A stretch of 60,707 nucleotides of DNA, taken from NCBI GenBank assembly GCA_937906345.1, contig CALCXY010000006.1, positions 1 through 60,707 on the forward strand. Reading direction: 5' to 3'. Every line of letters begins with the position of its first letter. The first letter of the stretch is position 1. Origin of the DNA: Candidatus Woesearchaeota archaeon (lineage in GTDB: Archaea; Nanobdellota; Nanobdellia; Woesearchaeales; CALCXY01). A model generated the notes under the pieces. The model saw only the letters and a list, made by a program, of their open reading frames with translations, searched no databases and was not told where the DNA came from. Shown here in pieces: positions 1 through 60,707 of this stretch. The position numbers and the translations under genes are program-made.

Positions 1-2
1 TA

Positions 3-794
3 TTAGAATCAGATTGGTGTAATAAATATATTGAGAAAGTGCATATCTATGCTAAAGAGAGTATTGGTGTTGGGACACGAGCAGGATACTATGATAAAAT
101 AGGTGCACTAAAAGATATGGTGCAAAACCATCTCATGCAAATTTTAAGTTTAGTTGCAATGGAAAAACCTAAAGATTTTTCAGCTGCTGCATTAAGAAGT
201 GAAAAATTAAAAGTAGTTAAGTCATTAAAACTGAGAAATGTGAAAAAACAGATTGTGAAAGGGCAATATACAGGATATCTTAAAGAGAAAAACATTGCTC
301 TTGGTTCTAAAACAGAAACATATGTTGGTTTAAAATTGGAAGTTCATAATAAAAGATGGCAAGGAGTTCCTTTTTATTTAGAAACAGGAAAATCTTTGAA
401 GGAAAAAAAGGTAGGAGTGGATATTTATTTTAAACCTGTTGATAATATATTTGGTTTTGATATTGCTCCAAATATTATGGAGATTAATATAGAACCTCAA
501 GGTGATATTAATTATTTATTTAATACAAAAGAAATTGGTCATGAATTAAAGGTTAGAAGAGTGACAATGAATTTTTCATCTGAATCTGAGTTTGGTGGGA
601 AAGGCATGGAAGCATATGAAAAATTAATATTTGATATTTCTCGAGGAGATCAAACTTTGTTTACTAGATCAGATGAAATAGAGGCATCTTGGAAACTTAT
701 TGATTCTATATCTAGGAAGTGGAAAAAGTTTCCACTATATAAATATAAAAAGGGTTCTCTTGGGCCTAAGGAAAAGGGGAAAGTTATTGATTAA
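3..794 (+). CDS. zwf: glucose-6-phosphate 1-dehydrogenase, C-terminal part (5' end lies outside the window)
   Basis: The frame is open from base 3. GYYDKIGALKDMVQNHLMQIL matches the conserved G6PD GGYFD..RD..QNHLLQ block, and the C-terminal EAYEKLIFD..GDQTLF is G6PD-like. Confidence 0.85.
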   Translation, partial: LESDWCNKYIEKVHIYAKESIGVGTRAGYYDKIGALKDMVQNHLMQILSLVAMEKPKDFSAAALRSEKLKVVKSLKLRNVKKQIVKGQYTGYLKEKNIALGSKTETYVGLKLEVHNKRWQGVPFYLETGKSLKEKKVGVDIYFKPVDNIFGFDIAPNIMEINIEPQGDINYLFNTKEIGHELKVRRVTMNFSSESEFGGKGMEAYEKLIFDISRGDQTLFTRSDEIEASWKLIDSISRKWKKFPLYKYKKGSLGPKEKGKVID

Positions 795-1579
795 TCTTTC
801 ATTTTGTATTCTATCTTCCCTATTGGTATTCCATGGAATGTCCAGGCGTTTTGGTTACCACTAACACTCATTCCTCTAATATCAACAAAATCTTCTCCAG
901 TATGGATTCCAAAAATATTGATATAGGTTCCGATAGAGACTAATTCTGTTAGAGGTACTCTATTTTGTGTATGAATACAGCAATTAGCACCCCACATTTC
1001 TTTCTCTTTAGGTCCTTCTGGAATTTCTCCAGGAATTGTGAATCTATGCACATTGAAGTGCTCATCTTCAGGAAATCCTCTCCCAAAAAAGGAGCTACGA
1101 AATCTACTATACGGTGCATGAAATTCAATGGTGTTTTCATCAATTATTTCTGTTACAGCTCCTTCACATAAAACTCTATAATCGTGGAAATTATGTGCCC
1201 TCGATTTTTGATGGAATTTTACATTTTGAGCTGAAGTGTATCCTTTTGGATATACAAAATGAGCTACCCTATCACTCATAGGTGTAATTTTTGCATAGAC
1301 TAAACCACTTCTATAATTTACTACTACTTCAATTTCCTCTGTTTCTTTGTCAAAACATCCAAAGGTATTTGCAAAGTCATTAGTTCCTATATCATCCAGT
1401 CGTGCATTCCAAGCTTCAACATTATAATCTTTTCTTCGATCATTTCTATCTCCAATAGATACTGTTTGGACTTGGTCTATCTTTCCTGTAACTGATTTTA
1501 AACTAAATATTTTTGCACGTACATTATTAGGTGCAAACGCCCCATGAGGCATGTCTGCTAATTTAATTGTTGTATACAT
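791..1579 (-). CDS. hypothetical protein (orphan)
   Basis: Long ORF. The preferred start is ATG at 1579, preceded by GGAGG (cggaggaatggaaaATG). The track ORF extends to 1654. No motif recognised. Confidence 0.5.
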   Translation of the reverse strand: MYTTIKLADMPHGAFAPNNVRAKIFSLKSVTGKIDQVQTVSIGDRNDRRKDYNVEAWNARLDDIGTNDFANTFGCFDKETEEIEVVVNYRSGLVYAKITPMSDRVAHFVYPKGYTSAQNVKFHQKSRAHNFHDYRVLCEGAVTEIIDENTIEFHAPYSRFRSSFFGRGFPEDEHFNVHRFTIPGEIPEGPKEKEMWGANCCIHTQNRVPLTELVSIGTYINIFGIHTGEDFVDIRGMSVSGNQNAWTFHGIPIGKIEYKMKD

Positions 1580-1757
1580 TTTCCATTCCTCCGAATAGTT
1601 TATTTTTTTAAAATATTGACTAAGTAAATAGTTTACACAGTCTATAGAATCCAATATTCATCCTTGCTGATTAAACTCGGAAAGAATTAATTAACGTAAA
1701 AGTAAAAGAACTAGTAAAAGTGATTTAAAATTAGTAAAAAAAGTTTTTTTGATCATA

Positions 1758-2189
1758 TTAGAATCCAAAATTAACCTCTCCTGGTTCGGTTGGTTGAGGT
1801 GTTCCATGTTTAATTACATAACCTTGACGCATACTATTGTTAACAATTGCATCAATTTGGATTGCAGTTCGTTGATCCTTTCCATCTACTTGTCTTCCAT
1901 AAAAGGTTAGATTATCTCTATCTTTAAAGAATCCCTCACCAAATCGTTCATGAGGAAATCTAATTTGGTATTTTTGTTGTTTATCAAAAGTTTTAGCAGA
2001 GTCACAATCTACAATAGATACTGTATCGATAGGACCTTCCTCCTTACTAGGAAAATCTCCCTCAGATGTTCCTTTAAGAAGTACATTTTTACCATGAGTT
2101 TCTACTATTTCATCAATATCAGTTTGTACTGGTTCAATTCCATTAAATCCATCATATGTTCCTATAATTGTTATTTGTATTTTTGACAT
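1758..2189 (-). CDS. hypothetical protein (orphan, 143 aa)
   Basis: The ORF has GGAGGA 6 nt upstream of the ATG. No motif recognised. Confidence 0.55.
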   Translation of the reverse strand: MSKIQITIIGTYDGFNGIEPVQTDIDEIVETHGKNVLLKGTSEGDFPSKEEGPIDTVSIVDCDSAKTFDKQQKYQIRFPHERFGEGFFKDRDNLTFYGRQVDGKDQRTAIQIDAIVNNSMRQGYVIKHGTPQPTEPGEVNFGF

Positions 2190-2355
2190 TTTGTATCCTC
2201 CATTGAGATTTTAATCAAGTATATAAATTTTTGTATCATATCTTGCTTGTTAGGCTCGAAAAAGATTGAGAACTATAAAAGTAAAAGAAGTAATAATTTT
2301 AATGAATGAAATGTTTTCATAGGAATTAGAATGTGGTACTTGTATTTAAACTTAT

Positions 2356-2706
2356 TTATTCTTGAGGTGTTATGTCTACTTCCCTTTCTAATCTAAGAAA
2401 TTGAAGAGGAGGAACCAATGTATAATCAGCTTTGCTTTCTTCTGCTAATCTACAACTCCTATCAATTAAATCTTCTTTTTGAGATTCACTACAAGAAAAC
2501 ATATGACCAATTAATCTATTAGGGTCAGTAGAATTCATTGCCTTTTCAATTTCTCCTACCCTCTCTCCAGGTCGTGTTCCTTGTGAGGATGTATCATCTA
2601 AGGTTGTTCCATCTAAAAATTCTCCAAACTTAGTTTGAAATGTTTCATTATCTACTGCACGAGTGTATAATAAAACTACATATCTTTGTTCAGGTTTAGG
2701 ATTCAT
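2356..2706 (-). CDS. hypothetical protein
   Basis: ORF with an internal ATG at 2706 (MNPKPEQRYVV...) chosen over the longer track start. No motif recognised. Confidence 0.4.
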   Translation of the reverse strand: MNPKPEQRYVVLLYTRAVDNETFQTKFGEFLDGTTLDDTSSQGTRPGERVGEIEKAMNSTDPNRLIGHMFSCSESQKEDLIDRSCRLAEESKADYTLVPPLQFLRLEREVDITPQE

Positions 2707-2783
2707 ATTCTTGTATTTATTTGACTCTATATAAATTTTATTGTAACACAAGCTTTAAATAAAAGGTTTTGTGTATCTTTAAT

Positions 2784-3536
2784 ATGGATTTGGGGAATGT
2801 ATTAATTGTTTATAGAACTAAAGAAAAGAAACGATTAGGTAAAATTCTTTCTATTTTAAAAAGTAAAAACATTGCTTATGCAGCAGTTGAAAGATTAAAA
2901 GTAAAAACAACCCATGTTACTGGAAAAGATTTAGTGATAGCGTTTGGAGGAGATGGTACTTTTTTAAAAGCAGCATCAATTATTAAGGATAGCACACCTA
3001 TTTTAGGAGTGGATTCAAATCCAGGAACTAGAGAAGCGTATTATTCACGTGCAAATGTAAATACTTTTTCTCAAAAAATTAATAAAAAGTTTAAAATTGT
3101 AAGTTTGCAAAGGCTAGAAGTGTCTATTAATGGAAAAACATTACCAAGATTAGCTTTAAATGAATTTTTAATAACAACAGCAAAGCCGTATCATACTGTT
3201 TTACTTTGCTTAGAGGGAAATTATCTTAAAAGTTCTGGAATTTTAGTTGGAACAGGATCTGGATCAAGTGCATGGATTAAATCAGCTGGTGGGAAAAAGT
3301 TACCTTTAAGTTCTAAGAAATTTCAATTTGTTGTGAGAGAACCTTATATTGGGAAATTGCATACTCCTCAAAAAGTAAAAGGTATTTTAGAGCATCATAA
3401 AACATTACATATTGTTGCTTGTATGAAATCAGGAATATTAGTTCCAGATTCAAGCGATGATGTAACTTATTTTAATAAAGATGATAAGATAGAGATTAAG
3501 ATGAGTGAGTTTCCTATACAGTTTGTTGAGGTCTAA
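2784..3536 (+). CDS. nadK: NAD kinase
   Basis: Has the GGDGT motif (VIAFGGDGTFLKAA) and the C-terminal NE..I..G.GSSAW pattern of the NAD kinase family. The ATG at 2784 is preferred over the TTG at 2769. Confidence 0.8.
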   Translation: MDLGNVLIVYRTKEKKRLGKILSILKSKNIAYAAVERLKVKTTHVTGKDLVIAFGGDGTFLKAASIIKDSTPILGVDSNPGTREAYYSRANVNTFSQKINKKFKIVSLQRLEVSINGKTLPRLALNEFLITTAKPYHTVLLCLEGNYLKSSGILVGTGSGSSAWIKSAGGKKLPLSSKKFQFVVREPYIGKLHTPQKVKGILEHHKTLHIVACMKSGILVPDSSDDVTYFNKDDKIEIKMSEFPIQFVEV

Positions 3537-3537
3537 A

Positions 3538-3915
3538 ATGGCAGAAGAAATTAATCAAATCAAAAAAGGAAATTACATTCTTCATAAAGATGAAGTTGTT
3601 ATCATAAAGGAGATAGGCTTAGTTGTTTATGGAACGCACAGCCATGCAAAGATGAAAGTTACTGTTGGTGGAGTTTTTTCTGAATTAAATGAAACGTTTA
3701 CCTTGCCTCTGCACCATAGAGTTGATAAACTAGACATTATCAGGAAAGCAGCGCAATTAATTGCTTTACAAGGAGGTTCTGGACAGATTATGGATAATGT
3801 GAGTTATGAAACTAAGGATGTTGAGATTCCGGAAGGTTTAGAAGTGCAAGAAGGTGATACAGTTACGTTTATTGAGTATGGGAACAAAGCTAAGGTTTTG
3901 GAAAAGAGATCGTAA
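3538..3915 (+). CDS. eif5a: translation initiation factor 5A (aIF5A)-like
   Basis: Colinear with archaeal aIF5A: KKGNYI..., the loop GTHSHAKMKV aligning with GKHGxAKxxV, and C-terminal OB-like IMD..SYET...P. The ATG at 3538 lies just after the nadK stop. Confidence 0.75.
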   Translation: MAEEINQIKKGNYILHKDEVVIIKEIGLVVYGTHSHAKMKVTVGGVFSELNETFTLPLHHRVDKLDIIRKAAQLIALQGGSGQIMDNVSYETKDVEIPEGLEVQEGDTVTFIEYGNKAKVLEKRS

Positions 3916-3946
3916 TGTTTTTAAGTCTCTCTTTTCTAAAGGTATT

Positions 3947-4798
3947 ATGTTCTATGAAGAAGTAAAAAGAGTTTTTCTACATATTAGATGGCCTGTGCAG
4001 ATTGCTATGCTTTTAGGATTCTTTGCAGGGAGTATTGTTGGAGATATACATTATTCACCAGAGATATTGAGGGGATTTATTAGTTGGTTTCTGATATGGG
4101 CTTCTGTGACTTTGTTCAATTCATACTATGATAAAGATGAGACAAGTGTAATTGGCTTAAAACATCCACCGAAAGTTGGAAAATCTTTATTGTATACTGC
4201 AATTTTGTTTAAATTGCTTGGATTCTTAATAGCACTTACACTTTCAAGAGTTTACTTAGTATTCTATATTATTTATATTGGTTTATCTGTAACCTACTCT
4301 CACAAATTTTTCCGCTTTAAATCAAATGGATATATTGCTTTACTTTATAATTTCATCAATGGCATGTATGTTTTTATCATTCCCTCTACTTTAGCAGTGC
4401 CAGTTGACTATGGTGCAGTTATTTTAGCTGGAATAGGTGCAGGATTTTATTCAGTCGCTACCTATATTTTTACTCAACTCCATCAAACTAAAGAAGATAC
4501 AGGAAGAGGAGATTTTTCGATTGCTAGTAGATATGGAATTGAAAAAGCTAGTATTGTTTCCTTTCTACTCATGATCTTGTCAGTGCCTTTTGTTCTTTAT
4601 GCCTTATATTCTCGTGCTTTAACTGGTTTATTTTATTTCATGGCGTTCTTTTTTACCTTTGTTATCCTTGTTTATTTTTATCTTATTAGAAAACATTTAG
4701 AGAAATTCAAAAGCTTTGATTTGCTCAACAATTTTATTAGTTATTCCAATTATTTGGCAATTGTAGTTATGATTTATTTCTATATTATGATGCATTAA
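3947..4798 (+). CDS. UbiA-family prenyltransferase-like polytopic membrane protein
   Basis: Has 7-8 hydrophobic segments, an Asp-rich NSYYDKDE motif after TM2 and a second KEDTGRGD..A..G motif. The start was moved to ATG 3947 to avoid overlapping aIF5A. Confidence 0.5.
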   Translation: MFYEEVKRVFLHIRWPVQIAMLLGFFAGSIVGDIHYSPEILRGFISWFLIWASVTLFNSYYDKDETSVIGLKHPPKVGKSLLYTAILFKLLGFLIALTLSRVYLVFYIIYIGLSVTYSHKFFRFKSNGYIALLYNFINGMYVFIIPSTLAVPVDYGAVILAGIGAGFYSVATYIFTQLHQTKEDTGRGDFSIASRYGIEKASIVSFLLMILSVPFVLYALYSRALTGLFYFMAFFFTFVILVYFYLIRKHLEKFKSFDLLNNFISYSNYLAIVVMIYFYIMMH

Positions 4799-5160
4799 TT
4801 TCTCTTTAGAATTTTATTTTTATAATAATGCACAGTTTCTTGATTGCCTTCATACCATTCATACAAGTCAATACCTTTTACAATGAGTATTGTTAGGATC
4901 ATAAAATCTGTAACTAATAAAAATGGTAAATTAAATTTGAAAATGTAGATTCCTATTGTTAATAATAATGCAATAATAGCTGAGTCTCTATACCGTTCTT
5001 GATAAAATTTTTCATGCAAGTCTGCGTGTGCAATTGCTGATAAGATGATTATGATAGGGGTGTTAAAAATTACCATTAACCAAAAGCCTGGGAACGCAAA
5101 AATTCCCCAAACTGCAAAAATAATTAAAATTCCTAATGCTATAAGTATGAAATACCACAT
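4795..5160 (-). CDS. small integral membrane protein (4 predicted TM helices)
   Basis: ORF with four hydrophobic stretches. No family recognised. Confidence 0.5.
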   Translation of the reverse strand: MWYFILIALGILIIFAVWGIFAFPGFWLMVIFNTPIIIILSAIAHADLHEKFYQERYRDSAIIALLLTIGIYIFKFNLPFLLVTDFMILTILIVKGIDLYEWYEGNQETVHYYKNKILKRN

Positions 5161-5220
5161 AGATTAGATTTAATAATTTAGTTATTTAAATCTGTCGGAA
5201 AAGAATAAATGGAATTGTAA

Positions 5221-5324
5221 TTTTGAGGAGGTAAAGCCGCCAGCGAACTATAAGCCTGACTTAGTAGCCCCGCCACCACCCAATGATTTGATGAGCCTTT
5301 AAGCTTGATATATAGGCTTTTCAT
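5221..5324 (+). ncRNA. copy A of a conserved GC-rich element (candidate structured RNA or Pro-rich micro-ORF) ending in a hairpin and T-tract
   Basis: The blocks TTTTGAGGAGG, GCCGCCAGC, AAC, ATAAGC, TGACTT, GCCCC and CCACCCAWTGA are shared with 28802-28967. The ATGAGCCT...AGGCTTTTCAT hairpin lies at 5291-5324. Confidence 0.35.
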
Positions 5325-5435
5325 TCCTTAATTTTAAACATTTTTTACTGTTATTAGTCCAATACGAATAATGTATCAAGTTTATATAAAATATAATCAT
5401 AAAACATATATATGACCTCATAGCCAAGATTAACC

Positions 5436-5615
5436 ATGTCAGAATACGAAGAAGAGGATGAAGCAATCGAAGAGTCTACAGAAGAACTTATGGAAGATGA
5501 TGAAATCTCTCCTGAAGAAGAAGGTTTTATGAGGGGCTATGAAGAAGCTAGTGAAAAAGACCCTGATGAAACAGAAGAGAAAGAAGGTGAAGAAGAGGAA
5601 GAACTAGAGGATTAA
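5436..5615 (+). CDS. hyper-acidic small protein (59 aa)
   Basis: ATG-to-TAA ORF one residue below the 60-aa minimum seen in the ORF track: MSEYEEEDEAIEE...EEEGFMRGYEEA...EEEELED. More than half of the residues are Glu or Asp. Confidence 0.35.
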   Translation: MSEYEEEDEAIEESTEELMEDDEISPEEEGFMRGYEEASEKDPDETEEKEGEEEEELED

Positions 5616-6238
5616 AACTTAAATAGTTCCATGGTTTTGGTTATATCTTTCTCATCTAATACAAATAAGGTCTCTGTCCATGTAGACATGGTTTCTACGA
5701 TATTGATATTGTTCTCTGCTAACATTGAAGTTAAAAACGCTAAGTAACCAGGGGTTTCCTCAATGGTTTCATCTGCTTTTAATGTTACTTCTATAAGATC
5801 TTTAGTAACTTTAATTATTTTGTTTTTAAAATAATTCTTTATGGGTTCTAAAAATTGTTCAGTTGTTATTATTGTAATAGAATCAGAGCCTTGCACAACA
5901 TGAATCGATTCATTTTTTTTCAAAACAGACTTTTCTAATTCAATTAAGTTATCTTGGAAAATGTTTTTTTCAGTAACAACAGCTATAATCTTATTTTTTA
6001 CAGCTATCCTACTATTTTTTAATAAGTATTGGATCTTTTTTTCTAATCTATCTTCTTGGTATTGAATTTTTTGTTTTAATCTTCGTAAAGCTATAACAAT
6101 TGCTTCAAAGTTTTCTATAGAATTTTCATGTTGAATTTTCCTAGCTACTTTAGAGAAATTTAATATGTCTTGTTTCAAACAATCTTTTATGCTTGGATGT
6201 TGGTTTACAAATTCTTCTGTTAATTTAGTAACATTCAC
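5612..6238 (-). CDS. ACT-domain regulator of amino-acid metabolism (COG2150-like)
   Basis: N-terminal HPSIKDCL..I.NFS..AR HTH-like segment and a C-terminal ACT-like segment (NINIVETMSTWTETLFVL). It is a paralog of 7843-8475. Confidence 0.6.
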   Translation of the reverse strand: MNVTKLTEEFVNQHPSIKDCLKQDILNFSKVARKIQHENSIENFEAIVIALRRLKQKIQYQEDRLEKKIQYLLKNSRIAVKNKIIAVVTEKNIFQDNLIELEKSVLKKNESIHVVQGSDSITIITTEQFLEPIKNYFKNKIIKVTKDLIEVTLKADETIEETPGYLAFLTSMLAENNINIVETMSTWTETLFVLDEKDITKTMELFKF

Positions 6239-6423
6239 AGCTGGCCCCCCAACTCTACCTCTTTATAACATAATAAAAAAATAAAAAAAATCCCCTTAGT
6301 CTTTGTGGTTAATTATGATATTATATTGGTCAGGTATATAAATGTTTCGTTTTGGACAAAAATGTCTTAAATTGTACAATATTAGTCCATGCTTATTTAA
6401 AGGAGAGGAAGATTCTAAGTTGC

Positions 6424-7854
6424 ATGTCAGCAATAGAAAATATGAGTGAAGAACAGCTTCGTAACTTAGATTTTCATAGAAAAAATTATTCTATTTGGAA
6501 AGTGGGATATGATTGTATTGAGAATCATTTACCTGCAATTGTTGAGGCTTTAGTATATATGCGTGATAGGGGCATTAAATCTCCTGACATTGTTTTTGGA
6601 TGGGGTGGATTGGCTGATGAGAAAAGTAAAGAGATGGGAATTTCTGTTGAGAAACCAGGAGGGATTAGAAAAACACCTCCTGAATTAATGAAAGGGATTT
6701 TGGAAGTTGAGGAAGAGGTTTTAAAACAATTAAGTGAGGCATTTGATAAAGAGGATCTTATGTATGGTTATTTTTCAGTACATAATGGATTTCCTCTATT
6801 TACTGCTCGTCCTACATCTGAGGATAATTTTACAGGAGTGGATCCTTATATAAATTCAGGAACCTATTTAAGACATCCAACTGCTTTCAAAGTTAATTTT
6901 ATATCTCCTTTATGTGTGAATGCTGCTTGGAAAGATGAGGGGCCAACTGGAATTCCAGCAATGAAGGATAAATATCTTAATCTTAATGCAGATGATGCAT
7001 TTAAATTATTAGTAAAGTATGCTAAACCAAAAAAAGCGTTTGTATTAACATCAGCAGGTCATGTGTATGATCAAGATCAACAAAGAATTCCTCGTATTGA
7101 AATTATTGATGAAAACACAATTGGGGGGTATATTCGTGAGCATAAGATAGAAGGAGGAATGGTTCCTAAAGTTCAGAATATTGCAGAGTTAACTAATACT
7201 GTTCAAGGATCTATTGAAATTCCTATACTTTATCCTGATGGACTAGTAGATGAGTATCTAACAGATGGAGGTACTGGGACTTTATTCAGTAGAGGGTATC
7301 ATATTAAAAAATCTCATGGGAACAATTTAGAAGAGATGGATCAAATTTATGCTATTTTAGAAGAATCTTTTAACGCAGAATTAGCAGATCATTTTGGTGA
7401 TAATGTTGACCAATGGTTTACTCGGCGTGAAATAAATAATAAGGGAGTAGTGCTTATGGCTTCTCTTAAAGGAGAAGATACTAAAGGAATTCCTTATATT
7501 CATAAACTAGGAGTTGTAGAAGAAGCACAAAATAATGGCTTGGCAAAATATTTATTGCGTCATGCATATGAGACTAATATTGATTGGTTAGATACTTTAA
7601 AATTTTTTACTAGAACAAGGTATGATAATCCTGCTAAAGTAAAACTCTGGGATCCTGAATTTAATAATAGAGTGTTAATGCATAATGTAGCTGCTGAAAA
7701 AGGAGTTCCTATTCCTAAAGAAGGTTTACCAGTCTTCACAGGTGAGGGTAATGGCTGGAAAGTGTATGCTGTTGGATTAACTATGGATGAATTTCAAAAA
7801 TGTTATGATAAAGCTATTCACATGCCTGATGATTTTAAAAGATCAGAAACTTAA
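6424..7854 (+). CDS. bifunctional N-acetylglutamate synthase/kinase-like protein (amino-acid kinase domain plus GNAT domain)
   Basis: AAK motifs IVFGWGG, LNLNADDAF and GGMVPKV, with a C-terminal GNAT-like LGVVEEAQNNGLAKYLL. The ATG at 6424 follows AGGAGAGG; the track ORF begins at TTG 6352. Confidence 0.6.
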   Translation: MSAIENMSEEQLRNLDFHRKNYSIWKVGYDCIENHLPAIVEALVYMRDRGIKSPDIVFGWGGLADEKSKEMGISVEKPGGIRKTPPELMKGILEVEEEVLKQLSEAFDKEDLMYGYFSVHNGFPLFTARPTSEDNFTGVDPYINSGTYLRHPTAFKVNFISPLCVNAAWKDEGPTGIPAMKDKYLNLNADDAFKLLVKYAKPKKAFVLTSAGHVYDQDQQRIPRIEIIDENTIGGYIREHKIEGGMVPKVQNIAELTNTVQGSIEIPILYPDGLVDEYLTDGGTGTLFSRGYHIKKSHGNNLEEMDQIYAILEESFNAELADHFGDNVDQWFTRREINNKGVVLMASLKGEDTKGIPYIHKLGVVEEAQNNGLAKYLLRHAYETNIDWLDTLKFFTRTRYDNPAKVKLWDPEFNNRVLMHNVAAEKGVPIPKEGLPVFTGEGNGWKVYAVGLTMDEFQKCYDKAIHMPDDFKRSET

Positions 7855-8475
7855 GGCTTTCATCATTTTTTGTAAATCTTCTTCTTCTATGAGGAAAATT
7901 GTATCTGTCCAACAACTCATAGTATCAATGATATTGATATCATTTTCATAGAGAGCTGTGCAAAATGTACTCATAACTCCTTTAATTTTTTCAATATCTC
8001 TATCTGATTTGATAATAACTAATACTAAATTTTTATTTTCTTTTATGATGTAATTTTTAAGTAAAGAATGTAATTTAGTATAATGTTTAACTGATGAAAT
8101 TAATGTAAATGATTTTGTTCCTTCAATAATGTAAATAGGGTCTCCACTTTTTCTTATTTCTTGTTCAATGTCAATTATTTTATGCAAAGCTGTTTTTTCA
8201 GCTATAATCGTAAAAACTTTTGTTTTAAACTCTAATTCATTATTTTTCATTAAGTTGATTATTTCTTCTTCATTGGTTTTTTCTTTTTTGATCTTATCTT
8301 TTAAACGAATTACTGCCATAAGAATTGCTTCTTTGCTTGTTTTTTTATCCACAGATAATTCTTTAGCTATTATTCTTGATAATGAAGAGAAGTTTATGAT
8401 ACCTTTCACTAAGCAATCTTTGATACTAGGATGTTTCATAATATATTCCTCTGTTAATTCAGCTGTTGTTGGCAT
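7843..8475 (-). CDS. ACT-domain regulator of amino-acid metabolism (COG2150-like), paralog
   Basis: Same architecture as 5612-6238: HPSIKDCL..IINFSSLSR and NDINIIDTMSCWTDTIFLI. Confidence 0.6.
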   Translation of the reverse strand: MPTTAELTEEYIMKHPSIKDCLVKGIINFSSLSRIIAKELSVDKKTSKEAILMAVIRLKDKIKKEKTNEEEIINLMKNNELEFKTKVFTIIAEKTALHKIIDIEQEIRKSGDPIYIIEGTKSFTLISSVKHYTKLHSLLKNYIIKENKNLVLVIIKSDRDIEKIKGVMSTFCTALYENDINIIDTMSCWTDTIFLIEEEDLQKMMKALSF

Positions 8476-8600
8476 ATAAAATAGAAAATAACAATAGTAT
8501 ATAAATCTTACTAATTTGTTGTATATACAACAAATTCCTTCGGGAAAGTGTGAAATGGCTCATCGAATATAATAATGTGTTGTGAACTTCTAAGTCTACT

Positions 8601-9641
8601 ATGAAAATTGACTATGGAACACAATCAAAAGGAAAACTTTTACAGGCAACTGTAGATAAGCCAGCTTTAGATATATTTTTCACCCCAAAAGGAAGCAAGG
8701 CAGTATGTAATTCTGCTTGTAATGGATGTTATTATCTTAGTTATTTTCAAAGTGAAAAAACTGCCATAACTTCTTCTCAAGTTCCAAAATTGGTTGAAAA
8801 ATCATCATTTTTAGGATATAGTTCAGTATTTCTCATCACATCAGAGATATTATTGGCTGAAAATTGGCAAGAAATAATCAAATCTACTGGTGATACTTAC
8901 ATTAATACAAATGGAAAAATAATTGCAGAAAAAGAACAGAGTATATTAGAAGAATTGGAAAGTTCTGGAATAGAACAAATTGTACTAACTGCAAATATTC
9001 CCGGTTTTCATTTGGGATTAGATCTCACAGATGAAAAATTAGTTCAGAAAGCATTTGAGAATATTCATAATTATGAAAGTAAAAAATTTAACACCATAGC
9101 TACGGTTATAGTTACTTCAGAAAATTATTCTCATTTATCTGAAATGACTTATTATGTAAAAAACGTATATAAGGCGAATGGTGTGAAATTCATATCCCAC
9201 CTTCCTTTACCTCCTGATGGGATTTATGATTTAAGTCCTTCTTTAGAACAATTACAATTAGTTATTGAATCTATATCAGAATTAAGAGAAGTATTTGATG
9301 TTGATGAGTTTTCAATTCAACGTTCAGGAACAATAGGGTCACAAGGATTATCAGATTTTAAAAAGAAACAGTTCTGTCCTGCAGGAGATAGTTTAATTAC
9401 ATTAGTTTCTCAAGAAGAAGGTTCTCCTGTCACTCCTTGTATTTTTATTTCAAATGTGCAAATAGGAAATATTAATGGAGGGATTCCAGTTATTGATGAT
9501 AATCAATTAGATAGTTTTCTTCAATTAAAGGAACAAGCAATACAAAATGGTTATTGTCCTGCACATTTTCTTTCTAATCAAAATGGAAATAATTCACAAT
9601 TCGTTCAAATTCAAGTTTCAGAGGCAAAAAATGAAATCTAA
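8601..9641 (+). CDS. radical SAM domain protein
   Basis: CX3CX2C motif ([10 protein letters not shown]) near the N-terminus, and C-terminal Cys residues (FCPAG...PCIF...YCPAH) suggesting an auxiliary cluster. Confidence 0.65.
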
Positions 9642-10851
9642 AAAAATAATCTTAGCATACAGTGGAGGTCTAGACACATCAGTTATTTTGAAGTGGTTAG
9701 TGAATAAGGGCTATGAGGTCATAGCTTACATAGCTGATGTAGGCCAGGAAGATGATTTTGTTAAAGCTAAAGAGAAAGCTTTGAAGTTAGGAGCTTCAAA
9801 AGTATATATTGAAGATCTTAAAAAAGAATTTGTGGAGGATTATATTTTTACTTGGTTAAAGGGTAATGGTCTTTATGAGAATAAATATCTTTTAGGAACG
9901 AGTTTAGCTAGGCCTTTAATTGCTAAAAAACAGATTGAAATTGCTAAAAAGGAAAAAACTAAAATTGTAAGTCATGGAGCAACTGGTAAGGGAAATGATC
10001 AAGTAAGGTTTGAACTTACTTATATGTCTTTAATGCCAGATGTTGAGATTTTTAGTCCTTGGAAGGATAAAGAATTTTTAGAAAAATTTGAAGGGCGGAA
10101 AGATCTACTTGCGTATGCTAAGGAACAGAATATTCCTGTTGAGGCAACAACTGAGAAGCCTTTTTCAATGGATGATAATTTAATGCATATCAGTTACGAA
10201 GCAGGTATTTTAGAAGATCCTAGTATGGCAGCACCTGCAAGTATCTGTAAGAAAACAGCACATATTAAAGATGCACCAGATAAAGAAGTAAAAATCTGTA
10301 TTCATTTCGCAAAAGGAATACCTATTAAATTACAAAATTTTACATCAGGAGATGATGTAGAAGGTTCATTACAATTATTCCAATATCTTAATGAGTTAGG
10401 GGCAGAAAATGGAATAGGAAAAATTGATCTTGTTGAAAATCGTTTTGTTGGAATGAAATCCCGTGGAGTTTATGAAACTCCTGCAGGAACAATATTATTG
10501 AAAGCTCATATGGATATTGAATCTTTGACATTAGACAAAGAGGTTCTTCATATCAAACAAACACTAGAACCAAAGTTTGCACAATTGATTTATAATGGTT
10601 TTTGGAACAGTCCTGAGTTTGATTTTTTAATGAGTGCTTTTAATAAAAGTCAAGAAAAGGTTAGTGGAAAAGTAACTTTATTACTTTACAAAGGAAATGT
10701 CTCTGTGACAAAACGTGAGTCTGTAAATTCACTTTATGATGTTGGATTAGCAAGTATGGATGTTGCAGGAGGATATGATCAAGAAGATGCTAAAGGATTC
10801 ATAAAATTGAATGCTTTACGTTTAAAGGTGGGAAAAAATGTGGGTAAATAA
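9631..10851 (+). CDS. argG: argininosuccinate synthase
   Basis: [10 protein letters not shown]-loop, [14 protein letters not shown] and [16 protein letters not shown] signatures. The ATG at 9631 overlaps the preceding ORF by 11 nt. Confidence 0.95.
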
Positions 10852-11932
10852 CGAAGTTGGAACATTAAAAGAAGCAGCAATGTTTGGACCACCAAGCATT
10901 GAAACCTATTTAACACAGTTTTATCCTCCAGAGATAAGCTTATGCTTTGGTCATTTTGATGTTATTGAGGCTCAAAAAGAATTTAATGGATTAGTTAATC
11001 TTCTTGGACAGCTTGGTGTGGTTGTATTAGACATGAAATCTGCTTATGTAAATACGCTTAATCCTCCAACTCATTCAGCTGAAAAGCTTGTATTGGATTT
11101 AGTGGATAAAGTTTTAGAGTTTCCTGATCATACTGGAGAACCCAACCCTGGAACATTATTACATCTTCTTCATTTGGATTCTTTATTGTATGGAGAAGAA
11201 AAAGCTGTTGCTCTAAATAAATCTTTAAGTTTAGATCCTGAATTACCTTTAGGAAACATTTTTTTTGCTCGTGATCAAGCAAATGTAATGTTTGATACTT
11301 GCTTTTTGAGCAATATGAAATATCCTATACGTCAACCAGAGGTAGCAGTTATTAAGGCTGCATTAGAAGAATTAGGATACCATAAATTTGTAGAGATTTC
11401 TCCAGGAAATTTTGAAGGAGGAGATGGAATGATTATAGATGGTGATATTTACGTAGGTTCTGGAATGCGAACAACTCATGAAGGAGTAATACAAATAGCT
11501 AATCATTTTAGTGATAAAACTACTTATAAAATAGCTATTCCTGATATGGGAAGTTGGGAAAAAAATATGGAAGTTATGCATTCAGATACTTTTTTTATGC
11601 CTGTTCATCATAAAAAAATCTTTGGTTGTATTCCTGTTTTGGAACAATGTAGTGTCATTAATATGCAAACAGGAAAAGAGATTCCTTATTTAGATCACTT
11701 TGTAGATAAAGGTTATTCTATAAATGGAATTCCAACAGAAGAACAGAAGAATTATGCTGCAAATATGCTTGTAACAAAACCAGGAGTATTAATTGTTCCA
11801 TCAGACTATAATCATAAAACCAATGGAAAGTTGCATAGTGATCTTATTACTTTATATTCAGCTAAGTTGGAACATCTTACACAAGCTGTAGGAGCAACAC
11901 ATTGTATGATTTTACAAACAATCAAAGAATGA
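10838..11932 (+). CDS. arginine deiminase-like guanidino-group-modifying enzyme
   Basis: EVGTLKEA N-terminus, FFARDQ (FxRD), MHSDTFF (MHLDT-like) and a C-terminal GATHCM catalytic-Cys motif. These are typical of the ADI/DDAH/amidinotransferase superfamily. Confidence 0.7.
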
Positions 11933-11939
11933 GGTTAAA

Positions 11940-13109
11940 ATGAAACTCTGGGAAAAAAATACTAAACTGAAAAAAGAAATTGAGGATTTTACAGTTGGTA
12001 ATGATACTTTGTTAGATCAAACACTTTTACCTTATGATTGTGAAGCTTCTATAGCTCATGCAGGGATGCTTAACAAAATTGGAGTTTTGAGTAATAATGA
12101 ATTTATTAAATTAAAAAAATGCTTGAAAGAGATGAAGGAAAAATCTCTTATAGGCGAATTTGAAATCAAAAAAGAAGATGAAGATGGTCATACTGCTATT
12201 GAAAATTATCTTATTCATAAACTTGGAGATGTTGGTAAAAAAATTCATACTGGAAGATCAAGAAACGATCAAGTCCAAGTAGCGTTAAGGCTTTATTTTA
12301 AAGAGAAATTAAATGAATTATTAGAACTATGTAGTTCATATGGGATTGAGATTCAAGATAAAATCAAAAAATATGGAAAAATAAAAATTCCTGGTTATAC
12401 TCATATGCAAAAAGCCATGCCTTCTTCAATAGGGTTATGGTTAGGTTCATTTAATGATGCTATGAAAGATAATAAACAACACATTGAGAATGTTTTAGAT
12501 TTATTAGATCAAAATCCATTAGGAAGTGGTGCTGGTTTTGGAATTCCAGTTATTTCTATTGATAAAGAATTTACAGCAACTAAATTAGGTTTTAGTAAAG
12601 TTCAAGAAAATTCATTGTATGTGCAGTTAAGTAGAGGAAAATTTGAAGGGATGATTATAGCAGCGTTAGATATGATCATGTTAGATATCAATAAATTAGC
12701 AAGTGATCTTATGCTTTTTACAATGCCTCAATTCCAATATTTTTCACTTCCAGATGGATTTTGTACTGGAAGTTCTATAATGCCTCAAAAAAAGAATTAT
12801 GATGTCTTAGAATTGATGAGGGGAAAGTATCATATATTGTTGGGCTATGAAATGCAGATCAAAGGTGTAATTGGGAATTTAATCTCTGGATATAATAGAG
12901 ATGTTCAGCTTACAAAAGAACCTATTATGAAATCTTTTGAATTAGTAATCTCAAGTGTTTTGGTTATGAATATGATTATTAAAAATCTTATCATTCATAA
13001 GGAAAATTGTGAAAACCAACTCACAGATGAGTTATATGCTACTGAAAAGGCTTATACATTAGTGTTAGAAGGTAAATCTTTTAGGGATGCATATAAAGAG
13101 ATGAAATAA
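11940..13109 (+). CDS. argH: argininosuccinate lyase (short form)
   Basis: TGRSRNDQV, GYTHMQKAMP and the GSSIMPQKKN fumarate-lyase signature. Confidence 0.9.
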   Translation: MKLWEKNTKLKKEIEDFTVGNDTLLDQTLLPYDCEASIAHAGMLNKIGVLSNNEFIKLKKCLKEMKEKSLIGEFEIKKEDEDGHTAIENYLIHKLGDVGKKIHTGRSRNDQVQVALRLYFKEKLNELLELCSSYGIEIQDKIKKYGKIKIPGYTHMQKAMPSSIGLWLGSFNDAMKDNKQHIENVLDLLDQNPLGSGAGFGIPVISIDKEFTATKLGFSKVQENSLYVQLSRGKFEGMIIAALDMIMLDINKLASDLMLFTMPQFQYFSLPDGFCTGSSIMPQKKNYDVLELMRGKYHILLGYEMQIKGVIGNLISGYNRDVQLTKEPIMKSFELVISSVLVMNMIIKNLIIHKENCENQLTDELYATEKAYTLVLEGKSFRDAYKEMK

Positions 13110-13147
13110 ACACAACATTTATTATGGGGGCTTTATTCTGGTTTTTT

Positions 13148-14617
13148 ATGCCAAAAGTATCAATAATAATACCTGTATGTGGACAAGCTGATATGACTAA
13201 AAAGTGTTTAGAAACGCTTTACAAGTTCACACCTAAGGATTTAATAGAGATAATTGTAATCAATAATAATAGTCCTGACAATACTTTGGAGATGTTAAAA
13301 GCTTTTCCTGATGTGAAGGTTATTACAAATGAAATGAATAAATCTTTCTCAGTGAGTATTAATCAAGGAGTAAATGAGTCTACTGGAGAATTTGTTTTGC
13401 CTTTGAATAATGATACGTATTTCTTTCAAAATTGGTTAGAAGAGATGCTTGAAACGTTTACTGATAAGAAAGTCGCAGTTGTTGGTGCTAAACTCTTATT
13501 TCCAGATGGTAAAATACAACATGCTGGACTAGCCTGCTACAAAAATAAGCAGCCATTTCATGTGTTTTGGGGAGAAATGCCAAGTGAAAAAAATAATATT
13601 CAAGTAGAGTATCCTGCTGTTACGTTTGCATGTGCTCTTATTCGAAGGAAGGTTTTTGAGGAATTACAAGGATTAAGTCTAGAATATCCAGATGGAAACT
13701 ATGAAGATGTTGATTTTTGCTTAAGAGCAAGGGAAAAAGGCTATAAAATTGTTTATAATCCTAAAGTTGTTCTCTACCATCTTGAAGCTGGAACTAAAAA
13801 ACTTGATCTTACAAGGGCTCAAGATACTATTAGAAAAAATTTAAAGATTTACAAAGACAAATGGGAGAAAAGAAGTGAGAGTCTTTTTGCAGTTGATCAG
13901 AGAATCTTCCCAAAAATCTTAGTTGGATGTCCAACATACTACAAATATGAATATTGTTTAGAAAAGTATGCAAAAATTGTTAAAAATTTAATGTATCCTA
14001 ATTATGATATCTTATTGATAGATAATTCTCCTGATGAAGAGTATATGGAAAAGATTCAGGATGTTGGATTAAAGGTTGAGCAAACACCGTATCGAAAAAA
14101 AGCACGAGATAGAATCGTTGAATCTAGGAATCTTCTTAAAAAAAGAACCTTAAAGGGAAATTATGATTATATGTTTTCTTTAGAGCAAGATGTTATTCCA
14201 GAACCTGATATTTTAAAAAAATTATTATCTCATGATAAAAAGATAATAAGTGGATTTTACTTTAGTCCTCAAAAATTAATGAATGGAGATGTAGCTATTA
14301 AACCTATTATTTTTAAATTTCATAAAAAAGAAGGAAAATGGGGAACTTGTAGAATGTTAACTAAAGATGAAACATGGAGTGATGAGTTAATGAATATTGC
14401 ATATTGCGGTGTTGGTTGTTTACTTGTTCATAAAGATGTTTTAGAGAAAGTTACTTTTCGATATAAAGATGATAAAGATGCTACTGATGATAAATATTTT
14501 TGTTATGATGCTAGAAAAGCTGATTTCGAGATTTGGGCTGATGCATCTGTTAAATGTAAGCATTTACTTGAAGAAAAGTTTGATTGGGATGAGTTAAGGG
14601 ATAAGGGGGAATATTAG
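13148..14617 (+). CDS. family-2 glycosyltransferase with two GT-A modules
   Basis: VSIIIPV...NNNSPDNT...LNND..F...EDVDFCLR in the N-terminal half, and a second IDNSPD...EQD module in the C-terminal half. Confidence 0.75.
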   Translation: MPKVSIIIPVCGQADMTKKCLETLYKFTPKDLIEIIVINNNSPDNTLEMLKAFPDVKVITNEMNKSFSVSINQGVNESTGEFVLPLNNDTYFFQNWLEEMLETFTDKKVAVVGAKLLFPDGKIQHAGLACYKNKQPFHVFWGEMPSEKNNIQVEYPAVTFACALIRRKVFEELQGLSLEYPDGNYEDVDFCLRAREKGYKIVYNPKVVLYHLEAGTKKLDLTRAQDTIRKNLKIYKDKWEKRSESLFAVDQRIFPKILVGCPTYYKYEYCLEKYAKIVKNLMYPNYDILLIDNSPDEEYMEKIQDVGLKVEQTPYRKKARDRIVESRNLLKKRTLKGNYDYMFSLEQDVIPEPDILKKLLSHDKKIISGFYFSPQKLMNGDVAIKPIIFKFHKKEGKWGTCRMLTKDETWSDELMNIAYCGVGCLLVHKDVLEKVTFRYKDDKDATDDKYFCYDARKADFEIWADASVKCKHLLEEKFDWDELRDKGEY

Positions 14618-14633
14618 TTTAAAATTCTACATT

Positions 14634-14671
14634 GAACACATTTTGTTGCCCAGGAGCAAAAAAATGTGTTC
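14634..14671 (+). terminator. hairpin just downstream of the GT2 gene
   Basis: GAACACATTTT pairs with AAAATGTGTTC (11 bp), with an inner TTGC/GCAA pairing. It starts 17 nt after the stop. No long T-run follows, so the terminator role is uncertain. Confidence 0.3.
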
Positions 14672-14766
14672 TAATTCTCAAAAAAGTAAAAAAATTAAAA
14701 ATATAGGTTAAAATTACAATAATTTTATATATCAAACTAGCTTTTTCTCTTTCAATGGGGGTTTAC

Positions 14767-15252
14767 ATGATAAAATATGCTATATTGGTATTAATGTTAT
14801 TTTTAGTTGCTTGCAGTAGCAATGTGCAGCAACAAACCATCCAAGAAGTTTCTCAAGTAATTATTATTGAAGAACCTGTAACTCCTCAAGTAAATACGAC
14901 TAATACAACAAACAAAACTCAAGTTACTATTCCAAAAGTAGAAGAAGATACTGAAGTGAGAATATTAGTGAAATTCCTTATATTTAAGCCAAATGTTACA
15001 ACAATTAAGAAAGGAACAACTGTTACATGGCTTCATCAAGATGATATTAAACCTTTCCATAAAGTGCAATCTATCAAATATGTACAATCTCCAACAGAAA
15101 CTAGGCAAGTACCTTTATTCTTATCTGAAAACTTAAGGTTTGGAAATACTTTTTCCTACACCTTTAATGAAGTGGGAACATATCGATATTTAGATCCTTT
15201 TTTTAATGATGATGACGATTATATGGGTGGAGTTATCACTGTAACTGAATAA
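14767..15252 (+). CDS. lipoprotein with a cupredoxin-like C-terminal domain
   Basis: Signal peptide with lipobox (LFLVAC), a Thr/Asn-rich linker, then KKGTTVTW..D...HKV ... GTYRYLDPFF....YMGGVITV resembling amicyanin or plastocyanin. Confidence 0.5.
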   Translation: MIKYAILVLMLFLVACSSNVQQQTIQEVSQVIIIEEPVTPQVNTTNTTNKTQVTIPKVEEDTEVRILVKFLIFKPNVTTIKKGTTVTWLHQDDIKPFHKVQSIKYVQSPTETRQVPLFLSENLRFGNTFSYTFNEVGTYRYLDPFFNDDDDYMGGVITVTE

Positions 15253-15367
15253 TTCTTAGGTAGTAGTAAAAATCTCTTTTTTAGGAAATGTGACTGTTTT
15301 TTACCCATAAATTTATATAGTACTAAGGTAGAATCTAATTATAATTATTCGATTGGAGGTGAATATA

Positions 15368-15532
15368 ATGGGTCAACCAAAACCTGGTGAGGAAATATCC
15401 TTTTACGACGTGAAAGGCAAAACCAAATTCATGGCAAAAGAGTGGAAAGTTGTTGTTAAAAAAGGAAGAAAATTTGCAGTTGCTAAAGCTCCTTCAGGCA
15501 TTGATGCTTATAGGATTTTAGGAAAAGCTTAA
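15368..15532 (+). CDS. small basic protein (54 aa), possible nucleic-acid binder
   Basis: Not in the ORF track (under 60 aa). Strong GGAGGTGA 6 nt upstream of the ATG. Sequence: MGQPKPGEEISFYDVKGKTKFMAKEWKVVVKKGRKFAVAKAPSGIDAYRILGKA. Confidence 0.5.
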   Translation: MGQPKPGEEISFYDVKGKTKFMAKEWKVVVKKGRKFAVAKAPSGIDAYRILGKA

Positions 15533-15704
15533 TTTCTTTTTTTTAATTTTTTTCTTTAATTATTAGAGCTTCTCAGAGTAGTATTCATAGCTCTAAAACC
15601 CTTGAATTATGGCTTTACAGGCTCTCTAAAGGCATTTTAGAACCGAAAAGTATATAAATAAAACAACATTAAATATCTCTGAAAAGGGGACTATTTTTAC
15701 CTAA

Positions 15705-17639
<1,935 letters not shown>

Positions 17640-17674
17640 TTATTTCTTATTTTACTTGTTAATTTTCAGTACAT

Positions 17675-17789
17675 TTTTTTCGGCGCACTTGTTTGGTTTT
17701 CCCTTTCTCTCCCCCTTACCTGGTAAGGGGAGAGAAAGGGGTTAGGAGCGAAGCTCATGTAATAAACAACTGTAGTAGCGCCGAAAAAA
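17675..17789. other. long, nested GC-rich inverted repeat (candidate structured RNA or terminator)
   Basis: Outer arms TTTTTTCGGCGC (17675-17686) and GCGCCGAAAAAA (17778-17789). Inner near-perfect 19-bp hairpin CCCTTTCTCTCCCCCTTACC / GGTAAGGGGAGAGAAAGGGG (17701-17741). Confidence 0.5.
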
Positions 17790-17851
17790 TAATACAGACT
17801 AATAATCAAACCCAAAAGTATCAAATATCCCTTACCCTATTTTACGAAAGC

Positions 17852-17862
17852 TTTTTAAATAA
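17852..17862 (+). promoter_or_regulatory. TATA-like box for rps3ae
   Basis: TTTTTAAATAA centred about 25 nt upstream of the ATG at 17882, consistent with a leaderless archaeal mRNA. Confidence 0.35.
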
Positions 17863-17881
17863 CCCAAAGTTTTCAAGTAGT

Positions 17882-18661
17882 ATGGCAAAAGCTAAAGTAG
17901 GAACAAAGATTAAGAAGAAACTTTGGTATAAGATCTTTGATTCTGGTGCATTTGGGAAAGCTGTTTTGGGAGAGACCTTTGTAGAGTTTCCAGAGCAAGT
18001 TCTTGGTAAAACTATGGCTATCAATATGATGGACTTAACTCGAGACCCAAAAAAGCAAAATACTATCATAAAGTTTGTTGTTACTGATATGAAAGGTGAA
18101 AAAGCAAATGCTCAAGTGATTGGATATGGTTTAAATAATTCTTCAGTAAAAAGAATGATGAGGCGTGGAAAGGCACGAGTTGATTTATCAGAGGTTTATT
18201 TATCAAAAGATGGAAAACACGTTAGAGTTAAACCTTTTATTGTTACACGTGTCGCTAGTGCAAAATCTACACTTACTGATATTAGAGCAGCAGTTGATAA
18301 ATTCTTTAAAGAACTTTTAAAAAATACTACTTATGATCAATTGGTTAATACTTTAATTGCATATAAAATTCAAAGACAATTAAGAGATCAAATAGAAAAA
18401 ATAATTCCTTTGGCTTCATGTGAAGTTAGAGAAATGAAACTTGTTACAATTCGAAAAGAAGGAGAAAAAGAAAAGTTAGTTGATGTTCTAGGTTCTTCAA
18501 AATCTAAGAAAACTGAAAAGCCGAAAGAAGTTAAAAAGGAAGTTAAAGAAGAGAAGAAAGAAGTTAAAAAGGAAGAAGTTAAGAAAGAAGAAAAGGTTGA
18601 AGAAGTAAAGCCAAAAGTTGAAGAAAAAGTTTCTAAAGAACCTGTTAAGGCTGTTGCTTAG
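17882..18661 (+). CDS. rps3ae: 30S ribosomal protein S3Ae (eS1)
   Basis: MAKAKVGTKIKKKLWYKI...F.G....V..DL N-terminus typical of S3Ae, with a Lys/Glu-rich C-terminal tail. The track ORF start at 17693 runs through the GC-rich hairpin and is rejected. Confidence 0.9.
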   Translation: MAKAKVGTKIKKKLWYKIFDSGAFGKAVLGETFVEFPEQVLGKTMAINMMDLTRDPKKQNTIIKFVVTDMKGEKANAQVIGYGLNNSSVKRMMRRGKARVDLSEVYLSKDGKHVRVKPFIVTRVASAKSTLTDIRAAVDKFFKELLKNTTYDQLVNTLIAYKIQRQLRDQIEKIIPLASCEVREMKLVTIRKEGEKEKLVDVLGSSKSKKTEKPKEVKKEVKEEKKEVKKEEVKKEEKVEEVKPKVEEKVSKEPVKAVA

Positions 18662-18742
18662 GTTTAGTTGTTATATTCTTTTAAAATTTTATTTCTATTT
18701 AATCTGACAAACTTTATAAATGGTATTTGAATTCTTATTGTT

Positions 18743-19330
18743 ATGAAACTCATAGCTCAAGGTGCAGAGGCTAAATTATTTAGGAATAATAATATTCTCA
18801 TTAAAGATAGGATTCCTAAGAGTTATAGGATACAAGAGATTGATGTGCAACTGAGAAGGCATAGGACTAAAGTTGAGAGTCATATACTGCAAAAATTGGG
18901 GAAGTTAGGTTTAGCTGTTCCAAAACTTATTGATACAGATGAAACTCAGAAAATTAGTATGGATTTTATTAAAGGAGATAAGGTTAGTGAAATTCTTGAT
19001 GCTAAAAATGTTTCTAAACTCTGTAAAGAGATTGGTCAAAAATTAAGAGTCATGCATGATAATCATATTATTCATGGTGACTTAACTACATCTAATATGA
19101 TTTTAGAAAAAGAAATTTATTTTGTTGACTTTGGTTTGAGTTATGAATCTCAAAAAATTGAAGATATGGCTGTTGATTTGCACTTGTTTAGGCAAACCTT
19201 AGAAAGTAAGCATAATACAGTCTATGAAAAAGGGTTTAAAGCATTCTTATCTGGTTATGGAAATAAAGATGTTATTGATAGATTAGGAATTGTTGAGAAA
19301 AGAGGAAGGTATAAACGGAAAAATCATTAG
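18743..19330 (+). CDS. bud32: Bud32/PRPK atypical kinase (KEOPS subunit)
   Basis: LIAQGAEAKL, IIHGDLTTSNMIL and VDFGLS motifs. The size is typical of stand-alone archaeal Bud32. Confidence 0.85.
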   Translation: MKLIAQGAEAKLFRNNNILIKDRIPKSYRIQEIDVQLRRHRTKVESHILQKLGKLGLAVPKLIDTDETQKISMDFIKGDKVSEILDAKNVSKLCKEIGQKLRVMHDNHIIHGDLTTSNMILEKEIYFVDFGLSYESQKIEDMAVDLHLFRQTLESKHNTVYEKGFKAFLSGYGNKDVIDRLGIVEKRGRYKRKNH

Positions 19331-19340
19331 TTAAATGGTT

Positions 19341-19607
19341 TTAATTTACTTCCCGCCAATCTTTAACACTACATAAACACTTTCTGCAAAATTGTTCTCT
19401 TAAATCTGGCATGATATTTTGGCAATTATGGCATCGCCTAATTGATTTGTTTATTATTGGTTTTACTGCTGCAAAAGATAAATTACAATATCCACAATTC
19501 TTTACATCCCATGCTTCTGGAAAAAACCAATTACAACGAGGGCATATGCGTTGAACAAAAGTTTGTGAAACTGCACATATAGTATCGTTAAACTCAGGAA
19601 TTACCAT
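19341..19607 (-). CDS. Cys-rich zinc-ribbon protein (four CxxC pairs)
   Basis: CPRC, CGYC, CHNC and CRKC motifs. Overlaps the upstream gene by 14 nt. Confidence 0.5.
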   Translation of the reverse strand: MVIPEFNDTICAVSQTFVQRICPRCNWFFPEAWDVKNCGYCNLSFAAVKPIINKSIRRCHNCQNIMPDLREQFCRKCLCSVKDWREVN

Positions 19608-20019
19608 TTGGATTCACCTTTTTGAGTTCAACTGTTATTTTACCTCTAGGGATTTTTTCAAATTCTGTGATGAATAGAGTAGATTTTCTACTTGAGACAG
19701 GAATTGTTTGAATCTTTTTCTCATTAGAATAAATTACTGCATTGATTCCATTAAGTATTTCTAACGGTTTATTATGAGATAAAATATAGGGGCTTATGTC
19801 AACATATAATTCATCATCACTGTTTGTGATACAATCAAGTTTTACTGAAAACTCTTTATTTTCACTATTTTTCTTATTAAAATCAAGAAGTTCTTCTTCT
19901 TCAAAACTAAGTGATTGTAGTTTTTCATCTATAAAATCCATGTCTTTATTCCTACCTACAGGATAAAAGACTTCTAATTCTCCTTGTTTGTCTATTTTTT
20001 CATAAAACATATTAACCAC
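19594..20019 (-). CDS. hypothetical protein
   Basis: ORF co-oriented with and overlapping the zinc-ribbon gene. No motif recognised. Confidence 0.45.
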   Translation of the reverse strand: MVNMFYEKIDKQGELEVFYPVGRNKDMDFIDEKLQSLSFEEEELLDFNKKNSENKEFSVKLDCITNSDDELYVDISPYILSHNKPLEILNGINAVIYSNEKKIQTIPVSSRKSTLFITEFEKIPRGKITVELKKVNPNGNS

Positions 20020-20112
20020 TACTTATAGATAGTATATTCCATATATAAAATAACTTATCACTTTTTTTGACAAATAGTAATATTTATAAGGTAAATGTTA
20101 TTATTGTCTTAA

Positions 20113-21084
20113 ATGGTACTAAAATTAGATATGTTTGATAAGAGGATTCTCTTTGAGTTAGATAAAAATGCAAGAATAACAACATCTGATATTGGAAAAA
20201 TGTTGAAGAAGTCAAAACAATTTGTAGATTATAGGATCAAAAAATTAGAAGACCAAAAAATATTATTAGGATATACAACTGTTATTGAACATGCTAAATT
20301 AGGGTATAGAAGCTCGAGAGTTTATTTTAAATTTAGGAATATTACGCCTGAAAAGCAAAAAGAATTGGAAAAGGATTTAATCAAAGATAAAGAAGTGTGG
20401 TGGCTAGTAACTTTAGAAGGGCAATGGGATGTTGGTTATGCAATGGCTATAAGCACTATTGTTGATTTCTATAAGTATTGGGATGTTTTGATGGATAAGT
20501 ATAGGAAATATATTAGCAACAGATATGTTGTTCTCTATACTCACGTTAGACAGTATCCTAAATCTTATCTTATTGATAAAAAAAATATGGATTCAGGGAC
20601 AATTGTTGGAAAATCAAAGCTAAGAGATCCTATATTAACTGAATTTGACCTTCAATTATTGAAAGTTTTATCAAGTAATGGAAGGATGCCTTTACTTACT
20701 TTAGCTTCTCATATGAAAACAAGCCCTCAAGTTGTAAAAAACCACATTACTATTTTAACAAAAAAGGAAATTATTCAAGGCTATAGAGCTATTATAGATA
20801 TTTCAAAACTCGGCTATCGATATTTTAGAGTTTTTATGAATCTTGTTCATACTGAAAGAATTAAGGAGCTTTTACAATATATCAAAGAGCATCCTAATAT
20901 TGTGAATATTGATAGGACTATTGGTGGTGCTGATGTTGAGATTGAGATTCAAGTGAAGAGTTTTGATGAGTTTGATACTATCATTAAAGGAATGCGTTCA
21001 CACTTTAAAGGTATGATTGATACTGTTGATTTTGTTATTGTTGGAAAAGAGAAGAAGATGAATTACTTTCCTTTTAAGTATTAG
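20113..21084 (+). CDS. tandem Lrp/AsnC-family transcriptional regulator (two HTH plus effector modules)
   Basis: Two copies of the D..D..IL..L..N.R....IA/L pattern (FDKRILFELDKNAR and FDLQLLKVLSSNGR), each followed by a RAM-like segment. Confidence 0.7.
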   Translation: MVLKLDMFDKRILFELDKNARITTSDIGKMLKKSKQFVDYRIKKLEDQKILLGYTTVIEHAKLGYRSSRVYFKFRNITPEKQKELEKDLIKDKEVWWLVTLEGQWDVGYAMAISTIVDFYKYWDVLMDKYRKYISNRYVVLYTHVRQYPKSYLIDKKNMDSGTIVGKSKLRDPILTEFDLQLLKVLSSNGRMPLLTLASHMKTSPQVVKNHITILTKKEIIQGYRAIIDISKLGYRYFRVFMNLVHTERIKELLQYIKEHPNIVNIDRTIGGADVEIEIQVKSFDEFDTIIKGMRSHFKGMIDTVDFVIVGKEKKMNYFPFKY

Positions 21085-21157
21085 GAATAATTTCCATATG
21101 GAAAAAAATCAAATGATTGGAAAAGTATAAATATGGCAGTAATATAATGGTATTATA

Positions 21158-21361
21158 ATGGCGCAAGCAATAACTTCAAAAGGAATCATGGATGAATTGA
21201 AATCTTTAAAAAAAGAAGTAGCAGATTTAAAAGAACAAAAAGCTGATGTTGATAGTGTTATGACTGAGGAAGATTATGAGGCATTACGGGAATATCGAAA
21301 AGAGAAAAGAGAAAAGAAACTTATTTCTCATGAGCAACTGAAAAAAGAGTTTGGTGTTTGA
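21158..21361 (+). CDS. type II antitoxin (partner of RelE)
   Basis: Small charged ORF whose stop overlaps the toxin start (ATGA at 21358-21361). Confidence 0.55.
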   Translation: MAQAITSKGIMDELKSLKKEVADLKEQKADVDSVMTEEDYEALREYRKEKREKKLISHEQLKKEFGV

Positions 21362-21609
21362 TGTTTAAAGTTGAATATTCAAAACAAGCAGTTAGGTTCC
21401 TAAGAAGATCTGGAGCAACTCATAGGATATTACCTAAAATCGAAAAATTAAGAGAAGAGCCTGTTGTGCATGATTCAAAATATATAAAAGGCTTTAAAGA
21501 AAAACTGTTTAGGATTCGTATTGGAGATTTCAGAGTTCTTTATGAAGTAGACTATGGCAGTAAAATAATAGGTATTGTGAAAATAGAAAAAAGAAGTAGA
21601 GTTTATTAA
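21358..21609 (+). CDS. relE: RelE/ParE-family toxin
   Basis: The pattern ...KQAVRFL......I..KI..L.E.P........KLFRIRIGDFRVLYEVD...I.IV.I..RS.VY is typical of RelE. Confidence 0.75.
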   Translation: MMFKVEYSKQAVRFLRRSGATHRILPKIEKLREEPVVHDSKYIKGFKEKLFRIRIGDFRVLYEVDYGSKIIGIVKIEKRSRVY

Positions 21610-21669
21610 CCTATGCAAAGTCAATTCAAGTGGGAAATTTTGTTATGAGTTTTCAGCATTAAAAACCGA

Positions 21670-22920
21670 TTAACTCAATTCTCTAATCTCAGCAGCTTTT
21701 TTGTGTGCATCTAAACCTTCTACTTCTGCAAGTGTTGAAGATACTTTAATCAAATTCTTTACAGCTTTTTTATTTTTTTTATTTATTTTTTGGAAAGTAA
21801 CTATCTTAACAAAATCTAAAGGTGATAACGATCCAGTATACTTAGATGCGTAGTTTGTTGGCAAAATGTGGTTTGTTCCTGAACAATAATCTCCAAAAAC
21901 CTCTGCAGAATCATCTCCTATGAACAAAGATCCATAATTCTTTAGTTTAGGGATGATTTTATTTGGGTTTTTAATCATAAGCTCTAAGTGTTCAGGTGCT
22001 ATTTTGTTGGATAAGGAAATAGTTTCATCTATTGATTTTACAATGATAATACTGCCTTTTTTTAGGGATTGCTTTGCTACTTCTTTAGTTGATAAGCATT
22101 GCAATTGTTTTTTTAGTTGAGTGTTAATTTGTGTTCCTAATAATTTAGAACAAGTTAACACATTCACTATAGCATCTGGATCGTGTTCTGCTTGTGCTAA
22201 AAGATCTGCTGCTATATATTCTGGATTTGCAGAATCATCTGCTATAATAAGAAGCTCACTAGGCCCTGCTATGAAATCTATTCCTACAATGCCAAAGATT
22301 TCTTTTTTTGCAGCAGCAACAAATTTATTTCCAGGGCCAACAATTTTATCAACTTTAGGGATTGTTTCAGTTCCAAAGGCTAATGAAGCTATTGCTTGTG
22401 CACCTCCAACATTAAATATTTGATTTGCTCCTGATAAATCAGCAGCAACAATTGTAACAGGAGCTATTTTTGGTGAACATACTACGATGTTTTTTACTCC
22501 TGCTACTTTTGCAGGAATAATTGACATTAAAGCAGATGAAGGTAATGGATATCTTCCTCCAGGAACATAACATCCTAGATTTTCAATAGGAATTATTTTT
22601 TGACCTAGTGTAATTCCTTTATTTTTTAATTCAAATTCTTTTGTGTTTGCTAATTGTTTTTTAGCGAAAAATGTAATGTTTTTAGCTGCGATTTTTAAAG
22701 CTGCTATGGTTTTCTTATCTACTTGTTTGTATGCTTGTTTTATTTCCTGCTTTGAAATTTCTAAATTTTTTAAATTTAATTTATCAAATCTTTTAGTATA
22801 TTTTTTTACAGCACTATCTTTATTTTTTTGGACATCTTTTAAGATAGTTTTTACTATTGGAATATCTAAATTTGTAAATTCTGAAAAGGTATTGAATTGT
22901 GATGGTGTTATTATTTTCAT
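21670..22920 (-). CDS. hisD: histidinol dehydrogenase
   Basis: Full-length HisD pattern (GAQAIA.LA.GT, AGPSE, QAEHD, GDY..G.NH.LPT). The ATG at 22920 gives an ATGA overlap with the upstream gene; the track start is 22935. Confidence 0.95.
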   Translation of the reverse strand: MKIITPSQFNTFSEFTNLDIPIVKTILKDVQKNKDSAVKKYTKRFDKLNLKNLEISKQEIKQAYKQVDKKTIAALKIAAKNITFFAKKQLANTKEFELKNKGITLGQKIIPIENLGCYVPGGRYPLPSSALMSIIPAKVAGVKNIVVCSPKIAPVTIVAADLSGANQIFNVGGAQAIASLAFGTETIPKVDKIVGPGNKFVAAAKKEIFGIVGIDFIAGPSELLIIADDSANPEYIAADLLAQAEHDPDAIVNVLTCSKLLGTQINTQLKKQLQCLSTKEVAKQSLKKGSIIIVKSIDETISLSNKIAPEHLELMIKNPNKIIPKLKNYGSLFIGDDSAEVFGDYCSGTNHILPTNYASKYTGSLSPLDFVKIVTFQKINKKNKKAVKNLIKVSSTLAEVEGLDAHKKAAEIRELS

Positions 22921-24140
22921 TTTCTTCTTCTCCATAACTCATTTTTAATATCTTGAGGTGTTATTGATTTTTTTGCCATTAATACAAAGAGGAAATATTG
23001 TAAATCAGCTATTTCCCAGATTAAATTTTGTTTGTCTTTGTAGTTAATCACTTCATCACTTTCTTCCTTAATCTTTTTCATAATGTTTTTTTCATCTTCA
23101 GCTAATTTAGATGTAAAAGAATCAACTTTAGGTGAATCTACTCTAGATTTAATTACTTCAAATAAATCTTCAATATTAAATTCTTTTTCACCAAAGCAGG
23201 AATATTCTCCTTGGTGGCAAGCTATATTTTTTTGTTTAACAGTAAAGATAAGGGTATCTTTGTCACAATCATACCTTACTTTAAGAATTTCTTGAGTATT
23301 ATTTGAGGTTTCACCTTTCATCCAAAGCCTTTTCTTTGTTCTGCTATAGTAAGTTGCATTATTTGTTTTGAATGTTTCTTTCAAAGATTCTTTATTTGAA
23401 AAAGCTAACATTAAAATTTGATTTTGTTCATCTTGCACAATTGTTGGAATTAAACTATTTGTTTTTATAAAATCTAATTGATTGATGAATGTTTCATCTA
23501 ATTTAATTTTTCCAGTATACAAGGCCATTCCTATTTGAGAATCAATTCCTAAGGATTCTAAAGCTTTTATTTCATCACTAGATGAAATAGATCCAGCAAC
23601 AGTTATTTTTTTATTAGTTGATTTTATTATTTCTTTGATAGTGTTTATATTAAAACCTTGCATAAGGCCTTCATTATCTACATCCGTAAATAAATATCCA
23701 CTACAAAACTTTTCTGTATTTTGGATTACATCAATAGGATTATTTTCTGTTTTATTTTTCCAGCCTTGTGTAACTACTTTTCCTTTTTTTGAATCTAAAG
23801 CAACTAAGAGTCTTTCTTTTGGTAGTTGGGATAGGAATTTTGTATTTGCTTTTGTTCCAATAATGATTTTTTTAGCTCCAGCTTGGAGATATTCATTTGC
23901 AATCTCTTGAGTTCTGATTCCTCCTCCAACTCTACAATCTGCTATTTTGCAAATCTTTTTGATAAGCTCTTTATTGTTTCCTTTACCAAGAGCTGCGTCT
24001 AAGTCAATAACAGCTATATCTCCATATTTTCTAAATTCTTTGGCAAGTGTTAGGGGATTTTCTCTTTCAAGGACTTTTTTCTGGCCTTGAATTAATTGAA
24101 CAGATTTACCATTCATAATGTCAATGCTTGGAATTATCAT
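22917..24140 (-). CDS. hisA-hisIE: fused HisA / HisI / HisE (ProFAR isomerase, PR-AMP cyclohydrolase, PR-ATP pyrophosphatase)
   Basis: N-terminal [15 protein letters not shown]...GGGIR (HisA), middle IPTIVQD......LMLAF.N.ESL......YYSR...LW.KGE.S...Q......DCD.D......CH (HisI), and C-terminal KK..EE..E......EIADL.Y...VL (HisE). Confidence 0.85.
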
Positions 24141-24916
24141 TCTCGCACCTCTACTTGTTTATTTTTTAGATATGTTTTAACTTGTTTTACAGTGTATGTA
24201 TCATAGTGGAAAATAGAAGCAGCTAGCGCTGCATCTGCTTTACCATTTTTGAAAGTCTCTTCAATAGATTTTAGTGTTCCTGCGCCTCCAGATGCAATAA
24301 CAGGAATGTTTACTGCTTTGGAGATAATGTTAGTGAGATCATTATCATATCCTGATTTTGTTCCATCTTTGTTCATGGATGTGAGTAGGATTTCTCCAGC
24401 TCCTAGAGATTCAACTTTTTTAGCCCATTCTAAAGCATCAATTCCAGTTGGGATTTTTCCAGAGTTTACATATACTTCCCAAGATTCTTTTTCTTTGGGG
24501 CCTATTTTCTTTTTTGCATCTATAGCTATTACAATACATTGGCTTCCAAACGTGTTAGCAGCTTCCTCTATGAGTTTAATGTTTTTTACAGCTGCAGAGT
24601 TGATAGAAACTTTATCTGCTCCTGCTGATAAAAGGTTTCTAATATCTTCAATAGTTGATATGCCTCCTCCAACAGTAAATGGAATAAAAATTTGCTTTGC
24701 AACTAGTTTTACCATTTCAATTATGGTTTTTCTATTTTCTATTGAGGCAGTTATATCTAGAAAAATTAATTCATCTGCTCCTTGTTTGTTGTATTTTTTT
24801 GCTAATTCAACAGGGTTTCCTGCATCTACAAGATTTTCAAAGTTTTTACCTTTAACAACCCGATTATTTTTTACATCTAAACAAGGGATAATTCGTTTAG
24901 CTAGCATTTTAACCAA
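24137..24916 (-). CDS. hisF: imidazole glycerol phosphate synthase, cyclase subunit
   Basis: RIIPCLDV...[22 protein letters not shown] and SGGAG motifs. Confidence 0.95.
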
Positions 24917-25497
24917 CTCCTTAACAATTTTAATCCAAACTCTCCTGATTTTTCAGGGTGAAATTGAGTTGCTGTTATGTTTTTATACTGGATAGCAGAT
25001 GTGAAGTTTCCAAAATAATTTGTTTTTGTAGCTATGATAGATTTATCTTCAGGAATTACATAATAGGAATTTACAAAGTAGGTATAACCTTTTGAAAAAA
25101 TATTATTGTTATTATTATTTGTATTTTGAGGAGTAATTGTGTTCCAACCTATTTGAGGAATTTTTCCTTTAGTGAATTTTTTTACTTTACCTTTGAATAT
25201 AGCAAGGCCTTTTACATTTGTAGATTCTTCGCTCTCTTCAAAAAGAGCTTGGAGTCCTAAACAAATTCCTAAAAAAGGTTTTTGAGCTGCAATGGACTGC
25301 TTTATAGGTTTAATGAGCTGCTTTTTGTTGAGTTGATCCATCATATAACCAAAGGAACCAACACCTGGAAAAATTATTTTATCAGCAGATTCAATTATTT
25401 TAGGATCACTTGTTATAGTGGACTCTACTTTAAGGTAATCTAAAGCATTTTTAATGCTTTGAATGTTTCCAGATCCATAATCAATTATTGCTATCAT
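24901..25497 (-). CDS. hisH: imidazole glycerol phosphate synthase, glutaminase subunit
   Basis: [23 protein letters not shown] and FHPEKS motifs. Contains a poly-Asn insertion. Confidence 0.95.
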
Positions 25498-25508
25498 TTT
25501 GATGTTTA

Positions 25509-26099
25509 TTACAATACTCCTTTTGTTGATGGAATTTTGTTGGTATTACGTGCATCTATACTTGCAGCTAGTCTTATTGCTCTTCCAAATGCTTTGAAAA
25601 TTGCTTCAATTTTGTGGTGATCATTTCTTCCATTATTCAATAGTTTAATGTGCAGGTTTAGCTTTGCATTTTGAGCTATAGCGTCAAAAAAATCATAAAC
25701 TAATTCTGTTGATACATCTCCTACTTTTTCTCTAGTGAATTCTGCTGTTTGGGAGAAGCTATACCTTCCTGCAAAATCTAAGCTTACAAGTGCTAATACT
25801 TCATCCATAGGCAAAATACTAGTGCCATATCTGTTAATTCCTTTTTTATCTCCTATAGCTTGCTGTAAGGCTTGTCCTAGCACTATTCCAATATCTTCTA
25901 CTGTGTGGTGTTCATCAATTTGAATATCTCCATTAGCTTTGATATCTAGATCTATTAAGCTGTGTTTTGAAAATAATTCTAACATATGATTTAGGAATTG
26001 GATTGGTGTAGTAATGCTGTTTTTACCAGTTCCATCTATGTTGAGTTGAATTTCAATATCTGTTTCATTTGTTTTTCTTTTAACATTTGCTTTTCTCAT
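25509..26099 (-). CDS. hisB: imidazoleglycerol-phosphate dehydratase (monofunctional)
   Basis: RKTNETDI, DEHHTVEDIGI and GRNDHHKIEAIFKAFG motifs. No HAD domain at the N-terminus. Confidence 0.95.
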   Translation of the reverse strand: MRKANVKRKTNETDIEIQLNIDGTGKNSITTPIQFLNHMLELFSKHSLIDLDIKANGDIQIDEHHTVEDIGIVLGQALQQAIGDKKGINRYGTSILPMDEVLALVSLDFAGRYSFSQTAEFTREKVGDVSTELVYDFFDAIAQNAKLNLHIKLLNNGRNDHHKIEAIFKAFGRAIRLAASIDARNTNKIPSTKGVL

Positions 26100-27826
26100 T
26101 TTAATACCTCCATAAGTTCATTAATTGTATTTACAACAATTTTAGCACCATTTTTTTTAAGTAATGATTTTAATGATGTAGAAGGGTTATTAGGTGGAAT
26201 AATTCCTAAAGGAGTGATACGTGCGTTTTTTGCAGCAGCCATATCATCTACACTATCTCCAATATAAACTGTGTTTGCTATTATTGATTTTGGAGTGTTT
26301 AAATCTTTTAACGCAGTATTTATAGAGTAGGGATTTGGTTTTGCTTTATTTTTAGGGTAATTTTCCATTGCAATAAGTGTTTCAAAATACTTCATTACTT
26401 TGAATTTTTTTAAGACGTAAAGTGCTTCTATTTTAGGTCTTCCAGTTACAATTCCTAACCTATATTGCTTATTTAGTTTTTCAAGATTTTTTTGAGAAAT
26501 AAGAAATGGTTCATTATTGATAAATCCATTTTTACCCCAATACAATGATTGAAATTTGTTGATGATTTTTGTTTTTGGAATATTTATTTTTTTGTCTTGA
26601 ATAATTTTTTCAGTAAGATCCCAATCATTATTGTAACTTCCTTTTTCTTTAAGTGCTTGAATATCTTGGTTTGTTATTTTTTGGTTTGTAAAAAATTCAG
26701 CTGTTTTTTTAATAGCGAGTCTATATGAATTAGAAACATCTACTAACACTCCGTCCATGTCAAATAATAAAACTGGTTTTGAGATGAGTGGTTTAATTTG
26801 TGTGATTAGTCTTTTACATTGGTCTAAAGTGCCTATTCCTAATCTTAAACAGTTTTTTAATAAAGGATAATTTGATCTATTTCTTACTAAGATATTATTT
26901 TCTTTAAGTTGGTTGTAAATAAAGATGCAGCTTTTTCCAAAATTAGCTATTACAAAGTTTGCTTTTGCAGGATAGGTTTTAATATTAAGTTTTTTTAATT
27001 CTGATAAAAGGTATTTTTTTCCTGCATTAACTTGTTTTACATACTTATTTACAAATTTTTGGTCTTTAATTGCAGCTTTTAGTGCTATTAACGCTAAAGC
27101 GTTTACACTGTAAGGAGATCTTACTTTTTGGAGAGTTGAGATAATTTCTTTATTAGATAAGATAGAACCTATTCTTAATCCTGCTAAGCCCCAAGCTTTT
27201 GAGAATGTTCTTGCTACAATAAGATTCTTGTATTTATTTATTAGATTTTTTGATGTTTTACCATAAAACTCATAATATGCTTCATCGATTAATACTATTG
27301 CGTTTTTTGCTTTTTTTAGAATCTTGATTATATCTTTTTGTTTAATATCACTAGAGGTAGGATTGTTTGGATTAACTAAAACAATTAATTTTGTTTTTTT
27401 GTTAATTGCTGAAAGGACTTTTTCAATTGGAAAGCTTAGATCTTGGTTGTAAAGTATATTGATATTTTTTGCACCAATCATTGACGCAGTAAGCTGGAAC
27501 ATTGCAAAAGTAGGACTTGGAATAATAACCTCATCATTTTCTTTGAGGAATGAGTTCATAACAACTTGTATTGCTTCATCAACTCCATTTGTTAGTAAAA
27601 TCTCTGATTTTTTAACTTTAAAGAAGTTTGAGATTATTTTATTTGATTCGTTGTATTCTGGGTAAGCTGCTATCTCCTCACTTTTAATATTTTTTAGTGC
27701 AGATAAAACTTTAGGAGAACATCCTATTGAATTTTCATTAAAATCTAAGCGAAGCTTGTTTTTTCTATTTTCTAAAGGAGGATCATACTTTTTCATTTTT
27801 TGAACGGTTATTATTGGTTTAATCAT
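26096..27826 (-). CDS. hisC: histidinol-phosphate aminotransferase fused to a C-terminal HAD-superfamily phosphatase domain
   Basis: N-terminal roughly 350 aa class-II aminotransferase (NPNNPT, RTFSKAWGLAGLRIG). C-terminal roughly 220 aa with HAD motifs LLFDMDGVLVD, VTGRP and GDSVDD. Confidence 0.85.
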   Translation of the reverse strand: MIKPIITVQKMKKYDPPLENRKNKLRLDFNENSIGCSPKVLSALKNIKSEEIAAYPEYNESNKIISNFFKVKKSEILLTNGVDEAIQVVMNSFLKENDEVIIPSPTFAMFQLTASMIGAKNINILYNQDLSFPIEKVLSAINKKTKLIVLVNPNNPTSSDIKQKDIIKILKKAKNAIVLIDEAYYEFYGKTSKNLINKYKNLIVARTFSKAWGLAGLRIGSILSNKEIISTLQKVRSPYSVNALALIALKAAIKDQKFVNKYVKQVNAGKKYLLSELKKLNIKTYPAKANFVIANFGKSCIFIYNQLKENNILVRNRSNYPLLKNCLRLGIGTLDQCKRLITQIKPLISKPVLLFDMDGVLVDVSNSYRLAIKKTAEFFTNQKITNQDIQALKEKGSYNNDWDLTEKIIQDKKINIPKTKIINKFQSLYWGKNGFINNEPFLISQKNLEKLNKQYRLGIVTGRPKIEALYVLKKFKVMKYFETLIAMENYPKNKAKPNPYSINTALKDLNTPKSIIANTVYIGDSVDDMAAAKNARITPLGIIPPNNPSTSLKSLLKKNGAKIVVNTINELMEVLK

Positions 27827-28404
27827 TTTTCACCTATAATTAGAAAATCACTTTCAAGAATTTTGTCATACACTTTTAATCCATTTTTTGTCATTGTAGA
27901 ACCAGTATACACAATATCAATAACCAAATCAGATAATCCTTGTTCATAGGTTGCTTCTATTGAACCATTAGCATACATTTTTTTAAAAGAAAATCCTTGT
28001 CGTTCTAAGAAGTTAAGATATTTTTTTGCTATTTTTTGATATTTTGAAGCGATGCAAACAGTAAGCGTTTTATTTATGGTTTTGATATCTTTGTTAATTG
28101 GGCCTAGTAAACATAAAGTGGGTTTGTTAAACATAGCGCTTGAATCTTTCCAAGGAATGGTTTTTAAGACTTTAAGAGATGTTTCCCTGTTTTCAAGGCA
28201 GTATTCTTTGTAAAGATCCCTTCCTGTTAATCCAATTGCTTTTTTTCCTTTTTCTTTTAATTGTTTTACCCAAAAAGGAACATCTTCTCCTCTTACTTCT
28301 AATAGATTAGAGGTATCACTTATGAAGGAAAGTCCTATTTCTCGATATTTCTTAAGCCCTGTGTTCTTTGGAACGACAATGATATAATCTTGAGTGTTTA
28401 TCAT
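27823..28404 (-). CDS. hisG: ATP phosphoribosyltransferase, short form
   Basis: GLTGRDL and DIVYTGSTMTKNGL motifs. At 193 aa it lacks the C-terminal regulatory domain. Confidence 0.9.
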   Translation of the reverse strand: MINTQDYIIVVPKNTGLKKYREIGLSFISDTSNLLEVRGEDVPFWVKQLKEKGKKAIGLTGRDLYKEYCLENRETSLKVLKTIPWKDSSAMFNKPTLCLLGPINKDIKTINKTLTVCIASKYQKIAKKYLNFLERQGFSFKKMYANGSIEATYEQGLSDLVIDIVYTGSTMTKNGLKVYDKILESDFLIIGEK

Positions 28405-28505
28405 TGTAGAAAGACCTCTGGATTGTTTAAGAAAAAATCATAAAAAACAAAATAAAGGAATAAAAGGGCGTTAGAGGAGAAGCAGAACCAAATAGGAAAA
28501 GGAAG

Positions 28506-28577
28506 GGCGGTAGAGGAGAATCGATCTCCTGCCATAGGATCCACAACCCTATATTCTGCCATTAAACTACTACCGCC
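28506..28577 (-). tRNA. tRNA-His (anticodon GUG) with encoded G-1
   Basis: Manual fold of the minus strand GGCGGTAGTAGTTTAATGGCAGAATATAGGGTTGTGGATCCTATGGCAGGAGATCGATTCTCCTCTACCGCC. The 7-bp acceptor GCGGTAG/CTACCGC plus G-1:C73, the anticodon stem TAGGG/TCCTA with loop TTGTGGA, and the T stem AGGAG/CTCCT all fit. Confidence 0.85.
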
Positions 28578-28801
28578 ATAAAGAAATCTGAATATATTAA
28601 GAATCGAGTTTACACAAGAAATAATTTTTGATTTATAATTGTTAAAAAGAATCGCCGAGCTATTTAGGATGAATACAACCAGCACTCACTTGTGCATTAA
28701 CCTCAATAGTTGTGTGTTTCATAGTATACTAGAAACTATAGGTTATATTTAAAGATTTCTATTTATTGATTTTGAGGGTGATTTTAGGTAATATTGTTGT
28801 T

Positions 28802-28967
28802 TTTTGAGGAGGATGCAGCCGCCAGCAAACAATAAGCTTGACTTTTATGCCCCACCTCCAAATTGATTAAGCCCAAGTCTCATATGTGACCTATTCTACA
28901 AGGGCTTAATCAATTTCCACCCATTGAATAAAGGAGCCTTTTTGCTTATCTGAAAAGCTCCTTTTTT
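28802..28967 (+). ncRNA. copy B of the conserved GC-rich element, with a 57-nt hairpin insertion and a terminator-like hairpin, upstream of hisS
   Basis: Shares its sequence blocks with 5221-5324. A 15-bp perfect hairpin AAATTGATTAAGCCC/GGGCTTAATCAATTT lies at 28860-28916. AGGAGC/GCTCCT plus T6 lies at 28932-28967. The possible micro-ORF at 28813-28866 reads MQPPANNKLDFYAPPPN. Confidence 0.4.
28932..28967 (+). terminator. hairpin plus T-run
   Basis: The stem is AGGAGC(C)TTTT paired with AAAAGCTCCT, followed by TTTTTT. It lies 55 nt upstream of the hisS ATG. Confidence 0.35.
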
Positions 28968-28990
28968 CAATCTTCTTTTTAACTAGATAC

Positions 28991-28999
28991 TTTTAAATA
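28991..28999 (+). promoter_or_regulatory. TATA-like box for hisS
   Basis: TTTTAAATA centred about 27 nt upstream of the ATG at 29022 (leaderless geometry). Confidence 0.35.
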
Positions 29000-29021
29000 C
29001 AATTACATTTCTTATGTATTT

Positions 29022-30257
29022 ATGCTAAAGAAAGCTAAAGGAACACTAGATTATTACCCAGAGGATGTGGGAATAAGGAATTACTTGTTTAATGTATTTA
29101 GAATGATCTCTGGAAGTTTTGGGTATAGTGAGGTGGAATCACCTGCATTTGAAGATTTATCATTATTAACTAAAAAATCTGGTGATGAGATTAAAAAACA
29201 AATATTTACATTGGAAAAAAAGGGCGAGGAATCATTAGGATTAAGGTTTGATTTAACAGTTCCATTAGCAAGAATGTTCATAGAAAAGCAAAAATCACTG
29301 CAAAAACCTGTTAAGTGGTCTTATTTAACAAGAATGTGGCGTTATGAAAAACCTCAACAAGGAAGATTAAGAGAATTTTACCAAGTAGGAGTTGAATTGT
29401 ATGGTTCTAAAGAAGCTATGAGTGATAGTGAAGTTATTAATTTAATCATTGATTTTCTTTTAGCATTAGGATTAAAACAAAGTGATTTTGAAGTTAGAAT
29501 TAATAATAGAAAATTATTGGAAGGTTTACTCTTAGAGATAGTAGATCCTGATATTATTATGGATGTTGTTAGGATTATTGATAAAAGATCAAAAATAAGT
29601 GAAGAAGATTTTGCAAGCGAATTAAAAAAATTAGGAGTAAAGGATGTTAAATCAATATCAAAATTAATTAATATTAAATTTTTTGAGGATTTAGAAAAAT
29701 TAGATAAGAATGCTTTAGCAACAGAGGGATATAATGAATTAAAAGCAATTTATCCTTTATTACAAAAAAAATATGTAACTATGAGCTTATCAACTGCTCG
29801 TGGATTAGATTATTATTCAGGAACTGTGTTTGAGGTTTTTGATAAAAAAGGAAAATTTAGGAGTATTTGTGGTGGTGGAAGGTATGATGACATGTTATCT
29901 GATTTTGGTGGTCAAGACTTAGGAGTAACTGGGTTTTCCATTGGAACAAGCACATTAACATTATTATTGCAAGATCGAAAACTTTTACCAGATGTAACTG
30001 AAGGTGTAGACTATTATATTGCTACAATAAAGGGAAATGAAAAAACTGCGTTAACTATAGCTACCAAATTAAGAAAAAAATATTCAGTTGATATTGATTT
30101 ATCAGGAAGAAATTTAGGAAATCAGTTTAAGTATGCAAATGCTATAAATGCTAAGTATGCCATAGTGGTTGGTGCTGATGAGGTTAAGTCAGGAAAAGTT
30201 AAGGTAAAAGAATTAGCAACTGGAAAAGAAAAAACAGTTGACATTAGAAGATTATGA
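29022..30257 (+). CDS. hisS: histidyl-tRNA synthetase
   Basis: Class II motifs (RYEKPQ.GR.REF.Q.G.E..G, GGGRYD) and a C-terminal anticodon-binding domain. Confidence 0.95.
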   Translation: MLKKAKGTLDYYPEDVGIRNYLFNVFRMISGSFGYSEVESPAFEDLSLLTKKSGDEIKKQIFTLEKKGEESLGLRFDLTVPLARMFIEKQKSLQKPVKWSYLTRMWRYEKPQQGRLREFYQVGVELYGSKEAMSDSEVINLIIDFLLALGLKQSDFEVRINNRKLLEGLLLEIVDPDIIMDVVRIIDKRSKISEEDFASELKKLGVKDVKSISKLINIKFFEDLEKLDKNALATEGYNELKAIYPLLQKKYVTMSLSTARGLDYYSGTVFEVFDKKGKFRSICGGGRYDDMLSDFGGQDLGVTGFSIGTSTLTLLLQDRKLLPDVTEGVDYYIATIKGNEKTALTIATKLRKKYSVDIDLSGRNLGNQFKYANAINAKYAIVVGADEVKSGKVKVKELATGKEKTVDIRRL

Positions 30258-33200
30258 TTTTATAATCTCAATTCTTAAATTTGTTCCGTATTTTTTGTTT
30301 TGTTCATCAAAAAATGTAGTGTCTTGTTGTAAGGTATCTGCGTTTCCAGATTTTGTCCAAGCAGTTCCCCAATGGAATTTTCTTTGTCTTCCAAATCCTA
30401 GCCCTCCAGCACTCATCATTTCTCTAGAATCTCTTCCAACTGCTTTATATCGAAAATTTCCTTCAGGTGTTTCTCCTGCAAATGAAGGTTTTGGATTAAA
30501 TTCCTCTAATGCTTCAAAATCATCTAATGAATGAGATAAAGCTTCAATATAATCTTGTGCAACTGGTTCATGAGGATTACTTAATGTTTTTGAAACAATA
30601 TCTGCATTTACCTTTCTACCTTGATATTCAGGTGCTTGATATCTTTTAGGTGTTCCATCTTGAACTCTAGCTGCGTTTTCAGCATTATGCATTCTTTCTG
30701 ATAATTGAGTTAGATCATATCCTAATTCTGCAATTTTTGTTCTGTCTTCTACGGCTGATTCAACTTTTTCAACGGCTTTTCCATAAACTTCATCTATCTT
30801 TGCAACTAAACCAGGATTAACATATACTTTTGATGCATCTTGAGAAATATTTTCAGCTAAAGCAAGTAATGCATCTCTACCATTAGAATCTATAACAAGA
30901 GATTCACTCACTAAAGCATTTAATGTGTGTTCATTAGTGATGTAAGATAATTGTTCTCTCACTTCTTGCTTTTGAGTTATTGGTGTAAATGTTTGTAATG
31001 TATTGTATGTATGTTCTGAAAATGCTAAGTCACAAACAGTTACTCCTCTATTTTCAAATACTAATGGATCTTTTAAGCCATAGCCTCTATGGGTTCTGTC
31101 AATTACATGATCAGTTGGAGTTTTTAGTGTATTTGGCCTTAAAGTAACTGTATGTTTTGCTTGTTCGTAAAAGAATACATCTGAATTTTTAATTTCTGCT
31201 GATACTTTTTTAACTTTCTCTAAATGTGCTTTAACAGTATCTAATTGTGCAGGTTTTCTAGCTAAATCAGATAATGCTTTATTTTCAGTAACTTTATCAT
31301 ACACAGTTTCTATAGCAGTTCTTTGATCATCACTTACATAGGTTGCATGAGTAAAAGGTGTAATATCAAATCTTGGATCATTTACCATTTCTGTATGCAT
31401 ACCAGAATCTGCTAAAATATTTGAAGTGTCTAATCCTAATTCTTTTGTTTGATTTAGAAAATCAATCTTTTTTTGTAAAGCAACAGGGATTTTTTTGTAT
31501 TTTTTTACTACACTTACAGCTTTAGCTAATTGAGTATCTTTTCCAGTATGGTAACTAGGCATAACTCCATGATCTAAAGCTTCTTCAATAACTTGTAATT
31601 CTTCTCTAAAAGCGTGGAATGATTTTGAGTTTGTGTAACCAGCATCTTTCAAAGCTTGTTTTTCCTGTTCACTATTGTCTTTTACTGCACGTAAATAAGT
31701 TCCTTTTAGTTTTTCTAAGCTTTTTTGGTGTTTTTCATATTCTTTTTCTGTTACAACAGTATAGGATCTACTCATAACAGCTCTTTTTTCAGTTTCAGAT
31801 TTATCATGTGCAATTTCCCATTGACTTCCTACTACAAATAAATGTTCTAAAGTTTCAATATCATCTTGAATTGAGTATGCATTTCTTAAAGCAATTCTAA
31901 CAGAGCCTTTTCTTGGATTATTATCGTGTTCATGATACTGATAATCAATTTTATTAAACATATCTCTAAGGAAAACAAAATCCTTTTTTGTCAGAATAGG
32001 GTTTGCTTTTTGTTCTTGAGATTTTGCATCAGCAATATGATCATTATCTGCTTTCCAAACTTTCCAAAGTGAATCTAATGTTTGTTCAATATCATTATCA
32101 GGGAAATAATTTAATTCCCATTCTCGTAAATGTGCGTTTCTTCTTGATTTGAATTTAGGAAGTGCTTCTAGAATTCCATCTGCTTCTGAACGTGTGATTC
32201 TATCTTCTTCAAGTTTTTCACCTATAGCTTTTGAAGTATATGGTAATTTCATACTTCTATCGTAATGAATTGGTGAAAATGATAATCCTAATACTTTATC
32301 TGGTGAGACTGATAATGCTAAGTCTTCTACTGATGCATATTCAATATCTTTTTTCCATTTACCCCAGTATGCTTCCATGTCTTCTTTGACAACTTGCATA
32401 GCACATTTAGTCATATCTCTCCAATCTAGGGGAGTTTCTACTATTGTATCTGATAGAATTCTATCAACTGCTACTTCAACTCTTGGATTAACAAGATCTT
32501 TAGTTTCAAACATAGAAGATAAAGTGTGTAAATAATCTCCTCTATGAAATTTATACACAATTCCATCAGCATCTTCTCCAAGAATTTCTTTCATATATTT
32601 TATTAATTGAACTGATGATTTTATTGTGCCATCAGCTATTGAATCTAGAAATTGGGGTTGTAGTCCTTTAGGTAAACCATAAACTGTATTTTTTAACAAA
32701 TCTGCAACATTTTGAGAAGGTCTTCTTTCACCTTGATCTTGAATTGGTCTTTTTTCAAATAATGCTTTAAATGTTTCATGGTCAAAATTAAGAGAATCCC
32801 ACATTCCACGGTAGTATAAGTAAAAATGTTGAGAAACTGTTAAGGGATCACTGTTTCTTTTTGCTCTTCTGCCAGGAAAAGCATTAAAATCAATATCCAC
32901 CCAATTTTTTAATGGTCTACTTGTAGCTTGTGAGGTTCTGTCATAATCATTATCTTCTGATTCATCTTTTTCTACATATGCTATCTCTGGTGCTTGTCTT
33001 AATTTTTTATTAGATGAAGTTCTTAGTTGACCTACATGGCCAAGCATATTTTTCCATTCATTAATGAGAATCTCATGATCCTCTTCTTCTTGGGACATAT
33101 AAGCTATGTTTTTCCAAGGATTTGAGTTTTTTACAAATAAAAGGTTTAGAACAGGCAGTAAAGCTGCTGGTATGTTGAATTGTGGGTTTGTTTTTTTCAT
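30252..33200 (-). CDS. 982-aa protein of unknown function (last gene of the island)
   Basis: Uninterrupted 2.9-kb ORF with a GAGGT about 12 nt upstream and a TATA-like ATTTATATAC in the 52-nt gap upstream. No P-loop, TM helix, signal peptide or known catalytic motif seen by eye. Confidence 0.8.
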   Translation of the reverse strand: MKKTNPQFNIPAALLPVLNLLFVKNSNPWKNIAYMSQEEEDHEILINEWKNMLGHVGQLRTSSNKKLRQAPEIAYVEKDESEDNDYDRTSQATSRPLKNWVDIDFNAFPGRRAKRNSDPLTVSQHFYLYYRGMWDSLNFDHETFKALFEKRPIQDQGERRPSQNVADLLKNTVYGLPKGLQPQFLDSIADGTIKSSVQLIKYMKEILGEDADGIVYKFHRGDYLHTLSSMFETKDLVNPRVEVAVDRILSDTIVETPLDWRDMTKCAMQVVKEDMEAYWGKWKKDIEYASVEDLALSVSPDKVLGLSFSPIHYDRSMKLPYTSKAIGEKLEEDRITRSEADGILEALPKFKSRRNAHLREWELNYFPDNDIEQTLDSLWKVWKADNDHIADAKSQEQKANPILTKKDFVFLRDMFNKIDYQYHEHDNNPRKGSVRIALRNAYSIQDDIETLEHLFVVGSQWEIAHDKSETEKRAVMSRSYTVVTEKEYEKHQKSLEKLKGTYLRAVKDNSEQEKQALKDAGYTNSKSFHAFREELQVIEEALDHGVMPSYHTGKDTQLAKAVSVVKKYKKIPVALQKKIDFLNQTKELGLDTSNILADSGMHTEMVNDPRFDITPFTHATYVSDDQRTAIETVYDKVTENKALSDLARKPAQLDTVKAHLEKVKKVSAEIKNSDVFFYEQAKHTVTLRPNTLKTPTDHVIDRTHRGYGLKDPLVFENRGVTVCDLAFSEHTYNTLQTFTPITQKQEVREQLSYITNEHTLNALVSESLVIDSNGRDALLALAENISQDASKVYVNPGLVAKIDEVYGKAVEKVESAVEDRTKIAELGYDLTQLSERMHNAENAARVQDGTPKRYQAPEYQGRKVNADIVSKTLSNPHEPVAQDYIEALSHSLDDFEALEEFNPKPSFAGETPEGNFRYKAVGRDSREMMSAGGLGFGRQRKFHWGTAWTKSGNADTLQQDTTFFDEQNKKYGTNLRIEIIKS

Positions 33201-33252
33201 GTTTTGTGATTACCTCTGGTGTATATAAATATGTGGGGTGATGTTGTTTACC

Positions 33253-35913
33253 TCATTTTAATAATTCTTGAACCACCTTTTTTTGAGCTACTCGCCCATT
33301 ATCTAATTCGTTTAAAGCATATGTAAAAACTTTTTGATATTTTCCTTGCATATCTGGTTTTGAACTTAAAACTCTATTAAGAGGTTTTCCATCATCTGTA
33401 ACTGTTTGAAAAACATCTAAAGTTTTTTGTTTATCTGCATCACTATATTTATTATCTTGAGCTATTTGTTTTCCAAGTTCTAATACTTTTGACCTTAATT
33501 TTTTATATCTACTTTTTGGATTTTTAGGTATAATACTATCATAAAAATCTTGTTCGTATTTTTCAACAGGAAATGAATTATTTGTATTTTCAGAATCTGA
33601 GGAATCATCATTATCATCTGGATCATTATCTGATTGGTCATTCTGTTCTTGACTACTAAGTGCTTTTAATTGGGGAATTAAATCTCCATTAGTGTCAATT
33701 GCTTCAAGTTCATCATTTTCATATTTATTTAGTTCTCTAAAAATGGTTTGTCTATTTCCGTTATTATAAGAAATTACTGCTTCTAATCCAATCCTATGTT
33801 TGTGTTCCTCATCTTGATAGGAACATAATGTTCCTAATACTGATTTATCTTCTATAGCTGCTTGGAGTACGGGTTTTCTTATACTCTCATTATTAATGTA
33901 ACGTAGGGTCCTATTATTATTTCTTATGAATTGGAAAACATTATTTTTCTTTCTTTCATTTCCTTCAAGGTCTTCTAGAGTTTCATAAATAAAAATTAAT
34001 GAAGGATCATTTTTTAACTCTTTTAGATTTTTAGCAAAATTATATTTATGTATGAATGATTCAGGGTTTGAGATGTAATCTGAAACACGAAGAGCATAAT
34101 CTGTATTTTCCTGAGCAACTTTGACTAATGTATCATAAACAGGTGATTCCATTCCGAAAAGTATGTTGTGGAAAACTTCAGAAGTCATCCATATATTAAA
34201 ATATTTATCAGCAATATTTGGATGAATTTTAGATAGGGTAAGAGACCTTTTACAAACTTCTTCTAAATGGATATCACACAATCTTACAACAGGATAATAA
34301 GGTAAATTATCATATTGAGGAATAAGATTTTCCATTTGTCCTACAGTTTCTTCAATATCTCTCTTTATACCCATTATAAAATTTCTACTAGCTTTTTCTG
34401 AGAATGCTTTTAATTCATGATAGGTTTCATTTATTAAAGTAACACAACGATTTCGACCTCCTATATGATTTAATTCTATAACAATTAAATCTGCCACTAA
34501 AGCATGTAAACTCTGTTTATCATCAGATTCTTCTTTTAATACAATTTTAGCCTTTAAATCCATAATGTATTCGTTTATATCGGGGTGATTAGTAAATTTA
34601 TTTTTGATTTCCAATAATTTTTTGGCTTCACTTGCGTGATCAGATAACCTCAATTCAAACTCATTAAGATCAAATGGATTATCGATAAATCTAAATGAGT
34701 TAATTAAATGTCTGTACAGTTCCTTAGTTCCATTTTCATACCTACAGAACAAATTATTGAGGAATAATTGATCTTCGCTCGCCCGGAACACTAGGTCTAC
34801 TTCAATATGTGGTATGTATCCTTGAACTTCAAAATATCTATTAACCAACCCTTCATATATATTTAGGATTTCCTTAGGTGAAAAATATTTAAAAGGTTTG
34901 GGTGGACCATCATGTATTGGTGGCCATGTGGATTTAAATCTTTTATAAGCTTCTAATTCCGAAGGACTCCAAAATAAAGGAAAGTCTGATTCTTTTTTTA
35001 ATTTATCATCTTCCTTTTCAATTTCTGGTATGAATGTTTCAATTCCGGATTTTTTCTCTAATTCTTCACCCTCATCATAAACAAAAACCTTATCAGGAAT
35101 TTTTGCAGTGTTTAATCCTCTTCTTCCATTAGTTTTTTTACCTTTTTCAATAGGTTTTCTATTTTGAGCTTTTGCTAATGCAGTTTTAAGACCTCCAACT
35201 AAAGATTCACTTAATTCTTCAAGAGTAATTTTATTACATTCATAATCTTCACCAATGGGTTTTTGAGCACTAAATTCTAATTTTCCCTCATTATATAATG
35301 TAGTTAATCGATCTTTATAGATATCCATTCCATAAAAAGTTTGTAATGTTTTCATAGGTGCTACAATAATTACTTTAGATTTAGGATCTATTTCTCTAAA
35401 AGCGCCAATATACCTTTCAGTTTCACTCATTAATCCTTTGTAATCTTTATTTCCTTTGACTTTTAATTCTAAAATTACATAGTGTTCATCTTTATCTGTT
35501 GTAACAATGTCAGTTCTTCCTATAGGAAAACTTACTTCAGCTGCAATTGGTTTAAGATCTGGTTGGACTAATTTTACTCTATCATCTAACATTAAATAAT
35601 CTCTAAATGCATCTTCGTTTCTAGCAATTTTTTTTGGTTTTCTATTTTCATAGGCTATCATCTGATACGTTCCTCTACAGATAATATCTAATGGTTCTCT
35701 ACGTGCTTCACCTAAATTTAAATTTGCACAAATTTGAGCCAGATTTCCTAAATTATCAGATATTTCAATAGGGACATTAGTAGGATTATCTTTTAGAATA
35801 CTAAGAACTTCATCCATATCTTGAGTAATCTCTGTTCTATGAGATTCATTTTCTTCTTCTTGAAGTCTAGAATTATTAATTTCAATTCTTTTTACAATCT
35901 CATCTAGTTTCAT
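33253..35913 (-). CDS. 886-aa protein with an N-proximal NucS/DUF91-like PD-(D/E)xK nuclease motif
   Basis: Residues 131-172 read IGRTDIVTTDKDEHYVILELKVKGNKDYKGLMSETERYIGAF, matching the G.xD......D.....vviElK.......v.Q..rY pattern. The rest is unrecognisable, and an acidic Asp/Ser/Asn tract lies near aa 760. Confidence 0.8.
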   Translation of the reverse strand: MKLDEIVKRIEINNSRLQEEENESHRTEITQDMDEVLSILKDNPTNVPIEISDNLGNLAQICANLNLGEARREPLDIICRGTYQMIAYENRKPKKIARNEDAFRDYLMLDDRVKLVQPDLKPIAAEVSFPIGRTDIVTTDKDEHYVILELKVKGNKDYKGLMSETERYIGAFREIDPKSKVIIVAPMKTLQTFYGMDIYKDRLTTLYNEGKLEFSAQKPIGEDYECNKITLEELSESLVGGLKTALAKAQNRKPIEKGKKTNGRRGLNTAKIPDKVFVYDEGEELEKKSGIETFIPEIEKEDDKLKKESDFPLFWSPSELEAYKRFKSTWPPIHDGPPKPFKYFSPKEILNIYEGLVNRYFEVQGYIPHIEVDLVFRASEDQLFLNNLFCRYENGTKELYRHLINSFRFIDNPFDLNEFELRLSDHASEAKKLLEIKNKFTNHPDINEYIMDLKAKIVLKEESDDKQSLHALVADLIVIELNHIGGRNRCVTLINETYHELKAFSEKASRNFIMGIKRDIEETVGQMENLIPQYDNLPYYPVVRLCDIHLEEVCKRSLTLSKIHPNIADKYFNIWMTSEVFHNILFGMESPVYDTLVKVAQENTDYALRVSDYISNPESFIHKYNFAKNLKELKNDPSLIFIYETLEDLEGNERKKNNVFQFIRNNNRTLRYINNESIRKPVLQAAIEDKSVLGTLCSYQDEEHKHRIGLEAVISYNNGNRQTIFRELNKYENDELEAIDTNGDLIPQLKALSSQEQNDQSDNDPDDNDDSSDSENTNNSFPVEKYEQDFYDSIIPKNPKSRYKKLRSKVLELGKQIAQDNKYSDADKQKTLDVFQTVTDDGKPLNRVLSSKPDMQGKYQKVFTYALNELDNGRVAQKKVVQELLK

Positions 35914-36038
35914 TTTAAAAACCTCTTTATAGCTTCTTCAACTAAATGAGATTTATTTCTATAAGGGCTATTTTTAGCTTGTTCTCTAATCTTGACAGCT
36001 AATTCTTCATCTATTGAAATAGTAAATACTTGTTTCAT
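35910..36038 (-). CDS. 42-aa ribbon-helix-helix (CopG/Arc-like) protein
   Basis: Not in the ORF track. Sequence MKQVFTISIDEELAVKIREQAKNSPYRNKSHLVEEAIKRFLK, fitting beta strand, helix A, helix B. ATGA overlaps occur at both ends (36035-36038 and 35910-35913). Confidence 0.6.
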   Translation of the reverse strand: MKQVFTISIDEELAVKIREQAKNSPYRNKSHLVEEAIKRFLK

Positions 36039-39022
36039 TCTTTAGCTCCTTGATTCATATATTTCATAAAATTATTTGGATTATTTATTTTTCTATCCAA
36101 CATTCTATCTAAAAAGTCATCTAATGGCATATCCCATTGTTTTAAATTTTCATACGTTTTTTTAAGAGTTAATCTTTCTGGGAATGTTAGATAATTTTCT
36201 TTTTCAGTAGATATGGTTTCAATAACTTTTTGTATATTAGTTGGAATTAAATGTGCTTTATTTACAAATCTATCTTCTGCTATGTCATAATAATGTGATT
36301 CCATTGGTAGATCATAGGGGGTTGTAATTTTTGATTCTAAGAAGTCATTAATGTCTTGATCATCTTCTTTGAAATCAGTGTTAAATGTTCTAGGATCAAA
36401 AAATTCTCCTGTTAATTCAGCATATTCTCCTGGAGAATGTTCTATACCAAGATTTCTAGCTATTAATCTATTATATAACGAATCAATTGCTTCCAATTCA
36501 TATGTTGAGTCTGGTTTTTGGTCAAGTTCTTTGATGTAATTTAGTACCTGTCTTGTATTATCATCATTACTTGATTGTTCACTAAGATTAACAAATTCTA
36601 CATCAATATGTTGGAATCCATTTACTAAATGATAGATTTGTAAAGGATCAAAATCATGTAGATCTACAATTTCTTGGTATTTTTCAATTGTAGATTTAAT
36701 ATTATGAACAGCTCCTCCATATTTAACATCTCCAATTCTTGGTTTTGAGTCATTTGGTGGCCAATACAGGTCTGGAAAACTTAGTCGAGGAGATTGAAAC
36801 ATAGTTTCTGGAATAACATGTTCTCCAGCTCTTAATAGATTGTAAGTTACTACTTTTTGTAAAGCTCTCCCTTTTGCAAAATTATGTTCTAAAGTGTGTC
36901 CATTTTCATTTCCTTGATATAAAAGTTGAAAGAATACTTTGTTTGTATCTTCTTGGTTAGGTGTTTTCTCTAAAGCATGGAAATATAATTCTTGTAGTAC
37001 ATTTCTATTTCTTGATACAGGGGTTTGTCTAGGATCATGTTCGGGTACATCTTGAGGAAGTTGAAGTTTATCTTCAAGTAATTCAACATTAGTGGGATGG
37101 CCATTTGTGAATGTTACTTTTGCATTATTGCCTGCGAATTTTTCCAGTCCCTGACAAGTTAGGCCAAAAGTAGATAATAATCCTGATGAGGGTATAGATC
37201 TTTCTACTGAGATTGATGCTTTTTCTAACATTCCACACAAAATTCTTGCCAAGTTTGTATTATAAACATGTTTTATATAAATTGTTTGACCCTGGTAGAT
37301 TAATTTTACTTTACCTCCTTTAAATTCTTGATAATTGGGATGATCTTTTATTTCATTCAAAAGTTCTAGAATCGTGAGTTCTGAGGTTTCTATTTTACCT
37401 ACGAGGTCAATATCCTGTTTGACTTTTGGAATGCCATTTGTATGACAGTATTTTTCTGAGTATATAAGGGCCCTTGTTGGCTTTCCTTTATCAAAGGTAA
37501 CCTTGGTGGGAGAATTACTGTCGTTGGATTGTCTAATCCATCTCAATCCAAATGCGCTAAAGTTCCCTGAGGAGGGTAAATGTTTTTCAACATCGACTGT
37601 GGTTAGCTTTAATTTTTGTCCAAGTAATCTTTCAAGGGTGGGTCTTCCTGTTCCGTTTCCTTGTTTGATTTTGTAGCTTTGTCCTTGATAGTGTATTGTG
37701 ATGGCTTCTCCCTTTCTTTTTTTGTATTCAGGATCTTGTTGTATTGTGTGTATAAGTTCTGGAATTGTAAGTTCTGTGGTTGAAGTTTGGTTAATTAAAT
37801 TTATTTCATCCTCAATTTTTGCTCTTCCATCAGAATGGGGAAAAATGTTGGAACATACTCCTATCTCAACTGGACAATCCATTTCATATGTTATTCTTAT
37901 ATTTTTAGCAGCCAGTCTCTTGTTGGAATATGGAGTCATTCCGAACGCGCTAAATTCACCTGTGGATGGTAACTTCCTTTCGAAAGAGACTTTACTTTTT
38001 TTTAATTCGGATCCTAATAATTTTTCAAGGGCAGTCCTTCCTGTTCCGTTTCCTTGTTTGATATTGTAGTGTTGTCCTTGGTAGTGTATTTTTATGGATT
38101 TTCCTTTTCTTTTTTTGTATTCAGGATCTTGTTGTATTGTGTGTATAAGTTCTGGAATTGTAAGTTCTGTGGTTGAAGTTTGGTTAATTAAATTTATTTT
38201 TTCTTCAATTTTTGCTCTTCCATCAGAATGATGATATATATCAGAGTAAATTTCACATTTACAGGGGTGCCCATTAATAAAAGTCGTTCTTGTAAATCTT
38301 TCTTTTCTATTTCGGTGGCCATTCCAATATAATGTAAATGCTGATAAATTGCCTGAGGAGGGTAAACGTTTTTCAACATCTACTGAAGTTTGCCTTAATT
38401 TCTGTCCCAGTAGTCTTCGCAATCCTGAACGGACATTTTCAGATGCTTGTTTAATTGTGTATGTTTGTCCTTGGAAATGTATTGTGACAGTTTCTCCTTT
38501 TATTTGTTCGTATCCTGGATCTTCTTGTATTGTGTGTATAAGTTCTGGAATTGTAAGTTCTGTAAATAAGTTGTTACTTTTATTATCAAATCTTTCCTGT
38601 ATTTTAAATGTTCTGTCATTATTTTTGAATTTATCACTATATATTATAAAATTTATGGGATCTCCTTGATCAAAAGTTATTTTGGAATGTTTATTCCCAT
38701 ATCTTGATAATCCACTCCATGATAATCCAAATAAATTCATGGCTCCTGATGGGTTTAATTTTTTCTCACATTCTATTTTTGATTTTTTTAGTTCAATTGC
38801 AAGACGTTTTTCTAAACTTATTTTTGCCTTTTGTTTTGATTTTTTTATTTGGTATGTTTCTCCTCTATAGTGTAATGTAACAGTTTCACCAGTTCTTTCT
38901 GCATAAGTAGGATGAGCTTGTATTTGTCTGATAAGACTTACTACTTGGTCTTCTTCTATAGGTGTATCTACATCAGGTTCTAAAACTAAATTATCTATAG
39001 ATGTTGTTTCCATTTTTACCAA
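36035..39022 (-). CDS. 995-aa protein with five tandem ~131-aa modules plus a unique ~350-aa C-terminal region
   Basis: Uninterrupted 3-kb ORF. The module consensus is ELTIPELIHTIQ.DP.Y...KGE..TIHYQGQ.Y.IKQ......L..LLG..LK...V.VEK.LPSSG..SAFGL.........T F..G.P....IYS......G..KI...I.L. Confidence 0.85.
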   Translation of the reverse strand: MVKMETTSIDNLVLEPDVDTPIEEDQVVSLIRQIQAHPTYAERTGETVTLHYRGETYQIKKSKQKAKISLEKRLAIELKKSKIECEKKLNPSGAMNLFGLSWSGLSRYGNKHSKITFDQGDPINFIIYSDKFKNNDRTFKIQERFDNKSNNLFTELTIPELIHTIQEDPGYEQIKGETVTIHFQGQTYTIKQASENVRSGLRRLLGQKLRQTSVDVEKRLPSSGNLSAFTLYWNGHRNRKERFTRTTFINGHPCKCEIYSDIYHHSDGRAKIEEKINLINQTSTTELTIPELIHTIQQDPEYKKRKGKSIKIHYQGQHYNIKQGNGTGRTALEKLLGSELKKSKVSFERKLPSTGEFSAFGMTPYSNKRLAAKNIRITYEMDCPVEIGVCSNIFPHSDGRAKIEDEINLINQTSTTELTIPELIHTIQQDPEYKKRKGEAITIHYQGQSYKIKQGNGTGRPTLERLLGQKLKLTTVDVEKHLPSSGNFSAFGLRWIRQSNDSNSPTKVTFDKGKPTRALIYSEKYCHTNGIPKVKQDIDLVGKIETSELTILELLNEIKDHPNYQEFKGGKVKLIYQGQTIYIKHVYNTNLARILCGMLEKASISVERSIPSSGLLSTFGLTCQGLEKFAGNNAKVTFTNGHPTNVELLEDKLQLPQDVPEHDPRQTPVSRNRNVLQELYFHALEKTPNQEDTNKVFFQLLYQGNENGHTLEHNFAKGRALQKVVTYNLLRAGEHVIPETMFQSPRLSFPDLYWPPNDSKPRIGDVKYGGAVHNIKSTIEKYQEIVDLHDFDPLQIYHLVNGFQHIDVEFVNLSEQSSNDDNTRQVLNYIKELDQKPDSTYELEAIDSLYNRLIARNLGIEHSPGEYAELTGEFFDPRTFNTDFKEDDQDINDFLESKITTPYDLPMESHYYDIAEDRFVNKAHLIPTNIQKVIETISTEKENYLTFPERLTLKKTYENLKQWDMPLDDFLDRMLDRKINNPNNFMKYMNQGAKE
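37102..38944. repeat. in-frame tandem coding repeats (five units, period about 393 nt) inside the 995-aa gene
   Basis: A 91-nt perfect direct repeat occurs at 37716-37806 and 38109-38199 (offset 393 nt). A partial third copy lies near 38510, and more diverged copies lie at both ends. Confidence 0.8.
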
Positions 39023-39052
39023 TATTTAACTGTTAACAAGAATTATTAGTTC

Positions 39053-39062
39053 TATATAAAGT
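39053..39062 (-). promoter_or_regulatory. TATA-like box for the island operon
   Basis: The minus strand reads CTTTATATAG, centred about 35 nt upstream of the ATG at 39022. Confidence 0.3.
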
Positions 39063-39164
39063 TATGTATTTTTCTTACTTAAAAGTAGTGAATAATTATC
39101 AATAAATAAAGGGTAAATAAGTTCACCGCACCCTTTTATAATCTTAAAAAAATAAAATTAAAAG

Positions 39165-39311
39165 ATGGAATTATCTCAAAAAGAAATTAATATCAAGAAA
39201 GCAATAATTCTCTATGAAGCTGATAAAGTCAATATTGTCCAAGCAGCTGAGATTGCAGAGTTAAGTGTAGAGCATATGTTGCATTTCATAAGTGAGAGAA
39301 AACTTAGATGA
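39165..39311 (+). CDS. UPF0175-like small HTH protein (antitoxin-like, 48 aa)
   Basis: Not in the ORF track. MELSQKEINIKKAIILYEADKVNIVQAAEIAELSVEHMLHFISERKLR follows the A..LYe.gk.s...AAe.ag.s...f...l pattern of UPF0175/COG2886. It is divergent from the island operon. Confidence 0.5.
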   Translation: MELSQKEINIKKAIILYEADKVNIVQAAEIAELSVEHMLHFISERKLR

Positions 39312-40202
39312 TTAATCAACTTTAGTAGAAACAATAATCTTATCCTCAACTAAGACAGAGTGTTCTGCTTGGGCAACCATTCCTTTGTTTTTATCAACTA
39401 AAGGAGGAAAATCTTTTATAATATCTAATTGTAATAACTCTTTTAGTGCAAAGTTAACTTTACCTTCATGATGTTTATCAGTAAGCCAACGTGTTGTAAA
39501 TGGTAAGCCTTTAAATTTTTCAATTTCTTTGAGAATATTTCTTGTAATTAAAGATCTAACAGGTTTTTTGTTGACAAGCATGTAAATTGTGTTTGGAGAA
39601 GATTCATAAATAACTCCAGCACCATTAGTTGCAAAGGGTTCAATAGCTATTCTCATTCCTTTTTTTAAGGTTTCTGTGTTTCCATTATCATAATTAGGAA
39701 CTGTTGGTGAAGTATGAATGTTAAATGTGTCTAAACCATGACCTGAGAGGTTTCTTATTGGACTTAGATTATGAGAGGCAATAGCATCTTTAATTGCTTT
39801 ACCAATTTCATTTAAAGGTGTGCCAATTTGTACAACTTTTAAAGCAGCTTTCAATCCATCTTGTGCAGCTTTTACAATATCAGAGTATTTTCCAGATAAA
39901 TCAATAGTATCTGCGTTATCTCCAATAGCACCATTATAACAAACACCGACATCAATACAACATAATTGATCATCAAAAATAATTTCATCTTTAGGGTGAG
40001 CACAATAATGTGCAGCTATTTCATTGCAGCTAATTTGAGATGGGAAAGCAGGAATAGCTTTATTATCATAAATAAATTTATCCAGTTTATTTGAAACTTC
40101 TAACATTGTTGCGCCTTTTTTAACTAAACTTTTACCTAAGGCTAATGTTTCAGCTGCTATTTTACCAGCTTTTTTCCAATCTTCTAGAGTTGGGTTTTCC
40201 AT
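39312..40202 (-). CDS. map: methionine aminopeptidase, type 2 (archaeal)
   Basis: W..AG.I, D.G....G.I.D.A.T, HGL....H and EH..LV motifs. About 297 aa from the ATG at 40202. Confidence 0.9.
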   Translation of the reverse strand: MENPTLEDWKKAGKIAAETLALGKSLVKKGATMLEVSNKLDKFIYDNKAIPAFPSQISCNEIAAHYCAHPKDEIIFDDQLCCIDVGVCYNGAIGDNADTIDLSGKYSDIVKAAQDGLKAALKVVQIGTPLNEIGKAIKDAIASHNLSPIRNLSGHGLDTFNIHTSPTVPNYDNGNTETLKKGMRIAIEPFATNGAGVIYESSPNTIYMLVNKKPVRSLITRNILKEIEKFKGLPFTTRWLTDKHHEGKVNFALKELLQLDIIKDFPPLVDKNKGMVAQAEHSVLVEDKIIVSTKVD

Positions 40203-40336
40203 AAGTCGAAAGAACAAATGGAATTATATAAAGGTAATGGTAAGTTTTTGATTAGAGTCTCTTGTTTCTCCGAAATTCTTGAAAAAATTGATGTTTTTTT
40301 TGAGAAGATTATATTAGAAATAAAGAATAAATAAAA

Positions 40337-40383
40337 TGGTATCCTAATCCGAAGCCTAACTGATACCAAGTGGGTTTCCGACC
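40337..40383 (+). pseudogene. decayed partial copy of the 5' part of the downstream tRNA
   Basis: TGGTATCCTAATCCG..GCCTAACTGA....AGTGGGTTTCCGACC aligns with positions about 5-60 of the tRNA at 40433. It lacks the acceptor 5' end, the T arm and the 3' end. Confidence 0.4.
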
Positions 40384-40432
40384 AACATAAATCAAGCTTA
40401 CAAAGTTTAAAAACTTTGTGGTTTTGAGTAAT

Positions 40433-40539
40433 GGCGTGGTACCCTAATCCGGTATGGGGCCTGACTGAAAATCAGGTGGGTTTTCCGACCTTTACGGGTT
40501 CGAAAAATCTACGGAACTTCGAAAGTCCCGTCCACGCCG
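40433..40539 (+). tRNA. type-II (long variable arm) tRNA with G73, apparent anticodon GAA and a putative 21-nt intron in the T-loop
   Basis: Manual fold:
- acceptor GGCGTGG/CCACGCC
- D arm CCC/GGG with loop AATCCGGTA
- anticodon stem CCTGA/TCAGG with loop CTGAAAA
- 17-nt variable arm TGGGTTTTCCGACCTTT
- T stem ACGGG/CCCGT separated by 28 nt (TTCGAA + 21 nt + T). Confidence 0.65.
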
Positions 40540-40592
40540 CTCAATCCCTTAAAATAGTAACTCTTATATATCCTAACCTAACTTCTTCCCTT

Positions 40593-41021
40593 ATGACAGT
40601 TAAGAAAGGCGATAAAATTAAAGTTGAATACACAGGAACATTAGAAGATGGTACTGTTTTTGACTCTAGTGAGAAACATGGCAAAGCTTTAGAGTTTGAA
40701 GTAGGATCAGGCCAAATGATTAAGGGTTTTGATGCTGCAGTTATTGGTATGAAAAAAGATGAAGAAAAAACCATTAACTTAGAACCAGAAGATGCTTATG
40801 GCCCTCAAAACGCTGAGATGATTAAAAATATTCCTAGGGAGCAGTTTCCTAAAGAACAAGAACCAAAAGAAGGTATGGTATTATTACTCCAAACTCCAGA
40901 AGGAGGCCAATTTCCTGTTAAAGTTGTTGGTGTTACAGATAAAGAAGTGAGTTTAGATCTAAATCATCCTTTAGCTGGTAAGAAATTAACTTTTAAGTTG
41001 AAGGTTGTTGGGATTAATTAA
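40593..41021 (+). CDS. FKBP-type peptidyl-prolyl cis-trans isomerase (short, SlyD-like)
   Basis: V.V.YTGTLEDGTVFDSS........F.VG.GQMIKGFD.AV.GM and LAGK.L.F motifs. The start was set to ATG 40593 because the track ORF runs through the tRNA. Confidence 0.85.
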   Translation: MTVKKGDKIKVEYTGTLEDGTVFDSSEKHGKALEFEVGSGQMIKGFDAAVIGMKKDEEKTINLEPEDAYGPQNAEMIKNIPREQFPKEQEPKEGMVLLLQTPEGGQFPVKVVGVTDKEVSLDLNHPLAGKKLTFKLKVVGIN

Positions 41022-41562
41022 GGGCTTTTCTAACCTCAGATACAACAAAATCATAATATTCTTTGTGGGGGACATATTTGGTTTCATCTTTGCATTCTTT
41101 TTCAAAAACATCTAGAGGTATAAATTTAACTTCTTCAACTTCATTTTTATCTTTTATGAATCTCTGATTGTCATGTTTCCATAAATAGACATGGACAAAT
41201 TCAGTGTGGATAAAATTTTTATCAATTATGCTGGGAAGTTTTTTATTGAATTTTTTATATCCTACTTTTTTTAAATCATGAGTGTTTATATCTATGTCTA
41301 GTTCTTCTTTTGCTTCTCTTGCAGCTGTTTTTAATGGATCTTCTCCAGAAGAGAGATGTCCTGCTGCTGATATATCCCACAATCCAGGACATATGTCCAT
41401 TTGTTGTGATCTTTTTTGCAGTAAAATCTCATTTTTTTCATTATAGATCCAAACATGCACACAAGCATGCCAAATTTGATTTTTATGAGCTTGCTCTGGA
41501 GTAATAGTTTTCCCAGTAGGCTTTCCATGTTTATCTAATTCATCATATAATTCTTCTGTCAT
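41014..41562 (-). CDS. Nudix hydrolase
   Basis: Nudix box GHLSSGEDPLKTAAREAKEELDI (GX5EX7REUXEEXGU). Confidence 0.8.
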   Translation of the reverse strand: MTEELYDELDKHGKPTGKTITPEQAHKNQIWHACVHVWIYNEKNEILLQKRSQQMDICPGLWDISAAGHLSSGEDPLKTAAREAKEELDIDINTHDLKKVGYKKFNKKLPSIIDKNFIHTEFVHVYLWKHDNQRFIKDKNEVEEVKFIPLDVFEKECKDETKYVPHKEYYDFVVSEVRKALN

Positions 41563-41603
41563 AGTTTTCGGAAATTCTAAGAATTTATAAGTGTTGTCAA
41601 TAT

Positions 41604-41738
41604 TTATCTTAACCCAATCCTAATCTGTTCCATAGACTTTTCAAATTCTCTTGTATTCTCATCCATCAATTTTCTGATTTTTCTGTAAAATCTTCTATCT
41701 TCTTTCTCTAATTCTTCAATTATTTTTTTCACCATCAT
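41604..41738 (-). CDS. small helical protein (44 aa), speculative
   Basis: Its ATG overlaps the stop of the upstream ORF (ATGA at 41735-41738). Sequence MMVKKIIEELEKEDRRFYRKIRKLMDENTREFEKSMEQIRIGLR. Confidence 0.3.
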   Translation of the reverse strand: MMVKKIIEELEKEDRRFYRKIRKLMDENTREFEKSMEQIRIGLR

Positions 41739-42112
41739 CTCATCTCCTTTTGGGTTTTGTATCTATTTAAATCTTTTGTAATTTTAGTTTTTTCTTTTCG
41801 ATCAAGCCCAAGATCAAATAAAATTTTAAGAATATCATATTTTTTAGATATATTTGTTATATTATTCTCAAGAATTCTTATTCTAGATTCCATGACTAAT
41901 TTGTTTAATGCAAAAGTTGTTAATAGTATAATAGAATAATTAGTAATAATAAGCATTAATAACTCTGGCCAAAAAAAAGTAAATCCTACTAACATTAACT
42001 GCTCAAATCCGTAGATTCCTATAAAAAAGAACTCAACCAATGTTCTATTCCTATATGAAAATATCCTAAAATTTTTCCAATATCTCTCTAATGTAACTAC
42101 TCCATTTTCCAT
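41735..42112 (-). CDS. hypothetical membrane protein
   Basis: ORF with two hydrophobic segments. No family recognised. Confidence 0.45.
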   Translation of the reverse strand: MENGVVTLERYWKNFRIFSYRNRTLVEFFFIGIYGFEQLMLVGFTFFWPELLMLIITNYSIILLTTFALNKLVMESRIRILENNITNISKKYDILKILFDLGLDRKEKTKITKDLNRYKTQKEMR

Positions 42113-42160
42113 TACTTTAAAGAATAATACCTCTTAATAAGTTCTATTGGAAAAATACAC

Positions 42161-42784
42161 TTAATTTTTTAATAATTTCGGAATATCTCTCAAATCATCA
42201 ATTATAAAATCAGCATTCATTTCTTCAAAAACATCTTTAGGGCAGACTCCACTTAGATATGCAATAAATGTAATCTTTGCTTTTTGAGCTGGGATTAAAT
42301 CATAATCAGAATCTCCAATGAAAATACACTCTTCAGGTTTGTATTCTTTTAATATAGGATCAAAGATTCTTGGATCTGGTTTATGGTAAGGTAAAGAATC
42401 ATCTCCATAAATTGCTTTAAAGTTTTCTATAGGTAATGAGGATTTTTCCATTAATTCTAAAATAGAATCTTTTTCTCTAGAAGAAATAATAAAGAGATCA
42501 TATTTTTTGGAAAGTTGAAGAATTACTTCTTTAGCACCTTTAACAGGAGTTCTATCAATAATATCATCTACTTCAACATAAGCAGAATAAAAATCTTCAA
42601 ATTTAATATCTGGCCAGATTTTAGAAACCATAGTTTTCCAAGGCAAACCTGCATATTTTAATAATTCAATATCTGAAGGAACTTTAATATTCAATTTTTT
42701 AGCAGCTTCTTTATGAGAATGCAGATAAATATCTTTATAGCTAACTAAAGTGTCATCAAAATCAAAGATAATTGCTTTAATCAT
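42161..42784 (-). CDS. HAD-superfamily phosphatase (candidate ARPP phosphatase of riboflavin synthesis)
   Basis: HAD motifs IIFDFDDTLV, SSR and GDSDYD. Overlaps ribD by 8 nt. Confidence 0.75.
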   Translation of the reverse strand: MIKAIIFDFDDTLVSYKDIYLHSHKEAAKKLNIKVPSDIELLKYAGLPWKTMVSKIWPDIKFEDFYSAYVEVDDIIDRTPVKGAKEVILQLSKKYDLFIISSREKDSILELMEKSSLPIENFKAIYGDDSLPYHKPDPRIFDPILKEYKPEECIFIGDSDYDLIPAQKAKITFIAYLSGVCPKDVFEEMNADFIIDDLRDIPKLLKN

Positions 42785-43811
42785 TTTTTGCTAAGATAAA
42801 AGTATCTACTCCTTTTTTACAACTATGCATAATTCTTAATTTTAATTTTTCAATAATATTATCTGGTGTGATTCCTTTGTAAAAATGCATACCATTTTTT
42901 AATATTCTTGGGTTAATGAAATATGCATGTAAATCGACTAAATGTTGGTCAATAAATTCTTTTATAATTTTAGAGCCTCCTTCAACCATTATTGAGGTAA
43001 TTCCTTCATTTTTTAATTTTTCTAATGCATCTTTTAAATTGATTTTAGAATGTATTTTTTTACAACGAATAACTTTTGCTTTTTTATTTTTATATTTTAA
43101 ATTACATGTGAGTATAATTGTTTCTCCTGGTAACTTGAAACATTTTAAGGTAGAGGGGATATTTCCTTTTGTATCAAGGATTATTCTAATAGGATATGTA
43201 GTTTTTTCTAATCGAGAAGATAATTGAGGGTCATCGATTAGTGCTGTGTTTTTACCAATTAATATAGCATCAAAGATTTTTCTTTTTTGATGTACCCATT
43301 GTTTTGATTGTTCAGAAGAAATAGCAGTTTGTTTTCCAGGTTTTGCTATGAAACCATCTGCAGTCATTGATGTTTTGAGTAATATATAAGGTCTATTTTT
43401 AATTTCTGTAAAAAATTCCCAATTTAACTGGTCAGCTTGTTCTTCTAAACAGCCTACATGCACTTTAATTCCTGCTTTTTTTAATTTTTTAACACTATTG
43501 CCGTGAGTTTTAGGATTAGGATCTAAAGTAGCTATGTATATTTCTTTAATTTTTTGTTTAATTACTTCTTCTACACAAGGTGGAGTTTTTCCATGAGAAT
43601 TGCAAGGCTCTAAAGTAACATACATAGTAGAATTTTCTATCGATTCTTTAGCATTTTTAATTGCAGCAATTTCTGCGTGATCAGTTCCTTGTTTTTTATG
43701 GTAGCCTTGCCCTATTATCTTATCATCTTTTACAATTACACAGCCCACTTTAGGATTAGGAAAGGGATTTGCTTTATCTGCTAATTCTAAAGCAAGTTCC
43801 ATATACTTCAT
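42777..43811 (-). CDS. ribD: bifunctional riboflavin biosynthesis protein RibD (deaminase plus reductase), bacterial-type fusion
   Basis: HAEIAAI ... PCNSHGKTPPC zinc deaminase motif, followed by a RibD_C-like reductase half. Confidence 0.9.
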   Translation of the reverse strand: MKYMELALELADKANPFPNPKVGCVIVKDDKIIGQGYHKKQGTDHAEIAAIKNAKESIENSTMYVTLEPCNSHGKTPPCVEEVIKQKIKEIYIATLDPNPKTHGNSVKKLKKAGIKVHVGCLEEQADQLNWEFFTEIKNRPYILLKTSMTADGFIAKPGKQTAISSEQSKQWVHQKRKIFDAILIGKNTALIDDPQLSSRLEKTTYPIRIILDTKGNIPSTLKCFKLPGETIILTCNLKYKNKKAKVIRCKKIHSKINLKDALEKLKNEGITSIMVEGGSKIIKEFIDQHLVDLHAYFINPRILKNGMHFYKGITPDNIIEKLKLRIMHSCKKGVDTFILAKND

Positions 43812-44227
43812 TTTAATGATTCTAAATTTTTTATTTGTTGAACAATAGTCTCAGCAGCGTGTTTAGCGTAACGTTCAGTTCTTTGAGAAGCTTTTTCTTT
43901 ATCAATACCAGGACCAATGATGCTAAATGCAATAGGTTTTTCTACATCTAGTTCAATATCTTTGAGAATAGCTGTAGCTTGATTAGCAACTAATTGATCA
44001 TGATCTGAATCACCTTTAATAACAACTCCAATTACAATTAAACCATCAACATTTTCTTTTTCTAAAAGTTTTAATGCTATTAAAGGCATATCTAAAACTC
44101 CAAATACTTTAATCTTATTTGTTATAGTTGCTCCTAATTGTTTTAATTGAGATTCAGCTACTTGAACCATTTCATTGGTTAGTTCTTCATTATATTCTGC
44201 TTGGATTATTGCTATGTTATGGGTCAT
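43808..44227 (-). CDS. ribH: 6,7-dimethyl-8-ribityllumazine synthase
   Basis: IAIIQAEYNEELT...V.GV.D.P....L.......DG.I..G.VIKGD..H pattern. The ATG at 44227 is preferred over the long track start. Confidence 0.9.
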   Translation of the reverse strand: MTHNIAIIQAEYNEELTNEMVQVAESQLKQLGATITNKIKVFGVLDMPLIALKLLEKENVDGLIVIGVVIKGDSDHDQLVANQATAILKDIELDVEKPIAFSIIGPGIDKEKASQRTERYAKHAAETIVQQIKNLESLK

Positions 44228-44306
44228 ATTGTAAAAGAATACTGTGTTGCTTAAAAATCTTGTTGTTGTGTATGTATTTAAAAAGGTTTGATATTTTATT
44301 TGAATA

Positions 44307-44942
44307 ATGAGTGGTATTAATATTCGCATTGGTGACTCTAGTTGTGCAGATTTTGTTGAAACACATTATCGAAAGGAATTTTGTGAACTTGAATTGGAAT
44401 ATTTAGATGGTAGTATTTCGGGAATTTTGAACCTTTTAGATACTGGCAGAATGTTCATAGCGTATATGGGAGATACTCCTGTTGGTTTTTATGGATTTAC
44501 TCCCCTTTTAAGGCATCAAGAATCAATGGAACATATATTAATGACTATTACTTTAGGTGAGGAAAAAAATAGGGAACGAGATGAAGCTTATTACGCTGGA
44601 CTAGTAGAAAAGATTGGTAAGGGTTCAGTTCTTGTAAAATATTATGATACTATTTTTACTCGTGGTGATTATCAAGTGGATAAAAAGGATTATATGACTG
44701 ATACTCTAGTTGTAGCAGGATCTTTTAGGCGTAAGGGAATTGGAAGGGCATTGCTCCAGGAAGTTATTAAACATGCCACAGACTCTGGAGCTACGGCGAT
44801 TTTTTCAGATGTTAGACATTCAGATCCAATATGGAATTTAGTGAAGAGTGAGGGATATAAAGAGATTTTTACAGGAGGTCCATTGTATTCAAATGGTGAG
44901 CCTGGGACTGTTTTTGGTAAAATATTAACTGAAAAAACTTAA
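44307..44942 (+). CDS. GNAT-family N-acetyltransferase
   Basis: Acetyl-CoA-binding motif FRRKGIGRALLQEVIKHA. Confidence 0.7.
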   Translation: MSGINIRIGDSSCADFVETHYRKEFCELELEYLDGSISGILNLLDTGRMFIAYMGDTPVGFYGFTPLLRHQESMEHILMTITLGEEKNRERDEAYYAGLVEKIGKGSVLVKYYDTIFTRGDYQVDKKDYMTDTLVVAGSFRRKGIGRALLQEVIKHATDSGATAIFSDVRHSDPIWNLVKSEGYKEIFTGGPLYSNGEPGTVFGKILTEKT

Positions 44943-45673
44943 GTAGTTGAGAAAAATATTCCATCTAATGGCACCCAAGAAATATCTGCTTGAAGAACTG
45001 TTATCTTACCATCTGCATGAATATCTATTCGTGCATCATCAGTCCAACTGTTTGCAGAAAAAATAAGACGTTTTGGAGGCCTAAAACCTAGAGGTAACTG
45101 TCCTAACTGGGTTTCTTCTATTGGTGCTGTATTAACTCCTCCTGGTCGATACAGGCTTAATCCTCTTAAATAGACAATATCTCCAATTTTTCTATATTGT
45201 GCTCTTTCAAAAGTACCATGAATATCTGTGTAATGAACATATGGGATAATTAATGGTAGATCAGTCCAGCCTTGAGATCCTATGATGTTTCCATTTACTT
45301 TTATGTTTCCAGCAATTTCAACCTGGCCACTTTTTTGTGTTAATCCATGTTTCCAAGTTCCAGCTGCTCCATCATAAATTCTAAAACTTCCATCATTTAA
45401 CACATTGACAGCAAATCCTTTTATATCTCCATTATAGGCAGCAATTGCAGTATGCTCTGCTACACTTGGTGTTTTGACAGTAAATATACTTCCTACACTA
45501 TCGCCCATACTAGGATCTGATGTTCCTATGCCTACTTTTCCATCACTTATGAAAATAGGATCTAAAGTTAGTTCAGAAACATCATGACCATTATCGGGAG
45601 CAGCAATAACCACTAAAATAGCTATACATAACAATAGAGTAGTAATCAAAGTATAATAAAGCTTTTTTTCCAT
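44939..45673 (-). CDS. N-terminally membrane-anchored extracellular protein (tail-fibre-like GIGT motif)
   Basis: One N-terminal TM helix, then DGKVGIGTSDPS and a beta-rich C-terminal domain. The family is not certain. Confidence 0.5.
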   Translation of the reverse strand: MEKKLYYTLITTLLLCIAILVVIAAPDNGHDVSELTLDPIFISDGKVGIGTSDPSMGDSVGSIFTVKTPSVAEHTAIAAYNGDIKGFAVNVLNDGSFRIYDGAAGTWKHGLTQKSGQVEIAGNIKVNGNIIGSQGWTDLPLIIPYVHYTDIHGTFERAQYRKIGDIVYLRGLSLYRPGGVNTAPIEETQLGQLPLGFRPPKRLIFSANSWTDDARIDIHADGKITVLQADISWVPLDGIFFSTT

Positions 45674-45707
45674 TATAAACTTATTTAAGAATTACCCTAT
45701 TTAAAAT

Positions 45708-46172
45708 TTACGATAAGGATCCTGCATCATCACTGCCTTGTCTTTTGCCTTTACCTGCGAATTCACTCAAGGCTTCTATGCCTTCTAAGAGTTTTAAAGT
45801 ATTAATAGTATGTTTCTTAGTTCTGTCTACAAATATTGCTTTAAGTTTTTCATCGTCATTTGCTTCTTGTTCGTGGACAAATACTTTGATAATATGCTTG
45901 TTTGTCATTAACTCAGCTTGGATAAGGCCTTGATTTGCTTCATGAGCGCATGTTTCATCTATTGGCTGTTTTCCAACCATGCCTAGAGCCATAACAATAT
46001 CACACTTATGCTCTTCAATAAGTTTTTTTGCAGCAACAGGTAAATCTTTAACTCCAGGAACTGTATATTTAACAATATCAGCTGAAGGAGAATTTTCATC
46101 TATTGTTTTAATAGCTAAAGAACCCATATCATAACGTGCAAACATTGTATCTGCTATACCTATTTTTGTCAT
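45708..46172 (-). CDS. ribC: riboflavin synthase, archaeal type
   Basis: MTKIGIADTMFARYDMGS...VPG.KDLPVA.KKL.EE..CDIVMALGM.GK......CAHEA..GL...QLMTNKHII.VFVHE.EA closely follows the methanogen RibC pattern. Confidence 0.85.
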   Translation of the reverse strand: MTKIGIADTMFARYDMGSLAIKTIDENSPSADIVKYTVPGVKDLPVAAKKLIEEHKCDIVMALGMVGKQPIDETCAHEANQGLIQAELMTNKHIIKVFVHEQEANDDEKLKAIFVDRTKKHTINTLKLLEGIEALSEFAGKGKRQGSDDAGSLS

Positions 46173-46255
46173 ACTAATGAGAAAATGAGCTTTTCCTTAA
46201 AAAACTTGCCATGTTTTACATACTTTTTTAAAAGGTATTATAATTCTCCACTATT

Positions 46256-47719
46256 ATGAAGAGATATCTTTTAGGAATTGATGCCAAAATTTTACCTAAT
46301 CCAAAAGGATCTGAGGTTTGGGAAAAGGCAAAAGTTATTGAAGGAAATGGTCGAACTACTGGAATATCCATGCTAAATTATGGTGATGGTTTTAAAAAAT
46401 ACTTAAAAAGTTTGCAACTAGGGGATAAAATACTTGTTTATTTTCATATTGATTCTAATCCATTAAATCCAGATAATGATATAATGCAAAAATTTCAAGA
46501 AAAAGTTGATAATCTTTACGGAAGAAGATATCCATTTCATCAAGTCATTGAGTGGGTTGATGACTTACCAAGAAGATACGCTCAAAAAAGGAGAAATCAA
46601 TATGATAGAGGTTTTGAAAGAGCTGATCAAAATGTTGATACATTGGTTGATGTGGCAAATGAATTAGATTTAGTTGTTCTTAAAATAGCAAGTTATAATT
46701 TTAGTGAACATGGTATTAGGTATGCGCTGATTCCCAATACTCAAACCGTAGACGCAATTAAAGAATTTACCAGCATTAGGGCAGTTCCTAACGGGAATTA
46801 TTTGAGTTGGAGAGATATAGCTCTAGTTGATGGATTTTCAAATACTTTGTTGGAGGATGTAGTCCCAGGAGAAAAATATATGAATAACTTATTTTTAGAA
46901 GAATTACTATCAGATAAAGCTTTATTATATTATTTGGATAGTTTATTTCCTGATACTTCCGTAGATTTAAAAAAATATTTTCCAGATTCTACGCTATGGG
47001 GGTGTGGAATGAATTCATTTAAGTCAGTAAAGGAATGGATGGAGAACTATAAAGGACAATTAAAAATTAGAAAGCCATTTGATGGACTGCAAGGTAGAGG
47101 TTTGAGACTTTTTAGGACTCCTACATTTTTAAAGGGAATGACAAGCCATGTTACAGAACCTGATTTAGTTGAGGCAGCGTATACAAATATGACCTTAGAT
47201 TTATTACACTTAGTAAAAGAAGTTGGACAACGATCTGTTATTATTCAAGAATTTATTCCTTCCATCGAAATTCCATACGAAAGAGATGTATATGATGGGT
47301 GCAGCAGATCCTTAGTTATTAATAATAATTTCATAAGTGCAGGATGGAGATTAGGATTATATCCTCTGGGATCAGAGGTACCTATGGAGCAAATTCATGT
47401 TGCAAATACTTCATTAGGATCAGAGACAGTTGCAATGTCTAGTGAACATACAGATATTGTGGCAGAATTATCTGAATCATTTTCAGAAGATTTTTTAACA
47501 TTAGCTCAGGAAGTCAGAGAAAGGATGAATGATGCCAAGTTTGGATTATTTGCAAATGATAAATATTATCATCCTGTTGATCAGATTCGAATTTTATTTA
47601 ATTTGCAAAGATTATTTAAATCTGCTCAGGAGGTATGTGATCTTCAAGAAGTGTATAGAAAACATTTTCCAGCAGAACTAGCAGAACATCTTAGAGAAGT
47701 TGAAGAAACCTTGGATTAA
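46256..47719 (+). CDS. hypothetical protein with a C-terminal ATP-grasp-like region
   Basis: The patterns KPFDGLQGRGLRLF, VIIQEFIPS and D.......V.....SAGWR resemble ATP-grasp ligases. The N-terminal half is unrecognised. Confidence 0.45.
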   Translation: MKRYLLGIDAKILPNPKGSEVWEKAKVIEGNGRTTGISMLNYGDGFKKYLKSLQLGDKILVYFHIDSNPLNPDNDIMQKFQEKVDNLYGRRYPFHQVIEWVDDLPRRYAQKRRNQYDRGFERADQNVDTLVDVANELDLVVLKIASYNFSEHGIRYALIPNTQTVDAIKEFTSIRAVPNGNYLSWRDIALVDGFSNTLLEDVVPGEKYMNNLFLEELLSDKALLYYLDSLFPDTSVDLKKYFPDSTLWGCGMNSFKSVKEWMENYKGQLKIRKPFDGLQGRGLRLFRTPTFLKGMTSHVTEPDLVEAAYTNMTLDLLHLVKEVGQRSVIIQEFIPSIEIPYERDVYDGCSRSLVINNNFISAGWRLGLYPLGSEVPMEQIHVANTSLGSETVAMSSEHTDIVAELSESFSEDFLTLAQEVRERMNDAKFGLFANDKYYHPVDQIRILFNLQRLFKSAQEVCDLQEVYRKHFPAELAEHLREVEETLD

Positions 47720-47759
47720 TTACCATAAATTTTTAAATCACATTAAATTCACAGTTAAA

Positions 47760-48563
47760 ATGAGACCTAGTTTGGGAGTTTTAGGAGCAATATATGCTGA
47801 TGCTCTGAATACCATTCCTTATAGTTCAGCTGTGCCTATGTTTAGAATTGCAGGAGTTTCTATTGATCCAAAGTTTGGATGCAATTGTATAGATCAAAAT
47901 AGTAGAATACAAACAAGGCTTGAAGGAGTTGGTTTTGATTCTATGAGATATTTAAGAGATACTAGCCTTGGGAGACACCATCCTCTTATTGTGGATTTTC
48001 AAAATGAACCTTACTTTATTGATGCTTATTTAATGTCAGAGGAACCTGTTAATCTAAATGCGGTTAAGAGAAATGGTGGATCAATGGAAGTAGATGCGTT
48101 TCCTCATCTTAATGGTGAAAAAAGTAAATTATTATTTTCTTTTGATGGATTTGAAACATCTTTTAATGTCCACAAATTTTGGCCAAAATCAACAAGAAAA
48201 GATACTTTTTATTTTGATTTTAATTATTTGGATAATACATTTCCAACTTTTGATGAATATAAGGTGATTGCATTGCATCCAATCCAAGAAACTCTTTCTT
48301 TAAGAGTTCTTGATGTTGAAAAAGGAAGAGTTGATCATCTTATTTTTCCAATAGGGCCTGGAAGAATAGATAGAGGTGTAATCTATGTTAAAACTAATGA
48401 AGGGACAAATGTGCCTATGACTTCAGAATCTGAATTTGAAGAAGCATTACATCCTATTTCTTTAAAAACTCAAATTTCAATGGAGGACTTAGTTGATTTT
48501 ATTAATCAATCTGCTGATATATATTTTCAATTAAAACCTGGAAATTTATTAAAGCCTCAATAA
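47760..48563 (+). CDS. hypothetical protein (partner of the ATP-grasp-like gene)
   Basis: ORF starting 41 nt after the upstream stop. No motif recognised. Confidence 0.5.
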   Translation: MRPSLGVLGAIYADALNTIPYSSAVPMFRIAGVSIDPKFGCNCIDQNSRIQTRLEGVGFDSMRYLRDTSLGRHHPLIVDFQNEPYFIDAYLMSEEPVNLNAVKRNGGSMEVDAFPHLNGEKSKLLFSFDGFETSFNVHKFWPKSTRKDTFYFDFNYLDNTFPTFDEYKVIALHPIQETLSLRVLDVEKGRVDHLIFPIGPGRIDRGVIYVKTNEGTNVPMTSESEFEEALHPISLKTQISMEDLVDFINQSADIYFQLKPGNLLKPQ

Positions 48564-50900
48564 TTATTTATACCCATGAATAAAAATCTCTTCTTTAAAG
48601 ACATGTTTTAATTTTTTGTAAGAAACGTGTAGTTTTGCTTTTTTGAAAGCATTTTCAACTTGTTTTTTATCATTAACAAATAAAGCATTTGGAGATACAT
48701 CAAGCATATGATGTTTGATATGGAAACAAAAATGACCTCCTGGTTTTAGAGTGTTATGTAATTGTTTTAAAAACGAATCAATATCTTTTACGTTTCCTAA
48801 CACTCCAAATCCTACAATTTTATCTGCTTTTTTAATCTGTTTGGGAATTGCCCAACCACTTACTTTAATTGGTGTAACTTTCTTTTTCTGATCTTTATGC
48901 ACTTTTTCTTTAAAAATTTCAAGCTCTACATCTGAGTTATGAACAGTATATACTTTTTTATATTTTATACCTTTACGATGGAGTAAGTGAGTAAAAATTC
49001 CTAATTCAGAATTCAAATCAACAACAACATGATTTTTATTAGGGGTTCCTACTAGATTCATAATATGATTAAATCGAGGAACATTTGTTCCCATTTGATG
49101 AAAGATATGTTTAAATCGAGCCATGGAGTCTTTTCTCATGGAAACATATTTATCATCATAAAATATTTCAATAAAGAAGTAAGCTGGAATACCAAACAGG
49201 ATAAGTGCTCCTGAGACTCTTAATACATCTAGTGCGCCATGGGTTTCGTGAATAAACATATATAATAAGAATCCCATAAAGAGAATTGTGAGCAAAGGTC
49301 CAATTTTTCCAAAAATAACACGATAGGGTCTTGGGATCATTGGTTGTCTTATTCTTAACATTACCACACTTAATAGAACTGCTGAATACACAAAAAGAAT
49401 CAAAGGAATAAGCATATGTAATAAGGTTTCATAATTTCCTGCACCTACAAAAATCAACCCTGATATGATTATTACTTGAAATACAATAGAAACATAAGGA
49501 CTTTTGTGTTTAGGATGAATTTTCCCAAACTGCACAAAAAATAATTTATCCTCAGCTAAACTCATTAATAATCGTGGTGCAGTTACTACCCAACACGCTA
49601 CTGCGCCAATAATAGAAACAAAAACTAATAATGTGAATATAATATTTCCTGCACCACCAAAATGAGCTTCTCCTAATGCACTTAGAGGGGCAGCGGTTTC
49701 TCCAAATTGTTCCCATGGGATAATTCCAATTGAAGTAGCTGCTAGTAAAAATGCTAACGCAGCAATTATTACTGTTCCCCAAATTAATGCTCGAGGCATT
49801 ACTTTAGATGGATTTTTAGTCTCAGCAGAAAGAAAGACAGCAGATTCCCATCCGAAAAAAGTTTCAGCTATGAAAAATATCGAAAGGATAATACTCATGC
49901 TAGGGAATACAAAAAATGGAGTTAAATTACTTAAATTAAATGAAAAGATATTTGGAATAAGGATAGCTATAACAGTTACAAAGGTTACAGCTGCAAAACT
50001 CACTAACATGACTGTTGAGGTTTGCATTCCTCTATATGCTACATAATTAAATAATACAAGTAAACCAATAGAGATTGGGACATACCATGCACTATATTCT
50101 AAAGGAATAAGGTATTGCATTGCACCTAATAAGAGCATAGCTATAGTTACAGAACCTGCTATTGATGTAGTCCATCCAATTACAAAACTCCAGAATCTTC
50201 CATAGGCTTGTTTGGCAAACTCATAAACTCCTCCTGCTTTTGGAAACATAGCCGTTAACTCAGAGAAACACATCGCTATATATACAGAGATTAAAGAGAG
50301 TATTCCCCATGAAATTAATGATGCTGGGCCAGCATGTTTTGCTCCAGCAGCTGTTAAGAACCAAATTCCTGTTCCCATGATTGAATTAATGGTTATTATT
50401 AAAATGACTTTAAAACTTAAAACTCCTTTCATCTCATGTTCATGAGGTTGTTTTTTTCTAATTTTACCAGGTTTCAAATGTTTTCTCATACGTAAAAATC
50501 TAGGTGCTCTTGCAACAAATCTTGTTAAACGAAGCAATCTACTAAATCTTACTAATTTAGCTGCTCTTCCAGCTCTCGCAATAATTCTTCCTCCTCTTAA
50601 AGCTCGAGTAAAAATTAAGTGATCTACACCTAAGAAAATTAGGTTAAAAGGAATAGTTGCTATAATATCTAGAAAATGTTTTCTTACATATGGGATTATG
50701 TGAGGGGTTTCAAACCAACGATAATACAAATCAATAGCAAAAATAGCAATTACTACGAAATCAAAGATGTCAATGAAAAATAAGTATTTAGAAGCATCAA
50801 AAAAGAGTTCCCAAATACTCACAACCATTAATAAAATAAGTAATGGAGGGATTAATATTTGGACTAAGCTATCTAACTTACTTTTTTCTATCTCAACCAC
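48564..50900 (-). CDS. three-part fusion: voltage-sensor-like S1-S4 domain, APC-family amino-acid permease, and a methyltransferase-like C-terminal domain
   Basis: - N-terminus: four TM helices ending in the S4-like RFSRLLRLTRFVARAPRFLRMRK
- middle: about 12 TM helices with APC-type GTGIW...AG.A/FSELTAMFPKAGG
- C-terminus: VVDLNSELG ... LKPGGHFCFH. Confidence 0.8.
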   Translation of the reverse strand: MVEIEKSKLDSLVQILIPPLLILLMVVSIWELFFDASKYLFFIDIFDFVVIAIFAIDLYYRWFETPHIIPYVRKHFLDIIATIPFNLIFLGVDHLIFTRALRGGRIIARAGRAAKLVRFSRLLRLTRFVARAPRFLRMRKHLKPGKIRKKQPHEHEMKGVLSFKVILIITINSIMGTGIWFLTAAGAKHAGPASLISWGILSLISVYIAMCFSELTAMFPKAGGVYEFAKQAYGRFWSFVIGWTTSIAGSVTIAMLLLGAMQYLIPLEYSAWYVPISIGLLVLFNYVAYRGMQTSTVMLVSFAAVTFVTVIAILIPNIFSFNLSNLTPFFVFPSMSIILSIFFIAETFFGWESAVFLSAETKNPSKVMPRALIWGTVIIAALAFLLAATSIGIIPWEQFGETAAPLSALGEAHFGGAGNIIFTLLVFVSIIGAVACWVVTAPRLLMSLAEDKLFFVQFGKIHPKHKSPYVSIVFQVIIISGLIFVGAGNYETLLHMLIPLILFVYSAVLLSVVMLRIRQPMIPRPYRVIFGKIGPLLTILFMGFLLYMFIHETHGALDVLRVSGALILFGIPAYFFIEIFYDDKYVSMRKDSMARFKHIFHQMGTNVPRFNHIMNLVGTPNKNHVVVDLNSELGIFTHLLHRKGIKYKKVYTVHNSDVELEIFKEKVHKDQKKKVTPIKVSGWAIPKQIKKADKIVGFGVLGNVKDIDSFLKQLHNTLKPGGHFCFHIKHHMLDVSPNALFVNDKKQVENAFKKAKLHVSYKKLKHVFKEEIFIHGYK

Positions 50901-50947
50901 CTCTTTTTAAGAATTTATAAAATTATGAGTATTTAAATGATGTGGTT

Positions 50948-51514
50948 TTACTTACCCATTAATTCCATTGCAGCTTGTTCTGATTCTGCAAACATTTCAT
51001 AAGGGAATATTTTAATATCCAATGGTTGAAAGTTATGTTTTTCTACTAATGTGTCAATTATGTTTCCCCAATGATTGTCATGAGCTTGTGCTAATTCTTT
51101 AAGTGTATCTTCACTCATTCTTTCATGAGGTGAGAATAATCTAAAAGAACGATTAACGATAAATGAAGGACCTTTGTATACCTGGTCTAATCTTCTTAAT
51201 ACAACTAATTCTGTATCATGATATCCTGGAGGGAGATCTACGTAAGTATTAGCTTTTTCAGATCGAGGATGAGGTATTTCTTTTCTTCTTTCATATATTT
51301 TTTCAACAGGTATTACTACATTTGGAATTCTAATACACTTATGAGTTTCAACTAAATTATCTATCATTTCTTGTTGAATAGGATAGAGGTCTCTCATTCC
51401 TCTTAATAAAGAAAAAAGTTGAAGAAGCTCTATACTTTTAGTAGCGATTAAATCTGTTTCTTGATAAGCTTGTTTATCTGTAAAAATTAATTTGTCTAAG
51501 ATTAATGGGATCAT
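50948..51514 (-). CDS. hypothetical protein
   Basis: ORF with no motif recognised. Confidence 0.5.
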   Translation of the reverse strand: MIPLILDKLIFTDKQAYQETDLIATKSIELLQLFSLLRGMRDLYPIQQEMIDNLVETHKCIRIPNVVIPVEKIYERRKEIPHPRSEKANTYVDLPPGYHDTELVVLRRLDQVYKGPSFIVNRSFRLFSPHERMSEDTLKELAQAHDNHWGNIIDTLVEKHNFQPLDIKIFPYEMFAESEQAAMELMGK

Positions 51515-51549
51515 TGTGTTGTGTTTTTTGGTATATATTTAAAGTTTTG

Positions 51550-51885
51550 TTAAGAAAATGCTAAATATGTTAGGATATATGATAATACTGCTATTGGTCC
51601 TAAAAAATTTCTTGCAGTTCTAAATCTTTTTTCATTTGTTTTTTGATACTGATGATGCATTACAATAGCACCAATAGTAGCAATAATATCTGCTGAGACA
51701 AAACATGTTTTTATACCTGCTTCTATATACAAATTAGGTTTGTGGGGTTCACTTTTTCCTATAACTTGTTCAGTTTTAATAGGCTCAAAAAATCCAATAG
51801 CAGGCAAAGTAGAACCTTTCACATACAACTCAATAGATCTATCATTTACATATTCTCTCGCTCTACGGTATGATTCTCGTATCAT
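51550..51885 (-). CDS. hypothetical membrane protein
   Basis: ORF with 2-3 hydrophobic segments. It has a 4-nt overlap with the upstream small ORF. Confidence 0.45.
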   Translation of the reverse strand: MIRESYRRAREYVNDRSIELYVKGSTLPAIGFFEPIKTEQVIGKSEPHKPNLYIEAGIKTCFVSADIIATIGAIVMHHQYQKTNEKRFRTARNFLGPIAVLSYILTYLAFS

Positions 51886-52082
51886 TTTTCTTCATTTCTT
51901 CTTGATCTACGTACAATTCCAAATTCATTATACATTTCTTCTTTATAGGCCTCTGAGATTGGATCATTATAATCTTTTTGGTCATCATCAATAACTTCTG
52001 CATCTTTAGCAGTTTCTTCTAGCTCTGATTCGTCTTCAGCTTCAATAGCTTCGATGGTTTCTTTTAATTCTTCATCACTCAT
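51882..52082 (-). CDS. small acidic protein
   Basis: 66-aa ORF rich in Glu and Asp, positioned 3 nt after the signal peptidase gene. Confidence 0.4.
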   Translation of the reverse strand: MSDEELKETIEAIEAEDESELEETAKDAEVIDDDQKDYNDPISEAYKEEMYNEFGIVRRSRRNEEK

Positions 52083-52085
52083 TTT

Positions 52086-52625
52086 TTAATATAGGATTCC
52101 TACAACAACTCTTTGAATTTGGTTGAAACGGATTTTTCCAGGATCTTCAAAATCAATATTATCTCCTTTAACACGAGCAAACCAAGAACCATCATTTCCT
52201 ATTTCTACAATTCTATGAATAATAATGCCTTCAGCTTGATTTGAGATATAAGAAATAATATCTCCTGCTTGTAAATCATTAGCTGATTCTGGAGTTATTT
52301 CTATTGCGTTTGTTCCTTGATCTAAAACAGGATCCATAGAATTAGTATCAGTAAATTTTGCCCATTGAGCGTTTTCTAAGTTGATAATAACTTGGTCTTT
52401 TGTAACTATGATTTGATCTTCTTTGATTCTATCTGCAGGGCTTGGTTTTTCAGGTATTTGAAATAAACTTTCATAGAATACTTGTTGTAGCTGTGAAGAT
52501 GTATTTGGTTTGAATATATCAAAAACAGAATTTTCAGATGATGGAATTACTAAAGAAAAACCAGTATGACTAAACCATCCTAATAAGAATAATGCTAACA
52601 TTAAAACTATTAATCGTTTATTCAT
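52086..52625 (-). CDS. signal peptidase I (S26 family, archaeal/Sec11-like)
   Basis: N-terminal TM helix, SMDP (catalytic Ser motif), GDIISY.....G.IIHRIV and KGDN motifs. Confidence 0.7.
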   Translation of the reverse strand: MNKRLIVLMLALFLLGWFSHTGFSLVIPSSENSVFDIFKPNTSSQLQQVFYESLFQIPEKPSPADRIKEDQIIVTKDQVIINLENAQWAKFTDTNSMDPVLDQGTNAIEITPESANDLQAGDIISYISNQAEGIIIHRIVEIGNDGSWFARVKGDNIDFEDPGKIRFNQIQRVVVGILY

Positions 52626-52692
52626 TAAAATCCCCAACGTTAGTACTTTAAAGTGGTGTTTTTATATATAAGTGTATGGGTTTTTTAAGTAA

Positions 52693-53406
52693 TTATTTCT
52701 TAGAAGTAGGGACTGTTTCAAGTAATCGTTTTACTCTGTTTTCTAGAGCAGGGAATAATGTTTTTGATTTATTAAGGTACATTTTAGCTTCTTCATATTT
52801 TTTAGCAACTAAGCAAGCTTTACCATATTCAAAGACATATTTAACCGATTCAGGACTTAATTCCATGGCAGATTTAAGTAATTCAACACCTTCCTTGATT
52901 TTTTCATCTTGTAAAAATAAATTTCCTAAATTTGAATGAAATACAGGGCTTTTATCATTTATTTCAATTGCTTTAATATACATTTCCCTGGCTTTTGTTA
53001 TGTGAAATGTATATAATTCTGATAATGTTAATTGTTCTCCATATAATTTTTCTGCTTGGTCTTTACCTATTTCTTGTGAGTCTTTTGGTATCTCTGTTGC
53101 TATGCTTTTTAATCTCTTATAGAGTTTTGCAATTCTAAAATGGTGTACTCCTACATTGCTTAATGCATTGCTATATGCTCTTTTGTTCCTAGGTGCATAT
53201 TTCAAGCCTAATTTTGCAGTTTCAAGAGCAGCTTCTAAATTTTTGTTTTTTGATTGATATTTAGCTGCTTCAAAATACTCTTGAGATAATTTTGCCCACA
53301 AATCATCTTCTTCTGTGTAAGTTTCTCTTATAATAGGGGCGGGTTTATTTTCTTTAGGAAAATCTATAGGTTTCCAGAATAAACACGCTAAAATCAAGTC
53401 TAACAT
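52693..53406 (-). CDS. TPR-repeat protein
   Basis: Several A..Y..A......P......N.G...... repeats, for example AKMYLNKS / AMELSPES / AIEINDKSPVFHSNLGNLF. Confidence 0.7.
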   Translation of the reverse strand: MLDLILACLFWKPIDFPKENKPAPIIRETYTEEDDLWAKLSQEYFEAAKYQSKNKNLEAALETAKLGLKYAPRNKRAYSNALSNVGVHHFRIAKLYKRLKSIATEIPKDSQEIGKDQAEKLYGEQLTLSELYTFHITKAREMYIKAIEINDKSPVFHSNLGNLFLQDEKIKEGVELLKSAMELSPESVKYVFEYGKACLVAKKYEEAKMYLNKSKTLFPALENRVKRLLETVPTSKK

Positions 53407-53584
53407 GAGGTTATAGTTTCATTTGTTAATATAAATCTTTAGTTTTTTAGAAAAGTGTCCTTCAAGCTGTGAGAGACCAACAAATATAGATTGCGCACAG
53501 CGCTTTGGTAACATTTGAGCCTCTTTCAGATGAAGGACAAGTATAGAATGTTTGGGTGTTATATAAATGTTGTTTATTTTACTC

Positions 53585-53848
53585 CTACTTATAAATCCGA
53601 TCATGATGATCAAACTCTTCAAATATTACATTTTTATTATCTTCATCTACAGAAAAAACAAGAACAAAACTTTTATCAATGTGAACTCTTTTTAGGTGTT
53701 GTGAAGGTTTTCTTAAATTTTTATAATGATGAGGGTTTTTGATTATTTCTCTAATTTTATTAAATACTATATTAAATTGATTAGGATTTTTCTTTTTTAA
53801 TTTAAGTAATACTTTATCTAATTGTTCTTTAATGTCAAAAGAATACAT
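53585..53848 (-). CDS. RelE/ParE-superfamily toxin
   Basis: ...KI.EII.NPHHYK.L......LKRVHIDKSFVLVF.VDE....V.F..FDHHD.IY matches the RelE/YoeB-like pattern. It starts immediately after the antitoxin stop. Confidence 0.7.
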   Translation of the reverse strand: MYSFDIKEQLDKVLLKLKKKNPNQFNIVFNKIREIIKNPHHYKNLRKPSQHLKRVHIDKSFVLVFSVDEDNKNVIFEEFDHHDRIYK

Positions 53849-54091
53849 TTACTTCATACCATATCTCTTTTTAAAATTTTCAATGGAGCCTATTTTAACA
53901 GTCTTTTGCTTAGAAATTTTTTTCATTTTTTGAATAAACTCAGGCCTTAATTCAGGTTCATCTTGGTCTTCAATAAATTTATCAACAACGTATTGAATAG
54001 CCTCTCCTTTATCTTTTAATCCATTTGTAGCTTTTACTACATTTAATACCCTATTTGTATTATCATCCAGTTTTACAAGTGCGTTTACCAT
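53849..54091 (-). CDS. antitoxin partner (80 aa)
   Basis: Small ORF directly abutting the toxin gene: VKLDDNTNRVLNVVKA..GLKDKGEAIQYVV. Confidence 0.5.
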   Translation of the reverse strand: MVNALVKLDDNTNRVLNVVKATNGLKDKGEAIQYVVDKFIEDQDEPELRPEFIQKMKKISKQKTVKIGSIENFKKRYGMK

Positions 54092-54404
54092 TTTAGTTGA
54101 ACTAAGTCGAGCTTATTTATAAAGTTTTTGGTTTTAAAGAAGGTATGCCCCCGCCGGACATAAGAATTCAAATACACATCCCATTCTTTGTTGTTTCTTA
54201 ACTCTCTTTATAGTATAACTGCTATTTATACTCTTCTATTTGGTGTTGCTCTTAAGCAGTAGGAGATTCCATCCTTAGATAAGAAATTCTTTAATACGAC
54301 TTTCTGAGAATGCTGAGATCATATTTCATGAAATTTATTTTAACGTATCCGTTACATACTTTTTGTTAAATGCTTTATTATATTTTTTTGTCTTATAGAG
54401 ATTT

Positions 54405-54548
54405 ATGAAAAATTGTAAGACTTGCGGAAAGTTTCTCAAGAACTCTGAAAAAAGATATTGCAAGACGTGCTGTTCTTTTCATAAGTATAAGTATTCTGAC
54501 AAGCAGAGAAGAAAGCTGGAGCGAGCATATGAGAGGTGTAGTAAATGA
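54405..54548 (+). CDS. 47-aa zinc-ribbon protein translationally coupled to dcm
   Basis: Not in the ORF track. MKNCKTCGKFLKNSEKRYCKTCCSFHKYKYSDKQRRKLERAYERCSK has two CxxC pairs, and its stop overlaps the dcm ATG (ATGA at 54545-54548). Confidence 0.5.
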   Translation: MKNCKTCGKFLKNSEKRYCKTCCSFHKYKYSDKQRRKLERAYERCSK

Positions 54549-55474
54549 AGCCGAGTGTGCTTGATCTTTTTGCGGGTTGTGGTGGTCTGAGTTATGGTTT
54601 TCAAAAAGCAGGGTGTAGTATAGAGGGATTTGTGGAGTCATGGAAGCCGGCAATAACAACATTTCTGCATAACCACCCTAAGGCGTTGCATCTCGGCTCT
54701 GATATCACTAAAGTATCAGATGCAGCTCTTCTGACATGGAAGGGCAAGGTTGATATTATTGTCGGTGGTCCACCCTGCCAAGGCTTTAGTATGTGTGGTA
54801 AAAGAGACCCACACGACAAAAGAAACCAATTGTACAAGGAATTTATCAGATGTGTAGCATTCATCAATCCTAAAGTTGTAGTGATGGAAAACGTGGCTGG
54901 TATGCTGAGCATGGAGGATAAAGATGGAGAAAAAATCCTGCTTAAAATTATTGATGATCTTATCCAGATGGATTATTTTGTGTCTTATCGGAAGCTGAAC
55001 GCTGCTGAGTTTGGAATTCCTCAAAATAGAGAACGTATTTTTATCATTGCAGTAAAGCTGAGCTTGTTTCCTATTCCTACGTTTGAGAAAAAGACTACTA
55101 TGGAGGCTATTCAAGACCTTCCTGAGCATGAGCATTGGATCAATGGGCATATCCTCTTTGATACCACTCCAGAGACGCTGGAAAAGATTAAGAAGTTAAA
55201 GTCGGGAGAAAAATTATACTCTACTTTTAATTTTGGGAGGCAAAGATTGCGTCCAGACAAGCCTTCCAGAACTGTTCCTACTAATCCTATTTTTATCCAT
55301 CCAGAGTATGATCGTTTTCTTACTCCTAGAGAAATGGCTCGATTGCAGAGTTTCCCGGACGATTTTACGTTTTGCGGGACAAAAACAGATATGGCTACTA
55401 TGATTGGGAATGCTGTTCCACCAAGGCTATCTCAAAAAATAGCATCTACAATTTGCGAGAGTGGTATCCTATGA
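54545..55474 (+). CDS. dcm: DNA (cytosine-5)-methyltransferase
   Basis: Motif I DLFAGCGG, motif IV GGPPCQGFS, motif VI ENV, motif VIII QNRERIF and motif X GNAVPP. Confidence 0.95.
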   Translation: MKPSVLDLFAGCGGLSYGFQKAGCSIEGFVESWKPAITTFLHNHPKALHLGSDITKVSDAALLTWKGKVDIIVGGPPCQGFSMCGKRDPHDKRNQLYKEFIRCVAFINPKVVVMENVAGMLSMEDKDGEKILLKIIDDLIQMDYFVSYRKLNAAEFGIPQNRERIFIIAVKLSLFPIPTFEKKTTMEAIQDLPEHEHWINGHILFDTTPETLEKIKKLKSGEKLYSTFNFGRQRLRPDKPSRTVPTNPIFIHPEYDRFLTPREMARLQSFPDDFTFCGTKTDMATMIGNAVPPRLSQKIASTICESGIL

Positions 55475-55776
55475 TAAAGGAACTGGAAGTTACAATGCTC
55501 TTTTTCATGACCTACATACCTTTGAGTACAGTCTTATGGATAATTGAGCAAAGAACCCTCATGGAATTAGCAGTCATACAGTTGATAGGATTAATTATCA
55601 TTCTTTGCTATTTGGTTGCAAGTATTGTTCTTTTTGAGTATCATAGGATGAAAAGAATTAGCAATAAAAAATCATCTGTACCTCAGATTAGCTATCATCC
55701 AAACGTTGATGAGTTTCTTGCTTTCCGAAAATTATTCTCAAAAAAACAAGAGGTGAAGAAAAATGAACAAACTTAG
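55471..55776 (+). CDS. small membrane protein (2 TM helices)
   Basis: Its ATG overlaps the dcm stop (ATGA at 55471-55474). Two hydrophobic helices are followed by a basic tail. Confidence 0.55.
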   Translation: MIKELEVTMLFFMTYIPLSTVLWIIEQRTLMELAVIQLIGLIIILCYLVASIVLFEYHRMKRISNKKSSVPQISYHPNVDEFLAFRKLFSKKQEVKKNEQT

Positions 55777-56092
55777 AATACTCATATTGTATACCCTGCT
55801 ATTGGTAATACCAATGTCCTTGGCAGCTATAGACTTTGACGCTGAACTTACACCAGAGGAAGAGCAGCAATTTGATCAAATCCTTGAGCCTGTGATGAAA
55901 ATTTACAAGTTTTTCAAGTATGCGGCAACAGTTGTAGGTGTGTTAATGCTTGTTTTTGCTGCCATAACTCTGGCTACCTCAGGCGGTGATACAGGAAAGA
56001 AGGAAAAGGCAAAGTTAACCATAATGGCTGTTATTGGCGCTCTTGTCCTGATCTGGGTAGCTCCATTCGTAGTTACTGCAATCTTTGGATAA
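55763..56092 (+). CDS. VirB2/TrbC-like pilin candidate (109 aa)
   Basis: Signal peptide ending SLAA, then two hydrophobic helices separated by the short basic loop SGGDTGKKEKAK. Size and topology fit T4SS pilins. Confidence 0.5.
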   Translation: MNKLRILILYTLLLVIPMSLAAIDFDAELTPEEEQQFDQILEPVMKIYKFFKYAATVVGVLMLVFAAITLATSGGDTGKKEKAKLTIMAVIGALVLIWVAPFVVTAIFG

Positions 56093-56094
56093 TC

Positions 56095-58134
56095 ATGAAA
56101 CCACTCTCAACACTATTCATTGTATTATTTTTAGTTCCACTGGTAAGTGCTTTTCCCTGTGATCAAATTAATGATATAAGCTATTGTAAAGAAATTGTTG
56201 ATCTCAATCTCACAGTTACGGAAAGGGATAATCTCTATTCTGCCTTGCTCTACGATCAGCATACTATTCCTAATCATACTTTTGTAAAGAATTATAATCT
56301 AGGAATAGAAGTAACATCTCCTCCAGATAATACAACTCTCCATAGCTCTGATTTTATCAAAGATGCATGGCTACGATTCCTCTCTGTTTTTCCTTCTGTG
56401 TATGAGAACTCAACCTTATATGTGAATGAGAATATAGAGGCAGTAAGTGCTTTTGATTACTTGATTGAACTACCTCCAGACTATAAATCCCAACGACATC
56501 CAGAGACCCGTCAAGGAGATTGTAAAAGACAATATACTTTAGTATCCGAAGAGCAACAACTCAATTATTATGATGATGGAATTCTGAAAGGACAGAATAA
56601 ACACTCCTTTTTTAGTATAGAACAGGATGGACCTATTGAAGCTAGGCTAACAATAAAAGCAACTGTTCAAGTAAGGCATTATCAGTGGAAGCTACACAAA
56701 AAAGGAAAGAGACGCTATCATCGTTGTGAATATCATCATACTGACACGATTACAGATACTTTGAAGATTTCAGATACGATAACAGTAAGCGTTTATACTA
56801 AGGAACCTTCAATAAGCCTGTATGTACATGATGAGTATTTTGATACGCTTAAAGGAAGCTTTGTTGGAGCAGACTTCAGTTTGTTGAAGCTAATCTTCAA
56901 CAATGCAAGCTTACTTCATCAGAAGTATTGGTATGATGTTGTTTTTAGCCACAAGCCTTACTATTTTGCTACGTTTAGAACCCATCCTGTTTCCCGTATC
57001 ACACCATATAATCTCTTCTTTAGTAATGGATCGTATTTTGTTAAAAGCTTTGATACGTGTGACGTATGGGCTTTGGACTATTTTGATGAGTATATGCTTC
57101 CTTGTAATTTCATTACTGATCAGGATATTGTTGAGCCCTTAGTAATTCCAGAAAAGGATATAGATATTGATCTCTTGATTAAGATTATTTTCTTTCTTGT
57201 GTTTTTAGCTTTTTTTTATATGCTCGGTAAGGCACAGTTTGGTAAGCTTAATCTTCTTTTTATCTTATTAATTTTGGTTTTGCCTTTTGTTGCTGCTGAG
57301 GAGCAGGAAAAATGTGGCATTACAAATCTTGCTTCTTGTATTCCTGAGAAAATTTACAATTTTCTGCTTGTTATCATCAATATTACAATTATTCCTTTGT
57401 TGGCAGGAATTAAATCTTTGTTATTGGCTGATGTTCAGATTGACTTGTTTTATCATGTCTGGAGTGTGATACGCTACTTGCTAAGCTTTTTTTACTTGTT
57501 CATCTTTGTCTATGCAGGATATATTTATCTGTTCTCTGGGAGTAGTCCTATGAAGCGTGCACAGGCTAAAGACATGGTGCAGAACACACTGATTATGATT
57601 GTGCTTGTGCAAGCGTCCTTCTATCTCTATGGTCTGATATTGGATTTGAGCATTGCATTAAACAGTACGTTTGTAGGTTTTATTGATCCTCATTTTTTCT
57701 TACTGACTGCTGATAATATTGTTAATATAGGTTTGCAGTTTGTGTTTGGAGGAGTGTATATGCTTGTCTTGTTGGGCACATTGCTTCTTTTAGTGATTCG
57801 CTATATTGTGGTGTGTTTTGGTGTAGTAATCTTACCCTTTGGGCTGTTCTGCATGGTTGTTCCTCCCCTGAAAAGCTTTGGACAGTTTATCATGGAAGTG
57901 TTAGGATGGTTTATCTTTATTACGTTCATTGATTTGCTTATTATTTTTGTATGTAGTTTAATAATTCAAGTTTCGTTGTTTGAGAATTTCAAGATTCTTG
58001 TGATGATTGCTTGTTTTTCTATCGTGAATTATACTCTTTGGCTAACTATTAAGCTAGTGCTGCATCGTTCAGCCAATTTTTCAGTAAAAGAGAGCATTAA
58101 GCAAACTGCAAAATACCTTGCTCTTGCATTGTAA
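56095..58134 (+). CDS. VirB6/TrbL-like polytopic membrane protein with a large N-terminal extracellular domain
   Basis: Signal peptide, a soluble region of about 350 aa, then about 7-8 TM helices. It sits between the pilin-like and VirB4-like genes. Confidence 0.5.
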   Translation: MKPLSTLFIVLFLVPLVSAFPCDQINDISYCKEIVDLNLTVTERDNLYSALLYDQHTIPNHTFVKNYNLGIEVTSPPDNTTLHSSDFIKDAWLRFLSVFPSVYENSTLYVNENIEAVSAFDYLIELPPDYKSQRHPETRQGDCKRQYTLVSEEQQLNYYDDGILKGQNKHSFFSIEQDGPIEARLTIKATVQVRHYQWKLHKKGKRRYHRCEYHHTDTITDTLKISDTITVSVYTKEPSISLYVHDEYFDTLKGSFVGADFSLLKLIFNNASLLHQKYWYDVVFSHKPYYFATFRTHPVSRITPYNLFFSNGSYFVKSFDTCDVWALDYFDEYMLPCNFITDQDIVEPLVIPEKDIDIDLLIKIIFFLVFLAFFYMLGKAQFGKLNLLFILLILVLPFVAAEEQEKCGITNLASCIPEKIYNFLLVIINITIIPLLAGIKSLLLADVQIDLFYHVWSVIRYLLSFFYLFIFVYAGYIYLFSGSSPMKRAQAKDMVQNTLIMIVLVQASFYLYGLILDLSIALNSTFVGFIDPHFFLLTADNIVNIGLQFVFGGVYMLVLLGTLLLLVIRYIVVCFGVVILPFGLFCMVVPPLKSFGQFIMEVLGWFIFITFIDLLIIFVCSLIIQVSLFENFKILVMIACFSIVNYTLWLTIKLVLHRSANFSVKESIKQTAKYLALAL

Positions 58135-58138
58135 AAAA

Positions 58139-60707
58139 ATGGATTATGACATTCCGCCGGAACTGAAGCATAAGGGTAAGATACTGTGGAGTCTTACGCT
58201 ATCACAGATTGGCTATGCTATCCCAGCAGCGATTATTATCTTTTTCATTTTGTTTAAGACAGGGCTGCCTTTGCAGTATTCTTGGATTCCTGCCATGCCT
58301 GTTGTGTTGTTGGCAGGTTTTTTCATGTTTTTTGATGGTGTGCAGCATTGCAAGGATTGGTATAATCATTTTAGGAATCCAGAAATTGAGGTGTTGAGTG
58401 CAACACTCAAGGAGATTGTGGACATTCAGAAAGTGAAGAATGATATGGTTTTGCAGAGTAACGCAAAGCTTGCTATTCTTGAAGTGATTCCAATGAATTT
58501 CATGCTGAAAACTGATGAGGATAAAGAAACAGTTATCAATGGTTTTCAAAAGTTCCTGAATAGCCTTGATTTTCCTATTCAGGTGCATATCAGCAGCAAT
58601 CCCATTAGTTTAAAGCAGCATTTTCAGCATGTGCATGAGAGAGTACAAACTAGAATTCGAAAGTTAAAGAAGCAGAAAGAGGGTGAAGAGGCTATTAATT
58701 ATTGCCTGTCATTGGTAGATGATTATTGCAGCTTTGTTAGGGGTGTTTTGGAAGGCAATAATATTCGTAACAGGCATTTTTATATTATTATCAAGGAAGT
58801 TTCTGATTTGGCTATGCAGGTTAAGATTTGCACAGAAAACCTTACGAGTCTTGGACTGAAGGTAAGAAAACTCTCTACCGAGCAATTATCTCATTTTTTT
58901 CATGCCTACATTGCGAAGAGTAAAAAGAAAAAAATACAAGCTGAGCAAGTGGACGATGTTGCTCATTTTTTATATGCTCCTGAAAAGATTGTTTTTAAGT
59001 CGCATCATTTTATTGTTGATGATGCTGTAGGAAAAGTTCTAGTAGTGGATGGGTATCCTCACAAAGTAGATATGAGCTTTCTGGACAAGATCATTAGTTC
59101 TGGAGAGGAGTATGATATTAGTATTCATATTGAGCCGTTTCCTATTGATTTGACCATGGTGCGGTTGAATAGGAGTTTACAGGATCAGCGTTTTGACTTG
59201 TATGAGGATACAAAGAAAGGAATCATTAATCCTAGCTTAGAGATTAAGTTCAAATCAACTCGAAAAGTATTAGAGGATTTGCAGAAAGGAAGGCAAAAGC
59301 TCTTTAACGTTTCTCTTTATATCATGTGCAAGGGTAAGAGTGTTGAAGAAGCTGATTTATTAGCTAAGCGAGTGAAGGCTGATTTGGATGGGCTGATGAT
59401 TCAGAACAAAGTGCCTGCATTTCGGTCCATACATGCCTATGCGAGTATGCTTCCTCTGGCTAATAACAAGCTCAATATCCAGAAGAATATTCATACGAAG
59501 GGCTTGGCTGCGTTCTTTCCTTTTTCCAGTCCGTTTCTTGACATTCAGAATACAGGTATTCTTTTGGGTTTGAATAAGAATAGGATTCCTGTTATCAAAG
59601 ATGTTTTTTCTCTGACTAATGCGAATGGCATTTGCTTGGCTACAAGCGGTTCAGGCAAGAGTTTTTTTACTAAGCTTATGCTTTCCCGACAGTATCTGAA
59701 TGGGTGTGATATCCTTATTATTGATCCTCAAGGAGAGTATCTTGCAATTACTGAACATTACAAAGGAGAAAGTATCACGATTAGCAAAAACTCTGATACC
59801 ATCATTAATCCTCTTGATTTGATGGGTCATGAGTATTTAGAAAAAAGGTTGTCATTGATGGATATGTTTCAGATCATGTTTGGTGACCTTACTGAGATTC
59901 AGAAAGCTATTCTAGATAAGGCTATTGATCTGACATATGCGAGAAAGGATATCAACAGGGATACTTGGAAAGCGAAGACTCCTCCTAAAATGCAGGATTT
60001 GTATATGGTTATGAAAGACCTGCACCGAAACTGCCATTCACAAGAAAAAGTGACTTATCGGGCATTATTAAATAGGTTGAGGATGTATACAGAGGGAGGA
60101 GTGTTCTCTTTTTTGAATAGGGATACAAATATCAATTTCAGTAAAGACTTTATCTGCTTCAATATCGGAAATATGCCGAAGCAGGTAAAGCCGCTAGTAA
60201 TGTACTTGGTATTGGATTATGTGTATATGCGGATGAAAGAATCCTTAAAGAGAAAATTGTTAGTTATTGATGAGGCTTGGGCCATGCTGCAAACAGCAGA
60301 AGAAAGCTCATATGTATTCGAGATTGTAAAAACATGCAGAAAGTATAATCTTGGGCTGTTGATGATAACACAGGATGTGGCTGACTTAATAAATTCTAAG
60401 GCTGGGCATGCTGTTTTGGCTAATACTTCTTATACTTATTTGCTGAGGCAAAAATCAGCTATTATGAGAAGTGTCCAGACAACCTTTAATCTTAGCCAAG
60501 CTGAGAAGGAGTATTTGTTAACAGCTGATAAAGGCAAAGGTATTCTGATTATGGAGAATGAACATCAAGAATTAGAGGTTATTGCTTCAAAAAAGGAGCA
60601 TGAGTTGATAACTACCAACCCTGATGAGATGGTTAAGAAAGGTGAGAAGAAGAAAGGGAAGAAAAAAGAACAGAAGGATGTAAACATATCTTTAGATTTG
60701 AAGCAAG
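58139..60707 (+). CDS. virB4: VirB4/TraC-family T4SS ATPase with an N-terminal PrgI/VirB3-like membrane segment (3' end outside the window)
   Basis: Not in the ORF track. The frame was hand-translated and is open to the window end (856 codons). It has two N-terminal TM helices, Walker A LATSGSGKSFF, Walker B LLVIDEAW and ITQD. Confidence 0.9.
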   Translation, partial: MDYDIPPELKHKGKILWSLTLSQIGYAIPAAIIIFFILFKTGLPLQYSWIPAMPVVLLAGFFMFFDGVQHCKDWYNHFRNPEIEVLSATLKEIVDIQKVKNDMVLQSNAKLAILEVIPMNFMLKTDEDKETVINGFQKFLNSLDFPIQVHISSNPISLKQHFQHVHERVQTRIRKLKKQKEGEEAINYCLSLVDDYCSFVRGVLEGNNIRNRHFYIIIKEVSDLAMQVKICTENLTSLGLKVRKLSTEQLSHFFHAYIAKSKKKKIQAEQVDDVAHFLYAPEKIVFKSHHFIVDDAVGKVLVVDGYPHKVDMSFLDKIISSGEEYDISIHIEPFPIDLTMVRLNRSLQDQRFDLYEDTKKGIINPSLEIKFKSTRKVLEDLQKGRQKLFNVSLYIMCKGKSVEEADLLAKRVKADLDGLMIQNKVPAFRSIHAYASMLPLANNKLNIQKNIHTKGLAAFFPFSSPFLDIQNTGILLGLNKNRIPVIKDVFSLTNANGICLATSGSGKSFFTKLMLSRQYLNGCDILIIDPQGEYLAITEHYKGESITISKNSDTIINPLDLMGHEYLEKRLSLMDMFQIMFGDLTEIQKAILDKAIDLTYARKDINRDTWKAKTPPKMQDLYMVMKDLHRNCHSQEKVTYRALLNRLRMYTEGGVFSFLNRDTNINFSKDFICFNIGNMPKQVKPLVMYLVLDYVYMRMKESLKRKLLVIDEAWAMLQTAEESSYVFEIVKTCRKYNLGLLMITQDVADLINSKAGHAVLANTSYTYLLRQKSAIMRSVQTTFNLSQAEKEYLLTADKGKGILIMENEHQELEVIASKKEHELITTNPDEMVKKGEKKKGKKKEQKDVNISLDLKQ

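Follow-up and report, generated by a model that had tools for sequence, protein, structure and literature searches.

What is a 9-kb island of very large genes doing between hisS and map, two housekeeping genes of a marine DPANN archaeon (Nanoarchaeota/Woesearchaeales-like) whose DNA has a GC content of 30 %? An earlier note on this DNA had proposed a candidate new system, with defence among its suggested roles, made up of proteins of 995, 886 and 982 aa (p995, p886 and p982) and a small ribbon-helix-helix (RHH) protein. The island is a real, lineage-specific accessory operon, most likely directed at nucleic acids; the reading as a new defence system is unproven. The more notable result is the family of modular proteins to which p995 belongs, which is unreported.

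Organization and insertion site of the island

All ORF coordinates of the earlier note are reproduced exactly by the ORF call (Table 1), and gene order, strands and overlaps bear out its co-directional, coupled module. Both ATGA junctions, p995/RHH at 36035-36038 (...gaATGAaa...) and RHH/p886 at 35910-35913 (...aaATGAaa...), can be read in the sequence, and the p995, RHH and p886 genes are translationally coupled through these overlaps. The TATA-like and SD-like signals reported for the gap between p886 and p982 are also present, and this spacer, with TTTATATA ~21 nt ahead of the start codon of p982, is probably the own promoter of p982, giving rise to a near-leaderless transcript. The database copy of p995 has 992 aa and begins at the ATG at 39013; the archaeal TATA-like box CTTTATATA lies ~40 nt before the p995 ATG, and we infer that the neighbouring T-runs may function as a terminator for map. 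At the borders of the island, p982 and hisS share 6 nt at their 3′ ends, including the hisS stop, and the 48-aa UPF0175-like ORF abuts the map stop.

Table 1. Coordinates of the island, its flanking genes and its predicted domains
Feature	Position	Strand	Basis or remark
hisS	29022-30257	+	flanking housekeeping gene
p982 gene	30252-33200	-	ORF call
p886-p982 spacer, 52 nt	33201-33252	-	holds TATA-like TTTATATA and GAGGT
p886 gene	33253-35913	-	ORF call
NucS_C-like PD-(D/E)xK domain of p886, residues 72-189	35347-35700	-	Pfam, NCBIfam, 2vld alignment
42-aa ORF (RHH)	35910-36038	-	ORF call
p995 gene	36035-39022	-	ORF call; 995 aa from TTG at 39022
PD-(D/E)xK-like core of p995, residues ~711-812	36587-36892	-	alignment A3, AF2, Foldseek
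Five-module array of p995	36998-38953	-	alignments A1/A2; ~131-aa modules
M5	36998-37381	-	p995 module
M4	37382-37774	-	p995 module
M3	37775-38167	-	p995 module
M2	38168-38560	-	p995 module
M1	38561-38953	-	p995 module
p995 upstream region	39023-39164	-	TATA-like box CTTTATATA and T-runs
48-aa UPF0175-like ORF	39165-39311	+	ORF call; divergent from p995
map	39312-40217	-	flanking housekeeping gene

The genes for p995, p886 and p982 are adjacent and are the three largest ORFs of the window, the whole 60-kb stretch of DNA (60,707 nt) that was analysed; by our own arithmetic, the chance that DNA of 30 % GC stays open for ~900-1000 codons is ~1e-35. No paralogy was found among the three proteins. 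Overlapping gene ends are numerous in this compact window, with 4-nt overlaps frequent throughout. The hisS-map interval is variable among related genomes: the two genes overlap tail-to-tail in L004, are 165 nt apart in L011, and in L012 and L010 have between them one unrelated gene and three ordinary genes, respectively. Because the two are immediate neighbours in some of these relatives and frame other genes in the rest, the 9 kb are, as judged from gene order, an insertion between the convergent pair.

A modular array protein with a nuclease-like domain

From its N-terminus, p995 consists of five modules, a PD-(D/E)xK-like domain and a conserved helical tail of 180 aa. The tandem modules described in the earlier note could be aligned (five copies of 128-131 aa, 33-53 % identity, with a DNA period of 393 nt), and the predicted module structure is alpha/beta (AF2 pLDDT 86.7, pTM 0.79), with no structural match in the PDB and BFVD. 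In M2-M4, residues 1-70 are homogenised (dN 0.17-0.33) and residues 71-131 diverged (dN 0.5-0.9). Charge calculations give a basic array (net charge +24) and an acidic C-terminus.

The internal domain that follows the array had been overlooked. Across four aligned homologues, E739, D751 and K767 are invariant and position 765 is D or E, forming an E…PD…(D/E)xK signature, and an AF2 model built from the four sequences (pLDDT 82.9) has an alpha-beta-beta-beta-alpha-beta core. Sequence and profile searches of Pfam and the PDB gave no match to this core; the top Foldseek matches are almost all PD-(D/E)xK nucleases, each of them non-significant (best E = 0.07), and include Card1 (prob 0.98), EcoO109I, Nt.BspD6I, Can2, R2 endonuclease, Cap4 and BamHI. 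Because this conserved domain combines the motif with a nuclease-like predicted fold, the island is predicted to encode two nuclease-domain giants, p995 and p886.

Of all the island genes, p995 alone gave recognisable relatives in the searches. The family is rare: an exhaustive profile search yielded ~10 credible members, all on bacterial-looking contigs, only two of which bear a taxon label (a Myxococcaceae MAG and a Bdellovibrionota MAG). The bacterial protein P0004 is collinear with p995 (27.7 % identity over 1027 aa, E = 4e-100). The ~130-aa module recurs in the relatives in 3-5 copies per protein, and their arrays, which are nearly neutral by charge calculation, stand alone or are fused either to a SAM methyltransferase (generic class I, not a DNA methylase) or to the conserved domain present in p995, an arrangement suggesting that the array is shared and the effector exchangeable.

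The bacterial relatives are lone genes in housekeeping surroundings; one lies within a dcw cluster, in the orientation opposite to it. In all nine neighbourhoods examined they stand alone, none having an RHH, NucS-like or p982-like gene beside the p995 relative, and the evidence thus leans against the conserved multi-gene system that the earlier note had envisaged; sequence comparison does not support such a system. Because the p995 family travels alone elsewhere, the combination of four genes found here appears to be a local assembly.

p886, p982 and the two small ORFs

The NucS/DUF91-like motif noted in p886 is recovered by Pfam NucS_C (25.7 bits, cut-off 24) and by the NCBIfam NucS model (E = 7.8e-10), although the latter match covers only model positions 100-217 of 250 and, at 38 bits, stays far below the 216 set for the family. 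D135, E149 and K151 of p886 align with D160, E174 and K176 of Pyrococcus NucS (2vld), which we take to be the catalytic residues. After this N-terminal domain come ~700 residues, including an acidic low-complexity stretch at ~700-800 (net charge -16), for which relatives were not detected; a search of 5.8 billion protein clusters returned only p886 itself. No domain match to p982, whose N-terminus is weakly hydrophobic, was found in Pfam, NCBIfam, PADLOC or PHROG, nor did scans of phage, plasmid, viral and metagenome sequences detect any relative. In all, ~1,700 residues (p886 200-886 and the whole of p982) match nothing in our searches. The description of the large proteins as unrecognisable thus stands for p982 and for p886 beyond its NucS domain, but not for p995. 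Their lack of TM helices (maximum KD19 1.2 or less) is upheld, as is their failure to fit any catalogued defence family, PADLOC giving none and Pfam/NCBIfam giving only RHH and NucS_C in the island.

The 42-aa ORF scores above the cut-off of Pfam RHH_1 (23.5 bits against 20.5, E = 5.2e-5) and also matches a PHROG Arc-like repressor (E = 1.3e-4), matches that identify its product as a minimal RHH protein of CopG/Arc size, as first proposed. For the 48-aa ORF, the suggested likeness to UPF0175 is found (E = 3.9e-5), but at 23.7 bits it falls below the Pfam cut-off of 27.9; the ORF also matches PADLOC PDC-S70 (E = 5e-6) and may be a remnant.

Possible functions and alternative explanations

The best explanation, which we put forward tentatively and as falling somewhat short of an even chance, is a lineage-specific accessory operon inserted between hisS and map whose products act on nucleic acids in a genetic conflict, for example in defence or addiction; a defence function is purely inferential. 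An RHH dimer would act as a repressor at the promoter that precedes p995, so that both nucleases, which are potentially toxic, would be made in small amounts and at a constant ratio. The basic p995 array would be the target-recognition part, the conserved N-terminal halves of its modules forming a scaffold and the diverged, beta-rich C-terminal halves a specificity surface, and would position the C-terminal nuclease on DNA or RNA. A second, NucS-type cut would be supplied by p886, with its ~700-residue remainder as a sensor or partner-binding region, and p982 would be an accessory expressed from its own promoter. Counted against this explanation are the stand-alone p995 relatives in 9 of 9 contexts, the individually non-significant Foldseek matches and the negative Pfam and PDB searches for the p995 nuclease-like core, the ~1,700 residues of p886 and p982 that match nothing, the near-neutral arrays of the bacterial relatives, the fusion of those arrays to methyltransferases that are not DNA methylases, the host-like codon usage, the lack of mobility genes and flanking repeats, and the absence from the island of the ATPase, helicase or sensor domains that defence systems usually have.

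Less likely is that the genes have no joint function, being unrelated, fast-evolving and lineage-specific genes gathered in a permissive intergenic spot, with an operon-like packing that reflects the genome compaction common in DPANN archaea. The frequent 4-nt overlaps, the lack of paralogy, the unrelated ordinary genes in the same gap of related genomes and the neighbours of p995 relatives, which are never those of the window, would all fit; however, two different PD-(D/E)xK domains bracket a DNA-binding regulator in one coupled unit, which makes unconnected roles unlikely, and the window's three largest ORFs are adjacent. Rather unlikely, in our estimation, is an effector locus, in which the p995 family would be effectors of modular build (with a nuclease, a methyltransferase or the array by itself) in organisms living off other cells, namely predators among the Myxococcota and Bdellovibrionota and a DPANN episymbiont, with the array binding a host target and the C-terminal domain damaging or modifying host nucleic acids. 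Both taxon-labelled relatives and the bacterial-looking contigs of the others agree with this, as do the exchange of C-terminal enzymatic domains behind a shared N-terminal array, which is reminiscent of polymorphic effectors, and the precedent of SPEARE, giant DPANN proteins with restriction-enzyme domains (PMC6642349). Yet only two relatives have taxon labels, p995 and p886 have no signal peptide or TM segment, secretion-system or adhesion domains were not found, the nuclease domain of p995 is internal and followed by its conserved tail, unlike typical C-terminal toxin tips, and the downstream RHH is not of the immunity-protein type.

We think it quite improbable that the island was left behind or carried in by a mobile element, a plasmid or virus that had integrated, or that it is a selfish gene set of addiction or homing type, with the RHH as a CopG-like plasmid regulator, the UPF0175-like ORF as a decayed antitoxin and nucleases that serve to maintain the element and not the host. 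Within ~10 kb on either side there is no gene for integrase, transposase, replication or capsid, no flanking direct repeats or border tRNA were found, GC and codon usage are indistinguishable from those of the host, comparison with phage, plasmid and viral contigs revealed no similarity, and the island is identical in two independent metagenome assemblies, L001 (Tara Oceans) and L002 (Logan). What would suit such an element is the exact placement of 9 kb between two genes whose ends meet or overlap in relatives, at a site of varying contents, together with genes that are orphan or very rare, a CopG-size RHH beside a truncated UPF0175-like ORF, and bacterial p995 relatives that are likewise single inserted genes. 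Housekeeping DNA repair, in which p886 would be a diverged mismatch endonuclease of the NucS/EndoMS kind and the other proteins its partners, is highly improbable: the NucS_C match and the aligned D, E and K speak for it, but the nuclease half alone matches, p886 has 886 aa against ~250 and no NucS N-terminal domain, and its gene is absent from the same locus of relatives and, apart from itself, from the protein clusters searched.

Comparison with known systems

The closest counterpart of p886 is NucS/EndoMS (NucS_C, formerly DUF91; PDB 2vld, 5gke), whose C-terminal PD-(D/E)xK catalytic domain resembles residues 72-189; p886 differs in lacking the N-terminal DNA-binding domain, in its ~700 extra residues and in not being a conserved core gene. 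With Shedu (DUF4263) and the few-gene nuclease systems of PADLOC/DefenseFinder, the island shares a PD-(D/E)xK nuclease related to NucS and a location whose contents vary between genomes, although the three large proteins match neither DUF4263 nor any PADLOC model and the nuclease domain of p886 is N-terminal. As in RHH-regulated type II toxin-antitoxin/CopG modules, a short gene for an RHH protein shares 4 nt with the beginning of the nuclease gene that follows it, but here the RHH has no toxin-binding extension, the 886-aa downstream protein belongs to no toxin family, and a 995-aa gene precedes and couples to the RHH.

For p995, the signature, core and recognition-plus-cleavage logic recall PD-(D/E)xK fusions such as the type IIS enzymes Nt.BspD6I and PaqCI, Card1/Can2 and R2 endonuclease, whereas sequence and profile matches to these are not significant (Foldseek E 0.07 or higher), the recognition part is a five-copy module with no structural analogue, and CARF or SAVED sensors and a methylase partner are lacking. 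TALE, PUF and PPR proteins and engineered array-nuclease fusions likewise have tandem modules of similar length with a conserved scaffold and a diverged part, and the p995-family arrays are joined to a nuclease, a methyltransferase or nothing; the p995 modules, 3-5 per protein, are ~130-aa alpha/beta units in contrast to 33-36-aa helical repeats. This likeness is a functional analogy only, binding by p995 being putative. SPEARE proteins of Nanohaloarchaeota and other DPANN are membrane-anchored, have 3,000-8,500 aa with laminin-G and other adhesion domains, a protease domain and a type III restriction-enzyme domain, and find their closest matches in parasitic or predatory bacteria (PMC6642349). 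Although those adhesion, protease and type III restriction-enzyme domains and the membrane anchor were not detected in the island proteins, both are cases of very large DPANN proteins with a restriction-enzyme-type domain whose nearest relatives lie in predatory or parasitic bacteria.

The hisS-map interval and its surroundings

The window has a GC content of 30 % and encodes an intron-containing tRNA, and the closest relatives of its hisS product (49-56 % identity) come from MAGs labelled Nanoarchaeota, Nanoarchaeia or Woesearchaeota. The island, a run of minus-strand genes between hisS and map, recurs at 100 % identity in two assemblies, one marine from Tara Oceans and one from Logan. Its neighbours are housekeeping genes: the his operon, with tRNA-His and hisS, precedes it in window coordinates, and map, NUDIX, HAD and riboflavin genes come after it.

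The content of this interval, whose comparison the earlier note had proposed, differs among relatives: it holds nothing in L004, where the gene ends overlap tail-to-tail, a 165-nt gap in L011, a single unrelated gene of 184 aa in L012 and three ordinary genes (reductase, ABC ATPase and permease) in L010. Island-like proteins are encoded in 0 of 20 related loci, and the island is an insertion relative to the synteny of its relatives. An integrated mobile element would agree with this insertion, but the other hallmarks are absent: there is no integrase or transposase near the island, its borders show no att site, target duplication, flanking direct repeats or tRNA, and its GC content and codon usage resemble those of the host (RSCU r = 0.86-0.97 vs a background mean of 0.84). 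The island is not recognizable as a mobile element.

Several features of the surroundings deserve a record. The tRNA with intron (Rfam, 107 nt, 48.6 bits; missed by ARAGORN) overlaps the 5′ end of a 196-aa FKBP-like ORF, which places the real start of that ORF further downstream. The his biosynthesis operon, adjoining tRNA-His and hisS, contains fusions (a 576-aa aminotransferase+HAD protein and hisF+hisIE), and the riboflavin genes beyond the island comprise ribD and two DMRL-synthase paralogues; such histidine and riboflavin biosynthetic capacity seems unusual for a Nanoarchaeota/Woesearchaeales-like genome. In a fused 778-aa ORF, residues 161-549 form an amino-acid permease and residues ~616-727 a class I SAM methyltransferase domain, and GC rises from ~0.30 to 0.36-0.38 across the last ~6 kb (54000-60707). 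At L012, an ORF extension upstream of hisS (9767-10000 of that locus) resembles by eye a small RHH/CopG-type protein (...LYPNISEAIRDAVRRLITG) and is unrelated to the island.

Features of the island, its flanks and the wider window
Feature	Position	Strand	Type
p995	36035-39022	-	ORF
42-aa ORF (RHH)	35910-36038	-	ORF
p886	33253-35913	-	ORF
p982	30252-33200	-	ORF
48-aa ORF	39165-39311	+	ORF
hisS, flank	29022-30257	+	ORF
map, flank	39312-40217	-	ORF
his biosynthesis operon	~22900-30257		operon
tRNA-His	28505-28576		tRNA
tRNA with intron	40433-40539	+	tRNA
196-aa FKBP-like ORF	40431-41021		ORF
Riboflavin genes	42777-46172		genes
778-aa permease-methyltransferase	48564-50900	-	ORF

Organization of the operon

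On re-reading, ORF coordinates, strands and lengths agree exactly with those first proposed, and the three large proteins, p995, p886 and p982 (995, 886 and 982 aa), are encoded by the largest ORFs of the 60-kb window. The reported stop/start overlaps are present, as ATGA, at both the p995-RHH and the RHH-p886 junctions (RHH being the 42-aa ribbon-helix-helix ORF), and the 52-nt spacer before p982 does contain signals of its own, TTTATATA and GAGGT. A TATA-like box also lies upstream of p995, for which ATG 39013 is a more likely start than 39022 because the public copy of the protein has 992 aa.

The ribbon-helix-helix assignment is borne out by Pfam RHH_1 (23.5 bits vs a 20.5-bit cut-off; residues 5-41, the whole beta-alpha-alpha unit) and accompanied by a match to a PHROG Arc-like repressor (E = 1.3e-4). 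The 48-aa ORF, previously described as UPF0175 antitoxin-like, keeps that similarity, but below the Pfam cut-off and in a seemingly truncated form; it matches the PADLOC candidate model PDC-S70, the sole PADLOC match of the island.

The large genes had been called unrecognizable and free of TM helices and signal peptides. TM-grade hydrophobic segments are indeed absent from all three proteins, but the absence of a signal peptide is not secure for p982, whose N-terminus (window 33099-33200, MKKTNPQFNIPAALLPVLNLLFVKNS) shows a short basic stretch and then ~16 weakly hydrophobic residues (KD19 maximum 1.19) that could form a signal or anchor sequence. 'Unrecognizable' is only partly apt: p995 has relatives, and p886 and p982 gave self matches only in a word-indexed search of 5.8 billion protein clusters. 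No match was obtained for p886 in phages, plasmids (tblastn) or viral contigs, nor for p982 in phages, plasmids, viral contigs or metagenome contigs, with nothing usable among PDB sequences for the latter. For these two proteins, 'orphan' means only that a close relative is lacking, the exhaustive profile search having used the p995 module; since a p995 relative of 28 % identity escaped the word-indexed search, distant relatives are possible. Paralogy among the three was considered and rejected, the proteins being unrelated.

The p995 family

The word-indexed search returned p995 itself and missed P0004, a protein of 1020 aa that aligns with it collinearly over the full length (27.7 % identity, E = 4e-100). 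The five tandem modules of p995 (M1-M5, ~131 aa each, 33-53 % identical) served as the profile for an exhaustive HMMER search, which retrieved 12 further proteins, ~10 of them credible. Judged by these alignments, p995 is not an orphan; of 1.8 billion cluster representatives, roughly twelve belong to its family. Each member has 3-5 modules, and the array is combined with the C-terminal region of p995 in P0004, P0007 and P0008, with a class I SAM methyltransferase in P0005, P0006 and P0010, and with nothing further in P0012, P0013 and P0014. This family, unreported, extremely rare and occurring across domains of life, is a more notable result than the island itself.

A single module is predicted by AF2 (pLDDT 86.7, pTM 0.79) to consist of a helix, a hairpin, a helix and then a beta-meander, for which Foldseek found no structural analogue in the PDB (best E = 0.3) or BFVD (best E = 0.015, TM 0.31). 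Module profiles gave nothing usable among PDB sequences; a 25-module family profile gave nothing meaningful there, and its match to MpAFP, without any significant stretch, was discarded as a repeat artefact. The module was not found among viral contigs, nor p995 in phages and plasmids by tblastn. The interest of the module lies in its being confidently foldable, without structural relative and joined, time and again, to different enzymatic heads.

Net charge is +24 over the basic array and -22 over the acidic C-terminal third of p995. Within M2-M4, residues 1-70 (dN 0.17-0.33) are much more alike than residues 71-131 (dN 0.5-0.9), which fits a homogenized scaffold bearing a diverged surface; only a single residue separates p995 from its population variant. 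A repeat search reveals a 393-nt DNA period with identity up to 84 %, enough to fragment short-read assemblies, while the copies have diverged too far for Tandem Repeats Finder to report an array. The two independent metagenome assemblies containing the island both break within the array (window ~37700-38200). Weak recurring matches to the Lsr2 N-terminal dimerization domain occur at module positions ~22-59 (e.g. window ~38380-38495) in three libraries, none significant (Pfam E = 0.065; PHROG E = 0.063; PDB 4e1p E = 1.4); that domain is a hairpin-then-helix, like these positions.

Putative nuclease domains in p995 and p886

In the C-terminal region, the four aligned homologues p995, P0004, P0007 and P0008 (23-32 % identity) share invariant K717, G718, Q722, P738-E739, F749-P750-D751, K767 and G769, with D or E at position 765, and on this alignment the region carries an E...PD...(D/E)xK signature. 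AF2 on the 4-sequence alignment (pLDDT 82.9, pTM 0.78) predicts an alpha-beta-beta-beta-alpha-beta core and, after it, a helical domain; the best Foldseek matches of this model, none with E < 0.07, are almost exclusively PD-(D/E)xK nucleases, including EcoO109I, Nt.BspD6I, Card1 (prob 0.98, rmsd 3.5 Å, 93 columns), Can2, R2 endonuclease, Cap4, Exo5, BbvCI, BamHI, Cas4 and McrC. The profile of the region had no match in Pfam or PDB sequence searches, and a metagenome scan with its alignment found nothing. Motif and model make a PD-(D/E)xK nuclease domain probable, not proven; a degenerate sixth module, once a candidate for this region, was dropped in its favour given the conserved motif and the AF2 core. 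A restriction-modification-like pairing of the family's nuclease and methyltransferase members was also rejected, the latter being generic class I enzymes (Methyltransf_11) that come closest in the PDB to small-molecule or Rrp8-type enzymes; by eye, P0005 has no DPPY/NPPY motif.

The NucS/DUF91-like motif noticed earlier in p886 is recovered at residues 72-189, which match the NucS catalytic half (Pfam NucS_C, 25.7 bits, cut-off 24). The NCBIfam NucS model gives E = 7.8e-10 and 38 bits against a 216-bit cut-off, covering only model positions 100-217 of 250. D135/E149/K151 align with D/E/K at 160/174/176 of Pyrococcus NucS (2vld), and a PIP-box aromatic pair is absent by eye from the p886 C-terminus (...QKKVVQELLK). 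Beyond NucS_C, PHROG and further Pfam and NCBIfam searches yielded no match in the large island proteins.

Defence models and gene neighbourhoods

In agreement with the claim that the module resembles no nameable defence family, p995, RHH, p886 and p982 have no match at E <= 1 in PADLOC-DB v2, whose models cover RM, Gabija, Hachiman, Lamassu, Shedu, Zorya and others. The nine neighbourhoods of p995 relatives are all bacterial-looking (LNT, dcw cluster, Lon/ClpX, TonB plug), and two come from labelled MAGs, Myxococcaceae in one case and Bdellovibrionota in the other, both known as predatory lineages. In all nine, the p995-family gene is a single gene surrounded by housekeeping or miscellaneous ones; that of P0010 lies on the opposite strand within the dcw cluster, between murB and ftsQ-ftsA-ftsZ. 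Single-gene relatives occupy 10001-12892 of L027, 10001-13459 of L025 and 8001-9188 of L029.

None of the nine neighbourhoods has RHH, NucS-like or p982-like neighbours, and tblastn at E <= 1 on the loci with DNA found none. The co-occurrence that the earlier note asked to be checked, followed here for p995 only, is not seen, and p995 provides no evidence for a conserved multi-gene system, understood as at least two homologous components neighbouring in unrelated genomes. With this co-occurrence not found for p995, the description of the island as a candidate for a new defence system is downgraded.

Interpretation

The best-supported reading takes the island for an accessory operon, specific to this lineage, with products that act on nucleic acids. 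It would supply two different PD-(D/E)xK domains, one on the recognition-like array of p995 and one of NucS type in p886. The two putative nuclease genes are translationally coupled by way of a minimal RHH of CopG size, probably an autoregulator of the operon, and p982, a large orphan, lies downstream under what is probably its own promoter. A role in conflict, whether defence or addiction, is plausible but an inference. If this reading holds, the island would be a further nuclease-based conflict module, this one from DPANN archaea, whose accessory genes are, to our knowledge, largely uncharacterized, and a modular recognition array carrying swappable effectors would matter to protein engineering as well as to work on predatory and symbiotic microbes; if it does not, the case counsels caution, a nuclease motif and tight operon packing being insufficient to call a defence system.

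The insertion between hisS and map would also suit the cargo of a decayed mobile element, to be read beside the host-like composition and unmarked borders, and the varied content of the interval among relatives would suit unrelated genes packed into a permissive intergenic spot, to be read beside the ATGA-linked junctions. The presence of p995 relatives in predatory bacteria suggests instead that the island proteins are effectors for host or prey interaction, for which SPEARE offers a precedent (PMC6642349). SPEARE proteins, however, are membrane-anchored and carry TM anchor, laminin-G/adhesion, protease and type III restriction-enzyme domains, whereas Pfam finds none of these in the island proteins and the large ones have no TM-grade hydrophobic segment. 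A repair role, which the NucS-like domain of p886 might recall, is unlikely.

Beyond the accessory-operon reading lies a bolder one, which we regard as a long shot: that the ~130-aa module represents a new, evolvable unit of nucleic-acid recognition and the p995 family an array-effector weapon, used by predatory bacteria and an episymbiotic archaeon against the DNA or RNA of other cells and wired here, via RHH, to a NucS-type nuclease as a new conflict module. The 3-5 modules would read the target, their diverged beta-rich halves would set specificity, and the array would deliver a nuclease or a methyltransferase.

Comparison with known systems

Type II toxin-antitoxin systems pair an antitoxin bearing a toxin-binding extension with a small toxin of known family, whereas the 42-aa RHH has no such extension and the gene downstream of it encodes 886 aa with a NucS_C match only. 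The likeness to NucS/EndoMS resides in the C-terminal PD-(D/E)xK domain of that enzyme, with its D...ExK triad, which has a counterpart in p886 residues 72-189; NucS/EndoMS is, however, a two-domain protein of ~250 aa, and p886, at 886 aa and with a score below the family cut-off, does not show its N-terminal half-barrel DNA-binding/dimerization domain. The island itself is a familiar theme in a new form, that of a variable nuclease-encoding locus.

Follow-up and report, generated by a model that had tools for sequence, protein, structure and literature searches.

A compact T4SS-derived cassette, characteristic of DPANN archaea, in a Woesearchaeota chromosome

Introduction

Other archaeal integrative-conjugative elements (ICEs) are larger than the locus described here and encode a VirD4/TraG-like second ATPase, and to our knowledge no pilin has been recognised in them. 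Archaeal ICEs without a recognisable relaxase have been reported, as has homology of the pilin to the N-terminal part of its channel protein in the VirB6-VirB2 and CedA-CedA1 pairs (PMC9905601). In Patescibacteria, relaxase-less type IV secretion systems (T4SSs) with PF18895 pilins are widespread: the relaxase is missing from most T4SS clusters, VirB3-VirB4 fusions were found in none of 3,035 genomes, and components are reported to be essential for epibiotic growth (PMC12102498). Giant surface proteins of nanohaloarchaea with a VirB4 domain have been proposed to be secretion devices (PMC10266531), and a 2026 preprint proposes T4SS-like tubes at the parasite-host interface together with feeding on host RNA.

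Here we followed up an earlier note on the window, by which we mean the whole 60,707-nt stretch analysed (contig CALCXY010000006.1 of a Candidatus Woesearchaeota archaeon). The locus at its right end is a compact T4SS-derived cassette characteristic of DPANN archaea, whose closest relatives, as judged from sequence similarity, are the MPF-FATA-like conjugation systems of monoderm bacteria (Firmicutes/Mollicutes). The window encodes ribosomal protein S3Ae, a type II methionine aminopeptidase and an intron-containing tRNA, in agreement with the note's placement of the locus in an archaeal chromosome; it also encodes histidine, arginine and riboflavin biosynthesis genes.

Results

Six coupled genes form one operon

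Six plus-strand genes run from 54405 to the window end as one operon, with junctions that are 4-nt and 14-nt overlaps or 2–4-nt gaps. The features are as follows:

54270..54404, no strand: left edge of the block with distinct composition, and putative promoter region (GC shift, contig ends)
54405..54548, plus strand: Zn-ribbon protein, 47 aa, CxxC...CxxCC, first operon gene (homologues)
54545..55474, plus strand: Dcm-type cytosine-C5 DNA methyltransferase, 309 aa (PF00145, TIGR00675)
55471..55776, plus strand: small membrane protein, 101 aa, 2 TM (hydropathy)
55763..56092, plus strand: VirB2/TrbC-type T4SS pilin precursor, 109 aa (PF18895, TrbC)
56095..58134, plus strand: 679-aa protein, whole gene (modules A and B)
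56095..57237, plus strand: module A of the 679-aa protein (AF2 model, separate genes in relatives)
57247..58134, plus strand: module B of the 679-aa protein (hhalign to pilin, separate genes in relatives)
58139..60707, plus strand: PrgI/VirB3-VirB4 fusion ATPase, at aa 856 of 1027 when the window ends (NCBIfam, PDB, PrgI)

The four overlapping or abutting genes from 55471 onward were found as the note had described them. The operon extends 5' of the span flagged there, through the Zn-ribbon ORF and the C5 methylase; the stop of the former and the start of the latter overlap by 4 nt, and another 4-nt overlap joins the methylase to the next gene. All six ORFs (6/6) are intact and translationally coupled through overlapping start and stop codons, and identical copies of the locus are present in contigs of at least five other samples; these copies, together with the profile matches of the pilin and ATPase given below, indicated that the genes are real and not chance ORFs. 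Only the ATPase is incomplete, its 3' end being cut by the window end after 856 aa without a stop. The full 1027 aa were read from contig L002 (L002:7471-10554), which is 100% identical to the window over the shared DNA, and the C-terminal domain from L002 and L092. The whole cassette measures about 6.4 kb and encodes just one ATPase alongside a clear pilin.

At the left border, GC in 500-nt windows rises from 0.25–0.30 to 0.37–0.42 between 54001 and 54750, and short contigs of other samples stop at 54225 and 54271. The TATA-like, A/T-rich TTTATTATA, about 34 nt 5' of the first ATG, is a putative promoter.

Small Zn-ribbon homologues (clusters c29, c10 and c62) head the cassette in many related loci. 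The methylase matched PF00145 (7.9e-71) and TIGR00675 (4.6e-58) and holds the same position in L012, L013, L016 and L018; of 48 loci with sufficient flanking DNA, 28 have a stand-alone DNA methylase within ±10 kb and 13 have type I R-M. The methylase of the operon may be selfish or anti-restriction cargo, unrelated to the machine. Hydropathy bore out two TM segments in the 101-aa protein, with hydrophobic stretches at aa 7–25 and 27–60. Searches of Pfam and NCBIfam gave no match for it, and counterparts by position, having 1–2 TM segments and the same conserved C-terminal (A/G)FR(K/N)LF motif, occur in L011, L012, L013, L014, L018 and L022.

The pilin and the fusion ATPase resemble monoderm T4SS components

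The 109-aa protein has a signal-peptide-like N-terminus ending SLA|A, followed by two hydrophobic helices split by SGGDTGKKEKAK; on the mature side, the N-terminus is acidic and the loop between the helices is basic. It matched PF18895 T4SS_pilin above the gathering score (3.2e-10, 40.4 bits; cutoff 26.6), TrbC at 4.4e-5 and the Mbov_0395 pilin-like family weakly (1.2e-5). Most of its 31 close homologues also match PF04956 TrbC/VirB2, and some carry pilin or TrbC/VirB2 names at NCBI and JGI. The AF2 model (pLDDT 80.6) contains helices at residues 3–21, 31–72 and 77–108, a signal helix followed by a helical hairpin, while a profile search of the PDB found no solved pilin. The two Pfam families and the modelled hairpin thus supported the earlier assignment as a VirB2/TrbC-like pilin.

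In the ATPase, Walker A (GSGKSF; aa 504–509, nt 59648–59665) and Walker B (VIDEAW; aa 709–714, nt 60263–60280) carry the motifs that the note had named. Two N-terminal TM segments fall within aa 18–68, the PrgI-like hairpin spanning aa 4–68. PF12666 PrgI matched all 29 N-termini tested (29/29; best 1.2e-8, the window's own 0.0012), and hhalign paired the N-terminus with a clostridial PrgI protein at E 3.7e-5. The protein further matched the NCBIfam models VirB4_plasma (Mbov_0397 family; 3.1e-100) and conju_CD1110 (1.9e-94, 317 bits; cutoff 325), its best PDB match was Thermoanaerobacter VirB4 (4ag5, 7.2e-35), and identity to plasmid VirB4s was only 23–31%. These similarities argue for a VirB4 of monoderm type as the ATPase body and for the VirB3/VirB4 fusion proposed earlier.

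Beyond the window end the ATPase continues into an additional C-terminal domain, which is conserved in 103 among the 120 matches listed of 514 homologues. Its invariant residues are E, H, D, ExETG, K and R, arranged in a nuclease-like motif (E..H..PD..ExETG..K), and comparison with Pfam, PHROG and the PDB gave no significant match. On this motif pattern the domain is a candidate nuclease.

The 679-aa protein joins an ectodomain to a channel candidate

Consistent with the large exported domain and TM helices described earlier, the 679-aa protein comprises a signal peptide, an exported domain of about 340 aa and a polytopic C-terminal half. It is a fusion in which an exported protein with a beta-rich ectodomain is joined to a polytopic membrane protein; in many relatives the two parts are separate genes. 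Module A consists, in the AF2 model, of a signal peptide, a Cys-rich helical segment, an all-beta ectodomain (aa 96–341) and a TM anchor (aa 358–381); its cysteines are conserved, and its counterparts are separate proteins of 385–460 aa. Module B, whose separate counterparts are 275–310 aa long, has an internal signal-peptide-like segment, a pilin-like hairpin (aa 454–508, nt 57454–57618) and further TM helices. The profile of the 679-aa protein gathered 778 cluster representatives.

Aligned by hhalign, module B matched the pilin with Prob 96.7 and E 4.5e-10, and the window's own 679-aa protein did so with Prob 85.5; PF18895 was also matched by 18 of 32 module B members. The N-terminal hairpin of module B is thus homologous to the cognate pilin. 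Direct similarity to TrbL/VirB6 is weak: TrbL_4 was matched by 1 of the 32 members, at 0.0021, Foldseek gave a non-significant match (TMt 0.46, E 1.7) to R388 chain 8rtd_L, probably TrwI, and hhalign against clostridial CD1112 VirB6 and R388 TrwI found nothing. The earlier VirB6/TrbL-like label therefore stands as far as position, topology and the pilin-like hairpin go, which support a VirB6/CedA-like channel or platform candidate, and is weak in direct similarity.

The reduced gene set is conserved across DPANN genomes

Homologues of the ATPase numbered 514 at E<=1e-5. Among the 120 matches listed, identity was 48–72%, and the few entries bearing a name were labelled Woesearchaeota, Nanoarchaeota or simply 'archaeon', with a single Cloacimonetes-labelled MAG as the exception. 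In GTDB genomes, 80 loci have the order pilin, B6-like, B4 in common. As the note had stated, the window contains no relaxase, VirD4-type coupling protein (T4CP) or integrase; a T4CP or relaxase was likewise absent from the precomputed Pfam annotation of four full neighbourhoods and from the recurrent neighbour clusters and large P-loop proteins of the 80 related loci. These results indicated that the family is a large, barely described group of minimal T4SS cassettes in DPANN archaea.

A conjugative-element remnant decaying without present function would account for a window copy lacking integrase, T4CP and relaxase and for its position at a variable border beside a toxin-antitoxin pair. Against it, all six ORFs are intact and coupled, the locus is 100% identical in contigs of several samples, and hundreds of genomes, with ATPase identities of 43% to 72%, keep the same reduced set, a conservation that requires purifying selection. 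We regard decay as very improbable.

The restriction of the family to DPANN-labelled genomes, with the one exception among the 120 listed, also speaks for the proposal that the locus is a host-interaction organelle of an episymbiotic DPANN cell. In this view the pilus and surface ectodomain would fasten on or pierce the envelope of the host and then either bring in host macromolecules, with nucleic acids serving as a source of nucleotides, or deliver effectors; nucleic acid that entered would be broken down by the C-terminal domain of the ATPase. A large, Cys-rich, fast-evolving ectodomain fused to the channel protein and a variable pilin suit this proposal, strain-level variability fits an arms race at a cell-cell interface, and parallels exist in the relaxase-less Patescibacteria T4SSs with PF18895 pilins (PMC12102498), the tubes of the 2026 preprint and the nanohaloarchaeal VirB4-domain proteins (PMC10266531). 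However, the window encodes histidine, arginine and riboflavin biosynthesis, so host dependence is not evident, the recurrent methylase/R-M link points to DNA as information and not food, and no conserved effector candidates adjoin the cassette. We therefore consider such an organelle unlikely.

The cassette is mobile and recurrently linked to integrases

GC of the window's cassette exceeds that of its flanks by 0.057, and in a strain with 99.7% identity downstream the sequence departs about 100 nt past the ATPase stop, marking a strain-variable right border. This border is adjoined by a toxin-antitoxin pair. MAGs with 2–3 copies, mutually 49–76% identical, were found, and the cassette is interspersed with defence cargo (R-M, a Gabija-like pair, RT, Fic). 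A tyrosine recombinase lies <=10 kb upstream in 18 of the 48 loci with enough upstream DNA. Of the 13 c5-integrase-type loci examined, 7 have a tRNA gene (Asp x4, Glu x2, Cys) 85–180 nt upstream of the integrase, and in all of these the same block comes next, made up of integrase, cargo, N6/N4 methylase, RHH, Zn-ribbon, pilin, B6-like and B4. In one of these loci, L082, 15 nt of the tRNA 3' end are repeated 14.7 kb downstream, and in L018 two divergent cassettes flank two integrase genes. We concluded that the cassette is horizontally mobile and lies in strain-variable DNA.

All these observations, from the recombinases and tRNA-linked blocks to the divergent copies, deviant GC and interleaved cargo, would suit a minimal archaeal ICE with the cassette as its transfer module. 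Such a small, self-transmissible element would insert at tRNA genes by its tyrosine integrase and export its own island DNA to a recipient, with the methylase shielding that DNA from restriction; the copy in the window would have lost its adjacent integrase or never had one. Set against this are the missing integrase in the window, the absence of a coupling protein, relaxase or replication gene from all the loci, and the lack of an attR repeat in 6 of the 7 tRNA-linked loci within the flanking sequence examined; integrase and defence genes may also merely share a genomic hot spot with the cassette. Moreover, the GC of the cassette is usually ameliorated to that of the host: over 57 loci the median difference was 0.001, so most copies have been resident for a long time, and a cellular function explains this no less well than a mobile one. 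A self-transmissible element is accordingly a doubtful explanation in our judgement.

Discussion

On balance, and with confidence a little above even, we favour a T4SS-derived pilus or translocon on a mobile cassette that moves nucleic acid without relaxase or coupling protein. Gene content, homologies, family distribution and context are its observed basis, from which we infer pilus formation, substrate, nuclease activity and the role of the methylase. The six genes would be transcribed as a single operon, and the pilin would enter the membrane and lose its signal peptide. The VirB4 motor, anchored through its own fused PrgI/VirB3 hairpin, would dock on the VirB6/CedA-like module of the 679-aa protein and extract pilin to build a conduit or pilus, while the beta-rich, disulfide-bonded ectodomain would sit at the cell surface, at base or tip, and touch a partner cell. 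Nucleic acid, most probably DNA, would pass between cells without relaxase or coupling protein, by analogy with Ced/Ted and the Patescibacteria T4SSs; the co-transcribed C5 methylase would mark the DNA being handled, and the ATPase C-terminal domain is a candidate for a DNA-cutting step. The substrate could instead be RNA, protein or nothing, leaving an adhesive pilus only.

Comparison with known systems

The best ATPase matches come from monoderm conjugative T4SSs (MPF-FATA/FA; C. difficile CD1110/CD1112/PrgI; Mycoplasma ICE Mbov_0395-0397), with which the cassette shares a PrgI-type VirB3 and the order pilin, membrane protein, VirB4. Unlike them, it lacks a coupling protein of the VirD4 type, a relaxase, a cell-wall hydrolase and a VirB8-like gene (the monoderm-type comparison plasmid pCDC3875 carries VirD4, VirB6, PrgI, VirB4 and SLT), its PrgI is fused to VirB4, its VirB4 has the extra C-terminal domain, and its channel protein has no detectable similarity to CD1112 VirB6.

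Set beside the crenarchaeal Ced (CedA/CedA1/CedB) and Ted (TedA/TedC/TedB) systems by their descriptions, the cassette likewise combines a VirB2-like pilin, a VirB6-like polytopic protein and a VirB4-like ATPase; with each of the three assignments supported, this trio is, as the note had claimed, the core common to bacterial conjugative T4SSs and Ced/Ted. Like Ced/Ted it is chromosomal and without relaxase or T4CP, like TedC its pilin has a cleavable signal peptide, and as in CedA/CedA1 (PMC9905601) the channel N-terminus is homologous to the cognate pilin. It differs in that the nearest relatives of its ATPase are bacterial monoderm VirB4s, no HerA, Rad50 or ParA neighbours were seen at the cassette, the ATPase has a fused VirB3 and extra C-terminal domain, and the cassette is multi-copy, integrase- and methylase-linked and strain-variable.

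With the relaxase-less T4SSs of Patescibacteria/CPR (PMC12102498) it shares a host lineage of ultrasmall cells, a VirB4 related to MPF-FATA, PF18895/PF04956 VirB2-like pilins, PrgI/VirB3 and a VirB6-like protein. In contrast to those systems, the VirB3-VirB4 fusion is universal here (29/29 N-termini tested) and the hosts are archaea; that study describes neither a fusion of ectodomain and channel protein, nor the additional domain at the C-terminus of the ATPase, nor integrases linked to tRNA genes. Finally, like other archaeal ICEs (Sulfolobales plasmids and Nitrososphaeria ICEs, cited in PMC9905601), the cassette is integrase-associated, has a VirB4-type ATPase and shows no relaxase that could be recognised, whereas it differs from them in its size of about 6.4 kb, its single ATPase and its clear pilin.

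A six-gene operon in an archaeal chromosome

Four plus-strand genes had been flagged in an earlier note as a minimal type IV secretion-like module at 55471-60707, comprising a pilin, a VirB6-like protein and a VirB3/VirB4 fusion, and all four proved to be present as stated. The extent of the operon had to be widened, as Zn-ribbon and methylase genes upstream, absent from that account, belong to the same string. Its junctions are overlaps of 4 and 14 nt or gaps of 2-4 nt. The six genes, hereafter the cassette, are as follows.

54405-54548, plus strand: Zn-ribbon ORF, 47 aa; its stop overlaps the methylase start
54545-55474, plus strand: C5 cytosine DNA methylase (PF00145, 7.9e-71); its stop overlaps the start of the 2-TM gene
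55471-55776, plus strand: 101-aa ORF with two hydrophobic segments (the 2-TM gene)
55763-56092, plus strand: 109-aa ORF (pilin) with a signal-peptide-like N-terminus and two hydrophobic helices, with SGGDTGKKEKAK between them
56095-58134, plus strand: 679-aa ORF that opens with a signal peptide; a long hydrophilic portion is exported, and the C-terminal half is polytopic
58139 to the window end, plus strand: ATPase open frame, 856 aa, with GSGKSF at aa 504-509 and VIDEAW at aa 709-714

An exact look-up with the 679-aa protein recovered the locus at 100% identity in contigs of ENA, JGI (Tara Oceans) and Logan samples. These identical contigs, like the window, stop inside the ATPase gene or within 182 nt past it. 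The full ATPase, 1027 aa long, is found in two identical copies of the locus, L002 and L003, in which its stop lies at most 182 nt from the contig end.

The window is archaeal, as indicated by ribosomal protein S3Ae, a type II methionine aminopeptidase and an intron-containing tRNA, and chromosomal, as indicated by gyrB and genes for arginine, histidine and riboflavin biosynthesis. The tRNA (40433-40539, plus strand, 107 nt) was found by Rfam at 48.6 bits and missed by ARAGORN; it is presumably an intron-containing archaeal tRNA, and the ORF at 40431-41021, whose start it overlaps, may be spurious. Other features of the host DNA include a cluster at 21670-30257 with hisD, a hisA-hisIE fusion, tRNA-His (28505-28576) and histidyl-tRNA synthetase (29022-30257). 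On the minus strand, three giant ORFs of 982, 886 and 995 aa lie in a row at 30252-39022, match no Pfam family at E<=1e-5 and may encode surface or DPANN-specific proteins. Also on the minus strand, a 778-aa protein (48564-50900) combines an amino-acid permease domain with weak C-terminal SAM-methyltransferase Pfam matches, an unusual fusion, preceded by a positively charged and possibly channel-like N-terminal segment.

A VirB4-family ATPase with a fused VirB3/PrgI segment and an additional domain

Assignment of the ATPase to the VirB4 family was confirmed by the NCBIfam model VirB4_plasma (Mbov_0397 family of Mycoplasma ICEs), which matched aa 10-824 at 3.1e-100, and the clostridial CD1110 family followed at 1.9e-94 (317 bits against a cutoff of 325). 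The TraC-F-type (1e-43) and VirB4_CagE (1e-30) models of NCBIfam scored far lower. Pfam matches were P-loop_TraG (1e-29) and TraC_F_IV, the Walker A and B motifs are present, and the sole match among PDB sequences was Thermoanaerobacter VirB4 (4ag5, 7e-35). Plasmid relatives of the ATPase are VirB4 proteins of Firmicutes and Spiroplasma with 23-31% identity. In Peribacillus plasmids (some Bacillales), the region matching the single ATPase spans two adjacent genes, trsD and a DUF87 ATPase; TrsD may be the counterpart of the VirB4 N-terminal domain, which is fused in the cassette ATPase.

The N-terminus of the ATPase has two TM segments, previously read as VirB3/PrgI-like, and the PrgI family PF12666 was indeed detected in all 29 N-terminal 110-aa segments compared (best 1.2e-8; window protein 0.0012). 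Using hhalign, aa 3-75 aligned with PrgI of C. botulinum pCDC3875 (Prob 71, E 3.7e-5). Together, the matches in 29/29 N-termini and this alignment argue that the PrgI/VirB3-VirB4 fusion is real and universal in the DPANN cassette family.

The VirB4 body ends near aa 825 and is followed by a lysine-rich linker, the only part of the C-terminal extension that falls inside the window, and then by a conserved domain of ~150 aa, shared by 103 of the 120 best homologues. Residues invariant in this domain are E, H (HTFLV), D (PDIIF), E-x-E-T-G, K (KF) and R, in a motif order that fits a PD-(D/E)xK-type nuclease core. Searches with this domain gave nothing significant in Pfam, PHROGs (23 members) or PDB sequences and no consistent family, VRR_NUC matching one of 23 domains at 0.027. 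We hypothesize that the domain is a nuclease of the PD-(D/E)xK type.

The pilin and a pilin-related protein with a fused ectodomain

The proposal that the 109-aa protein is a VirB2/TrbC-type pilin was substantiated by matches to PF18895 T4SS_pilin (3.2e-10, 40.4 bits against a cutoff of 26.6) and to TrbC/VirB2 (4.4e-5). Most of its 31 close homologues carry PF18895 and PF04956, and sources name some of them 'pilin' or 'TrbC/VirB2 family'. The AlphaFold model (pLDDT 80.6) consists of a signal helix followed by a helix-loop-helix hairpin. Comparison of the pilin profile with PDB sequences gave no chain at E<=10, a result that covers the solved Ced/Ted pilins only if these are in the PDB set, and Foldseek of the model against the PDB yielded nothing beyond generic helical hairpins (such as CnrX and HR1), the fold being too small to inform.

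For the 679-aa protein, AlphaFold gave a model of medium confidence (pLDDT 66.9, pTM 0.42) in which a signal peptide is followed by a short helical Cys-rich segment, an all-beta ectodomain, a TM helix and nine or so helices. The ectodomain (aa 96-341) is confidently all-beta and the TM helix occupies aa 358-381. Past this first TM helix, the sequence contains a second signal-peptide-like stretch (LLFILLILVLPFVAA|EE) and then a conserved CG(L/I)TNLASC motif. An exhaustive profile search with the protein yielded 778 cluster representatives, many of which cover only profile positions 1-390 (385-460 aa) or only 388-684 (275-310 aa), and in related loci the two halves are encoded by adjacent genes. 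The 679-aa protein is a fusion of an ectodomain module (module A) and a polytopic module (module B).

The precomputed label of the window protein is DUF8186; our own search gave it no Pfam match and no VirB6 match in NCBIfam. When 32 module-B proteins were aligned with 30 pilins using hhalign, the two families matched over 101 columns with 96.7% probability (E 4.5e-10), and aa 454-508 of the window protein, within module B, aligned with pilin aa 46-100 at 85.5% probability. PF18895 itself matched 18 of the 32 module-B proteins directly. On this profile evidence, the N-terminal part of module B is homologous to its cognate pilin. Beltran et al. described the same homology for CedA-CedA1 and a weaker one for VirB6-VirB2 (PMC9905601).

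Similarity to known VirB6 proteins was fainter, with TrbL_4 (0.0021) and TrbL (0.12) each found in one of 32 module-B proteins. Foldseek of the whole 679-aa model returned nothing at E<=0.001, its signal being diluted because the model has two domains and medium confidence. As a hint only, 8rtd_L from the R388 stalk/arches/IMC structure appeared at rank 46 (TMt 0.46, E 1.7). This chain is most likely TrwI/VirB6, since the helical membrane half was aligned and 268 residues are modelled in the chain, and since among the R388 components considered (pilin, VirB3, VirB4, VirB5, VirB6 and VirB8) only VirB4 and TrwI/VirB6 exceed 268 residues. Neither the 679-aa family nor module B aligned by hhalign with the single VirB6 sequences used, clostridial CD1112 and R388 TrwI; single-sequence templates are weak, so this failure is compatible with VirB6 homology. 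Profiles of the 679-aa protein and of module B gave nothing relevant among PDB sequences. The VirB6-like label of the earlier note is supported by the position between pilin and VirB4, the TM count and the pilin-like hairpin, and weakened by the low TrbL/VirB6 similarity. For module B, VirB6/CedA-like is the reading that in our view fits best, with TrbL membership unproven.

The cassette family and its gene neighbours

At least 514 ATPase homologues were found at E<=1e-5, and the 120 listed are 48-72% identical. Most of those listed are unlabelled; the labels are Woesearchaeota, Nanoarchaeota, 'archaeon' and one Cloacimonetes-labelled MAG. Several homologues lie on contigs of 0.2-1.5 Mb. We also scanned one genome per GTDB species with an alignment query, as a single protein returned only one locus; the 158 relatives obtained came from two peptide patterns only, and 80 loci were kept, labelled Woese-, Pace- or Nanoarchaeota or carrying unreliable automatic labels. 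A viral origin was considered and rejected, there being no relatives among IMG/VR viral contigs.

Based on our own ORF clustering, the core order is a Zn-ribbon protein, a small TM or short Cys-rich protein, the pilin, the modules and an ATPase of ~1000 aa, with modules A and B fused or split in related loci and module B at times alone. Recurring neighbours are N6/N4 DNA methylases (24 loci), C5 methylases (13 loci, at times with Vsr), type I R-M systems (13 loci), two tyrosine-recombinase families (17 and 9 loci), an RHH protein, reverse transcriptases and Fic. Upstream DNA of 8 kb or more was available at 48 loci; 28 of these carry a stand-alone DNA methylase within +-10 kb, and 18 have an integrase upstream. 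The pilin, the pilin-related polytopic protein with its fused ectodomain and the VirB3-VirB4 motor form a presumably co-transcribed set, conserved across a large DPANN family and recurrently accompanied by DNA methylases, R-M systems and integrases. That the cassette is a dead remnant strikes us as very improbable.

A TFIIB homologue (Zn-ribbon and TFIIB repeats, 1.7e-31), whose cluster occurs in 17 loci, lies just downstream of the cassette and is preceded by a conserved 88-aa ORF (for example in L029, L033, L036, L038, L039, L042, L044, L045 and L085); it may serve the element as a transcription factor of its own. L038 has a Gabija-like insertion between its module B and VirB4 genes (4740-8349), in which an OLD-family AAA_15/TOPRIM ATPase (1e-35) is paired with a UvrD helicase (5e-42).

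The window had been reported to lack a VirD4-type coupling protein, a relaxase and an integrase, and each absence was corroborated. No VirD4-type protein was found in the window or in the Pfam-annotated +-10 kb of the related loci L005-L008, and the neighbourhoods of the 80 loci contain no recurrent second large P-loop ATPase, the few P-loop neighbours being OLD/ABC-type defence ATPases. Annotated neighbours include no relaxase, only the small RHH protein, whose resemblance to NikA or CopG is faint (0.01-0.04).

Several MAGs carry two or three cassettes, whose ATPases are 49-76% identical, with one pair at 90%. On a 780-kb contig of GCA_964498285.1 (L005/L018), two divergent cassettes, whose ATPases share 60% identity, are arranged back to back and have a C5 methylase each; two tyrosine-recombinase genes are found between them, and downstream there are a type I R-M system and a reverse transcriptase.

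Probable mobility and borders of the element

Within the window there is no integrase, and no tRNA near the cassette. Among the loci examined with an integrase of cluster c5, one of the tyrosine-integrase clusters next to related cassettes, 7/13 have a tRNA 85-180 nt upstream of the integrase (Asp in four, Glu in two, Cys in one), followed by the integrase, variable cargo, methylase, RHH protein, Zn-ribbon protein, pilin, module(s) and ATPase. That this block is found beside different tRNAs speaks for joint movement of integrase and cassette. A search of these seven tRNA-linked loci for attR gave one credible 15-mer, at L082; a repeat at L054 was rejected as it lies within the pilin gene. That the cassette is a minimal self-transmissible integrative element seems to us unlikely.

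At the window locus, GC content rises from ~0.30 to ~0.37-0.42 across 54.0-54.75 kb, a step placed at about 54.3 kb, and does not drop again before the window ends. Over 57 loci, cassette GC equals flank GC (median difference 0.001), the window being among the outliers at +0.057. The GC-deviant block is immediately bordered on its left by a toxin-antitoxin-like pair of a ParE-like toxin (PF05016, 1.2e-4) and a DUF2683 protein (53585-54091, minus strand). In L098, a contig of 727 nt derived from a different sample, identity with the window breaks off within the toxin gene, at 53640, which indicates a second strain-variable point.

The rightward extension suggested in the earlier note was obtained for 1.5 kb by a metagenome scan (L092), adding a truncated ScpA-like ORF and a 413-aa ORF. 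Two 10-nt repeats, ATTTATAAAG and CACATCCCAT, occur both in the left zone and at the right junction; in AT-rich DNA such matches are close to what chance would give, and we did not take them for att sites. The Tara Oceans contig L091 is 99.7% identical downstream to the element-bearing L092, the two diverging ~100 nt past the ATPase stop. Comparison of L091 1-358 with L002 10554-10736 and with L092 revealed a 111-aa ScpA-like ORF intact in L091 where the element strain has the ATPase 3' end, and the 413-aa ORF follows the ScpA-like ORF in both L091 and L092. The left part of L091 is absent from the window and from GTDB genomes, and a look-up with the left-flank DUF2683 protein gave no empty site, so that a simple insertion could not be established from these comparisons. 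Strain heterogeneity is probably the reason why all assemblies break here.

Proposed function and significance

We lean towards interpreting the cassette as a relaxase-independent apparatus for DNA transfer or uptake on a mobile cassette, a reading we hold with restrained confidence. Extrapolating from T4SS biology, VirB4 would pull pilin from the membrane and drive its polymerisation on a VirB3/VirB6 platform, the resulting conduit would carry nucleic acid, the ectodomain would touch the partner envelope, and the methylase and the ATPase C-terminal domain would act on the handled DNA. The sequence is compatible with transfer in either direction.

DPANN archaea form a large, mostly uncultivated radiation whose gene exchange and host interaction are largely unknown, and how T4SS-type transfer in archaea processes DNA without relaxases is an open question. 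As a candidate machine the cassette is compact and widespread, and its parts can be tested: a pilin, a channel-fused surface ectodomain and a single motor that carries its own membrane anchor and a possible nuclease; it is tied to methylases, restriction systems and tRNA-linked integrases. A bolder version, which we regard as distinctly doubtful, is that DPANN harbour conjugative elements of very small size that integrate at tRNAs and run on one motor, in which VirB4 absorbed VirB3 and a nuclease, replacing relaxase and coupling protein, and the methylase serves as an anti-restriction passport. If true, it would represent a one-ATPase, relaxase-free mechanism of DNA conjugation or uptake and a main route of DPANN gene flow or nucleic-acid acquisition.

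Individual cassette genes already carry names in databases (VirB4-like CD1110 family, pilin, DUF8186, TraC-like). Full-text literature searches found an analogous Patescibacteria system (2025) and VirB4-domain giant proteins of nanohaloarchaea, and no account of the cassette in Woese-, Pace- or Nanoarchaeota. The parts are known, and the system as such appears to be undescribed.

Comparison with known systems

By sequence, the motor, PrgI and pilin of the cassette are nearest to monoderm bacterial T4SS; by architecture, the cassette is nearest to Ced/Ted and the Patescibacteria T4SS. We give little weight to the reading that the cassette encodes an organelle for host interaction or feeding, of the kind proposed for Patescibacteria. 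In its methylase, integrase and tRNA context the cassette differs from monoderm, Ced/Ted and Patescibacteria systems alike. The Ced/Ted importer shares with the cassette a three-gene core without T4CP or relaxase, a likeness in architecture only, and in contrast to conjugative MPF-FATA systems the cassette has no coupling protein (VirD4/TraG/TcpA) or relaxase nearby. A survey of 3,035 Patescibacteria genomes reported no VirB3-VirB4 fusion (PMC12102498). Two fusions also set the cassette apart from the monoderm, Ced/Ted and Patescibacteria systems, that of VirB3, VirB4 and an extra domain and that of an ectodomain with the putative channel protein.
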